Made by a program: the position numbers and the translations under genes. Under the pieces are notes generated by a model. It was given only the letters and a program-made list of their open reading frames with translations, did no database searches and was not told where the DNA came from. Positions 1 through 64,000 of a DNA stretch of 64,000 bases are shown here, in pieces (position 1 is the first letter of the stretch; each line of letters opens with the position of its first letter). The stretch is from contig NW_027266275.1 in assembly GCF_022045235.1 (NCBI RefSeq), positions 59,210,001-59,274,000 on the forward strand. The letters run 5' to 3'. The stretch is from Haliotis cracherodii. Its lineage: Eukaryota.

Positions 1-37
1 GGTTTTGATTTTGTATTATTGTATTTGCATTTCAAAG

Positions 38-3000
38 GCAACACATGGAAATGAAGGTATATGAGTAGGGTTCGTGTCGTTGCGTAAATCATAAACTGTA
101 CATTTTTGTGAAACTAAGTATGTCCTTTAGGTACATGTTGAACTGATGCCTTTTGCTACTTTTTAAAATTGTTTAGATGTTTTTATATATCAGGCAAAAA
201 CAACATGGACTCAAACGCAGTAGTTCAAAACTCATTGAATGTTTCTTCATGAAATTTGGTAAGCTCAGATATCACGTGGTTCCCTGTAACCGATGCTTGT
301 TTTGAAAGGTGACTAAATGGATCGGTAGGTCAGAATTGGTGACTTGGTTGATTGTGTGACTTCGTACCCTGGCAGAGTTAAATTAAAGAATAGTTTAATT
401 TTATTTTGTTATTTTGTTATGGGATTATAATTAAGAGTTTTGAAAATACTATATGTAACATTGCTATCGAATGAATTTTTTTCTATGGAAAAGTGTCATT
501 ACTAATTCACGTGATTGGAAGGTATAAAAGCATTTTAAAAAATAGGGGATATAATTCGTTGTACTTTCAGTAACCAGTCATAATGTCAAATGTGCTAACA
601 TTTATAGGATTAACCATTTATGGTATGATGAGATCTATGTCATATCTTGTGTGTCATATTATGCACATATTCATAAGGGCGATATCGATAGTTTCTTTTT
701 CTTCTTGTAATTGAAACACAATCACAACTTATTTTCAGGAAAGATTGCAGAAATATAGCCTCGATTAGGCTCCCTTTCACAATGCCATAATCGATCTTAT
801 GACGATCCTACTTTTGTGTTAAAGGAATCAGAGTTACCAAAATCGCTTTCTGGAACAGGTAACAGACGTGTATGCTAATTAACTCACGTCATTAATATGT
901 CGGAGTCACATTTTAAAGTTTTTCAAATGATTTGAAATACGTTCACACCAAATTAGTAGTAGTCCAAACACAACCGTATATCTTAATTGTATCCTACTAT
1001 AATTATGCTTATCTCTCTTAACCACCAGGCCCCAGCATTCGATCGTAAGTACATTGATGATAATTATATATACAACACAAGGAACAAACATTAATGGGCG
1101 TGTGGCCCAACGTGAAAGGAACAAAATGTATTCACATATTTAGCATAACTTACCAGAAAATCTAAATGTATGTATCTTTATGAAAAACATATCAAAACCC
1201 GTAATGCCTCAGAATAATTTCAACGGGGAATAATAACTAAAATCAATAAAGGGGAAAATATGGAAGTTATGAAACATATAATGTTTATCCTTATTCCACA
1301 TGATGATCAATTTTAAATTGAATATTGTAAACATGTTTATATTTTCTTATAGCGGCATATCCTGAGGAAAACCCTGGTGAGTTATGATTAAACATTAAAC
1401 GATATGATTTTACCCTCTAATGTAATTTAACATTGATATAATGCACCTATTATTGATTGTTTGGATATTACCAAAAGTGGTAAATGTCTAGGAATGTCGG
1501 ACATTTCTGACATGCCCTGATACAACGGAAATACTGTACAAAGTGGTCTTCAAATCCACACATTCACGTACATTATCCAGGATAAACAGCTGTTTTTGAC
1601 CCAAACCCAAGTTCTTTAGGCAATGGAAGATACATGAACTGAATAAAGTCAATGTTGTGGTAACATGCGCACAATCATCCATAGGTCTGAGCACGAGATC
1701 CCATGTATATGGTAAACCTTATATCTTCCCCCACACAGGTCTCTTTGAGGGTGACATCATTCTTCATCCGGGTCAAAACCCTAAGGTAACCATTCATCTG
1801 GCCTTTACTGTATCACTGTCAAATTAGTTGAATAAAACAGTTTTCAATTAAATGACGCATTATTTGAACAAGAAATTCCACACTTTAAAGTAAATCATCC
1901 CCAAACTGAATTCAACATATTTTTCCTTTGAAGAACCGAAATGCTCGAAGGAACAGGAATTATAGATGGCCGAACGGCGTCATCCCCTACGTCATAGACA
2001 CCAACCATTTCAGTGAGTACTGTTTGCAGTATACCAAAGCTGTAGCATGACGTGTTAGAACGTCAGCAGGTCGACTGAAAATTGAGATCTTTGAATGAAA
2101 CTTTCTTTAACTTACAAAATCTGTTAATTGACCTTCCTTTTTCCTTTTTTATTTTCTATTTCTGTACTCAACTAAATTAAGACAATCTTTAATAAATGGA
2201 TTTTACTATCGTGGACATCTTTACTACACAGATTTTGTAACTTTCTGAAACGCTTTTTCGATTTCTTAGTGAAATGGATTATTGGAGGTTTTTAGAAATC
2301 TTAATGTTGTTGTAAAGTGTTTCAATATCCTTACCTATTGACATATTTCCAAAATATTTAGCTTGTTTTATTTAGGAACTCAACTAAATTAAGACAATCT
2401 AGACAAATCATGGACATCAACAAGGTTTTGCAACTTTTACAAAACTTTTTATCGATTTCTTAGTACAAAGGACTTTTAAAGGTTTTTCGAAATCTGCTTA
2501 TGTTGTTCTTGTAAACTGTTTCGCTTGATCGTCTCTGTGGTATTATCAAGAGGTGGTATTGTCTGTGGTACTATCTTTGTCAAGGCGCCCTTGAGCAGAA
2601 AACCATCCATCAAGCCATAAGCAACTTACAGGAGAAAACCAAGGTCAATGGTAAAGCGTGCCTGACATTCAAACCCCGCACCAACGAGACCGCCTACATC
2701 AAATACCAAGGAGGAACCGGGTGTGTCCATGCTACACTATATTTTATGTTGCCAACGTAAATATTCCTTACACAGTGTCTCACGAAATCTGCAGTTCAGT
2801 CAACACCTGCTGCAGTAAATGTAGTAGTGACAGAGAGAATGGGACTCGTCAAGCGGGGCATAGTGATTTCAAAGTAGACACAATGTATGGATAACATCTT
2901 ATTTATATACTGTAAAGGCGGCGTGTCGGTATAGATCCTTATACCGTTGCTAAACAAGGCTGACTATGGTAAAAGGACCTATACAGAAACGTCGAATTTT

Positions 3001-6000
3001 CGGGAAACAAAGAAGTTGTTATCCAAAATTGTATCTACTTATGTCATACTTCTAAGTATGCCTATAAGACAATTCAGTCTGGTGATATATTTGTATGATA
3101 TATAGTGCAAAGGCCATAAGAGAATGAGAAAAACTTTCTTCTCGTGTACACTAAAAGACGCAAATTGGCGCTGTCAAAATAAAACAAATAAGTGGCAATG
3201 TGGGGTGCTTTTAACAATCAGCTATCGGCACGGGTTTTGTCTTTAGTCAGTTCCTTCATCACCCGTGAATACACGGGGCGGTTTGGCAGTTTATAACCAA
3301 CGAATCAAGCCACGATCTGGTTCCAGTGAGTACCAATTAGCGCTCAGATTACATTGCACAAACTGCAATGTCTCATGCAACACGTGTCATTTGCTTCACA
3401 CATTGCTTCAGTATCAGGTGAGTGAGTGTGTGAGTATGGTTTTACGCCGCTTTTAGCAATATTCCAGCAATATCACGGCGGGGGACTCCAGAAATGGGTG
3501 GGTGGAGGAAAGTAGTGTATCTAATCCCGTGTGGTAGTGACGATGTGAAGCAGTTAATATTGAGGACAGTCATTATGTAAAATTCAGTCCGAGATGAGAT
3601 GAATTAAAGTGAGTGAGTTAGTTAGGTTTAACGCCGCTTCCAACAGTTATCCGGTTATATCACGGCGTGTCAGCTTAATGTGGGAGGAAAGCCTGAAGTG
3701 ATGTAGTTCTCAGTGAATATCTGCCGAAAAAGATTCCATGGGGCGTAACAGGCAAAATAGTGAGGGAAATAATATGAATTGATCACTGAAAATCAGTGAT
3801 GACACCAGGAAAAGGGTGAGCTTGTCCTGAAGCACTCGCTCACGCATCCCCGCGAAAATAAACCTGGGCTGGTAGTTCCTCTAGTTCTGTTGTGTTCTTT
3901 CAAAGTGAGTGAGTGAGTGGCTACGGCACTGCACATTGTACCCATGTCGGGAATCGAACCCGGGTCGTCGGCGTGACGAGCGAACGCTTCAACCACTAGG
4001 CCAACCGACCGCCCCTTCTTGCAAAGATATGATCGTTGTTGTAGGTGTCACACACCAGTTGGCTATCACCACACTGTGTCCGGTGTCACCCTTGGAGTTG
4101 GGTGTGGCAGAATCGGCACCATCATGCACGAGACAATGCACGCCCTGGGCTTCTGGCACGAGCAGAGCCGCCCCGACAGAGACAACTACGTCACCATTGA
4201 CTTTAGCAACATCCAAAAAGGTATATCGTAGGTGAACAGAAATTAATTATTTGAATGTTAACATTTTCAATTTAACTTCCAGATAAGTAAGCTGAGTTAA
4301 TCAATTCAGTTCTCTTGTGAATTAATTCACTAGATCTGCAAATTCAGCTCATCATAAAGTAAAAAGCTTCATTTTATACTTCAGTGTGAAACACTGAGGT
4401 TTCTGAAGTTGAAAAAAGTGATATTTTCATTGCAATGAACATAACACTTGATAATTCACTGCAGTGAACATAACACTTTGACGGAACTATTGTCTTACTT
4501 CCCTGCCAATTATCTCCCCTTTAACGTATGTATCTAGCCCGTACACAAACTGTTGACATCCTGTTTACGTTAGTTCCACACTGACAAGGCAAAATAATAA
4601 CAGATGGTCATTTATGTACGACAGCCTAATAGTGCCACTTTAGTAGCATAATTGTATTTTTCCAAAATCGAATTTTCTCGTACTTTCCATCATTTTCTTA
4701 ATTTCGAATTCCTTCTTGTTACTTCGTGTATTTTCTTGCTACTTCGTGTATTTTCTTGTTTCTTCGTGTATTTTCTTGCTACTTCGTGTATTTTCTTGTT
4801 ACTTCGTGTATTTTCTTGCTACTTCGTGCATTTTCTTGCTACTTCGTGCATTTTCTTGCTACTTCGTGTATTTTCTTGCTACTTCGTGTATTATTTTGCT
4901 ACTTCGTGTATTTTCTTGCTACTTCGTGCATTTTCTTGCTACTTCGTGTATTTTCTTGCTACTTCGTGCATTTTCTTGCTACTTCGTGTATTTTCTTGTT
5001 AATTCGTGCATTTTCTTGCTACTTCGTGCATTTTCTTGTTACTTCGTGTATTTTCTTGCTACTTCGTGCATTTTCTTGTTACTTCGTGTATTTTCTTGCT
5101 ACTTCGTGTATTTTCTTGTTACTTCGTGTATTTTCTTGTTACTTCGTGTATTTTCTTGCTACTTCGTGTATTTTCTTGTTACTTCGAGCATTTTCTCGTT
5201 ATTTCAAGTTTATTTGAAATGATTAAAACTACGAGAAAATAAGGGAAACAATGACAAAAAACTTTCGAGTGTGAAATGAACTTGAAATAACGAGAAAATA
5301 ATCGAAATAACGAGAAAAACTCGAAGTAACGAGAAAAAATAATATAAATAATTAAATTAACGCGAAATGTTAGACAAACATATGCTACACAACTGGTACC
5401 ATTGGGTTTTGTGTTTATATAGTTGTTATCGCTTCTTGTCGTTTGTTATTGTCTTGAAAAAGTTTCATTATAAACTGTAAAATTCTCATTTAACTCATAA
5501 ATCGAGATTTTTTGGTTTTCAAAGAGCCAATTTTGTAACTTGACCAGCGTGTATTCTTTCACTTCCAACAACTGTCTCGTAGATTTCAAGAATTTTTGTT
5601 GATTTTGTACAAAATCATATCCAAATGTAAGATAAAAACTTGTATTTACCTTAAACATTTTCTGTTACATTTGTTTATATTTTTTCAAATTTTGTGAACA
5701 TGAGACTACTTTTTAAGTCGCAATTACAATGGGTTAGGTAGGGAGAATATGCGTTTTATGGTTTTAATCTTCCGGTTAACAACTACTCAATTATATCTGT
5801 TAAATATGATATTCCATGTGTCGACTCAAATGTCGTGTTTCTCTCAAAGGAGATATTCTACTCTACACATGAGATATCCTCCATATACCGTTCTATATTG
5901 TAGGGCACGAACGCAACTTCGACAAGTACACCACCACACAGGTTGACACTCTTGGACTCCAGTACGACTACGAGTCCGTCATGCACTACAACGCCTACAG

Positions 6001-7674
6001 CTTCGCCGTCGACCGCAGAAAGCCAACCATTATTGTCAAGCAGAAGGGAGCAATCATTGGACAGAGAACTCACCTGAGTCCTTTTGACATCAAGGAGATC
6101 CAGATGTACTATGGTTGTTTGGCTTCCCAGGGCTCCCTCAACACGCCAGCTCGTAAGTCAACTAAAAACTTCAGCATAAAGGATAGTTATTCTTGTAAAC
6201 GTAAATCACGTTAAACTGAGGAGCGCTATTGGAAGTTGTGTTATTTATGTATTTCCGCCATACATAAATGAAATGATTATTCGATGGTGATGTATTTGAT
6301 ACGTGTATCATAGGCGATATTCCATGCTTCATATAAACGATCAACTCATAAGAGGTGACGTGAACATGGCGTCTGAAGGAACACGGAGGTAGCAATTTCA
6401 CAGTTCACGGTACTGAGCAGAGTGAAGTGTGAATTTTGCCCGGCAGTTTACATCCACTTGTTCAGAGTTCCCAGGAGTAGATCTTCGTTTGGTTTCTTTA
6501 ATTTATTTCAACGTCATACAAATGGTTAACTGTGGTTCCTTTTTATGTAATTGTTTTTGTTAAATGTTATTGTACTGTAGAAATGAACATCACGACCTTC
6601 ACACTGCTTTTCAGCTGCAACACTGTCATCTGGCCAATGTAAGTAAGGCATACATCCTTTTCTTTAAACACTGTTCTTCAGGGATAAAGTCATGAAGGTG
6701 CATAGATTTAGTATTACGCTACACATTACTAAAGTAATTCAAGTCACCCACTGTATCCAAACAAAAGAATGTCCTTGATGTCAACTAAATAGTATTGTTA
6801 TATCTACTTTCAACATGGAGACTATATACCCCCTGTTACTCATGTCCATTATGTGCATTGTACTGGGTTGTAGAAACGATGAATCACGTTATGAAGATGA
6901 TGAAAATGACAATATGTGCATGTGCTTCTATGTTTGTAGCGTTAGCTCGTCACGAGGAAGACCCGGGTTCGATTCCCGACATGGGTACAATGTGTGAAGC
7001 CCATTTCTGGTGTTCCCCGCCTTGATATTGCTGTAATATTGCTAAAAGCGGCGTAAGACCATACTGACCCACTCACTATTTTTGAAATGTTGATAGAAAA
7101 ATATCACACTCTTATAATTATCAATCCGACAAATAACACCAAGCAGATTGTATGAAATAACTTCCACAGCAGACACCAGTTTGTCTCAGCACATATCCCT
7201 GAACCCTTTTCTCTGTTTGTAATTAGCTGCTGAAACCTGTACCTTCCAATCCGATTTCTGCACATGGAGCAACGTTGGAGGAGACAACATGGACTGGCTC
7301 CGTCAGAGGGGCCAAACCCCAAGTGTCGAGACTGGTCCCACGTCCGACCACTCGGGATCATCAACAGGTCAGTCTGTGACGGGGTTCACTGAGCATCTTC
7401 AGCTGTGTGACACCAATACACTGAACATAAAACACATTCTAGTTCAAATAATCATTGATACACTATTTTAACTTCCCTAAATTCAGTAAGTAAGGATACG
7501 ATTTATGGATGAACAGCTTCTTTATTACAATCAGGAGCGACGTTTCGGTGTAGGTTCTAACACCGTAATCAAGCAAGCGATAATTAAATACTGGACAAAT
7601 GACGTGAACAAATCGTGTCATACACGATCATCTCCCCCCCCCCCCCCTCTGCTGCATTTTAATTTTTTAATCTG

Positions 7675-7725
<51 letters not shown>

Positions 7726-10700
7726 CTGCTGTACCCGTCCTTTCGTATTCGTTTGGTGTTGTTGATTGGACGAAACGAGAAATTCAGGGTACTGACACCC
7801 TCACACAAAGAATCATGTCAGACAATAGATCCACCACCCTCAATCTTCCCTTAATCGCTTATATACCCTTCACAAAAAGAAACGCAAAGCCAGATTTGTG
7901 TGAGCTAGAAAAATACATTTACACGAGGAACCGTACAAGGTATTGAGCCAAGATATTGTGGAGAGAACACATGGTGATTGTAGTCATCTCAGTTTTCGGT
8001 ACATAGGAAAAGTCCAAGGTAAAGGTCAGCTACTATCAATAACGCATATGTCCCCCGTTGGAATCGATAGCGGCCTGACATCTCCTGGCCATTGAAGAGA
8101 CAAGTATGCGAATCACATCTTAGGGAATGGTAGCTCACTCGACCTGCTACAGAAAAAGTTGACGTCGGCGTAGCCGTCTATTCAATTCATCCCGTAGATG
8201 CTCTATCGGGTTCAAATCTGGGGATCTGGAGGGCCAGGGGAGAACATCAACGATGGTGTTGTGTAGACAGGTTCTTGTGATCCGTGCTGAATGCGATCGA
8301 GCGTTGTCCCACTGGAATACACCGTTGCCGTTGGCTGCAATTGGGAGGACGTGTGTTAAGAGAATTTCGTTGATGTATCGTTGAGTCGTAAGATTGCCCT
8401 GGATATGGACCAAACATGTCCTGCAATGATGAGAGACAGCCGCCCACATCATAACACTACCCCCACCAAACCTGTCCACTTCCTGTACGCAGTTTCCGGC
8501 GTAACGTTCTCGCCGACGTCTGTAGACCCGTGCTTTTCCATCTCCTCCACGGAGAAGAAATCTTGATTCGTCGCTGAACCAGACATCTCTCCATCGCAGT
8601 TGAGGCCATACCCTGTGTTGACGACACCAATGTAGTCGTTGTTGACGATGTTGTCTACTCAATATGACGCGTCGAACAGGACGTTTTGCTCGTAAACCTG
8701 CTGCTCTTAAACGGTTTCGTACGGTCTGGTCGGAGATTCTGCACAGTCCGGGTATTTGGGATGCGGTTGAAGTGGCTGTGGTTGTCCTTTCACGTAGGTG
8801 GCGCAGTCGGATGTAGCGATCTTGGGCGGGGGTGGTACTCTTGGTCGTCCCGAACTTGGCTGATAACGTGTTGATCCATGCCGTTGAGACCGATCCCATA
8901 GCCTTGTGATGGTTCTGGGCGCTACATTGAAAACCCTGGCTACAGCTGATCGGGATTCCCCTCTCTGAAAGCGACATTGTTTCTTTGCACTTCTGTTAAT
9001 CTTGTCATGTTGTTGAACTGTCACTGTTCGATTGATGCAGATGCCAGGCAATCCAAAATCCCGCACTATAATACCGTTCATAGTGCAGCTGCACGCGAAG
9101 TACGTGCAGCTCCATGGTCCCTTTGTTAATGCACTGGGTGCGCTTTTCCGAATCGTACGTGTTTCCCATACCAATGGTTTGCATGTCCTTGTTGCGATCA
9201 TTTTGATCCGGGAAATTTGTCACTGACACCATAACACATTAAACCTTTTCATTTTGCACCTCTTGGTCCGCTAATTTTGCTTTAATTGCCAAAAATATTC
9301 GTATTGCGTTTCTTTTTTTAAAGAGTATATTTACCAGTTATCATGGAAGGCGTGGTTTGATTAAAGTGGAGGCTCTTCATGATAGAATTGGATTGTTCAC
9401 TTTTGCACACATTTATTTGTCTGATGATCCTCTTGTGAAGCATGTGAAGACTCATAATGAAAAAAAAGGCATTCCACACTTTTCTTAAACGAGCCAAGCC
9501 GGGACATACTCTCAATGTCAATGTTAATTTTGTTGACGGTTCTGTACTGCTGGACTGTACGGAAATGAGTGTCATCCAAGCGAAGTGCCATATCAAATCT
9601 CAGGGTGAGGCTTTCTGAACGACCACTGCATCGAGTTTATGTGCAGTGTGTTGAGAAGGTGAGCAACCCTGCAGAGTCCTTAGCTTGGATGAAGTCGGCT
9701 GGCCTGAAAAGTGAAACAGAAGGCTTTCTGTTTGCTGCTCAAGACCAGTAATTTCACACTCGAAACCGTCAGTGTGTATACTTTGTATCAAAATGTAAAT
9801 ATAAATGTACATTATGCAATGAAGTTAATGAGACTGTCCAACACATTGTCTGTGGACAAGCGACATAATGGCGTGGCTCGATCATTTTATTACCGTCCTT
9901 GACAGGCGTTATGGAAAAAAATAAATACAAAATTCTTTTGAATAGGACGGTATACAGCCTCAGACTTATCCAGGCCCTCAAATCTGATCTTGTCCTTTTT
10001 GATAAATCAAATGACATCATTTATATTATTAAATTTTCTGTCACTTTTGACACTAAAGTGATTGACAAGATTCAGGAAAAAGATGGAAAATATGCGGACC
10101 TCGCTTTCGAAATGTCACGCTTGCATCCCAAGTAAGAAGTTGTCCGACTCCCCGTTGTTCTCGGTGTCTTAGGTTTGGTACCTCTCAGTTTGTTAACTTA
10201 AATTGGGAGTGTACACGGGTTTGCTACCAGGAATACAGGCCTTCTGAAAAAACCGTGTAATGCAGAAGGCAGTCTTCATATTCTCCGAAAAGTTCTGGGT
10301 GGGTTCGACTAGGCAGCCCTCCTTCGCTGTTTGGGCTGCATGTAGAGGTGAGAAGGGCCCTGAGCTTTTGATGAGCCTAACCAGCCATCGCCACGTTCCT
10401 CAAATGAGAACTTAGCGCTGCGATGATTGTAAGCCTATGTTAAAGTATGGGACTTACAATCAGCTTAGTGCTAAGATCGCTTTGGGGAACGGGGCCCTGA
10501 CTGTGCCAGGATCACCCACACCATCTTTGCTGCATTTTTATTTTAATCTGTATATAATACCCATAAAAAATATAAATTAAACATAAAATAGTCACCATCC
10601 ATTAATGTCTTTCTTAAATACTTATAAAACCCCACTTCATTTTATGTTCTGTAGTGTAAATAACAGTCATATTTTAATGTTGTTGTAAGGTTACTACGCC

Positions 10701-11165
10701 TACCTTGAAGCCTCAGGACACAGCAGTCAGAAGGGGTACCTGCTGTCTCGCCCCCTGCCGGCCGGATACTACTGTTTCAGCATGTACTACTACATGAGCG
10801 GTCAAGATGAAGGTAGCCTTAAGGTCGAGGCTGTTTTGGCAGATAACAACAGGACAGTTATTCATACCGTTACTGGTAACCAGGGCAACGCTTGGCATCA
10901 TTACATCGTAAACGTGAATCTGAACGGAAACAACTTTCACGTAAGCATTACGGAAATAAGAATACACATGCATTTCCAGTACACTTGAACTTTGATAATA
11001 TGTACCCCGAACTGAGACCATTGGTCCATTTTTGTATCCTTTTTATTTATTTAACTTCAGCTCGAAATCGAAGGTGACGTCGGCAATAACTACAGAAGCG
11101 ACATCGCCATCGATGACATCACAATTCATAGCGGTGACTGCACCACTTTTCCCGCTGCCGGTTAG
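38..11165 (+). CDS. Astacin-family (M12A) zinc metalloprotease with C-terminal MAM domain, copy A (divergent paralog; signal-peptide exon probably upstream of the window)
   Basis: GT-AG exons read by eye: 38-56 (tentative micro-exon), 1353-1376, 1739-1785 (LFEGDI pro-peptide motif), 1934-2012 (RNA..WPNG), 2585-2720, 4045-4220 ([19 protein letters not shown] = HExxHxxGxxH), 5904-6152 (SVMHY Met-turn, GQR), 6615-6638, 7227-7367, 10690-10940, 11061-11165 (MAM: [10 protein letters not shown]...DHS...YAYLE...DIAIDDI, stop TAG). Phases join without stops. Confidence 0.9.
2888..3040. mobile_element. Two back-to-back degenerate Penelope-like element termini
   Basis: Inverted pair of the motif (A)ACGGTRTAAGRATCTAYACCGAAACGTCG...GTTGTTATCCA, which also terminates the PLE fragment at 20690-20765. 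Confidence 0.45.
3418..4015 (-). mobile_element. SINE family 1 copy split into tail (3418-3500) and head (3930-4015) by intervening sequence
   Basis: Both pieces match the copy at 13417-13576. Confidence 0.65.
4712..5200. repeat. 20-bp minisatellite (TTCTTGCTACTTCGTGTATT), about 24 units, in the intron following the zinc-motif exon of copy A
   Basis: 20-bp periodicity directly visible; inverted related units (AAATAACGAGAAAA) follow at 5230-5365. Confidence 0.95.
6940..7077 (+). mobile_element. tRNA-derived SINE, family 1 (5'-truncated)
   Basis: B-box GGTTCGATTCC, body shared with 13417-13576, ACTC tail. Confidence 0.8.
7866..9325 (-). mobile_element. Tc1/mariner DNA transposon (DD34E), about 1.46 kb
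   Basis: Imperfect TIRs (CCCTTCACAAAAAGAAACGCAA / TTGCGTTTCTTTTTTTAAAGAG), TA on both sides, transposase on the minus strand. Confidence 0.9.
8147..8977 (-). pseudogene. Tc1 transposase (frameshifted N-terminus, premature stop)
   Basis: [26 protein letters not shown]; 34 residues between the second D and E; HTH region (VARVFNV...SGRPR) lies in another frame. Confidence 0.85.
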
Positions 11166-12223
11166 AGGGGCGTGGAGACAGGATACATCGACATCTGAAA
11201 TATAGCAACAACATCAAGCTCGTAAATATTTCGGACTTTAGATACGGAGTTGTTATTTGTTATTAAGTTAGAACTAATGTATTAAACTATGTCTCATATC
11301 CATCGGTTCACAAAAGAGTAACGACACGGGTGGCCCAGGCGTTTTGATGCCGCATTTCGCAATGCAGTGTTCCGTCTTATAACCCGTTCACATGCACAAC
11401 ATTTACATACGTAAGTGATTTTACACATGTGTAATTATACATACGTGCGTATATGTAAATTTACTACGCCTTCACATGAAAAGCCTCTTGGATGTGTAAA
11501 TAAAGTGTTTAAATTGTGTAAGGCACACATATTCGTCAGAATGAGAATGAGAAGAGAGTTGCATCACCGAAAAGTTTCGCGTGAAGCGAGATGTGTTTGA
11601 TTTAATTTGTACACAAAGTTTTGACACCTTGAAACCAAAAGAAAACACCTTCCGCTCAACTCAAAGGTTGGCAAGTGTTGACAATTTGTTTGGTGTTGGC
11701 AAAAGAACAGATATTAGATCATCCTCTGACGTTGACATAAACGTTCACATTGCAACATATACACACAGTGCAAGTTTACATTTACATTTCCACCTGCTCC
11801 ATGCAAATTTGCTCCTGGTGTAAATATACACACATAACAAGTATACTCACGTATGTATTTCTACACACGTGTGCATATATACAGACATATGAATAGAGGC
11901 GCATAACGGGGTTTTAGGCGTGAAACATATGATCGTGGGATTCGTTCTGAAAATGATAATGCTGATAATGCATGTCGGTCTGACCAAAGTGTAAGTCTAC
12001 GATCCGCATCACTTCGTGCTGTCCCCCTACATCAAGGTGCCACGTACTCGTACGCTATGATATAATCGACATATTGGCCAAAGAGGGATTACGAAGGTCG
12101 TACGCCGCTTTTTACAATGTTGTAGCTCCTGAATGGTTTTCATACATTGTACCCATGTCGAGAATCGAACTCGGGGCTTCGGCGTGGCGAAAGAACGCTT
12201 TTACCACAATACTATCCCCACTG

Positions 12224-12450
12224 ACCCGGGCCCGTGAAGATCAGGGTTAGAATTGATCTTCAGCAACCTATGCTGAATCGGGATCGGGTGATCAGGCTTA
12301 GTGTTGATGCGTGTCATCGCATCACAATTGCGTAGACCGATGCTGATGATGTCAATCGCCAGATTGACCGGGGCAGTCTTGATTATTTCCAGATCGCCAT
12401 CATAATATTGCTGAGTGCGGGGTGAAAGAACAAACACACAAACAAACCCA
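12224..12450 (+). mobile_element. SINE family 2 fragment
   Basis: CCCGTGAAGATC.GGGTTAGAATTG.TCTTCAGCAACC motif and (AAAC)n tail shared with 16458, 49194 and 57941. Confidence 0.65.
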
Positions 12451-12805
12451 GTGTCCCGACGTCATGAATGATACACTGAGACGTCAGGAGGTGTATTACG
12501 CCAACAGCTTTGTCCACATTAAATAAAGGCCGTCTCCTTCGACGTATAAGAACAGCTGTAGGTAGTGAATATTAACTGTACACAGATCACATCCCAGGGA
12601 CGTGTATGATCTTTGCCGCTGTGTGGTATCAACGTTGTAACATCTACAACCTGTGACGTATGCCTGTCCTCTCACATTAAAATGACAGGTAGTGTTTTAT
12701 ATATATGAAGCGTTAAAATGTAACATTTTATAAACTTGATGGAAAAGCCGGTGAGGTTGAAGACCTACATGTCTGCATCAGTATTTTACTGCTCTTTTCA
12801 TATTA

Positions 12806-13219
12806 GAAACGTGCCAAGTTTAAACAAAGAACTTGCATCTGATGGTGATGAAACGTGCCAAGTTTAGACAAAGGACTGGCATCTGATGGTGCTGAAACGT
12901 GCCAAGTTTAAACAAAGGACTGGCATCTGATGGTGCTGAAACGTGTCAAGTTTAGACAAAGGACTGGCATCTGATGGTGCTGAAACGTGCCAAGTTTAAA
13001 CAAAGGACTGGCATCTGATGGTGCTGAAACGTGCCAAGGTTAAACAAAGGACTGGCATCTGATGGTGCTGCAACGTGCCAAGTTTAAACAAAGGACTGGC
13101 ATCTGATGGTGCTGAAACGTGCCAAGTTTAAACAAAGGACTGGCATCTGATGGTGCTGAAACGTGCCAAGTTTAAACAAAGGACTGGCATCTGATGGTGC
13201 TGAAACGTGCCAAGTTTAA
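12806..13219. repeat. 44-bp minisatellite, 9 full units plus a partial unit
   Basis: Unit GAAACGTGCCAAGTTTAAACAAAGGACTGGCATCTGATGGTGCT at 12806, 12850, 12894 ... 13202. Confidence 0.95.
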
Positions 13220-13416
13220 TCATTTAAACATAAGCAATACATTTTAGTTGTGAAATGGTTTGTATGCAAGTAGAAATTTGTCCAATGACTTCCCTGCTTG
13301 GATGTATTCAGCTGAGATGTCATGATCTTCCAGCAGACAACAGTGATGACATCCAGAGATAAATTCATTTACATAACTCACAATTGACGCATCCAGATTG
13401 ACGTATAAATAATGAT

Positions 13417-13576
13417 TGAGTGAGTGAGTATGGTTTTACGCCGCTTTTAGCAATATTCCAGCAATATCACGGCGGGGGACACCAGAAATGGGCTTCACAC
13501 ATTGTACCCATGTCGGGAATCGAACCCGGGTCTTCGGCGTGACGAGCGAGCGCTTTAACCACTAGGCTACCAGACC
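13417..13576 (-). mobile_element. tRNA-derived SINE, family 1 (tRNA-Asp-like head), near full length
   Basis: Minus strand reads GGTAGCCTAGTGGTTAAAGCG (A box), GTC anticodon-like loop, GGTTCGATTCC (B box), unrelated body, (ACTC)n tail; at least 7 copies in the window. Confidence 0.85.
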
Positions 13577-13964
13577 GGTTCAGACAGTTTCGAATCCAAG
13601 AAAGTCAGATCGTTTATTCCATGGAAAGCCAGATGCCCTCGTTTATCCGAAACAGGATTCAGATTTTTCGTCAGTTGTTAGATGTAGATATTGTCACAAG
13701 CCACGTCGCATGCTCATCACAAACATCAGAAACTTCTCCCCATGCTTTTGTGAATGTCAAGTCCTAGCCGATTTCTGATGTCATTAACATTGAGGTTGAG
13801 AATGGCTGTAGTGTTCGGTTACCAAAGTCTGCTATATTTTGAAAGGAGCACTTGCCTTTTATCTCAAAGGGTTTGTTGTCACTTAAAGGAGCTAGATATA
13901 CATTGCGACTTTTGGAATCAACACGAAGCACTTTGACAATTGCCAAACGTCCGCTCCCACGGTC

Positions 13965-13993
13965 CTTATCAAGAACAGAGATCAGTATAAATA
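13965..13993 (+). promoter_or_regulatory. Core promoter of copy B: GATA site (CTTATCA) plus TATA box (TATAAATA)
   Basis: TATAAATA at 13986-13993, 53 bp before the ATG; CTTATC at 13965-13970; position conserved in C and D. Confidence 0.6.
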
Positions 13994-14038
13994 GCTTCTT
14001 TACTCACTATATCTTCAGAACGGCTTCTTGAAGGCACC

Positions 14039-17000
14039 ATGTTGGGGGTTGTTCTCATCCTATTCGTTGGGCATGCTCTTGCTGTACCAATAGATCAGGT
14101 CAGTATATTACACATACCGCTCTTAATAGGCGATAGGGGCGGTCGGGGTTGCCTAGTGATTAAAGCGCTCGCTCGTCATGCCGAAGACCCTCACTCACTC
14201 ACTTAATAAATCACTATTGATTAAATTTTCGTAACTTTTCTAAAACCATACAAAGTAAACGCTTGATTAAGTTTGAATTTAAGATTAATGGATAATTGTA
14301 TTAACGGAAAGAGACCGACATACCCCAGATACTTAAAGATCAAATTTTAAACATTAAACAAAAGTTTGAGTCACACCTTATTTGTGAAGAAATAAAAAAT
14401 CTTCGTTTCTCTTATTCAGCTTCCAGACTTCGATGGTAAGTGCAATATGATACATAAACATATAGCTTTGAGGTAAGCGCTTTTACAAGCGTTTATTTAT
14501 AAACGAATCACATTCTTTTTCTAAATCTGTTTATCAACTGTTTGGCTGATGTAAGGCAATATTCATGTATGGTGTGATACCACGTCACCTGGCTACACTA
14601 CCTTATCCTAATGACTGGCAACCACAAGTGAATGCATGCAAGAAGCCAGTTTGTGATCTGTGGACATACCGTCATCTCAGTTTGGTATTTTGTTTGTTTT
14701 TTAACGCCGCCTTCAGCAATATTCCAGCTATATAGCGGTGGTCTGTAATAATCGAGCCTGGACCAGACAATCCAGTGATTGACATCATGAGCATTGATCC
14801 ACGCAATTGGGATGCCATGACATGCATCATCCACCAATTTAAGTCTCAGTAATGACACACATATGCTACAATAGACTCAGTGACAAGGTGTTTGTTGAAA
14901 TTGATATATAAATGAACATATAATTGTTTTGTAATTTTTGCATTTATTTGTGAAATTTGAAGATAATGTTCATTTATTCATTGTTCCATTCTTGTTTTAT
15001 TTTTCTAGAGGCGTACCCGGAGGAAACCCCTGGTAGGTTCACAAATAATGAAGATTATTAAGATTTTCTTCGAAAGTTTGTATAAGTCTTCTCAATTATC
15101 ACGTCGCTATATAAGTGGAATAGTTTTGAACGCGATATTAAAATTTCACCTCACCACTGCACCTGTTTAAGGATATGATCCAGGCATTCACTTTCCACAC
15201 ACGCATTCATTTTTGTCATAAAAGTATTTTACTATATAAACCAAATGAATATTTGTTTTGGCCAGGCCTCTTCGAGGGAGATATCATTCTCATGCCAGGA
15301 CAAAACCCCAACGTAAGGCATTTTGTTTTGTGTATGATTAAATATGATGAGAAAAATGGAAAAGTATTTAAAGTATCATGTCATAACATGATTTTTTTCA
15401 ATCATTGCGATATATGCAAACTTCGGTATTGTCAAAACATGTCTATTTTACAGGACAGAAATGCGAGAAGAGACAAAAACTACCGATGGCCAAATGGCGA
15501 AGTTCCTTTCGAAATTGACACCCATCATTTCTGTAAGCAATGAAAAGTTGTTCTGAACAAATATAAACAATTAAAGATGAATTTGGATTTCAATACATGT
15601 GCATGAATACATACAATAATTGGAAATTGAAACAATTAATATCACATTTATAATTTGAAATCATTCCAAAATAGTTATTTTCAAAATTTCAAATGTTTCA
15701 ATGACATAGTTTTGAATATAGGACAGCCACATGAATGCTGCCGTAACAACAATGAATTTTAACGTAATCAGAGAGCACTTCATACACGTTGCTATGCATA
15801 TCTCGGTTATCACATATATTTTCTAATGTAGCATCGTCTGAGGAGAGTACCATACATACTGCCATGCAGACAATTCATGAGAAGACCAAGGTCAATGGCA
15901 AAGCGTGCATCACTTTCAAACCCCGCACAAACGAGCATGCCTACATACGATACGCGGGAGGATCGGGGTAAATACCACATAGTTCATTTGTAGAACTAGC
16001 TGAACCCATCATGACTTTGAAACAAAAACTGTACTATTCAGTTATATCGCTTGCACGAGTGTATGCTTGCATATCGTCCATTTGTAGAACTATCTGTACC
16101 CATCATGCATTTGAAACAAAAACTACACTATTCAGTTATATCGCTTGCACATCGCCCAATGGTACAACTGTACCCATCTTTCATTTTAAACCAGAACTGT
16201 ACTATTCAGCTTATTTCTTGTATAATTGTATTCTTGCACATCGTCCATATATGCAGAACTAACTGCACCCATCATGCTTTCAAAACCAAAACTGTACTAA
16301 TCAGCAAGTTGCTTGGATAATAGTATGCATTCAACTTTCATAAGTTCTACATACTCACCTGATCCATTTACTTGAAATCATTCTGATGCAAAGTGTAAAG
16401 ATACAAAAATAGAAGGTAAACATATGCTTGTGTCACATGACTTGAAGAAGGAATTGTACCCGTGAAGATCCGGGTTAGAATTGGTCTTCAGCAACCCATG
16501 CTTGTCTATTCCCGTGAAGATCCGGGTTAGAATTGGTCTTCAGCAACCCATGCTTGTCTTTCCCCGTGAAGATCCGGGGTAGAATTGGTCTTCAGCAACC
16601 CATGCTTGTCTCGGGAGGCGACTATCGGGATCCGGTGGTCAGGCTCGCGACTTGGCTCGATTCCAACTGCGTGGATCGATGCTCATGTTGTTAATCCCTG
16701 GATCGTCTGGTTTAGACTCGATTATTTACAGACCGCTGTCATGCAGCTAGAATAATGCGGCTACCGTCGGCCCGGAAATCTGAGTTCCTATGTATTAGGA
16801 ATAGTGTTGCGTTAAACAACAAACAAACAATGAAGGAGGGCTTAACCTGCAAACATATGAACTGATGCATGACAGGTGATGCAAACCATAACCAAAGTAC
16901 TCTATACATAAGAAGGAAAAATTACAATGACTGATCGTGTGTCGTTCCAGCCATCAAATGAGTGTTAAACTGAAATGAAAGCTCACCAAACGTGTAGTTT

Positions 17001-20000
17001 GTTTGGAAATATTTTAACAAGGGGTTGTATTTCGTCCATGTAACTGCGCTGAAGGTGTAATCAAAACGGCAAATTCAAGGGTAATGCATGGCCAAGTTAT
17101 AGGGGACAATATGTCTCCATCACCCTCTGTTTGGGAATGGGAACAGATTGTTACAATGAGTGGTTTGGTTTGGTTTACTTCATCGCATATCTCCAACAAT
17201 CAATGCAGGTTTCTTCCTTCCAGCACAAACTGATTTAACTGCAACATGCACTGCGGTGTCGATATAACAAATGGGACATTTCGAAACATACCACTGAGTC
17301 CATAAAATGTATGTTGGTGCAGGTGCCATACTCCTGTAGGACGTCACAGTGGCGTGGATGTCGTGACTCTCGGCAATGGATGCATGAGGTTAGGAACCGT
17401 CATGCACGAGACCATGCACTCCCTGGGGTTCTGGCACGAGCAGAGTCGTCCCGACAGAGATAATTACATCACTATTGAATGGAGCAACATCATGAAGGGT
17501 ACATGTTTTTGATATAAAACCACGTAAGGGGATATTAGTGTAGATCCGAATATCTGTGCTGCTCTCTGTGGACAATTTTGATATTACAACTTCAATTTGT
17601 TATTTTTATGTGACAGGGAGCAGCACAAAGATCCGGTTACCTCAGCTAACCCAGTATAGAGAAAAGTCACATAATGAAAGGTCGTTTTGGAAGTTATTTT
17701 GTTCAATTCAGTTTTCTGGGGCTACATCAATCTGCTGGTAACTGTTAATGTATGTAACACGATAACAGTAAACTTCGGTTATAACGAATTGAAAGGGACC
17801 AATATTTTCTTTCGTTATAACCGTAGTTCGTTATAAGCGTTTCAACTAAAGGATACCGCAAATGGCCGGGATCCAAAAAACAGTTCATTATATCCGTCAC
17901 TTCATTATAAGTTTGTTCGTTATAAACGTAGTTCACTGTAGTTTATCTTTAGATAGTAATATAAATGTTTCGTTAAAGTGAACTGATTCATTAGTTAATA
18001 TATACTTTTTAATAAACCTCTTTGGCGGTGTCAACACAATGAATATCACAAGGCGAAATCTTCAATTCAGCATACCACCTCACCCATACTTCAAATGATT
18101 TTTATTAATTCAGGCCATGAACACAACTTTGACCGTAAAAGCTCTGTAGAAGCCGACACATATGGGATGCCTTATGACTACGAGTCTGTGATGCATTACA
18201 ACGCTTATAGCTTCGCTATAGACCGCTCGAAGCCAACGATCATCGTCAAAAAGACAGGGGTTTCGATTGGACAGAGAACCCACCTTAGCCCTGGGGACAT
18301 TAAGGAAATACAAATCTACTACGACTGTGTAACTCATTCGGGGAAACGCAACTCAAATCCTTCTACGTGTAAGTTTAATAGCCATATCAAAAGCGTTCGT
18401 GATCTTTAAATGGAGTCACATTACCAACATACGTGCCTTATCTGAGGTGGTCTGAAAAATGGCTCAGATAAACATGTTGTTAAAAAATCTAGCAAGGAGC
18501 GACGCCATCGTGATGCGATAATACACGGCCAAGTTACCGTATTCGACGTAATAAGCGCCCCGCTCTAATAAGCGCCCACGGCGATATTTGCGAATATATT
18601 GTCTAGTGAACAATCCCAATTAGCCATCCTTCCGATTGATCAATGTTCACAAGACTTATTTATTCGCGTATGATATGCACTCGTGTGTTAAATGCAACCT
18701 TAATTATTGGCAATAAATTCTGGAAAAATATATCTGTCGTACATGAACACGAAATTTATCTTTCCACTCTGTTTTTTTTCAGCAAAAATAATATTTTAAT
18801 AAGAGCCTCCTATTTCTAATTTTGAGAGCGCCATGGGCGCTTCGTACGTCGAATACGGTATGCATATGAACCAACCGATCCCCATTCGGTCGGATGTAAA
18901 CATGTCTAACACAACAGCTGAAATATATTACTGAGCAGTCGCATCAATAAGGCTTAAACATAATTTTAATTTTAGTATTCATTAAGAAACTTTGGACATT
19001 CGATCATTAATGGTACGTGTTTTGATCTTTTCATGTAGCCTCTGAAACATGCAATTTCCAAACTGATCTCTGCAAATGGCAGAATGGTGGAGACATTAAC
19101 TGGATCCGTACGAGAGGAAGCACTCCGACCTCACACACAGGACCCACGACTGATCACTCCGGGTCATCAAGCGGTGAGTGATGGGGGTGTTACTAGCGTG
19201 CCATTGGTACACTCTGAAACCCCGTAAAATCTTCCACGTAATGACATTTCCGAATTGACGATTATTAGCTGTGTCATATGATTTAATGATATTTTGTTAT
19301 GCCAAACAGAAATACATAGGAAGCCAGGCTTCCGGGCTGACGGTAGCCAGACAAAAGTGGGTTGTCTGCAGTATATCACCAATGGCGCAGCACGTCCAGA
19401 CTCACCAATTCAATGATTCAATTTATTGTCCAATGACAAATATTTCTTGGTTTGTTAGGTAGTACTTATACGCTATGGAAATCATGTGAAATTTATGATT
19501 TGTTTCTTGAAGTGTTTCGGCGTGCAGATGCTTAGTACAAAAACTCTATACCGGAGTCAAAAAGTAAATAATACATCTGGGCGAGTTGAAAAACGAAAAA
19601 AAAAACCCCAAAGCAATAGTAATATTTATTATCTCCGTGGAATTTTATTCTGACCATGAATGCCTTTTCATTACATATAGTTATGAAAACGAACAGAACC
19701 CTTTATTATGTATTACCTTTCAGGTTACTATGCCTACCTTGAAGCATCGGGAAATGAACACAAGAAAGGCTACCTCTTGTCCGAGACATTTGCTGCAGGC
19801 AACTACTGTCTGAGCGTCTACTACAGCATGTATGGCCATGACGACGGAAGTCTGAAACTAGGGTTGCAAACAGGAGGCCATGATATGAACTTGCACACTG
19901 TGTCTGGTGATCAGGGTCACGGGTGGCATCACTACATGACCAACCTTGAAGTTAAAACTGGGGATTTCAAGGTGAGTTGACTGCTAGACGTGGTACGTCC

Positions 20001-20308
20001 CTAACAGGATATGGAACCAATGCTATATCACTCAAACAGATTGCACATGCTGAATTGTCAGGTTCAAAATTCAAACTGAATTGTTTAGTGAGATGAGATA
20101 TGCGTGAGATATGTTACAGCGATACCACGAGCCAAACATGAAAACCGTATCACAAATGCACCGTTAACCATTTGTACCATTGCTTCATGTGTAACGCCGA
20201 TCTTCCTTGTTTTAGGTTAAAATAGAAGGCGACATTGGCAGTGCCCACAGAAGTGACATTGCCATTGATGATCTGACTGTTACCAAAGGCGACTGTTCTT
20301 CACTATAG
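14039..20308 (+). CDS. Secreted astacin-MAM metalloprotease, copy B (422 aa)
   Basis: Exons 14039-14098 (signal peptide MLGVVLILFVGHALA), 14420-14435, 15009-15032, 15266-15312, 15454-15532, 15832-15967, 17323-17498 ([19 protein letters not shown]), 18114-18368 (SVMHY), 19039-19173, 19724-19971, 20216-20308. Sum is 1269 nt, all introns GT-AG, AATAAA at 20370. Confidence 0.93.
14685..14830 (-). mobile_element. SINE family 2 3' part in intron 2 (paralogous copies at 47312-47460 and 55783-55930)
   Basis: GCTGGAATATTGCTGA..GCGGCGTTAAA tail motif shared with the other copies. Confidence 0.65.
15985..16310. repeat. About 94-bp intronic tandem repeat (about 4 degenerate units in B; about 4 at 57449-57800 in D; single unit in C)
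   Basis: Recurrent TAGAACTA.CTG.ACCCATCATG...TTGAAACAAAAACT..ACTATTCAGTT. Confidence 0.8.
16458..16830 (+). mobile_element. SINE family 2 in intron 6 of B with a triplicated 5' segment (single in C at 49194-49434 and D at 57941-58182)
   Basis: CCCGTGAAGATCCGGG.TAGAATTGGTCTTCAGCAACCCATGCTTGTCT occurs three times, followed by the body and an (AAAC)n tail. Confidence 0.75.
17766..17938. mobile_element. pogo/Tigger-like MITE in intron 7 (also in C at about 50407-50580 and D at about 59143-59310)
   Basis: Imperfect TIRs CAGTAAACTTCGGTTATAACGAA / TTCGTTATAAACGTAGTTCACTG followed by TA. Confidence 0.7.
18537..18858. mobile_element. Tc1/mariner-pogo-type MITE in intron 8 of B
   Basis: TIRs CCGTATTCGACGTAATAAGCGCCC / GGGCGCTTCGTACGTCGAATACGG with TA duplication; empty TA site in copy D at 59908-59909. 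Confidence 0.9.
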
Positions 20309-20689
20309 CAGAGTTACTAGCTGACGAGCGTGACTTCATTAAAATATGATTCTTATTTCATGGAATGTCAATAAACTGTAATGTTATACAGTTAGCGTTA
20401 TTATTTCATTTTGTTTCTCATAAATTGTTTATCAAAGAATTCCTGATGAATTTATGTGATAAAATATTTAGTTCACCAGATTAATTCAATTTGTGCCTGT
20501 TGCCATCAGATTGCGAAGCGAGTGGAAAGTGGGACATGTGTTGCAAAGAGAATAAATATGCATGTACCTACATATACATGTACCAGGTATTTATAGTACC
20601 TCGCTAAAGACATCGGACACGATAATCTACCCGCTGGAACAAGCCTTTAAATCGCATCGAATCAATATTCAAGCTCAAACATAGATATG

Positions 20690-21145
20690 GATAAATGGAT
20701 AACAACTTTTGGTTTGATGCATACAGCCACGTTTTGATGTAGATTCTTACACCGTTATGAAGCTGGAGCAACCAAGTGATGAAATGTATATATAAAACAA
20801 GCTGATAATTGGATGAAGCAAAATGTACAGTCGATGGGGTGGGGGTGCGGCAATTAGCTTGGAGGATAGTTCTAAGGGATGGGGAGCCAGTAAAGATGGT
20901 ATCGATACCTGTTTGGCTGTAAAGTAATCTGCTGATTTGATGAGACGTCTTGCCAATGTAGGGGAGGGTGATTGTGATGGGGGCGGATTCTGATCTGGTT
21001 GGTTTGGGTTTGGGCAGGTGTGTGGTGGAGATGGTCCTTTTGTGTTGTGCGGATAAATTGGACACTTTGACAACGTATCAGGCATGTCCAACACCAATGC
21101 ATTTTGGCGTCTTTTCAGGAAGCCATTGTCTTGATTAAAACATAT
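20690..21145 (-). mobile_element. Internally deleted Penelope-like element relic downstream of B (paralogs at about 53565-53900 and about 61850-62320)
   Basis: ITLPYIGKTSHQISRLL..GIDTIF....LRTIL resembles a PLE RT C-terminus; degenerate hammerhead-like terminal motif. Confidence 0.6.
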
Positions 21146-21183
21146 GTTTATTCAATATATAAATAAAACCTGTAATACTAATA

Positions 21184-21186
<3 letters not shown>

Positions 21187-21251
<65 letters not shown>
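21187..21251. repeat. (AT)n microsatellite
   Basis: Directly visible. Confidence 0.95.
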
Positions 21252-21256
<5 letters not shown>

Positions 21257-21315
21257 ACATACAAAAATGAGGTAAATGTTCACTCGGTGTTCACTCAGCT
21301 CTTCAGTGTAACTGA

Positions 21316-23553
21316 CATTCTACCATGACATTGATGAATGCTTGATTCTGATTGGTTAAGAAGAGGTTTTCTTTTTGCTACGGAAACCCCTTTGAAATAT
21401 ATTAAGCCTTGTCACAAAAAAACGTGCGTATGAATACATAGATAGCCCATATATCGATTCACAGAAAATGGCTGCCGATCGATCACCCCCATATGAACTG
21501 TAAAACATATCTATATTTCCTCTAATACACGCTGGGTCTCTAATACCAGACAGATCTCCAATACACGCCGAGTCAAGGGCTCTCGCGAAATTAATAAACG
21601 GCGTATAGTGTAAAATAGAGGAAATACGGTAGTTTGATATCGGATGTTTGGGGCGTTCTAGGCCGCAACCCTGACTGCTTCGATGATGACATTAAAAGAT
21701 TTAACGAAGACATATCTTTTGCATACAAATGAAATGTTTATGAAACTGTTAGAGAAATGTTCTATGGTGATCAGAATCGGAACAATTTAAGCTATTCCCT
21801 CATTGAAACAACCGACAATGAAAGTAAAATATAACATTATAAAAATTGTTTGAAAAAACAACATCACATCAGCAGGGATAGTTAGTCAACGTGTTAATGT
21901 TGAACAGCATCACACTGTGCATCAGTACTGGGTTGTCTTCTGGTTTCCTGCAATTCTTTAACAGCACTCTTACTGTTAACAATTTCTTTGGCAGCCATAA
22001 CTGAGTGCATTGCAGATCTAGAGACAACCGGGACACGTTAGGACGGTTCTCATTTCAGGGTGGGGAGGTATAATTCAAAGATTCACACATTCAAAATAAG
22101 TGAAAGAGTGATATCTAATAAATTTTGTTTACAAAATAATAATTGTTCATTTTTTTGGTAACTTTTTCTGAAACCCACGAACAGGTAAATCTAATTTCAT
22201 TATTGAAACAACCGACAATGACAGTGAAATATAACGTGATAAAATGTGTTTGAAGACATTTTATTCATGACAACATGGTGTTTACAAACCTTTTTCTGAT
22301 CGATATCCATTAGCCTATTATCTCCGTCAACCACCACCGTTAGAATTTGGCAGGAGGGGATTTGAAAGCGCATCAGAAAACACTCCCTTTCGAAAGTCCA
22401 CGAAAACAATGTCCCAACTGAAGTGACAGCTTATCAAACTTGATGAAATTCTTTTCAGAACACGCACAATTATGAAAATTATACACGACCTACTATTTCT
22501 GGACCAAAAATGTCTAAGTTCTGTCACTATTTGGCTTTTGATCCGTGAAATCTTGAAATTGACAGGTCACACCATGCAGATTCCTCGTTTCAAAATATCC
22601 GACTCGTCTGCAGCCTAAACAGCGGCTGTTCAGTCATACTCAGTTCCATTGGTAATCATATGGATGTACCAGCAGGCTCGATCAATCCCAGTAAATCTAC
22701 AGGTAAATGTTGAACCATATCACAGATCGAGGTTGTCATCTTGCTTCTTTTAACTAGATCAAGTTAATGTAAACACATGATTGTCAGCCATTGACAGCTG
22801 TGAGGTGTGAGTAACCGTGATTTAGGTCAAGTTCTGCCACATCCAAGTTCGGGTGGAGAGGCATTTACTTTGATGTTATCATTGTTTACTGGGGGTAATT
22901 GCTATCTAACTAATAACTCTTAGACATGCTAAATGTATATCAGAATGTAAATTCATAAAGTTTGCTGTAGAAATATATTCGTTTAACATTTTAAAACATT
23001 TTTCTATTACCCTTCACCCCTACAACATAAATGATGGCATGTTCGATTTCCAAGAAATGACCTCTCTCACAAATTTCCGAGAAACGACAGCCAGTCCACA
23101 GTGTTCAACAGTGTGCAACAGTTTGATAGAAATTAAAACATCTATCTTTGGATTAAGTTAGGAGTGTTATTTGTCAACTTCGTTTGAAAAACTATGTGTT
23201 TTGAACACTTATTATAAACTACTCACGACTTAGGTGTTTTGTAATCTTGACCTTCAGTAATATTTGTTACATATATGACTACCTGTGACCACTTTTCGGA
23301 ATGTTCTAAGATTGCGGACCTGTGCACCTGTGTTAATACGCGTTGCAAGAGAGCGCCGTTTTCAAAGCGTTGTTGCCGTCATGGTAGAATGGAGATAAAC
23401 CTACTGTGTTTTGAAATTTGATGTAGTCCCACTGTAGAATAGATACCTCTTTATTATAAATTTAAAGCGCTCGGTTCAAAATTATAATAAAGAGGTATCT
23501 ATTCTACAGTGGGACAACATCAAATTTCAAAACACTGTAGGTTTATCTCCTAA
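21316..23553. mobile_element. Unclassified 2.2-kb insertion with an asymmetric 14-bp inverted repeat and a terminal 160-bp fold-back
   Basis: CATTCTACCATGAC (21316-21329) / GTCATGGTAGAATG (23378-23391); palindrome at 23391-23550; it splits the PLE 3' repeat. Confidence 0.55.
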
Positions 23554-25478
23554 ATGACATATGATATGACGTCATACTTATGATGACGTCATAAATTACA
23601 ACTGTGACGTCTTAATGTATTTACACACTCCAGTGACGACACCAAGTAATCTAACAATTGTAAGGAGACATTTGAATTAAAATATACAGTATTTGTAAAG
23701 TAACAGTGTAACATTTACGATTGAAATGACAAATCTATTAATACATTCTCGAGTTCAATTTGGGTTTCATCAATTGGATAAACATTTGTTATTTTTCCAG
23801 TCTCAGCTGCTTGTTACTTTGTATACAATTTATAAAACGGAAAAATACTAAACATCTCATAACATACACCACATCTTTGCTGCGGCAGTTCATGTCGGCT
23901 TTTACATTAAAACCCTTGCCATTTGCAAAAAGGAAAGTTGTACCTTCACTTATGATGTTACACGTGCTGCATCTTGGTGTGTTACATCTACTTACACATG
24001 GTACACTCTCTGTACAAGAATATTTGGATGGACAAAGAATTTGCTTGAGATTTTTTGGTTGCCTGGTACTTTTTATAATTTAAAATTTATTCAGTCCTTG
24101 TTTCATTTTAACGCTTTGCTGTAGAATTTGGAGGTTGTCCCTTATGACTGGCATGATATCACAGTTATTAGGATTGAAGGTGGACACAAACGGTATAATT
24201 TGATCGCCCACAGATTTTTCATTAGGTTTCAGGAGAGTATGTCTCGGAATTTTTAACGACTTTTCTATAGAGTCATTTATGACGTGAAGCGGATATCCTA
24301 GCTTCCCGAGATACCCCATCAATTCTTTCAATCTTAAGTCTCTTTTATTCGTTTCCGACACGATGGTACACACTCTCCGCGCAAGTGAATAAGGAATGTT
24401 AGTTCTTGTATGCCTGGGGTGACATGAACCGACTTGTAAGTATTGATGGGTGTCCGTTGGTTTGTAGTAGATATCAGTTTTCAATTTAGTATCTTCCTTG
24501 ACTACAAGGACGTCCAGAAATGGAATTTCGCTATCGCTAAATTCCATAGTAAAACTGATGGAAGGATGGAGCGTATTAATAATATCCAGAAAAATGTCTA
24601 AATTTTCACGAGTTGAGAGCCAAACTAAAAAAACAATCATCAAAGAATCGCTTCCAAGTTTCGCGCACATGTTTGGCAATGGATTCTGACATGGAATCGT
24701 GTACCTTCCTGTAAAATATATCCTCTATATAACCAAACACAAGTGTAGCGTATGTTGGAGCGACTTTCTTTCCCATGGCCGTTCCCTTTCTTTGATGATA
24801 GAATTTTCCGTTGAAACAGAAGGTATTATTTTCTAAGACTAATCTTAAAGATTCCACGATGAAGCTTTCCGAAAATTCAGTGTCAATAGCCTCAGGATGT
24901 TTTCTCAGCCAAAATTGAACTGCTTCCAATCCCAGATCATGGGGTATGTTGCTAAATAAACTCTTCACATCAAAGGTGGCTAGAGTCGCATCAATAGGTA
25001 CTGCATCGGGCAGGTGGGTAAGAAAGTCTACATCGTCTCTTACAAAACTCGGTACATGCTTGGTTAATGGTTTTAAAATGATATCGATGAGATTACCTAG
25101 GCGCTGAGTCGGGCTGTTCGGTCCTCCGACAATCGGCCTGAATGTCAAATCAGGACAGCTGGTAATCTCGATATACTCCGCATTCTGTTCGGCAATGGTG
25201 TTATTTATCAATTTACTTTTATGGATCTTTGGTAGTCCGTAGAAATTAGCCGTCTGCGGGTCACAGTTTATTAAGTAGTCTTTTTCTTTAGGGTGTAGAT
25301 CTCCAGAGAAGTCTTCACTATGTTTTTTAATTGTTGAATTACTTGGTGTCGTCGCTGGAGTGTGTAAATACATTATGACGTCACATTTGTAATTTATGAC
25401 GTCATCATAAGTATGACGTCATATTATATGCCATTGTCAGTTACACTGAAGAGCTGTCATGAGACAGCGAGAGTACTA
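23554..25478 (-). mobile_element. Penelope-like retroelement (RT plus Cys-rich linker plus partial GIY-YIG; Neptune-like), 5'-truncated, with an inverted terminal repeat
   Basis: ORFs 24606-25373 (FYGLPKIHK, RPIV, TFDVKSLF, GTAMG, RFFDD) and 24080-24679 (PFLDV, YYKPT, SCHP); CNTPRCSTC..MNC..VVYVMRC at about 23860-23990; 23554-23660 is inverted relative to 25330-25435. Confidence 0.88.
25446..25478 (+). ncRNA. Minimal hammerhead-ribozyme-like motif in the PLE terminal repeat (core mutation, probably inactive)
   Basis: CTGAAGA, stem II GCTGTC/ATGA/GACAGC, GAGA (consensus GAAA), palindromic AGTACT, then A. No downstream stem I partner is visible. Confidence 0.55.
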
Positions 25479-27289
25479 TTTCTTACACACCTGTGGGTGA
25501 GAAACCCATTTGAGATAACTGGTATCAAACATATGTGTGAGATCAAATTCCAGGCCCGTGATTGGCTACTCCATGGTGATGACCTGGGGTCAGATGATGA
25601 CGGACTACTTTCCTGAGTGTAAGTCATTCATAAGTAGCTCGTGCTTCAGTCGAATGTTCACCTACGTCTGTATTGAACAGCAAGACCGTGTAATTAATAA
25701 TAAAAATAAACAAACTCGTCTTCGTCTGCGAGTTTGTTTGTTATTATTATCAGTTACATTGTCTGTTGTTATGGCAACATTATCGTTTTTTCAGAGTGTA
25801 AACCCCCTGGATGCCACAGCGACACATATGTCCCTTCTCTTCAACCCTCACTTCGAAATCGAATAAAATTCACAATACATCACGCAGAATCTTCACAGTT
25901 TTGAATTCCCCCTTCTGTTTATCATTTACTGTCATTTTAGGCAATTCAAAATTACTGAAAGTGATTGAAAGTTAGGTACATTGTAAATCTCGCCAAATCA
26001 CAATTCACGGCGTTATATAATTTTTTAATGTGTGTTTAGAAATCTAAATATCGGATATTAACTCGAATAATTAAAGTAGAAAACTAGCATATTAGTGATC
26101 ACGGGTATCACATCACTAATGACAATTCTGAAACGTCGCTGATAAGCCCAGAATCGTTTAGAATGTTTTGGAAAATACGCATATACGAACGCCGAAGTGT
26201 ACGTTCCGCCATATTGGATTGTTTACAAAATGCCGGGTATGAGACGCCTATTTGATCAGGTAAATTTCAAACTCAGCTGCTATACATGCATCCCTGAATT
26301 CCTCATACATTTTCGAAACAATAGATAAATGGTCTTTGTCACCAATGCAAATTATCTAGATGAAATCATGCGAAATAAATTAGGTATGGAAACGAAAACT
26401 GTGCTCGGAAAACTGTACTTGCTGAAATGTAAACAAAGCAAAATTCAGATTTTACACTGTGTAGCATTTTTAGAGGTACTTTCGACTAATTGTTGCATAC
26501 ATTGGCTCCATCACGCGTTTGAGAATATTCATGGGAAGAGTATCGTTGCACTAATTATGGAATTACACATATAAACAATAGAATGATGTGGTAAATTCAA
26601 CAGAAGCCGTAAAAGTTTCCGTCCTGTGTGACGCCATGACTGACGCTAAATCACGCACAACGATGACGGTAGTTGTCTGCATTTCTGACAAATTCTCTTT
26701 GATACATTGAAAAACATGGTAAACAAATAACAGTACGCAGATTGTCAGAATGTTTCTGATTACCTACGTGACACATTTATGTGTATACGATCCCTCAATC
26801 AACGAAAGCCTCCTCTGGAAATCCCACGTACTGTTGTCAGTGAACACGCCATTTTATAAAAGTCGGTCACCGGTAGTGATGCCATACGGAAGTAAACATT
26901 GTTGTACATATTTGGTAATTTCTTTGAGGTGTTAACTTTCAACTTGGCACCCAGCGTGTTCTTGGTTTTTGTCTAGTATGCATTTTCATCATCGCCTTGA
27001 TAATCCACAGATATGACGGAAACCTTTTTTGCGTAGGGTCACATTATTTATGAGTAGTAAGCAGCACATAGGATGACGTCACTTATGACAGATGTGTTAT
27101 GTATTAATGCGCTACTGCAATCATGAGAATAGACAAGATTCATCGGTTCGATGCTAAAAAGGTGCGATTTTAGGGTGTGTAAGAAACAGATTACTGCACT
27201 CGTGCCTGTCAGATACCATTGATCTTACAACTCATTGTTACAAAGCATATCTAACTGATATAAAGAAGATCATGGACTAACGTGGACTT

Positions 27290-27294
<5 letters not shown>

Positions 27295-27362
<68 letters not shown>
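27295..27362. repeat. (AT)n microsatellite
   Basis: Directly visible. Confidence 0.95.
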
Positions 27363-27365
<3 letters not shown>

Positions 27366-27657
27366 GTACCGAACAAACACGAGGGGCAACAGGCATGTCC
27401 AACATCAATGCATTTTGGAGGCTTTACAGGAAGCCATTGTCTTGATTAAAACATATATCCAGAAGGGCGCATGCGCGAGACAGGCAGGTCACGGATTTGA
27501 ATGCTCCGACAGAAAAGTGAAAAACCTGTCATTTCGTAAGTCTTAATCGCCTTTTACATGTTTTAAATCATCCCGGATCTTATTCTTGTGCACCGTCTTC
27601 GATTTTACATCAAGAAGAAACTTTTACACGAGATATTTCATACTTGCAACCTCGACT

Positions 27658-28584
27658 ATGTGTGACGTGTTGAGAGACAGTGACTGTGAATTTGTTGAGA
27701 CGGTCTTGGCTGCTACACTCATAAGCCAGTCCACAAGTGAAGACAGATTAGAACGAAAAAGAGCAAGAGACGAAGAAAGCAACGAAAGTTCTTCTAGGCA
27801 AGACGAATCGAAGAAAATGAAAAGTTCGGGAAATGCGAGCGAGCAGGACACAGTCGGCCCAAGCCAACATGGCGGGCTCAGGGGAGTTTCAAATCCAGCC
27901 AATGACACTGAAGTTAAAGGCATGCTTACCTTTCTGGTTAAAGAAATGTCACAAATGAGAACTGATCTCAACGACAGAATGTCAAGCTTTGAGAATAATC
28001 TAGAAACAAGGCTCACTGAGAAAATAGCAGCAATAACTGACGAGAAGATAAAGTTAGAAATAAACAGGCCGAGAAATGATATAGACTCAAGATTAGATAG
28101 CTTCGAAAAGAAAATACAACAATTTGAAAAGACTTTCTCAGAAGCTGCTAAATCCCAACCTCAAGACAGGATCTTCGAGAGATCTGTTGTTTTCAAGAAT
28201 CTGCAGGTTCACACAGACGAAGTAACGGACCCACAAGTTACAGTTAACAAGGTAACGGCTCTTATCAGGGACGGGTTACACCTACCAGACGTGAATGTAT
28301 CTAATGTTGAGAGGAAGAAATCCTATGGTAAATACCCTGGAGTAGTGTTAGCAACTATTGACACTTTGGACCAGAAAACAAAACTTATGAAGGTTAAATC
28401 ATCTCTGAAGAGCTCCCGTAAGTATAGTAACACTTTCACTGAAAATTGTACAACGTTGGAGGAGAGAATGCATAGCAACAATATGAGAACATTACTAAAG
28501 GAAATTGGGAAGGAAAATCTATATACTGTGAACAGAAGTGGATTTATTTCTAGGAAGAAAAATACCACAACTCCCCGGGCCTAG
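27658..28584 (+). CDS. LINE ORF1 (coiled-coil nucleic-acid-binding protein)
   Basis: Uninterrupted ORF (first ATG at 27658) immediately upstream of the APE domain. Confidence 0.75.
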   Translation: MCDVLRDSDCEFVETVLAATLISQSTSEDRLERKRARDEESNESSSRQDESKKMKSSGNASEQDTVGPSQHGGLRGVSNPANDTEVKGMLTFLVKEMSQMRTDLNDRMSSFENNLETRLTEKIAAITDEKIKLEINRPRNDIDSRLDSFEKKIQQFEKTFSEAAKSQPQDRIFERSVVFKNLQVHTDEVTDPQVTVNKVTALIRDGLHLPDVNVSNVERKKSYGKYPGVVLATIDTLDQKTKLMKVKSSLKSSRKYSNTFTENCTTLEERMHSNNMRTLLKEIGKENLYTVNRSGFISRKKNTTTPRA

Positions 28585-31500
28585 GGGGTCAGGCTTGGTC
28601 TGTGGAACGTCGGTGGATGGTCTCTAATGAATGTAAATAATAGACATTTTAGGGAAAATGCAGTTGGGTACTTTGACTATGATATACTATGTCTCTGTGA
28701 AACATTTCTACGGGATCAAGAGGACATTAGTCTAGATGGATATGTATGTTTCGGTAATGATAGAACAAACCTGTATACAACGCCTAAACGTGGATCTGGC
28801 GGTGTTGGGGTTCTTATAAAGACATCATTTATATCTAGATATAAAGTTGAAGCACTGTACAGTGACCAGGAGGATGTGTTATGGCTCCGTTTGTCTTCTG
28901 ATACTACAGTCGAGAGTCTATGTTTGTGTGGAGCGTATCTACCTCCAGCCGCTTCTACAAGGTCACATGATGTAGAAGAGTTTTTTTTATATTCTACTTC
29001 AACATGTTTATGAATATCAAAATCTTGGAAAAGTTGTCATCGCTGGCGACTTTAATGCACGCATTGGTAGTAACTCCGACTACATCGAAGTGTTGACGGT
29101 GTGGGGGAAAGGAATGCGATAGACGAGAGCGTAATGCAGCTGGGTACCTACTACTAGACTTTCTTATAGACTGTAATATGTGTGTTGTTAACGGTAGACT
29201 TGGAAACGACAACTTCACTTCTGTGTCGCATAGGGGTCGGGCTGTAGTAGATTACATTATTGTGCCTCATGAGCAGCTGAATGATGTGTCAGATTTTAAC
29301 GTGCATCTTATGTCAGACGTACAGAATTTTACTACTCAGATGGGATGTGACTGTATTCCTGATCATTCTGTGCTGGATGTAACGCGAGACCTACTTGCAA
29401 TTCAACCAGATTCTCAGTCTGACGATATGAAGCTGTTATCGGGTTGCTGGGATATACCAAGGTACAACGTAGCTAATGTACCGGACAGTTTCCTGAATGA
29501 TGAACATACTGCACGCAAATTACAAGATACACTTCAGAAGATAGACGATGCCCTAACACAAGGTCAAGACACTCACTCTGCATATGAGAAGTTTACTACT
29601 TTCATTAAAAAAGAAATGGACTTAAAGCTAAATAAGGTAAAGACATTTACTGAGAAAAACACCAACAACAGGCATTATTGTAGGCGAAAGCCATATTGGA
29701 CTGATGAATTACAAGTGTTATGGGATGGGGTTGGTGTAAAGGAAAAGCGCTGGTTGTCTTTTAAAGGTTGTGTTCATCGTAAACGTGTTCTTAAAGGCGT
29801 TTTTCAAGATGCAAGAAAACTGTTTGACAAGGCAAACCGCAAGGCGAGAAGATCATACCAGCTACAGAAACAAGAAGAACTAATCAGTTTACAGAACATT
29901 AACAGCGGCAGAGACTTCTGGAAAAAGATAGGTCGACTTGGTATAGCCAACGACAGAAAGTCTCGTTCCGTTATCCCTATGGAGGTGTTGATGCACGACG
30001 GGTCCGTGACCTGTGAGACTGACACTGTATTGGATCACTGGAAAACCTCCTACAGCACGCTTCATAACAGTAGTGGGAATAAAGCGTTTGAACTTTCTCA
30101 TTGCGATACTGTGTGTGAACGCGTGCGTATCGGTACCGTGGAGTGTGCAGATTATGATCTGTCGGTGTTGAACCGCTCTGTCTCAGTCCAGGAAGTTGAC
30201 CTTGCTGTTATGCAGATGAAGACAGGAAAAGCGGCTGGGTTAGACGGTATACCGGTAGAAGTACTACGAAATCCTCATTGTATTAACTTACTTCACGATA
30301 TTATTAATTATTGTTTTGAACGTTCAGTGTCGCCGTCTCAGTGGTGAGCAGGACTAATAACTCCTATTCCTAAGGACAAAAGTACCCCGTCAGATCCTTT
30401 GTCTTACAGGGGCATTACTCTCATATCAATACCCTGTAAAGTCTACACGTGTATACTGAACTGTAGGATACAGAAGTGGTTGGAGTATAATGATATTCTT
30501 ATGGAAGAGCAAAATGGTTTTAGACCTAAGAGAAACTGTACTGATCATTTATATGATCTTTATAATATTGTTAATAGCCGTAAAGCCTCTAAACGATCTA
30601 CGTGTGTCTGTTTTGTTGATATTAAGAAGGCTTTTGATAGGGTTAATCGCAATTGCCTTTGGTACAAGCTTATGTCTGTTGGTATTCATGTTAAAATGTT
30701 ACAAGCTATACAAGCCTTATATATGGACGTAAAGTGTGCAGTTAAGCTCAATGGTTTTATCACGGAATCTTTTAATGTTACCTTGGGCGATAAACTAGGA
30801 TGCAAGTTATCGCCAACGTTATTTTTCGTTTATGTTAATGATTTGGTGTTAGAAATTAATAAGTTAAACTGTGTCATACCTATTGAAAGTTCTGTGTTAT
30901 CAGTTTTGTTGAATGCTGATGATATAGCCTTGTTAGCTGAAGACAAAGACTCGTTACAGAAAATGCTGAATGTTTTAAATATATGGTGTCAAAAATGGCG
31001 TTTGGATATTAATTCAGACAAAACCAAAATCATGCATTTCAGAAACAAATCTGTGGCTAGATCTGAGCGAGTATTTGTATGCGGCAAATCTATTATTGAT
31101 TATGAAAGTTCTTACAAATATCTTGGTTTAACTTTTGATGAGCATTTAGATATGCACAAAACAGTCCAGGTGTTGTGTAAATCGGCTAGCAGAGCTCTTT
31201 CTGCGTTGTATTCAAAGTTTAAACACGCGGGTGGCATGTCCTACGAAGTATTTAACAAGCTTTATAAAGCTCTTGTAGAACCTGTTCTATTTTATGGTGC
31301 TGACATTTGGGGTTTGAATAAGTATAAGGAAGTAGAAATAATTCAAAATAAGGCTTGTCGTTTGTTTCTAGGCGTAAGAGAAAATGCCCCAGTTACTGCT
31401 ATTAGGGGGGACATGGGCTGGTGTTCTGTGAAAGTGTCACAGCACGTTGAATGCTTTAGATTATATTTTAGAATTCGGAATATGCAGGCCCATCATCTTC

Positions 31501-32130
31501 CTCTTATCATTCATAATTGGTCCAAAATCCGATCACAATCCTGGGATAAAAAATCGTAAATATCTTAGCTCACTATAATTTGTCATATTTACCTTATTGT
31601 GGATAGAGTGTGTTGACCGTGTAAAGTGTTTCTTAACTGCTGAAGATTGTGATATGTGGTAAAATGCGCTTTGGAATGACAAGAATAATCCAAATGGCAA
31701 TAAATTACGCACATACAGAATGTACAAATCATTACCTACTGCTGAGTCTTATTTATGTCATGTACGTTTTAGAGATCATCGAGGACTTTTAGCATCGTTT
31801 CGATGTGGTATTTTACCTTTACATTTTGAGACCGGCCGTTACGCCAAGCCACCTACCCCACTGTTGGATAGGACTTGTAAGTATTGACACGCCAATCCTA
31901 TTAATGATCATGTAAATTATGTTGAAGATGAATATCACTTTTTAATAGAATGTCCATTTTATGATGATTTAAGATACAACTTAGCTAAAGAAGCAATTTC
32001 AGTAGATAAAGCATTTCATTATATGAGTAGTTTAGAAAAGTTTCTTTTTATTATGAACGAAGAATCGCTCCAATGTATTTTAGCCAAATCAATTTACAAC
32101 ATGGTTAAAAGAAGGCAATTTCTTTTTAAG
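28585..32130 (+). pseudogene. LINE ORF2 (endonuclease plus reverse transcriptase) with frameshifts and stops
   Basis: Pieces at 28627-29013, 29178-30347, 30399-31559 and further fragments to about 32130; stop at 30345-30347. Confidence 0.85.
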
Positions 32131-32160
32131 CCAAGTATGTATGTATGTATGTGTGACGTG

Positions 32161-32207
<47 letters not shown>
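32161..32207. repeat. (TG)n(AG)n microsatellite in the LINE 3' UTR
   Basis: Directly visible. Confidence 0.9.
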
Positions 32208-33329
32208 CGGGAGTCAAGGGGGAGCGCACTTTTTAACTTAGGACTTTCGAAGTCAGTTGCCCTGTATCCTGGCATACTGGTCGTGCAAAACCGCCCACGG
32301 CCGTGCTCCGCGCCTGCATCACGAGGTATGTATTTATGTAAATGTGTCTATGGTGGTTTGTATATGTGCGATGTATGTTAAGTATGAGTACACGCCTCCG
32401 TGTGGCTGAAAAGTAGCTTCACGTAGGTATGTGTCCGTGTGCTACATTTTTTTATTTTTTAAATTTTTTTTTCAATAGTTTTATGATTGATACATTTTAT
32501 AGTGTCTCGTAGGTCATATTTGGCCGGATGTTATTTTTTACTGTTTTGTATATATCTTATCACGAAGTGTATATAACATGTGACACTTTAATAAACAATA
32601 TTCTCTCTCTCTTCTCTCTCTATTTTTATGGAGGTACTTTGAGACGATTCAGCTTTGACGCTGGCGTTGCTTGGGGTAAATCAGAAAGCTTTGAATTAAA
32701 AAGGCTGGAAATGGAATTTCAGAAAGAATCAAAACTGAAAGAATTAGAATTTCCGAAAGAATGAGAAAGAGGAGACAGATTTTGAATTAAAGGAATTGTT
32801 TTTTTAAACAAAAATAATTCCTCTCAACATCAAGAAAATTACTTTGATGTGACAAGAGAAGTCAGATTAGTCCCTCCTTTTCAATAACGAAACTTTCCTC
32901 TTACACTTACACAAAAAAGATGTGAGGATGTTTGTGTGGATTTTGATCAGGAAAAGAAGACTTTCTTTGATGGAAGGATGTAGGCCAATACTTTGATGAC
33001 TGATTTTGGAGGAAGGTTTCAAGCAGTATGTTCATGCTGTGTTTACGACTTATTTTGAGGGTAGATCAGGCCCCGAGGTTATAAAAATTTTTTCGTGCTC
33101 AACTGAGTTTCGTGCTCAAATACATGCTCATGCTCAACTTCGTACTCAGTTGAGATTTGTACTCAAGCAGAGGTTATAAAACTTCTTGAGTCTACTCAGC
33201 TGAGAACAACTCACGCTCGGCTTGAGCATGCTCAAAGGACTCTTTGTTTATGATATAAGCGGCAATTTGGAACTCTTCCGTCGAGAATGGTAAGAAAACA
33301 ATCCGGATGTTGTCGTCTGCTTATTTACA

Positions 33330-36188
33330 ATGGCAACGGAGGGCGTGACCGAATCGAGAAGGCAGGGTAAGGGGTGGTCAGAAGCGGAGGAGGTTTGTCT
33401 AATCCAGGAAGTTGTTCAGCGAGAGCAACTGTTGTTCGGTGAAATAAAGGGAAGCAGTGTGAAGTCCATCCATCGACAGCGGACCGATGGATGGCAAAGT
33501 ATCACGGACATCCTAAACACGTAAGTTGTTCATATGTTATCGTTGTTTAATATCATTTGCAGCATGGTACGCTATATTATCGCGGTAGTTAAGTTATAAA
33601 TACGTCTTGCGCAAAGTGTTCATTCAACTTTAATGACACAGGCTTGATCGATGCTGATTTTATTTACTGCGTTCGGTAAAACAAAGTACCTGTTATAAGC
33701 GAGTTAAAAAAGTAAGGGCGGGCTGTGTCTTCGCTTTCCACTAATTGTGGTGGGATACGTGAGAATTATGTGGGTTACATTACTTCCTGTTTTGGATTAT
33801 GCATAATCAATATTCATACGATCTAGTTAGGGTCAAGGTCAAGGGACATCCTTCAAACAGTTTTAGTTGATTCTTTTCACACCAATTTCGAGTGGAGGTT
33901 GGGGTAATTAAGTTATAAAGTTCTCAGGCGTAGGCGTAACATATCGCAATGAGTCCTGTATTCGATCATGCGTTGAAATGTGGTGCCCAGATTTGCATAA
34001 GTAAACAGTCGAAAATGTGTGTCATGACAAGCACACTCTTGATATGCCTGATTCTTCGTTGCATTAATTTTATTGTATATAATCTAAATGGAGACATGTA
34101 TTTTCATGGGCTTTCCCCTCCACAATTTCTTGACAGTGAAGAAGAAAACATGTTCTGTATATTAATTTTCAAATTATATCTATTCTTTTATATACTTTCA
34201 GAAGACACATCAATGCCAAAAGGGAGGCTTTGGAAGTGAAAAAGAAGTACTTCAATTTTAAACAAAGAGGTACTCTTTTATATTAGAAAAATACTAAGAG
34301 GCATATTGTGTCAACATTGTTACTCCATCATAATGTATTAAATGGTTATTATATAATTGATGAAACACATGTTTATCCCTCAATAACACACGAACACGTG
34401 TCAATGAAACCCAAATTTAATATTTCAATATATATGTTATTGTTACTGAAACTAAACTGCAAGTTTGTATTGTAGCTAAAAGCAAGATCGACGGCCTCAA
34501 AAGGTCAATGGCCACAACTGGAGGAGGGCCTCCACTCCCAGCACTGTCCAACGCGGACGAGGTCCTTTCTCAGTCTTTGGAGGGGAGGCCAGGTATTCAT
34601 GGCCTAGAACATGGCATTGACACTGATGGTATGGGCAGTTCAATATGTAAAAGATTGATGTAAATTTTAAAGCCAACTATTTCTCATTAATGTTGGTTAT
34701 GGTGAGACCTATCACCTGGGACAATGTATTGGGATGAGAAAAATACATATCAAATATAGTACAAACAAATCAAGTACTGTCAAAAGAAAAAGGAAACAAA
34801 AACAATTTCAGACACCTACTTTATATGCCTGTGATCAAAGTAATGAATACATTTGTTGTGAATTGCACTGGTACAAAATTATTCAAATAATTATTAATAT
34901 TTGTCAGATAATCAAATTAATCACTCATCACAATTTCAGTCACAAATGCAATTGTTTTTTGTCAATTCTAACCCGAAAATTTGTAAAATAGCTGCATTAC
35001 TGTATTTTAATATTCTGTTCACTTCAGTCATTCATTATGGCGATGTAGCTGCCGCTGCACCAGAAGGTAATACATATCATCATATGTCTGAATACTATTA
35101 ATTAACATGTATTATTATACATAATCACATCTATAACATGGGACATATATCTAATGATGGCGATGTAGCTGCCGCTGCACCAGAAGGTAATACATATCAC
35201 CATATGTCTGAATACTATTAATTAACATGTATTATTATACATAATCACATCTATAACATGGGACATATATCTAATTACTCTGTGGGTTGTTTCCCTTATA
35301 TAGGTCATGTCTTGAACATAATACCAAAATTTCCAACATGTATTGTAGAGCATAGTTTGCTATTCCTGTCATAACATTATTGTCTGAGCTGACACATTGT
35401 ATACAATCAATGTAATTATTCTCAATTAATAACATTAAAGTATAACTTTATTGCGTGACTTTATTGAATGCTTAAATATATAAATGTCTGAAAATGATAC
35501 AATAATTTTTTGCATTTTTTCAATGTTAAAAATTGTATCCACTTATTTACAGGTCTGCAAGGTGAAGCACAACACATTGGTCATGTTGATGTGCACATTG
35601 ATGAGCAAGACAACACAGCTGAAGGTACATCAGAAGGATCTGAGTGATATCTGTAGAACATATTACTATACTAAATAATGAAGATTTTCAGAGTTTATTT
35701 CAGTATATTCAAGATTGCAGTTACAGAACAAATTTATGTTTGCATAATCCTTCTATAATACTAGTATAATACTACTACATATTAACTATGACCTTGGTAT
35801 GATTTATTGACAGCATAGAAATGAAAACACTCATAGCAAGATGCTAATACATGTATTACCCCAAACAATACATTCACTGTCTTGTCATAAGCTGAAAATA
35901 CTAAGAGACAGGAAATATATTCGAATTATATTTCAGTCACACTAACACCCATAATGCTATCAACACTACTATACTCCCAAAGATGACGCAGAGAACACAA
36001 ATCATGTTTCTAAAATGTGACAAGTCATTCTCATTATAATTACAGACAAAAAGACTGGGTGCAAACGAAAAAGAACACAAGCTGAGGCAACCTATGACAA
36101 CACGATACAGGACACGGAAAGGATCAAACTCGAACAAAGGAAGCTGAAACTGGAAATTGAATTATTAGAAAAAATCAAAAGAAATTGA
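33330..36188 (+). CDS. Harbinger Myb/SANT-like DNA-binding protein (spliced; 3' exons uncertain)
   Basis: Exons 33330-33520 (WSEAEEVCLI..W.SI), 34202-34269 (VKKKY), 34476-34628 (TGGG motif), 35028-35066, 35553-35624, 36046-36188 (coiled coil LEQRKLKLEIELLE). Confidence 0.7.
35037..35275. repeat. About 120-bp tandem duplication inside the Harbinger Myb gene
   Basis: ATGGCGATGTAGCTGCC...CATATATCTAAT at 35037 and again at 35157. Confidence 0.9.
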
Positions 36189-37064
36189 AATTCAAATGCT
36201 GCAGTGTAAATCAGTCTACTACCAACTAAAAATGAATGCGGAATTTGGTGTTTCTCTTGTCGAATCATGTCCAACTGAAGAATAATTATTATCAAAATTA
36301 CTAAAGACAGTTATGTAGAAATGCAATTTGAATGACAACAACATTTACTGATTTGCTTGGACATGATCAGCTGAATTCGACAGATACAATAGTTAATGAT
36401 AATTGAAAGAAATATTGTTACACAATATCAACTCTATCTGTATTGTTTTATCACTATTCATTACATATGCAATTGCTCCAAAAATCCTGATTTTTGTTAT
36501 GTGCTCTTAAGTAAGATCATTTTAAAGCATGTAACTCTAACATTGTGATGATAATTCAGCATTTATGCAAGTATGATGTGCCAATAGAAAAACATAAATA
36601 TAGAATGTCTAGTGATCATGATTTTACTTAAACTTTATGCAATTTGTAGAGACTTAGATGATGAATACCATGCACTTTTCATTTGTCAAGCTGATACTAA
36701 CATTGGGTCAAGATATTTGTCCTTCATACAGACTATTATGAATATCCTGACATGCATAAGTTCTGTACCTTTACTCACAACAAATGACAACATTTCATTC
36801 CAGCTAACTCTTTATCTTGTTCAAATTTAGAAGTTAAGAAACAAATATGAACTGAATGTCTCTGTCACAATGTGCAATGTTAGAAATTTGAACTAGTCCT
36901 GCAGTTCGTGCCAAAGTGTCCAATTGTCAATGTATGAAAGAACTTGTAGACATTTGCCATTTTTCAGGTTTTTGCTATATGTTATCATTGTAAGGACTTG
37001 TACACCAAAAATATAAGTTTCTACCGTAGTATGTGCCCTATATTATCCAATATTCTGCACTTTA

Positions 37065-37260
37065 CTTGCCGTAAAAGGTGACAAATGTGATCGGGTGGTC
37101 AGGCTCGCTGACTTGGTTGATACATGTCATCGATCACAAGTGCTTGATCGATGCTCATAATATCAATCACTGGATTGTCTGGTCCAGACACAATTACTTT
37201 ACAGTCCTCCGTCATATAGCTGGAACAATATTGCTGAGTGAGGAGTTAAACACAAAATAA
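37065..37260 (+). mobile_element. SINE family 2 fragment inserted in the Harbinger
   Basis: GATCGGGTGGTCAGGCTCGCTGACTTGG...GCTGGAA..ATATTGCTGAGT matches the other copies. Confidence 0.65.
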
Positions 37261-37494
37261 ATCTGCACTGTTGGCATGGCCAGACTATACAAATCAAATA
37301 TTGTTCCATTTTGTGCACTGCTTGTATCTGAATAAAACATTGAATGACCAAATTGATTCTGTATTCAAGTCTAACCGTCATGACATATCTGACTTACTGA
37401 GCAATACCACTCACACAATCATTAATTAAGATGATATACATTTGAAATCACAAATTCAGATAGATTAAATTGTAGTGAATAAATGTTCCTATGT

Positions 37495-39452
37495 TTATCG
37501 CCTAAAAAATGTCTGAATAATGTGCCGTCTTACATCAGCTCCATCATTTTGACCTGTAACAGGTGGCACATAATTATTCACATTTGATGATGGAGGCATT
37601 AGATTTTCATCATGATTTATAATATCCCCCCTTTCTATACCCAAATTATGCAACACAACACATGCAACAACATAGGTCACAGCCTGTCTTGGGGTCGCCT
37701 TGAGCTCATGGTACAGGCACTGAAACCGCCGTTTCAGGACACCAAAGGTCTGTTCAATGAGCACCCTTGTCCTGCACAATGACCCATGGTAACGATCCTC
37801 TGCACGGTTGGTGGGGTTCAGTAGAGGCGTCAGGAGGAACCAACGACATGGGTAGCCAGAGTCCCCCAGCAGAAAACCTTTGCACTGTCCTTAAACCTAA
37901 TAAAATAAGGTTATTTATTATTGAAAGAATAACAGAATGTTTTATGATTTGAATACTGGTAAAAAGTACATAAAATGAATGAATAAAATTGTCTCATCAA
38001 GAATTACAATATTTCAATATTGATCTTGAACAAGATGAATGAAATAAACTTTTCTCCAGGAACAAATACATTCATCCTAATTAATGGAACTGTTTAGTTA
38101 AAAAATAACTTGTGAGAAAATAATAATTGAAAATGAGGATATGAATCCAATCTAATTTATTAATTAAAATGGGTATGGAGATTCTGAGATTTTATACAGT
38201 GTCATATCCAGGGTTCCAAAGCAATTGCCCTTTGTATGTCACTTCAATTCAATGAGACGTCATACAAAAATATCTGTACATTGATTTAAATTTACTAACT
38301 GATTAACTTGCTACTTCTTGACATCTTAACTAATAATTACAATAACAGAAATGATTATATATTATTTGTTACAGGATAAAATATATGCTTGATCACTTGC
38401 AGAATACTTTCACCAAATTGTTCTAAAAACGTGTCATTTTCAAATTGCCTGCACAGTGCTGACGTCCGGAAAATGTGGCTGTCATGTACCGATCCCGGCC
38501 AGCTGGCGTTGCCACCTGTGATGTAAAGATTTGCATCACAGCACATCTGTGGGATAGAAAATCAGAAATTTAAACTCCAACTTACAATACATACATAAGA
38601 CTTACAAATATCACTCATCTCCCCACCCCTAAACCAACACATACATTATAACGAATACTTAAGGAGTAAAATTATGCCTATTTACCTGTACATTCAGGGA
38701 ATGGTAACCTTTCCGGTTCACGAAGTCTCCCTCGTTAGCGGTAGGTCGCTGTATCCTGATAAACGTTCTATCAATATACCCTACTACGTTAGGGAATCCT
38801 GTAAGTAAAACGTGTCATGGTGTCACAATAGATAGCATACTGTACTGGGCAGTGTTTAATAGTTTTCATTTACAGCCCATCCTAAAATCTATCGCTTGAT
38901 TATAATTTGATTTGATTTATATACATGACCTCGACCTCTGACCCATATTCTTTTTACTGACCAATCAAAATGGCACTGACACGAATCACACCAGTGAAAT
39001 CCTTTATTATGTTTACATTGGGAAAATCCCATGTACGTATCTGCAATGTTGCCGAATGCCTCCTTCGTTCGTACAGCGTCTCCTCCAACTGGGAATTTAA
39101 TGAACCTTCCTGACAGTTTAGATATTTTCAACGAAACTGCGCGTAAGCTTCTGCCGGCTGTCGATCGGGAAATGTTTAGGCTCTCCCCAACCAGCAGATG
39201 CATAGCGCCTGTCGCCAAGAAGCGAAGGCATACCAGCAACTGTGACAGTGGTGGAACCGCACAGTTACGAGCTGTCTCTCTGGTTAGATCGAGAAGACCA
39301 AGTAAATAAATTATAGTATTTGGTCTAAATCTATAACGTTCAAAAACTTCTTCCACATCTAAATCTTCCAGCGGGTTTGAACGATCTCGAAACACTCTCG
39401 GAACACGGGTTTTCCTCCTCCCTTGTCGAGTCTGTCGCAGGTGAGCTGCCAT
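37495..39452 (-). pseudogene. Harbinger DDE transposase (HARBI1-like), probably inactivated
   Basis: Exons 39452-39041, 38798-38686 (FPNVVGYIDRT..NRKGYHSLNVQ), 38546-about 38432 (WPGSVHDS), about 37890-37495 (LLGDSGY..IEQTFGVLKRRF..CVVLHN). The first donor reads AT instead of GT, and consensus IDGT reads IDRT. Confidence 0.85.
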
Positions 39453-40299
39453 TGTTGTTATCGAACTCAGCGTTGAGCACGGTCCAAAGCGTACTTGAGA
39501 TCGTACGTATTTCATGCTCAAGTTGAGCACGAAAACGTACTCAGATTATTTATAACCTCCGTTTATTGAGCCTGAGTTTTGAGTTGAGCACGAAACCGGA
39601 TTTGAGCATGAAATCGTACTCATGGAAGTTTTATAACCTCGGGGCCTGGACAAGACATGCTTCCCCTTTTCTCGAACATCAGTGTCATCACTCATTGTCA
39701 TTATTAATTCATATAATTGTCACCGCTCTTTTACGGCCAATGAAATTTGCGGATAATCGAGACTGGTTATTCTCTGGCCTTGACATGCTATATTTTCATT
39801 GGTGCTCAATGTATATTGAGTGAGTTTATAATGACAACTTAAAAAACTGCTATGTCGTTATTTTCTCATATTTTCCAAGTTCAATGTAACCTACAATAAA
39901 TAGTTACGTATTAATTCCATCAGCTTTGGCATTGGCACGTCATGAATTATATTCTATGGTTTCGTTATTAGGTAACATAAGACAACCTTAAAAGCCAGAA
40001 GACATCTTCTGCAGTTATAACCAGATAAGTGTAACACTAACTACCCGGTCACGTATTAATATTATTATAAGAATCTAGAATAAACAAACGTCCGTAATAC
40101 ATACATGTCTCATGCGTGATGCTATATATAGTAACAGGATACGGCGATTTCCCAGCATGCCAAGTACGAGCATGCGCAATTACGATTCAGGTCAGCCATC
40201 TTGTGCAGGGGTCATAATAATGACAAGCAATTTTTGATTCCGTACGTACGAGCGAATAGTTAAAATCAAGTGTGCCCTTTCTCTCAGGCGCACAGCAGT

Positions 40300-41841
40300 A
40301 TGGCTCCTAAAACTCGCAAGAAGCGAACGTCAAGCAGGATATCCAGGCAGGATACCGTGCGCGGTGAAGCCACAAGTTTTGGCGATGTTCCAGACAGTTC
40401 GCCTTCAACAAACATGGCCGCGCCCGATGTCGGGGTGCCTCGGCGACGATATAGTACGACGATCCCTCTCAGTGCAGTGGACAGCCGCCCATATGAGATG
40501 TTTCCACGGAATTGGACTACGGGACGTATCTGTGCATACATCGAGGAAATATTGGATATTAAGCCTCCCGGGGGGTTGACACGTGCGCAATATCAAACCT
40601 TTTACACAGAAAACCTCCCAGACCGTAACAAAAGGATGGACAGACAAAGGTCAGCATTGTCGGACGGGTCGTCAGCCAGAGCCAGCACAGTGGCAGTTCA
40701 TGAGGAAACGGTGCCCCCTCATTCGATTGTTAACGAGGCACACACTGACACAACAATCGCCCAGCTTGTGGACACCGTGAACAAGTTACAGCAGACTGTG
40801 GCCACGCTGAGTTCTCAAATGGATGCCAGGAATCAGCCTGCTACGGTGCCACGCACTTCACATTGGCAGACCACCTTTGCAGGACCGGGTCAACCACATG
40901 ACAATCCGGCCGCTATCCATGCGACGTCACAGCCGTTTAGTTTATTTACTGCCATACGGGAATCGACCAACACAGGATCAACTACTCCACGTCTGTTCAC
41001 CAGTGAGCCTCAAGCGCAGCACTTACCAGACGTAGCTCTTGTTTCTCCCTCTCTCCGGAAGAGCATTCAGGAAGGTAAGGATGTGAACCTTGCTTTACTA
41101 CTCATTCCGGATGAAATAACGTCAAATGCTAGAACCATTCAGGTAGACAATGTAAACATGCAACTCAAAAGTCCTCATGACTCCAGATTGCAGTTGCCCT
41201 TGACATTTGACATGTTCATCACAGCCTTTGGAAAGTACAAAGCCATCATGTGTTTACGCTGGCCACAGAGACGAGCCGAACTTGACGCGTATCAGCGCCT
41301 GATCGTTGATATGCACAACCAATATCAAAATCAACTCTTTTATCAATATCACAAACGTTTCTCGGCTAAAGCGGCAGCTTATCTTGAGCAACATAATTGC
41401 AAAATACCATGGGGAGAGATTGACGATGCCATCTATAGAGCTGTCTTTACAGGACGCAGAATCACCGCTTGCCAGTTGTGTGATGACATTGGTCATTCGA
41501 CGCAGTTCTGTTCTATGGTTGATGCCAAGTCCATACATCACCAACCAGGAGAGACTTTTAACCATACTCCCACGACTAGGGACAGAGAACTCAACACAGA
41601 ACGCAGAGGCATGGATCGCCGGGGAAGGGAAGTGCTCATACACAAAGGTATCCCATTGTGCAACAACTTTAATGCTGAGAAATGTGTTCACGGGAATTGT
41701 AGATTTAGACATTTGTGTTCTGTATGTCGAAAGCCACACCCTGCTTTCGAATGTTGGCATAACACAGTAGAGACTCAATTCCCAGCAGGCAAGTCGATAC
41801 CTGTCCAGAATTCTTCCTCGGCCAAAAAGCACCGACAGTGA
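40300..41841 (+). CDS. Ngaro ORF1 (gag-like, C-terminal Cys/His zinc fingers)
   Basis: First ATG at 40300; CQLCDDIGHSTQFC and CNNFNAEKCVHGNCRFRHLCSVCRKPHPAFEC. Confidence 0.88.
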   Translation: MAPKTRKKRTSSRISRQDTVRGEATSFGDVPDSSPSTNMAAPDVGVPRRRYSTTIPLSAVDSRPYEMFPRNWTTGRICAYIEEILDIKPPGGLTRAQYQTFYTENLPDRNKRMDRQRSALSDGSSARASTVAVHEETVPPHSIVNEAHTDTTIAQLVDTVNKLQQTVATLSSQMDARNQPATVPRTSHWQTTFAGPGQPHDNPAAIHATSQPFSLFTAIRESTNTGSTTPRLFTSEPQAQHLPDVALVSPSLRKSIQEGKDVNLALLLIPDEITSNARTIQVDNVNMQLKSPHDSRLQLPLTFDMFITAFGKYKAIMCLRWPQRRAELDAYQRLIVDMHNQYQNQLFYQYHKRFSAKAAAYLEQHNCKIPWGEIDDAIYRAVFTGRRITACQLCDDIGHSTQFCSMVDAKSIHHQPGETFNHTPTTRDRELNTERRGMDRRGREVLIHKGIPLCNNFNAEKCVHGNCRFRHLCSVCRKPHPAFECWHNTVETQFPAGKSIPVQNSSSAKKHRQ

Positions 41842-43464
41842 CTACAGGCAACCCCATCCCCTGTTGACTTGGATAGACTGTCTCAACGGTTGTCTGATCA
41901 CCCAGACCGTGCCTTCGTTCAGACGTTGCTGCATGGTTTTAAATTTGGTTTTGACACGGGCATTACATGTCCACCTACTCACACTACTGTCTGCAAGAAT
42001 CTGTTATCAGCTCGAAACAATCCTGAAGCAGTAGCCACCATTATTCAAGATGAACTATTCAAAGGCTATTTGATAGGTCCATTTACGCAGTCTCCTTTCC
42101 CTCACCACAGGGTTAATCCAATAGGCATTGTGGAAGGAAAATATTCCAAAAAGAAGCGATTAATTGTCGACCTCTCGGCTCCACATGATGATGTGGAAAA
42201 CCCAAGTTTGAACTCATTAATTGATAAAGAACAATTCTCCCTCAACTATGTGAAAGTGGACGACGCTATCCAACTTATCAAAGGCATGGGACAACATGCT
42301 TACCTATGTAAGGTGGACATAACAGATGCATTCAAAATGCTTCCAATTCACCCTTCTTTATATCACTTACATGGCATATCATGGGATCATCAGCTTTATT
42401 ATTACACTCGCTTGGTCTTCGGATGTCGGTCCAGTCCAAAACTGTTTGATGGCCTGTCTGCAGCAGTGTGTTGGATTGCCACTCATGTGTATGACATTGT
42501 CAATATATTGCATCTTTTGGATGATTTTTTGACTGTGGATAAGGATTTGGAACAAGGCATCAGCACCATGAACAAACTAGAATGCCTATTCTCGGAACTG
42601 AATATCCCCCTGTCCCCCCATAAAACGGTCGGTCCGGTCACATGTTTGGAATACTTGGGGATTATTTTGGACACTGATAGAATGGAAGCGCGTCTACCTA
42701 CTGAGAAAGTGTCAAGAATCGTCTCTATCATGGCAACTATTCAAGGTGCCAAGAAAGTCACAAAGCAGTTACTGCTCAGCATTATTGGTCATCTAAATTT
42801 TGCTATGCGGATTATTCCAGCGGGTAGGGCATTCATCAGTTACCTCCTTCAACTGGCCCACTCTGTGAAACACCTACGACATCGGGTCACTTTGAACAAA
42901 CAATGTCGTCTAGATTTTGATATGTGGAGAACATTCTTACGCGATTGGAATTGCCGGTCGTTTTTCTTGGAAGACCTAATCGCAGCCCCCCAATTTGACC
43001 TGTACACAGATGCTGCTGCATCAGTTGGTTTCGGAGCTTACTTCCAGGGTAAATGGTTCGCTGCTCCATGGCCGGTTGACTTACTGCAAGCTACCACAGA
43101 GGACATGTCCATTGCCTTACTCGAACTTTACCCTATCGTTATGGCGGCTGCAATCTGGGGGAAGCTATGGACTAACAAGAGTATCAGATTTCATTGTGAC
43201 AATATGGCTACTGTTGACATCCTTTGCAAATGTCGGTCTAAATCTCCATTCATCATGTGTTTGATAAGGAAATTTGTATTGACAGCTGCCAAATATAATT
43301 TTGTATTCAGCGCCCAACATATACCTGGAAGAGTTAACCATATTGGTGATGCTTTATCTCGCTTCCAGATGACCAAGTTCCGTCAACTAGCTCCCACTGC
43401 CGAACCTGCTCCAGAAACATGTCTACATCTATGTCAGCTCACCTTACCGCCAGTCCAGACTTAG
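41842..43464 (+). CDS. Ngaro ORF2 (reverse transcriptase plus RNase H), in frame with ORF1
   Basis: HPD..F..GF, RLIVDLS, KVDITDAF, FGCRSSP, LLDDF, YLGI; RNase H motifs TDA, LELYPI, CDN, HIPG..N..GDALSR. Open from the codon after the ORF1 stop. Confidence 0.92.
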   Translation, partial: LQATPSPVDLDRLSQRLSDHPDRAFVQTLLHGFKFGFDTGITCPPTHTTVCKNLLSARNNPEAVATIIQDELFKGYLIGPFTQSPFPHHRVNPIGIVEGKYSKKKRLIVDLSAPHDDVENPSLNSLIDKEQFSLNYVKVDDAIQLIKGMGQHAYLCKVDITDAFKMLPIHPSLYHLHGISWDHQLYYYTRLVFGCRSSPKLFDGLSAAVCWIATHVYDIVNILHLLDDFLTVDKDLEQGISTMNKLECLFSELNIPLSPHKTVGPVTCLEYLGIILDTDRMEARLPTEKVSRIVSIMATIQGAKKVTKQLLLSIIGHLNFAMRIIPAGRAFISYLLQLAHSVKHLRHRVTLNKQCRLDFDMWRTFLRDWNCRSFFLEDLIAAPQFDLYTDAAASVGFGAYFQGKWFAAPWPVDLLQATTEDMSIALLELYPIVMAAAIWGKLWTNKSIRFHCDNMATVDILCKCRSKSPFIMCLIRKFVLTAAKYNFVFSAQHIPGRVNHIGDALSRFQMTKFRQLAPTAEPAPETCLHLCQLTLPPVQT

Positions 43465-44441
43465 ATGTTTTGTGGTCGCAAGCTGTGTCAAAAGCCACCA
43501 GGGCGGTATACAGAGCAGGGGTTCAAGCCTTTTTAACCTTCATGGCTATGTGCGGGTTTGTGTGGCAGCCCCGTGTGTTACCTCCATTATCGGAAGATTC
43601 ATTGTTATTGTTTGTAGCCCACTGCCATCAGCGACTACATTTACGTTATACGACCATCAAGAGTTATCTGTGTGGAGTGAGATTCACTTATCTGAGGCAT
43701 AATGTGCCAAATCCATGGTGTTCTAGGAATCTGCTACGAGTAGAAACAATCATGAAAGCTATCAAGAAAGAACAAGGTGTGAACCCAAGTGTGCGATTAC
43801 CAATTACTGTTGACATTTTACAGCAGATTTGGATCACCCTAGAGAAAGGACTATTTTCACCGTTCACAGACTTATTGATGAAGACTGTGTGTTCAGTCGC
43901 CTTTTTTGGCTTTCTACGTTGTGGAGAATTTACATGTGACCATTTTGATGCAAAATTTCATTTGTCTCTAAGCTCTGTCGTGTTTAGACCAGATTGTACA
44001 TCGTTTGATTTGACACTTAAATCGTCTAAGACAGATCCTTTTCGCAGGGGTATAACATTGTCCATCCATGCAGTGCCAACATCTTATTGTCCGGTGCGTT
44101 GTCTACAGGAATTTATTCATCATAGGAGGGCCATGGGAGCTGCTCAGCATGATCCTTTATTTGTTAATGAGCAGAATATACCTCTTACCAGGTCTTTCTT
44201 TATTCAAAAATTAAAACACACATTGTCCATGACAGGATATGACCAAGAGAAATACAACGGTCACTCATTTCGTATTGGTGCGGCTACCTCAGCTTCCACG
44301 GCTAATATTCCAGACCACCTGATCAAGACTCTAGGCCGGTGGTCATCAGACTGTTATGTTCGATATATTAGGGTGCCCAAATCATCCATAGCACAGGCTC
44401 AGCGTGCAATGGCACAAAATAGGGGTAACTGCTTGTCCTAG
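43419..44441 (+). CDS. Ngaro ORF3 tyrosine recombinase
   Basis: Catalytic set present: R (FLRCGE), K (SKTD), H-x-x-R (HSFRIG), W (GRWSS), Y (YVRYIR). Overlaps the end of ORF2. Confidence 0.93.
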   Translation: MSTSMSAHLTASPDLDVLWSQAVSKATRAVYRAGVQAFLTFMAMCGFVWQPRVLPPLSEDSLLLFVAHCHQRLHLRYTTIKSYLCGVRFTYLRHNVPNPWCSRNLLRVETIMKAIKKEQGVNPSVRLPITVDILQQIWITLEKGLFSPFTDLLMKTVCSVAFFGFLRCGEFTCDHFDAKFHLSLSSVVFRPDCTSFDLTLKSSKTDPFRRGITLSIHAVPTSYCPVRCLQEFIHHRRAMGAAQHDPLFVNEQNIPLTRSFFIQKLKHTLSMTGYDQEKYNGHSFRIGAATSASTANIPDHLIKTLGRWSSDCYVRYIRVPKSSIAQAQRAMAQNRGNCLS

Positions 44442-46516
44442 ATGTATATTTAATGCCTTTGGGGATTCTCAGTCAATTCTTTACTTCGATTTTGGGTATA
44501 TTTACCCCTGCAGTCATTAGGATGGGATGCATTGGATGCATGTTGTCAAAACACAGGTCAGGCTTGACCTCCATCATGTCCATGGTATTTAGCATCTAAT
44601 ACGTTTCTATCTGTAGTGTAGAATGATAGATGTGTAGTTAATTGTCGAAACCTTAGTATTCTATGTATCACTCTCGACAATTGATCCCAACAGCTTGGGC
44701 CTGACCGATGCTCAGTCAGGTACACATAAGTCAGGTACATGTAGTCGATTCTCCTGTGTTTATACCCAATGCTTGGGAAGTTGTGAAAGGCGAATCGATC
44801 CCTAGCTGGGCATGACTGATGCTCAGTCATGTACATGTACCAATAGCTTTCTAGTCACATGTTTACAGTGAGAATCCCCTTACGCCAAACTTGTTAGATA
44901 TGTGTTATATTGAACGTGTTTCAGGTATTAAATCATTGTTGCAACTTTCGTGTTGAATTGTCATTATAAATTGGTGCTCAATGTATATTGAGTGAGTTTA
45001 TAATGACAACTTAAAAAACTGCTATGTCGTTATTTTCTCATATTTTCCAAGTTCAATGTAACCTACAATAAATAGTTACGTATTAATTCCATCAGCTTTG
45101 GCATTGGCACGTCATGAATTATATTCTATGGTTTCGTAATTAGGTAACATAAGACAACCTTAAAAGCCAGAAGACATCTTCTGCAGTTATAACCAGATAA
45201 GTGTAACACTAACTACCCGGTCACGTATTAATATTATTATAAGAATCTAGAATAAACAAACGTCCGTAATACATACATGTCTCATGCGTGATGCTATATA
45301 TAGTAACAGGATACGGCGATTTCCCAGCATGCCAAGTACGAGCATGCGCAATTACGATTCAGGTCAGCCATCTTGTGCAGGGGTCATAATAATGACAAGC
45401 AATCCCACCTCCATCCCCAACTACCGTCCATGTTTTTCCTTGTTGCACTCTTATTTTTTCGTTTGTTTCTGGATTCTCACTGTTATATTAAAATTTTGTA
45501 TTAGCAATCGGGGTATATCTACCCCTGCAGTCATTGGGTATATTTACCCCTGCAGTCATTAGGATGGGATGCATTGGATGCATGTTGTCAAAACACAGGT
45601 CAGGCTTGACCTCCATCATGTCCATGGTATTTAGCATCTAATACGTTTCTATCTGTAGTGTAGAATGATAGATGTGTAGTTAATTGTCGAAACCTTAGTA
45701 TTCTATGTATCACTCTCGACAATTGATCCCAACAGCTTGGGCCTGACCGATGCTCAGTCAGGTACACATAAGTCAGGTACATGTAGTCGATTCTCCTGTG
45801 TTTATACCCAATGCTTGGGAAGTTGTGAAAGGCGAATCGATCCCTAGCTGGGCATGACTGATGCTCAGTCATGTACATGTACCAATAGCTTTCTAGTCAC
45901 ATGTTTACAGTGAGAATCCCCTTACGCCAAACTTGTTAGATATGTGTTATATTGAACGTGTTTCAGGTATTAAATCATTGTTGCAACTTTCGTGTTGAAT
46001 TGTCATTATAAACCAGTCTGCAACAGATGACAGATGGTTACTCGGCAACTCAGGTGATTTTAGGCAGTACGGTCACTACCAGGAATGGTCAGGGTACTTT
46101 CAGGTCAGGTCAGTAGGGTAATTCATATTAGGAAAGGTCAGTTTCTTCGGTTCAGACAGGTTCGAATGCTAGAAAGGCAGATCGTTTATTCCATGGAAAG
46201 CCAGATGCCCCCGTTTATCCGAAACAGGATTCAGATTTCTCGTCAGTTGTTAGATGTAGATATTGTCACAAGCCACGTCCCATACTCATCACAAACATCA
46301 GAAACTTCTCCCCATGCTTTTGTGAATGTCAAGTCCTAGCCGATTTCTGATGTCATTAACACTGAGGTTGAGTATGTTCGGTTACCAAAGTCTGCTATAT
46401 TTTGAGAGGAGCACTTGCCTTTATTTGTAGTCACTTAAAGGGGTTCAATATACATTGCGACCTTTGGAATCAATACGTAACACTTTGACAATCGCCAAAC
46501 GTCCGCTCCCACGGTC

Positions 46517-46545
46517 CTTATCAAGAACAGAGATCGGTATAAATA
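46517..46545 (+). promoter_or_regulatory. Core promoter of copy C: GATA site plus TATA box
   Basis: CTTATC at 46517-46522, TATAAATA at 46538-46545, ATG at 46591. Confidence 0.6.
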
Positions 46546-46590
46546 GCTTCTTTACTTACTATTATTTCAGAAGGGTTTCTTGAAGGCACC

Positions 46591-49500
46591 ATGTTGGGGG
46601 TTGTTCTCATCCTATTCGTTGGGCATGCTCTTGCTGTACCAATAGATCAGGTCAGTATATTACACCGTTCTTAATAGGCGATAAGGGCGGTCGGGTAGCC
46701 TAGTGGTTAAAGCGCTCGCTCGTCACGCCGAAGACCCGGGTTCGATTCCCGACATGGGTACAATGTGTGAAGCCCATTTCTTGTGTCCCCCGCCGTGATA
46801 TTCCTGGAATATTGCTAAAAGCGGCGTAAAACCTCACTCACTTATTTGGCGATTTGTTTCAGGTCACTATTGATTAAATTTTCGTAACTTTTCTAAAACC
46901 ATACAAAGTAAACGCTTGATTAAGTTTGAATTTAAGATTAATGGATAATTGTCTTATCGGAAAGAGACCGACATACCCCAGATGCTTAAAGATCAAATTT
47001 GAAACATTAAACAAAAGTTTGAGTCACACCTTATTTGTAAAGAAACAAAAAACCTTTGTTTCTCTTATTCAGCTTCCAGACTTCGATGGTAAGTGCAATA
47101 TGATGCATAAACATATAGCTTTGAGGTAAGCGCTTTTACAAGCGTTTATTTATAAACGAATCACATCCTTTTTCTAAAGGTGTTTATCAACTGTTTGGCT
47201 GATGTAAGGCAACATTCATGTATGGTGTGATACCACCTCACCTGGCTACACTACCTGCAGGCATGCATGCAAACAGCCAGTTTGTGATCTGTGGACATAC
47301 CGTCATCTCAGTTTTGTTTGTTTGTTGTTTAACGCCGCACTCAGCAATGTTCCATCTATATAGCGGCGGTCTGTAAATAAAAGAGTCTGGACCAGACAAT
47401 CCAGTGATTGGGCATGGCCATTGATTCACGCAATTGGGATACCATGACATGCATCATCAACCACCAATTTAAGTCTCAGTTATGACACACATATGCTACA
47501 ATAGACTCAGTGACAAGGTGTTTGTTGAAATTGATATATAAATGAACATTTAATTGTTTTGTAATTTTTGCATTAATTTTTGAAATTTGAAGATAATGTT
47601 CATTTAGTCATTGTCTGCAATTAAGTACGGACCTCCGTATCAACACTACAATAGTACCATAATAAAAACCACGATTTTCAAATTTATGTCAATATCAAAT
47701 TAAAGCTTTAAAACTATATTCTTGTTTTACTTTTTTAGAGGCGTATCCGGAAGAAAACCCTGGTAGGTTTACAAATAATTAAGATTATTAAGATTTTCTT
47801 CGAAAGTTTGTATAAGTCCTTTTAATTATCACGTCGCTATATAAGTGCAATAATTTGGAACGCGATATTGAACTCCATTTCACCTCACCACTGCACCTGT
47901 TTCATGATATTAACCTAAATAATGAGTGGACAGACATATATCTGTACTTTTGAAGATTCACAGAAAAATGAGTCAAATGATTTGTGGAAAGTGTTCCAAA
48001 TGTTTGCTATGTCGATAGACATTTGTTCATGATATCAAATGGTTGGGGACCATTTGTGTCTTGATGTCTCATTTGACCAAAACCGACCATACTCACTTGC
48101 CTTATTTATTTTGAATCAGTGCGATAACGATTTTGCAATAAAAGAAGTCATGATGTCATTTTTTCTTTTAAAAAGGCATTCACTTTCCACCCACGCATCC
48201 ATTTTTGTCATAAAAGTATTTTACTATATAAACCAAATGAATATTTGTTTTTGTCAGGCCTCTTCGAGGGAGATATCATTCTGATGCCAGGACAAAACCC
48301 CAACGTAAGGCATTTTGTTTTGTATAAAATTAAATAGGATGAGAAAAATGGAAAAGTGTTTAAAGTATCATGTCATAACATGAACTTTTTCAATCATTGT
48401 GATATATGCAAACTTCAGTATTGTCAAAACATGTCTATTTTACAGGACAGAAATGCGAGAAGAGACAAAAACTACCGATGGCCAAATGGCGAAGTTCCTT
48501 TCGAAATTGACACCCATCATTTCTGTAAGCAATGAAAAGTTGTTCTGAACAAACATAAACAATTAAAGATGAATTTGGATTTCAATACATGTGCATGAAT
48601 AAATACAATAATTTGAAATTGAAACAATAAATATCACATTTATAATTTGAAATCATTCCAAAATAGTTATTTTCAAAATTTCAAATGTTTCAATGACATA
48701 GTTTTGAATATAGGACAGCTACATGAATGCTGCCGTAACAACAATGAATTTTAACGTAATCAGAGAGCACTTCATACACGTTGCTATGCATATCTCGGTT
48801 ATCACATAGATTTTCTAATGTAGCATCGTCTGAGGAGAGTACCATACATACTGCCATGCAGACAATTCATGAGAAGACCAAGGTCAATGGCAAAGCGTGC
48901 ATCACTTTCAAACCCCGCACACACGAGCATGCCTACATACGATACGCGGGAGGATCGGGGTAAATACCACATAGTTCATTTATAGAACTAGCTGTACCCA
49001 TCACATCATGCATTTGAAACAAACACTGTACTATTCAGTTAAATTGCTTGCATAATGGTATGCATGTAACTTTGATAAGCTCTACATACTCATTATCTGA
49101 TCAATTTACTTGACATCATTCCAATACAAAATGTGAGGATACAAGAAAGAAGGTACACATATACTTGTGTCACTTGACTTGAAGGAGGGATTGTACCCGT
49201 GAAGATCCGGGTTAGAATAGGTCTTCAGCAACCCATGCTTGTCGTGGGAGGCGACTATCGGGATCGACTGGTCAGGCTCGCGACTTGGGTGATGCATGTC
49301 ATCGTATTCCAATTGTGTGGATCGATGCTCATGTTGTTAATCACTGGATTGTCTAGTCTAGACTCGATTGTTTACGGACCGCCGTCATACAGCTGGAATA
49401 TTGCTGAGTGCGGTGTGAATCAACAAACAAACAAATGAAGGAGGGGTTAACATGCGAATATATGAACTGATGCATGACAGGTGATGCAAAACATAACCAA

Positions 49501-52500
49501 AGTACTCTATATATAAGCAGGAAAAATTACAATGGCTGATCGTGTGTCGTTCCAGCAAAAACATGAATGTTAAACTGATATGAAAGCTCTCCAAATATGT
49601 GGTTGGTTTGGAAATATTTTAACAAGGGGTTGCATTTCGTCCATGTAACTGCGCTGAATGTGTAATCAAACTGGCAAATTCAAGGGTAATGCATGGCAAA
49701 GTCATAGGGGACAATATGTCTCCATCACCCTATGTTTGGGAATGGGAACGGATTGTTACAATGAGTGGCTGGGTTTGGTATGCTTCATCGCATATCTCCA
49801 ACAATCAATGCAGGTTTCATCCTTCCAGCACAAACTGATTTAACTGCAACATGCACTGCGGTGCCGATATAACAAATGGGACATTTCGAAACATACCACT
49901 GAGTCCATAAAATGTATGTTGGTGCAGGTGCCATACTCCTGTAGGACGTCACAGTGGCTTGGATGTCGTGACTCTCGGCAGTGGATGCATGAAGTTAGGA
50001 ACCGTCATGCACGAGACCATGCACTCCCTGGGGTTCTGGCACGAGCAGAGTCGTCCCGACAGAGATAATTACATCACTATTGAATGGAGCAACATCAGGA
50101 AGGGTACATGTTTTTTATATAAAACCACATAAGGGGATATTGGTGTAGATCCGAATATCTTTGCTGCTCCATGTGGACAATTTTGATATTGCGACTTCAA
50201 TTTGTTATTTTTATGTGACAGGGAGCAGCACAAAGATCCGGTTACCTCAGCTAACCCAGTATAGAGAAGAGTCACATTATGAAAGGTCATTTTGGAAGTT
50301 ATTTTGTTCAATTCAGTCAACATTACATGGATAATGTCTTTCAGTTTTTTAGTTTTCTGGGGCTACATCTATCTGCTGTTAACTGTTAATGTATGTAACA
50401 CGATAACAGTAAACTTCGGTTATAACGAACTGAAAGGGACCAATTTTTTTTTCCGTTATAACCGTAGTTCGTTATAATCGTTTCAACTAAAGGATACCGC
50501 AAATGGCCGGGATCCAAAACAACAGTTCGTTATATCCGTCACTTCATTATAAGTGTGTTCGTTATAAACGTAGTTCACTGTAGTTTATCTTTAGATAGTA
50601 ATATAAATGTTTTGTTAAAATGAACTGATTCATTAAATACATTAATATATACTTTTTAATAAACCTCTTTGGCGGTGTCAATACAATGAATATCACAAGG
50701 CGAAATCTTCAATTCAGCATACCACCTCACCCATACTTCAAATGATTTTTATTAATTCAGGCCATGAAAAAAACTTTGACCGCCGAAGCTCTGTAGAAGC
50801 CGACACATTTGGGAGACCTTATGACTACGAGTCTGTGATGCATTACAACGCCTATGAGTTCGCTATAGACCGCTCGAAGCCAACGATCATCGTCAAAAAG
50901 AAGGGGGTGTCGATTGGACAGAGAGACCACCTCAGCCATGGGGACATTCAAGAAATGCAAATCTACTACGGCTGTTCAACTCATTCGGGGAAACGCAACT
51001 CAAATCCCTCTACGTGTAAGTTGGATATCCATATCAAAAGCGTTCGTGATCTTTAAATGGAGTAACATTACCAACATACGTGCCTTATCTTAGGTGGTCC
51101 GAAAAATGGCCCAGATAAACATGTTGTTAAAAACCAGCAAGCAGCGACGCCATCGTGATGCGATAATACACGGCCAAGTTACCGTATTCGACGTAATAAG
51201 CGCCCCGCTCTAATAAGCGCCTACGGCGATATATGCGAATATATTGTCTAGTGAACAATCCCAATTAACCATCCTTCCGATTGATCAATGTTCACAAGAC
51301 TTATTTTTTCGCGTATGATATGCACTCGTGTGTCATATGCAACCTTAATTATGGGCAATAAATTCTGGAAAAATATATCTGTCGTACATGAACACGAAAT
51401 TTATCTTTTCACTCTGTTTTTTTTCCACCAGAATAATATTTTAATAAGAGCCCCCTATTTCTAATTTTGAGAGCGCCATGGGCGCTTCGTACGTCGAATA
51501 CGGTATGCATATGAACCAACCGATCCCCATTCGGTCGGATGTGAGCATGTCTAACACAACAGCTGAAATATATTACTGAGCAATCGCATCAATAAGGCTT
51601 AAACATAATTTTACTTTTAGTATTCATTAGGAAACCTTGAGACTTTGGACATTCGATCATTAATGGTACGTGTTTTGGTCTTTTCATGTAGCCTCTGAAA
51701 CATGCAATTTCCAAACTGATCTCTGCAAATGGCAGAATGGTGGAGACATTAACTGGATCCGTACCAGAGGAAGCACTTCGACCTCACACACAGGACCCAC
51801 GACTGATCACTCCGGGTCATCAAGCGGTGAGTGATGGGGGTGTTACTAGCGTGCCATTGATACACTCTGAAACCCCGTAAAATCTTCCACGTAATGACAT
51901 TTCCGAATTAACGCATATTAGCTCTGTCATATGATTTAATGATATTTTGTTATGCCAAACAGAAATACATAGGAAGCCAAACTTCCGGGCTGACGGTAGC
52001 CAGATAAAGGTGGGTTGTCTGCAGTATATCACCAATGGCGCAGCACGTCCAGACTCACCAATTCAATGATTCAATTTATTGTCCAATGACGAATATTTCT
52101 TGGTTTGTTAGGTAATACTTATACGCTATGGAAATCATGTGAAATTTATGATTTGTTTCTTGAAGTGTTTCCGCGGGCAGATGCTTCGTACAAAAACTCT
52201 ATACCGGAGTCAATAAGTAAATAACACATCTGGGCGAGTTGAAAAACGAAAACAAACGCCAAAGAAATAATAATATTTATTATTTCCGTGGAATTTTATT
52301 CTGACCATGAATGCCTTTTCATTACATATAGTTATGAAAACGAACAGAAACCTTTATTATGTATTACCTTTCAGGTTACTATGCCTACCTTGAAGCATCG
52401 GGAAATGAACACAAGAAAGGCTACCTCTTGTCCGAGACATTCGCTGCAGGCAACTACTGTCTGAGCGTCTACTACAGCATGCATGGCCACGACGAAGGAA

Positions 52501-53170
52501 GTCTGAAACTAGGGATGCAAACAGGAGGCCATGATACGAACTTGCACACTGTGTCTGGTGATCAGGGTCACGGGTGGCATCACTACATGACCAACCTCGA
52601 AGTTAAAACTGGGGACTTCAAGGTGAGTTCACTGCTAGACGAGGTACGTCCCTAACAGGATATGGAACCAATGCTATATCACTCAAACAGATTGCAAATG
52701 CTGAATTGTCAGGTTCAAAATTCAAACTGAGTTGTTTAGTGAGATGAGATATGCGTGAGATATGTTACAGCCATACCACGAGCCAAACATAAAAACCGTA
52801 TCACAAATGCAGTCTTGCTTTCTTTCAATTGACTTGTCTTTCCATGTGTTTGTGACGGGTGTCACCGATGGAGCAAGATACACTCGCCTTTTCGTGGACA
52901 CTTTGTATCACCCCTATTCGATAGTGATTCATAAACATATACTCATGACATAGTCGGAATCTTTTCAGAGACTCTGCTTTTAATCCTTTAATGTGAGTCT
53001 TGCGGATGGACTCTCCAGTTGACCGTTAACCATTTGTACTATTGTTTCATGTGTAACGCCGATCTTCCTTGTTTTAGGTTAAAATAGAAGGCGACATTGG
53101 CAGCGCCCACAGAAGTGACATTGCCATTGATGATCTGACTGTTACCAAAGGCGACTGTTCTTCACTATAG
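46591..53170 (+). CDS. Secreted astacin-MAM metalloprotease, copy C (422 aa)
   Basis: Exons 46591-46650, 47073-47088, 47739-47762, 48258-48304, 48446-48524, 48824-48959, 49928-50103, 50761-51015, 51692-51826, 52375-52622, 53078-53170. Exon sizes match copy B; zinc motif and Met-turn intact. Confidence 0.93.
46685..46842 (+). mobile_element. SINE family 1 in intron 1 of C (paralogs: 55273-55422 in D; internally deleted 14137-14202 in B)
   Basis: A box, B box, body and ACTC tail. Confidence 0.85.
51182..51503. mobile_element. Same MITE at the paralogous site in intron 8 of C
   Basis: Same TIRs, TA flanks and insertion site as 18537-18858. Confidence 0.9.
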
Positions 53171-53959
53171 CAGAGTTACCAGCTGTCGAGCGTGACTTCA
53201 TTAAGATATGATTCTTATTTCATGGAATGTCAATAAACTGTAATGTTATACAGTTAGCGTTATTATTTCATTTTGTTTCTCATAAATTGTTTATCAAAGA
53301 ATTCCTGATGAACTTATGTGATAAAATATTGAGTTCACCAGATTAATTCAATTTGTGCCTGTTGCCATCAGATTACGAAGCGAGTGAAAAGTTGGGCATG
53401 TGTTGCAAAGAGAATAAATATGCATGTACCTACATATGCATATTCCAGGTATTTATAGTACCTCGCTAAAGACATCGGACACGATAATCTACCCGCTTGA
53501 AAAAGCCTTTAAATCGCATCGAATCAATATTCAAGCACAAACATAAATTTGACAAGAACAACTTTATGGATAAATGGATAACAACCTTCTGGTTTGATGC
53601 ACACAGCCACGTTTTGATGTAGATTCTTACACCGTTATGAAGCTGGAGCAACCAAGTGATGAGAGGTATATATAAAACAAGCTGATAATTGGATGAAGCA
53701 AAATGTACAGTCGAGGGGTTGAGGGTTGGACTGGGGTGCGGCAATTAGCTTTGATAATAATTCTAAGGGATGGGTAGTCAGTGAAGATGGTATCGATACC
53801 TGTTTGGATAAATTGGACACTTTCATAACGTATCAGGCATGTCCAACACCAATGCATTTTGGAGTCTTTTCAGGAATTATTGTCTTGATTAAAACATATA
53901 TTTATGGAGGTACTTTGGGACGATTCAGCTTTGGCGTTGGCGCTGCTTGGGGTAAAATA

Positions 53960-54420
53960 AGAAAGCTTTGAATTATAAAATGGAATTTCAGAAAGAATCA
54001 AAACTGAAAGGATTAGAATTTCCGAAAGAATGAGAAAGAGGAGATAGATATTAAATTAAAGGAATTGTATTTGTAAACTTTGAAAAGATAACGACAAATT
54101 TGAAAAGGCCACAGGAGCACTGGGATGTTGATACAAAGTGTTCTAAAGGGCAAAGCTCATGGCGTTTATTATTGAAACTAGTTAGTCAAAACTATGATGA
54201 ATTGAAAAAGGACAATTTTTGAAGGCTTATGAGTTGGATCCCGAAACATACAATCAACAATTTAGGCAGTGAAAAAAGATGTGAGGATGTTTGTGTGGAT
54301 TTTGATAAGGAAAAGGAGACTTTGTTTCATGGAAGGATGTAGGCCAATACGTTGATGACTGATTTTGGAGGAAGGTTTCAAGCAGTATGTTCATGCTGTG
54401 TTTACGCCTTATTTTGAGGG
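53960..54420 (+). mobile_element. Decayed Gypsy-type gag relic in the intergenic spacer (paralog at 32690-33060)
   Basis: Fragments FDVTREVRLVPPF (about 32845-32882), FEK..NLKRP.EHW, QSVLKGKA..VY and AYEL.PE.Y.Q.F, with many frameshifts. Confidence 0.55.
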
Positions 54421-55108
54421 TAGATCAGGACAAGACATGCTTCCCCTTTTCTCAAACATCATTGTCATCTCTCATTGTCATTATTAATTCATATAATTGT
54501 CACCGCTCTTTTACGGCCAATGAAATTTGTTTCGGCGGATAATCGAGACTGGTTATTCTCTGGCCTTGACATGCTATATTTTCACCAGTCTGCAACAGAT
54601 GACAGATGGTTACTCGGCAACTCAGGTGATTTTAGGCAGTACGGTCACTACCAGGAATGGTCAGGGTACTTTCAGGTCAGGTCAGTAGGGTAATTCATAT
54701 TAGGAAAGGTCAGTTTCTTCGGTTCAGACAGTTTCGAATCCAAGAAAGTCAGATCGTTTATTCCATGGAAAGCCAGATGCCCTCGTTTATCCGAAACAGG
54801 ATTCAGATTTCTCGTCAGTTGTTAGATGTAGATATTGTCACAAGCCACGTCGCATGCTCATCACAAACATCAGAAACTTCTCCCCATGCTTTTGTGAATG
54901 TCAAGTCCTAGCCGATTTCTGATGTCATTAACATTGAGGTTGAGTATGGCTGTAGTGTTCGGTTACCAAAGTCTGCCATATTTTGAAAGGAGCACTTGCC
55001 TTTTATCTCAAAGGGTTTGTAGTCACTTAAAGGGGTTAAATATACATTGCGACCTTTGGAATCAACACGTAACACTTTGACACTCGCCAAACGTCCGCTC
55101 CCACGGTC

Positions 55109-55137
55109 CTTATCAAGAACAGAGATCAGTATAACTA
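55109..55137 (+). promoter_or_regulatory. Core promoter of copy D: GATA site plus altered TATA box (TATAACTA)
   Basis: Paralogous to the B and C promoters; TATAAATA is changed to TATAACTA at 55130-55137. Confidence 0.5.
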
Positions 55138-55182
55138 TCTTCTTTACTTACTATTATTTCAGAACGGTTTCTTGAAGGCACC

Positions 55183-58100
55183 ATGTTAGGGGTTGTTCTC
55201 ATCCTATTCGTTGGGCATGCTCTTGCTATACCAATAGATCAGGTCAGTATATTACACATACCGTTCTTAATAGGGCGGTCAGGTAGCCTAGTGGTTAAAG
55301 CGCTCGCTCGTCACGCCGAAGACCCGGGTTCGATTCCCGACTTGTGTGAAGCCCATTTCTTGTGTCCCCCGCCGTGATATTCCTGGAATATTGCTAAACG
55401 CGGCGTAAAACCTCACTCACTCAAGATAATTGTCTTATCGGAAAGAGACCGACATACCCCAGATGCTTAAAGATCAAATTTGAAACATTCAAGATCAAAA
55501 ATCTTTGTTTCTCTTATTCAGCTTCCAGACTTCGATGGTAAGTCCAATATGATGCATAAACATATAGCTTTGAGGTAAGCGCTTTTACAAGCGTTTATTT
55601 ATAAACGAATCACATTCTTTTTCTAAAGCTGTTTATCAACTGTTTGGTTGATGTAAGGCAACATTCGTGTATGGTGTGATACTACGTCACCTGGCTACAC
55701 TACCTTATCCTAATGACTGGCAATCACAAGTGAATGCATGCAAACAGCCAGTTTGTGATCTGTGGACATACCGTCATCTCAGTTTTGTTTGTTTGTTGTT
55801 TAACGCCGCACTCAGCAATATTCCAGGTATATAGCGGCGGCCTGTAAATAAAAGAGTCTGGACCAGACAATCCAGTGATTGAGCATGAACATTGATCCAC
55901 GCAATTGGGATACCATGACATGCATCATCCACCAATTTAAGTCTCAGTTATGACACACATATGCTACAATAGACTCAGTGACAAGGTGTTTGTTGAAATT
56001 GATATATAAATGAACATTTAATTGTTTTGTAATTTTTGCATTAATTTTTGAAATTTGAAGATAATGTTCATTTAGTCATGTCTGCAATTAAGTACGGACC
56101 TCCGTATCAACACTACAATAGTACCATAATAAAAACCACGATTTTCAAATTTATGTCAATATCAAATTAAAGCTTTAAAACTAAATTCTTGTTTTATTTT
56201 TCTAGAGGCGTATCCGGAAGAAAACCCTGGTAGGTTTACAAATAATTAAGATTATTAAGATTTCCTTCGAAAGTTTGTATAAGTCCTTTTAATTATCACG
56301 TCGCTATATAAGTGCAATAATTTGGAACGTGATGTTAAACTCCATTTCACCTTACCACTGCACCTGTTTCATGATATGAACCTAAATAATGAGTGGACAG
56401 ACATATATCTGTACTTTTGAAGATTCACAGAAAAATGAGTCAAATGATTTGTGGAAAGTGTTCCAAATGTTTGCTATGTCGATAGACATTTGTTCATGAT
56501 ATCAAATGGTTGGGAACCATTTGTCTCTTGGGCCTCATGTGACCAAAACCGACCATACTCACTGGCATTATTTATTTTGAATCAGTGCGATAACAATTTT
56601 GCAAATAAGGAAGTCATGATGTCATTGTTTCTTTTAAAAAGGCATTCACTTTCCACCCACGCATCCATTTTTGTCATAAAAGTATTTTACAATATAAACC
56701 AAATGAATATTTGTTTTTGTCAGGCCTCTTCGAGGGAGATATCATTCTGATGCCAGGACAAAACCCCAACGTAAGGCATTCTGTTTTGTATATAATTAAA
56801 TAAGATGAGAAAAATGGAAAAGTATTTAAAGTATCATGTCATAAAATGAATATTTTCAATCATTGTGATATATGCAAACTTCAGTATTGTCAAAACATGT
56901 CTATTTTTACAGGACAGAAATGCGAGAAGAGACAAAAACTACCGATGGCCAAATGGCGAAGTTCCTTTCGAAATTGACACCCATCATTTCTGTAAGCAAT
57001 GAAAAGTTGTTCTGAACAAATATAAACAACTAAAGATGAATTTGGATTTCAATACATGTGCATGAATAAATACAATAATTTGAAATTGAAACAATAAATA
57101 TCACATTTATAATTTGAAATCATTCCAAAATAGTTATTTTCAAAATTTCAAATGTTTCAATGACATAGTTTTGAATATAGGACAGCTACATGAATGCTGC
57201 CGTAACAACAATGAGTTTTAACGTAATCAGAGAGCACTTCACACACGTTGCTATGGATATCTCTGTTTGGAATGACATCGTATTTTTAATGTAGCATCGT
57301 CTGAGGAGAGTACCATACATACTGCCATGCAGACAATTCATGAGAAGACCAAGGTCAATGGCAAAGCGTGCATCACTTTCAAACCCCGCACAAACGAGCA
57401 TGCCTACATACGATACGCGGGAGGATCGGGGTAAATACCACATAGTTCATTTGTAGAACTAGCTGAACCCATCATGACTTTGAAACAAAAACTGCACTAT
57501 TCAGTTATATCGCTTGCACGAGTGTATGCTTGCATATCGACCACATGTAGAACTAGCTGTACCCATCATGCATTTGAAACAAAAACTGTACTATTCAGTT
57601 ATATCGCTTGTACGAGTGTATGCTTGCATATCGTCCATTTGTAGAACTAGCTGTACCCATCATGCATTTGAAACAAAAACTACACTATTCAGTTATATTG
57701 CTTGCACGAGTGTATGCTTGCATGTCGTCCACATGTAGAACTATCTGTACCCATCATGCATTGAAACAAAAACTGTACTATTCAATTAAATTGCTTGCAT
57801 AATGGTATGCATGTAACTTGCAAAAGCTCTACATACTCATTATCTGATCAATTTACTTGACATCATTCCGATACAAAATGTGAGGATACAAGAAAGAAGG
57901 TACACATATACTTGTGTCACTTGACTTGAAGGAGGGATTGTACCCGTGAAGATCCGGGTTAGAATAGGTCTTCAGCAACCCATGCTTGTCGTGGGAGGCG
58001 ACTATCGGGATCGACTGGTCAGGCTCGCGACTTGGGTGATGCATGTCATCGTATTCCAATTGTGTGGATCGATGCTCATGTTGTTAATCACTGGATTGTC

Positions 58101-61100
58101 TAGTCTAGACTCGATTATTTACGGACCGCCGTCATACAGCTGGAATATTGCTGAGTGCGGTGTGAATCAACAAACAAACAAATGAAGGAGGGGTTAACAT
58201 GTAAATATATGAACTGATGCATGACAGGTGATGCAAAACATAACCAAAGTACTCTATTCATAAGAAGGATAAATTACAATGGTTGATCGTGTGTCTATCC
58301 AGCAATAACATGAATGTTAAACTGATATGAAAGCTCTCCAAACATGTGGTTGGTTTGGAAATATTTTAACAAGGGGTTGCATTTCGTCCATGTAACTGCG
58401 CTGAATGTGTAATCAAAATGGCAAATTCAAGGGTAATGCATGGCAAAGTCATAGGGGACAATATGTCTCCATCACCCTATGTTTGGGAATGGGAACAGAT
58501 TGTTACAATGAGTGGCTGGGTTTGGTATGCTTCATCGCATATCTCCAACAATCAATGCAGGTTTCTTCCTTCCAGCACAAACTGATTTAACTGCAACATG
58601 CACTGCGGTGTCGATATAACAAATGGGACATTTCGAAACATACCACTGAGTCCATAAAATGTATGTTGGTGCAGGTGCCATACTCCTGTAGGACGTCACA
58701 GTGGCTTGGATGTCGTGACTCTCGGCAGTGGATGCATGAGGTTAGGAACCGTCATGCACGAGACCATGCACTCCCTGGGGTTCTGGCACGAGCAGAGTCG
58801 TCCCGACAGAGATAATTACATCACTATTGTTTGGAGCAACATCCAGGAAGGTACATGTTTTCTTATATAACACCACGTAAGGGGATAGATCCGAATATCT
58901 GTGCTGCTACAATTTTGATATTGCGACTTTTTGTTATTTTTATGTGACAAGTTTATTGGGAACAGCACAAAGATCCGGTTACCTCGCGAACCCAGTATTG
59001 AGAAAAGTCACAAAATGAAAGGTCGTTTTGCAAATTGTTTTGTTCAATTCAGTCAACATGACGTGGGTAACGTCTTTCATTTTTTTAGTTTTCTGGGGCT
59101 ACATCTACCTGCTGTTAACTGTAAATGTATGTAACACGATAACAGTAAACTTCGGTTATAACGAACTGAAAGGGACCAATATGTTTTGTTCGTTATAACC
59201 GTAGTTCGTTAAAAGCGTTTCAACTAAAGGATACCGCAAATGGCCGGTATCCAAACAACAATTCGCTATATCCGTCACTTCATTGTGTTCGTTTTAAACG
59301 TAGTTCACTGTAGTTTATCTTTAGATAGTAATATAAATGTTTTGTTAAAATGAACTGATTCATTAAATACATTAATATATACTTTTTAATAAACCTCTTT
59401 GGCGGTGTAAATAAATGAATATCAAAAGCCGAAATCTTCAATTCAGCATACCACCTCACCCATACTTCAAATGATTTTTATTAATTCAGGCCATGAACAC
59501 AACTTTGACCGTAAAAGCTCTGTAGAAGCCGACACATATGGGATGCCTTATGACTACGAGTCTGTGATGCATTACAGCGCCTATGGCTTCGCTAAAGATC
59601 GCTCGAAGCCAACGATCATCGTCAAAAAGACAGGGGTGTCGATTGGACAGAGAACCCACCTTAGCCCTGGGGACATTAAGGAAATACAAATCTACTACGA
59701 CTGTGCAACTCCTTCGGGGACACACACATCAAATCCTTCTACGTGTAAGTTTAATAGCCATATCAAAAGCGTTCGTGATCTTTAAATGGAGTAACATTAC
59801 CAACATACGTGCCTTATCTCAGGTGGTATGAAAAAATGGCCAAGATAAACATTGTTGTTAAAAATTCTAGCATGTCGTCGTCGTGATGCGATTACACACG
59901 GCGAAGTTATGCATATGAACCAACCGATCCCCATTTGGTCGGGTGTAACACAACAGGTGGAATATATTACTGAGCAATCGCATCAATAACGCTCAAACAT
60001 AATTTTACTTTTAGTATTCATTCAGAAACCTTGAAACTTTGGACATTCGATAATTTGTGCGTGTTTTGATCTTTTCTTGTAGCCTCTGAAACATGCAATT
60101 TCCAAACTGATCTCTGCAAATGGCAGAATGGTGGAGACATTAACTGGATCCGTACGAGAGGAAGCACTTCGACTTCACACACAGGACCCACGACTGATCA
60201 CTCCGGGTCATCAAGCGGTTAGTGATGTGGGGGTGTTACTAGCGTGCCATTGGTACACTCTGAAACCCGGTAAAATCTTCCACATAATGACATTTCCGAA
60301 TTAACGAATATAAGCTCTTTCATATGATTTAATGATATTTTGTTATGCCAAACAGAAATACATGGGAAGCCAGGCTTCCGGGCTGACGGTAGCCAGACAA
60401 AGGTGGGTTGTCTGCAGTGTATCACCTATGGGGCAGCACGTTCAGACTCACTTATTCAATGATTCAATTTATTGTCCAAAGACGAATATTTCTTGGTTTG
60501 TTAGGTAGTACTTATACGCTATGGAAATCGTGAAATTTATAATTTGTTTCTTGAAGTGATTCAGCGAGCAGATGCTTCGTACAAAAACTCTATACCGGAG
60601 TCGATAAGTAAATAATACATCTAGGCGAGTTGAAAAACGAAAACAAACGCCAAAGCAATGGTAATATTTATTATTTCTTTGGAATTTTATTCTGACCATG
60701 AATGCCTTTTCATTACATATAGTTATGAAAACGAACAGAACCCTTTATTATGTATTACCTTTCAGGTTACTATGCCTACCTTGAAGCATCGGGAAATGAA
60801 CACAAGAAAGGCTACCTCTTGTCCGAGACATTAGCTGCAGGCCACTACTGTCTGAGCGTCTACTACAGCATGTATGGCCATGACGAAGGAAGTCTGAAAC
60901 TAGGGATGCAATCAGGAGGCCATGATACGAACTTTCACACTGTGTCTGGTGATCAGGGTCACGGGTGGCATCACTACATGACCAACCTCGAAGTTAAAAC
61001 TGGGGACTTCAAGGTGAGTTGACTGCTAGACGAGGTACGTCCCTAACATGATATGGAACCAATGCTATGTCACTCAAACAGATTGCAAATGCTGAATTGT

Positions 61101-61452
61101 CAAGATCAAAATTCAAACTGAGTTGTTTAGTGAGATGAGATATGCGTGAGATCTGTTAAAGCCATACCACGAGCCAAACATGAAAACCGTATCACAAATG
61201 CAGTCTTGCTGTCTTTCAAATTGACTTGTCTTTTCATGTGTTTGTGACGGGTGCCACCTGTGCCGCCCTTTAATGTGAGTCTTGCGGATGGACTCTCCAG
61301 TTGACCGTTAACCATTTGTATTATTGTTTCATGAGTAACGCCGATCTTCCTTGTTTTAGGTTAAAATAGAAGGCGACATTGGCAGCGCCCACAGAAGTGA
61401 CATTGCCATTGATGATCTGACTGTTACCAAAGGCGACTGTTCTTCACTATAG
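55183..61452 (+). CDS. Secreted astacin-MAM metalloprotease, copy D (422 aa)
   Basis: Exons 55183-55242, 55522-55537, 56206-56229, 56724-56770, 56913-56991, 57295-57430, 58675-58850, 59490-59744, 60083-60217, 60766-61013, 61360-61452. Exon sizes match B and C; catalytic motifs intact. Confidence 0.93.
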
Positions 61453-62395
61453 TAGAGTTACCAGCTGACGAGCGTGACTTTATTAAGATATGATTCTTAT
61501 TTCATGGAATGTCAATAAACTGTAATGTTTTACAGTTAGCGTTATTATTTCATTTTGTTTCTCATAAATTGTTTATCAAAGAATTCCTGATGAACTTATG
61601 TGATAAAATATTTAGTTCACCAGATTGACTCAATTTGTGCCTGTTGCCATCAGATTGCGAAGCGAGTGGAAAGTGGGACATGTGTTGCAAAGAGAATAAA
61701 TATGCATGTACCTACATATACATGTACCAGGTATAAATAGTACCTCGCTAAAGACATCGGACACGATAATCTACCCGCTGGAACAAGCCTTTAAATCGCA
61801 TCGAATCAATATTCAAGCACAAACATAAATTTGACAAGAAAAACTTTATGGATAAATGGATAACAACTTCTGGTTTGATGCATACAGCCACGTTTTGATG
61901 TAGATTCTTACACCGTTATGAAGCTGGAGCAACCAAGTGATGAGAGGTATATATAAAACAAGCTGATAATTGGATGAAGCAAAATGTACAATCGAGAGGG
62001 CGGGGGTGGGGGTGCGGCAATTAGCTTTGAGGATAATTCTAAGTTATGGGGGGGGGGGGGGGCAAAGATTGTATCGATACCTGTTTGGTGCTAAAGTAAT
62101 CTGCTGATTTGATGAGAGGTCTTGCAAATGAAGGGGAGGGTGATTGTGATGGGGGCGTATTCTGATCTGGTTCGTTTGGGTTTGGGCAGGTGTATGGTGG
62201 AGATAGTCCTCTTGTGTTGTGTGGATAAATTGGACATTTTGACGACGTATCAGGCATGTCCAACAGCAATGCATTTTGGAGTCTTTTCAGGAAGCCATTG
62301 TCTTGATTAAAACATATATTTATTCAATAAATGAATCTAGATTGGTAAACAAGTCATCTGACTTATGTTAACACATCTCCGTACAAACTAATATA

Positions 62396-63833
62396 CTCAC
62401 ATGCAAAAGAAACGCAAGTCGAGTATGCATTATACATGCTATTTATTTTCAACAGTAAAGACAAGAAATACTAGTAGGGCAAGATTGACAAAAATATGAC
62501 TGAAGACAAATTAATGGATTAAAAGGCAGATGACGTAATTGTTTTTTTCAAATGTTAAGGGCTTACCCAGTTTCGGGTCAATACCCAAAATGTCAGTCAA
62601 TACCTGGTGTGACCACCATTAGCATTGATCACTGCCACACATCTCCTGTATATTGAGTGGATCAGACGATTTGCACACATCCAGAACAGCTGTGCGTAGT
62701 TCATCGGCAGTTGTAGGGACTGGGCGCACATTGTGCAGACGCCTTTGAACCTCATCCCACAAGTGTTCGATGGGGTTCAGATCAGGGCTGAGGGCTGGCC
62801 ACGGTAGAACACGGATGGTGTGTTGTTGCAGAAAGGCCATGGTAGCCCTGGCAACAAGGGGACGAGCGTTGTCCTGCTGGAAAATGTGTTGTTGATGTTG
62901 TGCAAAAAATGGGACAACGTGGGGTCTGATCGTTTGGTCGATATATCGCTGAGCAGTGACGCCGTGTCCCCGACCTTGACCAACATTCAGAAAGCACATG
63001 GGTCCAAGTCTCGCATCAAGTCCAATCATGACGCTAGGTCCACCCCATGGATCCCTTTCCACAACGTTTCTGTCAGCGAAACGATCACCTCGACGCCGCC
63101 AAATTCTGACTCTTCCGTCTGCATAGGAGACACAAAAGCGACTTTCATCAGAGAAGATGACAGGCCTCCACTCACGATGACGCCAATTGTGATGACCCTG
63201 TGCCCACTGAAATCGTGCTTGTTGATGCCGTGGTTGGAGAACAGGACGACGTGCTGGTCGGCGACATTTGAGGTTGTTGGAACGGAGACGTCGGATTATG
63301 TGTTCCTATGGTCTGTCGAGCACTATCACTTGCAGTTAGGAACGGATGTCGCTGGTGTTGACGGGTAATCTGCCGATCTTGTCGAGGTATGGTGACCCTA
63401 GGACGACCGCTCCAAGGAAGGCAATCTGTGGTCTGTGTAGCATTGTATCGATGCAGGAGACGGTAAATTGTGGTTATGTTAACGTTGAAATTACGGGCAA
63501 CATCTTGGACAGATTCCCCAGCTTCCAAACGTCCGAAAGCCTGGTTTCTCTGAATTTGAGTTAGGCGTTGCATTGTTGACCAAGGAGTGGTAGGTCCAAG
63601 AATCGGCCACAGTTTTATACCCACTACAGTTCGTGACAGTTCGTGCATTTTCGATTTCGCGAGAAATGGGTGCATAATACCCACATATTCATTGAAATGG
63701 TGCGTTTTGTCGATTCGTTTTTTATGCTGCGTTTTTACTCGGGCTTCCTACATGCTAAACCTCGTATCAATTTATGGTTACATGTTTGTTACCTATTTGC
63801 TTAAAACCACTTTCGTTTTGTTTTGCGTGTGAG
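62396..63833 (-). mobile_element. Tc1/mariner DNA transposon with a frameshifted transposase (about 62597-63573)
   Basis: TIRs CTCACATGCAAAAGAAACGCAAGT / ACTTTCGTTTTGTTTTGCGTGTGAG with TA flanks; motifs [37 protein letters not shown]. Confidence 0.88.
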
Positions 63834-64000
63834 TATACATACATTTAGTCGCACAGGTTATACATATACACTGTCATTAAAACCGAACAAACACGAGTGG
63901 TCAACAGCTTGGTGCAGATGATGGAAAAATGTTCAATTACTAAGAAAAGCAAATCTTTAACTATTTAATACTTAGTACCTATATTAAAATATGAATTAAG

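What the first reader, a model, noticed from the sequence alone, without database searches (positions are those of the whole stretch)
41821..42290. Ngaro gag and pol are in frame and separated by a single TGA in a canonical readthrough context (UGA-CUA)
Seen: ORF1 ends ...CGA CAG TGA (41839-41841) and the same frame continues CTA CAG GCA ACC CCA TCC CCT GTT GAC TTG into RT/RNase H. The first in-frame ATG is at 42286, downstream of conserved RT N-terminal blocks (HPD..GF, RLIVDLS), so AUG initiation would give a truncated RT. A possible 3' stem lies just downstream (CAGGCAACC 41845-41853 with GGTTGTCTG 41888-41896; GTTGA with TCAAC). Established: UGA followed by CUA is the best-known leaky stop context (alphavirus nsP3/nsP4, several metazoan cellular genes), and DIRS-order elements are usually described with overlapping ORFs. 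Inference: pol is made as a roughly 1054-aa Gag-Pol fusion by programmed stop-codon readthrough, which I do not know to be characterised in YR retrotransposons.
Basis: partly seen in the sequence, partly recalled or inferred. Interest (0 to 1): 0.8.

Follow-up and report, generated by a model that had tools for sequence, protein, structure and literature searches.

The report
Leaky gag-pol stop in Ngaro retrotransposon
A young, intact jumping gene most likely makes its copying enzyme by letting some ribosomes read through a stop codon, a trick familiar from retroviruses, while its relatives appear to reach the same enzyme by frameshifting or by having no stop at all.

Summary
Observation confirmed. 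A young, intact Ngaro-type element (39798-46012) has gag and pol in one frame, separated only by TGA-CTA; pol's first ATG lies inside RT. The stop is unlikely to be a private mutation: the closest Gag ends at the same place, 149 of 150 Gag relatives stand alone, and 9 database Gag-Pol fusions carry a single W at the junction, followed by L (8) or Q (1), where sister Gags end. That W is inferred to be TGA read by a code-4 gene caller; no DNA of an in-frame relative was obtained. Relatives show two other junctions: pol in the -1 frame with a conserved A_AAA_AAC (4 of 5 loci, the fifth decayed) and open fusions in fish. All three predict a Gag-Pol fusion, so readthrough is the best explanation (about 0.75), untested at the bench. 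The proposed 3' stem has only modest support. New side result: a splice donor in gag, conserved at synonymous sites, and an acceptor at the pol end predict a spliced Gag-N/recombinase mRNA. Ten library searches found no account of readthrough in YR retrotransposons, but the two main Ngaro papers were unavailable. Gag-stop-pol is known in MuLV and Tca2.

The parts
39798..40231 (+). Split direct repeat A1 (5' end of element)
   Evidence: 433 of 434 nt identical to A2
40300..41841 (+). gag-like ORF1, 513 aa, with C-terminal Cys/His zinc-finger and basic tail; ends in TGA
   Evidence: 1301 relatives at E<=0.001; no Pfam family
41839..41844 (+). TGA-CTA: candidate type II readthrough site
   Evidence: motif as described in PMC3159437; W-L at the same place in database fusions
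41845..41896 (+). Possible 3' stem-loop (9-bp outer helix); function uncertain
   Evidence: mixed support
41842..43464 (+). pol ORF2 (RT/RNase H), 540 codons, same frame as gag, first ATG at 42286
41072..41080 (+). Predicted splice donor in gag (GAAG|GTAAGG, intron starts 41075, phase 1)
   Evidence: best-scoring donor in gag; GAA GGT identical in window and L001-L004, the only 1 of 77 invariant four-fold columns with one codon
43349..43372 (+). Predicted splice acceptor at the start of the YR frame (TTCCAG|ATG, first exon base 43369, phase 1)
   Evidence: database protein P0093 is joined at these two sites
43350..44441 (+). Tyrosine recombinase ORF3, overlapping the pol end in the -1 frame
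   Evidence: Phage_integrase E=2.8e-06
44492..44970 (+). Split direct repeat B1
   Evidence: 479 of 479 nt identical to B2
44970..45403 (+). Split direct repeat A2, abutting B1
45534..46012 (+). Split direct repeat B2 (3' end of element)
   Evidence: flanks rejoin at one shared A with no target-site duplication, empty site at 54584

Best explanation
This is a recently inserted, apparently intact Ngaro-type tyrosine-recombinase retrotransposon. Most ribosomes on its full-length RNA stop at the UGA and release a 513-aa Gag. A minority decode the UGA in its leaky CUA context with a near-cognate tRNA and make a 1054-aa Gag-RT-RNase H fusion, which sets a high Gag:Pol ratio. Shown: the layout, the in-frame stop, the absence of an AUG before the RT blocks, and that relatives have a stop, a -1 overlap or an open frame at this place. 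Inferred: that W in database fusions is TGA, that readthrough occurs, and its role in stoichiometry. The recombinase probably comes from a separate spliced RNA whose intron (41075-43368) removes the junction and most of pol (inferred).
For: (1) Terminal repeats 433/434 and 479/479 identical, three open ORFs, clean empty site. (2) The stop sits at the Gag/Pol boundary; the closest Gag (P0048, 50% over the conserved region) ends at the aligned residue; 149 of 150 listed Gag representatives do not run into pol. (3) 8 of 47 long pol hits plus P0199 are fusions with one W at the junction, 14-44 aa after the zinc finger and 32-68 aa before GxxxGF, followed by L in 8 of 9 and Q in 1; the other 451 linker residues hold no W and 19 L. 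(4) In the Gag tree these fusions sit among stand-alone Gags that end at the residue before the W: P0199 (..DKSNQ-W-L) inside a clade with support 1.00 where five end in NQ and one in SQ; P0001 with P0086 and P0010 with P0113. (5) P0001 and P0010 also show W right where the family's pol ends (position 34 after ADxLSR, usual end 33-36), as expected if TGA was read as W. (6) No conserved Met after the W (first Met 20-179 aa on). (7) L001-L004 have pol in the -1 frame with A_AAA_AAC in phase inside a 52-67 nt overlap, and 18 of 47 hits are open fish-type fusions with Y-L at this place. (8) UGA-CUA is the type II consensus (PMC3159437).
Against: No readthrough was measured. No DNA of an in-frame relative was found: all 4 intact loci from the genome scan are of the -1 type. 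The direct test failed: no near-identical, full-length Gag-only twin of any of the 8 fusions was among 43 hits, so W could be a true TGG in some; the 8 form one pol clade (99, quick tree), so they are not 8 independent cases. Only in-frame TGA junctions can appear as code-4 fusions, so their being in frame is ascertained. No second copy of this element's junction was seen (single copy in the window). The stem is not clearly above chance and no long-range helix stood out. UGA-CUA alone gave only 0.4-2% readthrough in the Sindbis reporter (PMC3159437). In Tca2 a similar-looking gag-UGA-pol junction did not direct readthrough in S. cerevisiae (PMC2194720).
Confidence: 0.75

Rival explanations
1. 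Pol is made separately from Gag: by reinitiation or a near-cognate start just after the stop (TTG 41869, CTG 41878), or from a spliced or internally started RNA, as with foamy-virus pol (recalled).
For: The element very likely splices. A weak phase-1 acceptor at 41906 could join the gag donor to pol, and L003 has one at the same H-P-D codons. L004 has an ATG overlapping its gag stop. Tca2 has a minor promoter at its junction.
Against: The 41906 acceptor scores -0.4 against 5.4 for the YR acceptor, is present in 2 of 5 elements and would cut conserved residues; the strong acceptor at 42111 is phase 2 and lies 90 codons into pol. No conserved Met. It does not explain L or Q right after the stop, nor the -1 slippery sites and open fusions in relatives.
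Confidence: 0.12
2. Pol is made from the full-length RNA, but the stop is bypassed by a non-local or non-canonical route (distant RNA element, element-encoded factor, or selenocysteine), as left open for Tca2.
For: Tca2 precedent (PMC2194720); no strong canonical 3' structure 7-26 nt after the stop.
Against: The local context is the type II consensus and tracks the stop in relatives. A crude SECIS-pattern scan gave one weak match (-6.3 kcal/mol) and Rfam gave nothing near a gathering score.
Confidence: 0.08
3. The TGA is a private nonsense mutation (for example from TGG) in a family whose gag-pol is one open frame, so this copy is defective.
For: Open fusions exist (18 fish-type, P0025, P0171); 9 database proteins show W here, which taken literally is TGG; the same window holds a decayed LINE with an in-frame TGA (30345-30347, context TGA GCA).
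Against: Nearest Gag ends at the same position; 149 of 150 Gags stand alone; sister Gags end just before the W; no fused relative above 55% identity among 47 long hits (weak evidence); the copy is very young and otherwise intact; a random stop has this context 0.3-0.8% of the time.
Confidence: 0.05

Closest known systems
Ngaro-like YR retrotransposons (order DIRS)
   Same: A1...B1-A2-B2 split direct repeats; gag, RT/RH, YR order; YR overlapping the pol end in the -1 frame; no target-site duplication (descriptions).
   Different: Published descriptions seen here speak of overlapping or alternate frames (Xenopus; amphioxus supplement). Here gag and pol are in frame with one TGA. Poulter and Butler, as quoted in PMC13003380, suggested frameshifting for YR; the data here point to splicing.
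Gammaretrovirus (MuLV) gag-UAG-pol readthrough
   Same: In-frame gag and pol, one stop, fusion product sets the ratio (PMC2194720 Background).
   Different: UAG-G plus pseudoknot after an 8-nt spacer (type III) versus UGA-CUA (type II) here; Ngaro has no protease or DDE integrase (PMC3783388), so the fusion is not self-cleaved.
Alphavirus-type (type II) UGA-CUA/CGG readthrough
   Same: Same six bases; natural switching between stop and sense codon (CHIKV row in PMC13517186) resembles the open fish fusions.
   Different: Viral stems start 7-9 nt after the stop and span 100-200 nt; the candidate here starts after 3 nt, spans 52 nt and has no covariation support.
Candida Tca2 LTR retrotransposon (gag-UGA-pol)
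   Same: A retrotransposon with gag and pol split by an in-frame UGA.
   Different: An LTR element whose pol carries protease and integrase; its junction did not direct readthrough in yeast.

Membership tests
Ngaro-like | Split direct repeats A1-ORFs-B1-A2-B2 | tested here: met
Ngaro-like | gag, RT/RH, YR in that order; YR overlaps pol end | tested here: met
Ngaro-like | No methyltransferase domain after RNase H (separates it from DIRS and PAT) | tested here: met
   ORF2 ends shortly after ADxLSR; Pfam finds only RVT_1. No dedicated methyltransferase profile was run.
Ngaro-like | Integration without target-site duplication | tested here: met
   empty site at 54584 rejoins at one shared A
Ngaro-like | RT groups with reference Ngaro against DIRS, PAT and VIPER | tested here: inconclusive
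   47% identity to P0015, 'TPA_exp: polyprotein [Danio rerio]'; that this is DrNgaro1 is recalled, not verified (look-up unavailable); the tree held no DIRS, PAT or VIPER references
Type II stop-codon readthrough | UGA followed by CUA or CGG between two in-frame ORFs | tested here: met
Type II stop-codon readthrough | Context conserved in relatives at DNA level | tested here: inconclusive
   protein-level only: W-L 8 of 9, W-Q 1 of 9; no in-frame DNA locus retrieved
Type II stop-codon readthrough | Stimulatory 3' stem after a 7-9 nt spacer | tested here: inconclusive
Type II stop-codon readthrough | Measured, context-dependent readthrough product | not testable with these tools
   needs reporter, ribosome profiling or proteomics

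The most novel reading that the evidence does not exclude
Animal Ngaro elements run a retrovirus-like expression programme not found described for YR retrotransposons: unspliced RNA gives Gag and a Gag-Pol fusion by recoding, with lineages switching between UGA-C readthrough, -1 frameshifting at A_AAA_AAC and an open frame at the same boundary, while a conserved intron yields a 615-aa Gag-N/tyrosine-recombinase fusion, all without an element-encoded protease.
Probability: 0.5. Interest if true: 0.8.

Novelty: new variant of a known kind. Interest (0 to 1): 0.67.

Why it matters
How DIRS-order elements express an AUG-less pol and recombinase has been left to guesswork in the papers seen here. 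This locus gives exact, testable sites: one stop, one slippery heptamer in a sister clade, one donor and one acceptor. It would add a widespread animal retrotransposon group to the users of programmed readthrough and offer a natural series for how readthrough, frameshifting and open fusion replace each other. In practice, intact copies are likely mis-called as broken, and gene callers invent introns or Trp codons at this site.

Tried and rejected
P0163 (..KKF-W-LITP) first looked like a tenth readthrough case; it does not continue in the pol frame and was dropped from the counts. Search for Gag-only twins of the eight fusions found only fragments of P0002 (79-99% identity), none covering the junction in frame; decoding the codon from the frameshifted fragment P0227 by hand was inconclusive. 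Close relatives of the window Gag: only 3 hits at E<=1e-40. Enrichment of K/Q/N-type last residues in stand-alone Gags (90 of 135, against 61-68 of 135 at the four preceding positions) is too weak and general to use. Long-range helices 7-26 nt after the stop: no better than background. No stimulatory structure found after the slippery sites of L001-L004 (z -0.4 to +1.9). Rfam: two sub-threshold matches, taken as chance. Plasmid and phage collections: no match. PDB: two weak protease/RT/RNase H chains. Cluster membership and accessions could not be looked up, so copy-level variation is unchecked. Goodwin and Poulter 2004 and Poulter and Butler 2015 are not in the library. In PMC10294476, 12 of 33 supplements were searched and gave only family names; the rest may bear on junction sequences. 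The pol tree is the quick, unfinished version; L001 was left out of the Gag tree by a frame slip, but its Gag tail is represented by P0185. Splice scores use approximate, recalled position frequencies.

Full report
OBSERVATION. ORF1 runs from ATG 40300 to TGA 41839-41841 and the same frame stays open for 540 codons to 43464. The junction reads CGA CAG TGA CTA CAG GCA ACC. The first ATG of ORF2 is codon 149 (42286), 50 residues into the Pfam RVT_1 match, while relatives match ORF2 from its first few residues. TGA-CTA is 21 of 6984 stop triplets in the window.

THE ELEMENT. Self-comparison gives A1 39798-40231, B1 44492-44970, A2 44970-45403, B2 45534-46012, with 433/434 and 479/479 identity. 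ORF3 (43350-44441) is a tyrosine recombinase. The element sits in a repeat whose empty copy at 54584 shows insertion at one shared A with no duplication. This is the Ngaro layout as described in PMC6681497, PMC7192593 and bioRxiv 2021.08.05.455354 (passages). It is the only copy in the window. The nearest Atlas cluster for Gag is mostly molluscan (score 0.94).

IS THE STOP PRIVATE? Probably not. The closest Gag, P0048, ends at the aligned residue. Of the 150 best of 1301 Gag representatives, 149 do not continue into pol; some may be cut by contig ends. A search for long pol relatives gave 47 proteins: 8 ENA fusions with W at the junction, 18 fish-type fusions with Y-L-[SK]-[TS]-P-[VI]-[NV], and 21 others, mostly named gene models that skip the junction or belong to other lineages. 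A further W fusion, P0199, came from the 43 hits. In these nine the W lies 14-44 residues after the zinc finger and 32-68 before GxxxGF (window: 28 and 32), is the only W in the linker (0 in the other 451 residues), and is followed by L in 8 and Q in 1 although L is 19 of 451 there. In a 189-row Gag tree, P0199 nests among stand-alone Gags that end in NQ or SQ exactly before its W (support 1.00), and P0001 and P0010 pair with Gags ending in N (0.97 each). P0001 and P0010 also have W where the family's pol ends. The simplest reading is a gene caller using a TGA=Trp code on these contigs (inference; that such callers pick code 4 on some contigs is recalled). Against: the direct test found no full-length Gag-only twin, the eight form one pol clade, stop-loss to TGG is a common single change, and in-frame status is ascertained. 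P0163 was dropped as a false case.

OTHER JUNCTIONS. The genome scan returned 5 loci on Sedimenticola MAG contigs, taken to be animal-host DNA (inference), pol 47-51% identical. In L001-L004 (about 68% nucleotide identity to each other) pol is in the -1 frame, overlaps gag by 52-67 nt, and TCA AAA AAC lies in phase inside the overlap; L005 is decayed. A_AAA_AAC is among the most shift-prone heptamers (PMC5009743, passages). No stimulatory structure was found. The quick pol tree puts the window, the W clade, the -1 loci and mollusc models in one group (98), apart from fish elements; order of events was not tested. So three junction types occupy one boundary and each yields a Gag-Pol fusion. This is the strongest indirect argument that the in-frame stop is read through.

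THE STEM. Present in the best fold and stable for a local helix (1.25% of 12-offset windows, 4 sites in 4.1 kb), but whole-region z-scores are -0.02 to -1.8, and the arm was chosen after the fact. It starts 3 nt after the stop; spacers in PMC3159437 are 7-9 nt (passages), though one virus in PMC13517186 has a structure overlapping the stop (passages). Undecided.

SPLICING. The best donor in gag is GAAG|GTAAGG at 41075, phase 1; it is also the best donor in L002-L004 and present but weak in L001. Its GAA GGT codons are identical in all five elements, the only 1 of 77 invariant four-fold columns with a single codon. A phase-1 CAG acceptor lies at the start of the YR frame in all five (window score 5.4, loci 0.8, -1.4, 0.3, 0.3), and Gln occurs within four residues after [AS]D[AS]LSR in 25 of 27 pols. 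Database protein P0093 is joined at exactly these window sites; whether RNA supports it is unknown. L003 and L004 have no Met in the first 50 YR codons. The predicted product is Gag 1-258 fused to YR, 615 aa. Against: acceptor scores in the loci are weak, the Gln may be a protein constraint, and 3 of 4 loci have a strong helix in the pol/YR overlap, which could instead serve the frameshift that Poulter and Butler proposed (quoted in PMC13003380, passages). No conserved phase-1 acceptor exists at the pol start (2 of 5, weak), so splicing does not readily explain pol.

MECHANISM. Full-length RNA: Gag by normal termination, Gag-Pol by leaky UGA-CUA (0.75). Rivals: separate pol initiation or splicing (0.12), non-canonical bypass as in Tca2 (0.08; PMC2194720 abstract and Background), private nonsense (0.05). 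Nothing here measures translation.

WHAT IS KNOWN. Gag-stop-pol is established in MuLV and present in Tca2; UGA-CUA is the type II motif. Ten full-text searches and passage searches in PMC8547959, PMC3783388, PMC7192593, PMC6681497, bioRxiv 2021.08.05.455354, PMC2632668 (plus one supplement), PMC13003380, PMC9341512, PMC5009743 (first 300,000 of 449,034 characters) and PMC13517186 showed no account of gag-pol readthrough, gag-pol frameshifting or a spliced YR in DIRS-order elements; the terms differed by paper and long passage lists were shown only in part. The founding Ngaro paper and the 2015 review were not held, and either may mention the arrangement.

VERDICT. Real feature, family-level, best explained by programmed readthrough; a known mechanism in a group where it was not found described, made more interesting by the -1 and open-frame relatives and the predicted intron. 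New variant of a known kind; interest 0.67.

Noticed in passing
window 41072-41080 and 43349-43372; L001 2104/4355, L002 65/2322, L003 5271/7519, L004 35/2286: Conserved phase-1 splice donor in gag and acceptor at the start of the YR frame, predicting a Gag-N/recombinase mRNA.
   Followed up: partly
L001 2789-2795, L002 756-762, L003 5950-5956, L004 711-717: A_AAA_AAC slippery heptamer in phase within the gag/pol -1 overlap; 16 stand-alone Gags in the tree have the matching xKN motif just after the zinc finger.
   Followed up: partly
L001 4362, L002 2333-2336, L003 7555-7563: Strong local helices in the pol/YR overlap in 3 of 4 loci; role unknown.
   Followed up: no
window 40188-40196 and 40268-40290: Donor-like CAG|GTCAGC in repeat A1 and a pyrimidine-rich acceptor just before the gag ATG, with a TATA-like run near 40123: a possible 5' UTR intron (seen by eye).
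   Followed up: no
proteins P0014, P0021, P0022, P0024, P0027-P0029; P0103, P0125, P0181, P0183: A second fish lineage whose Gag ends ..KKF and whose pol frame is open upstream; by hand this fits a -1 overlap.
   Followed up: partly
window 13576-20459, 46148-53321, 54720-61603: Three copies of a roughly 7-8 kb segment, mostly 90-99% alike; the Ngaro element is inserted just before the second.
   Followed up: partly
window 27547-31559 (+): Decayed LINE (ORF1 plus endonuclease/RT frame) with an in-frame TGA at 30345-30347, context TGA GCA, inside the coding region: what ordinary decay looks like (family call recalled).
   Followed up: partly
window 38889-39545 (-): 218-codon frame resembling the N-terminus of a Harbinger/HARBI1-type nuclease (recalled resemblance; no Pfam hit).
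   Followed up: partly
window 8147-9219 (-), 62619-63747 (-), 24080-25418 (-): Broken Tc1/mariner-like transposase frames and a Penelope-like RT fragment (family names recalled, not searched).
   Followed up: no
L001-L005: Complete or near-complete animal-type retrotransposons lie on contigs of two Sedimenticola MAGs, most likely host contamination of those assemblies.
   Followed up: partly
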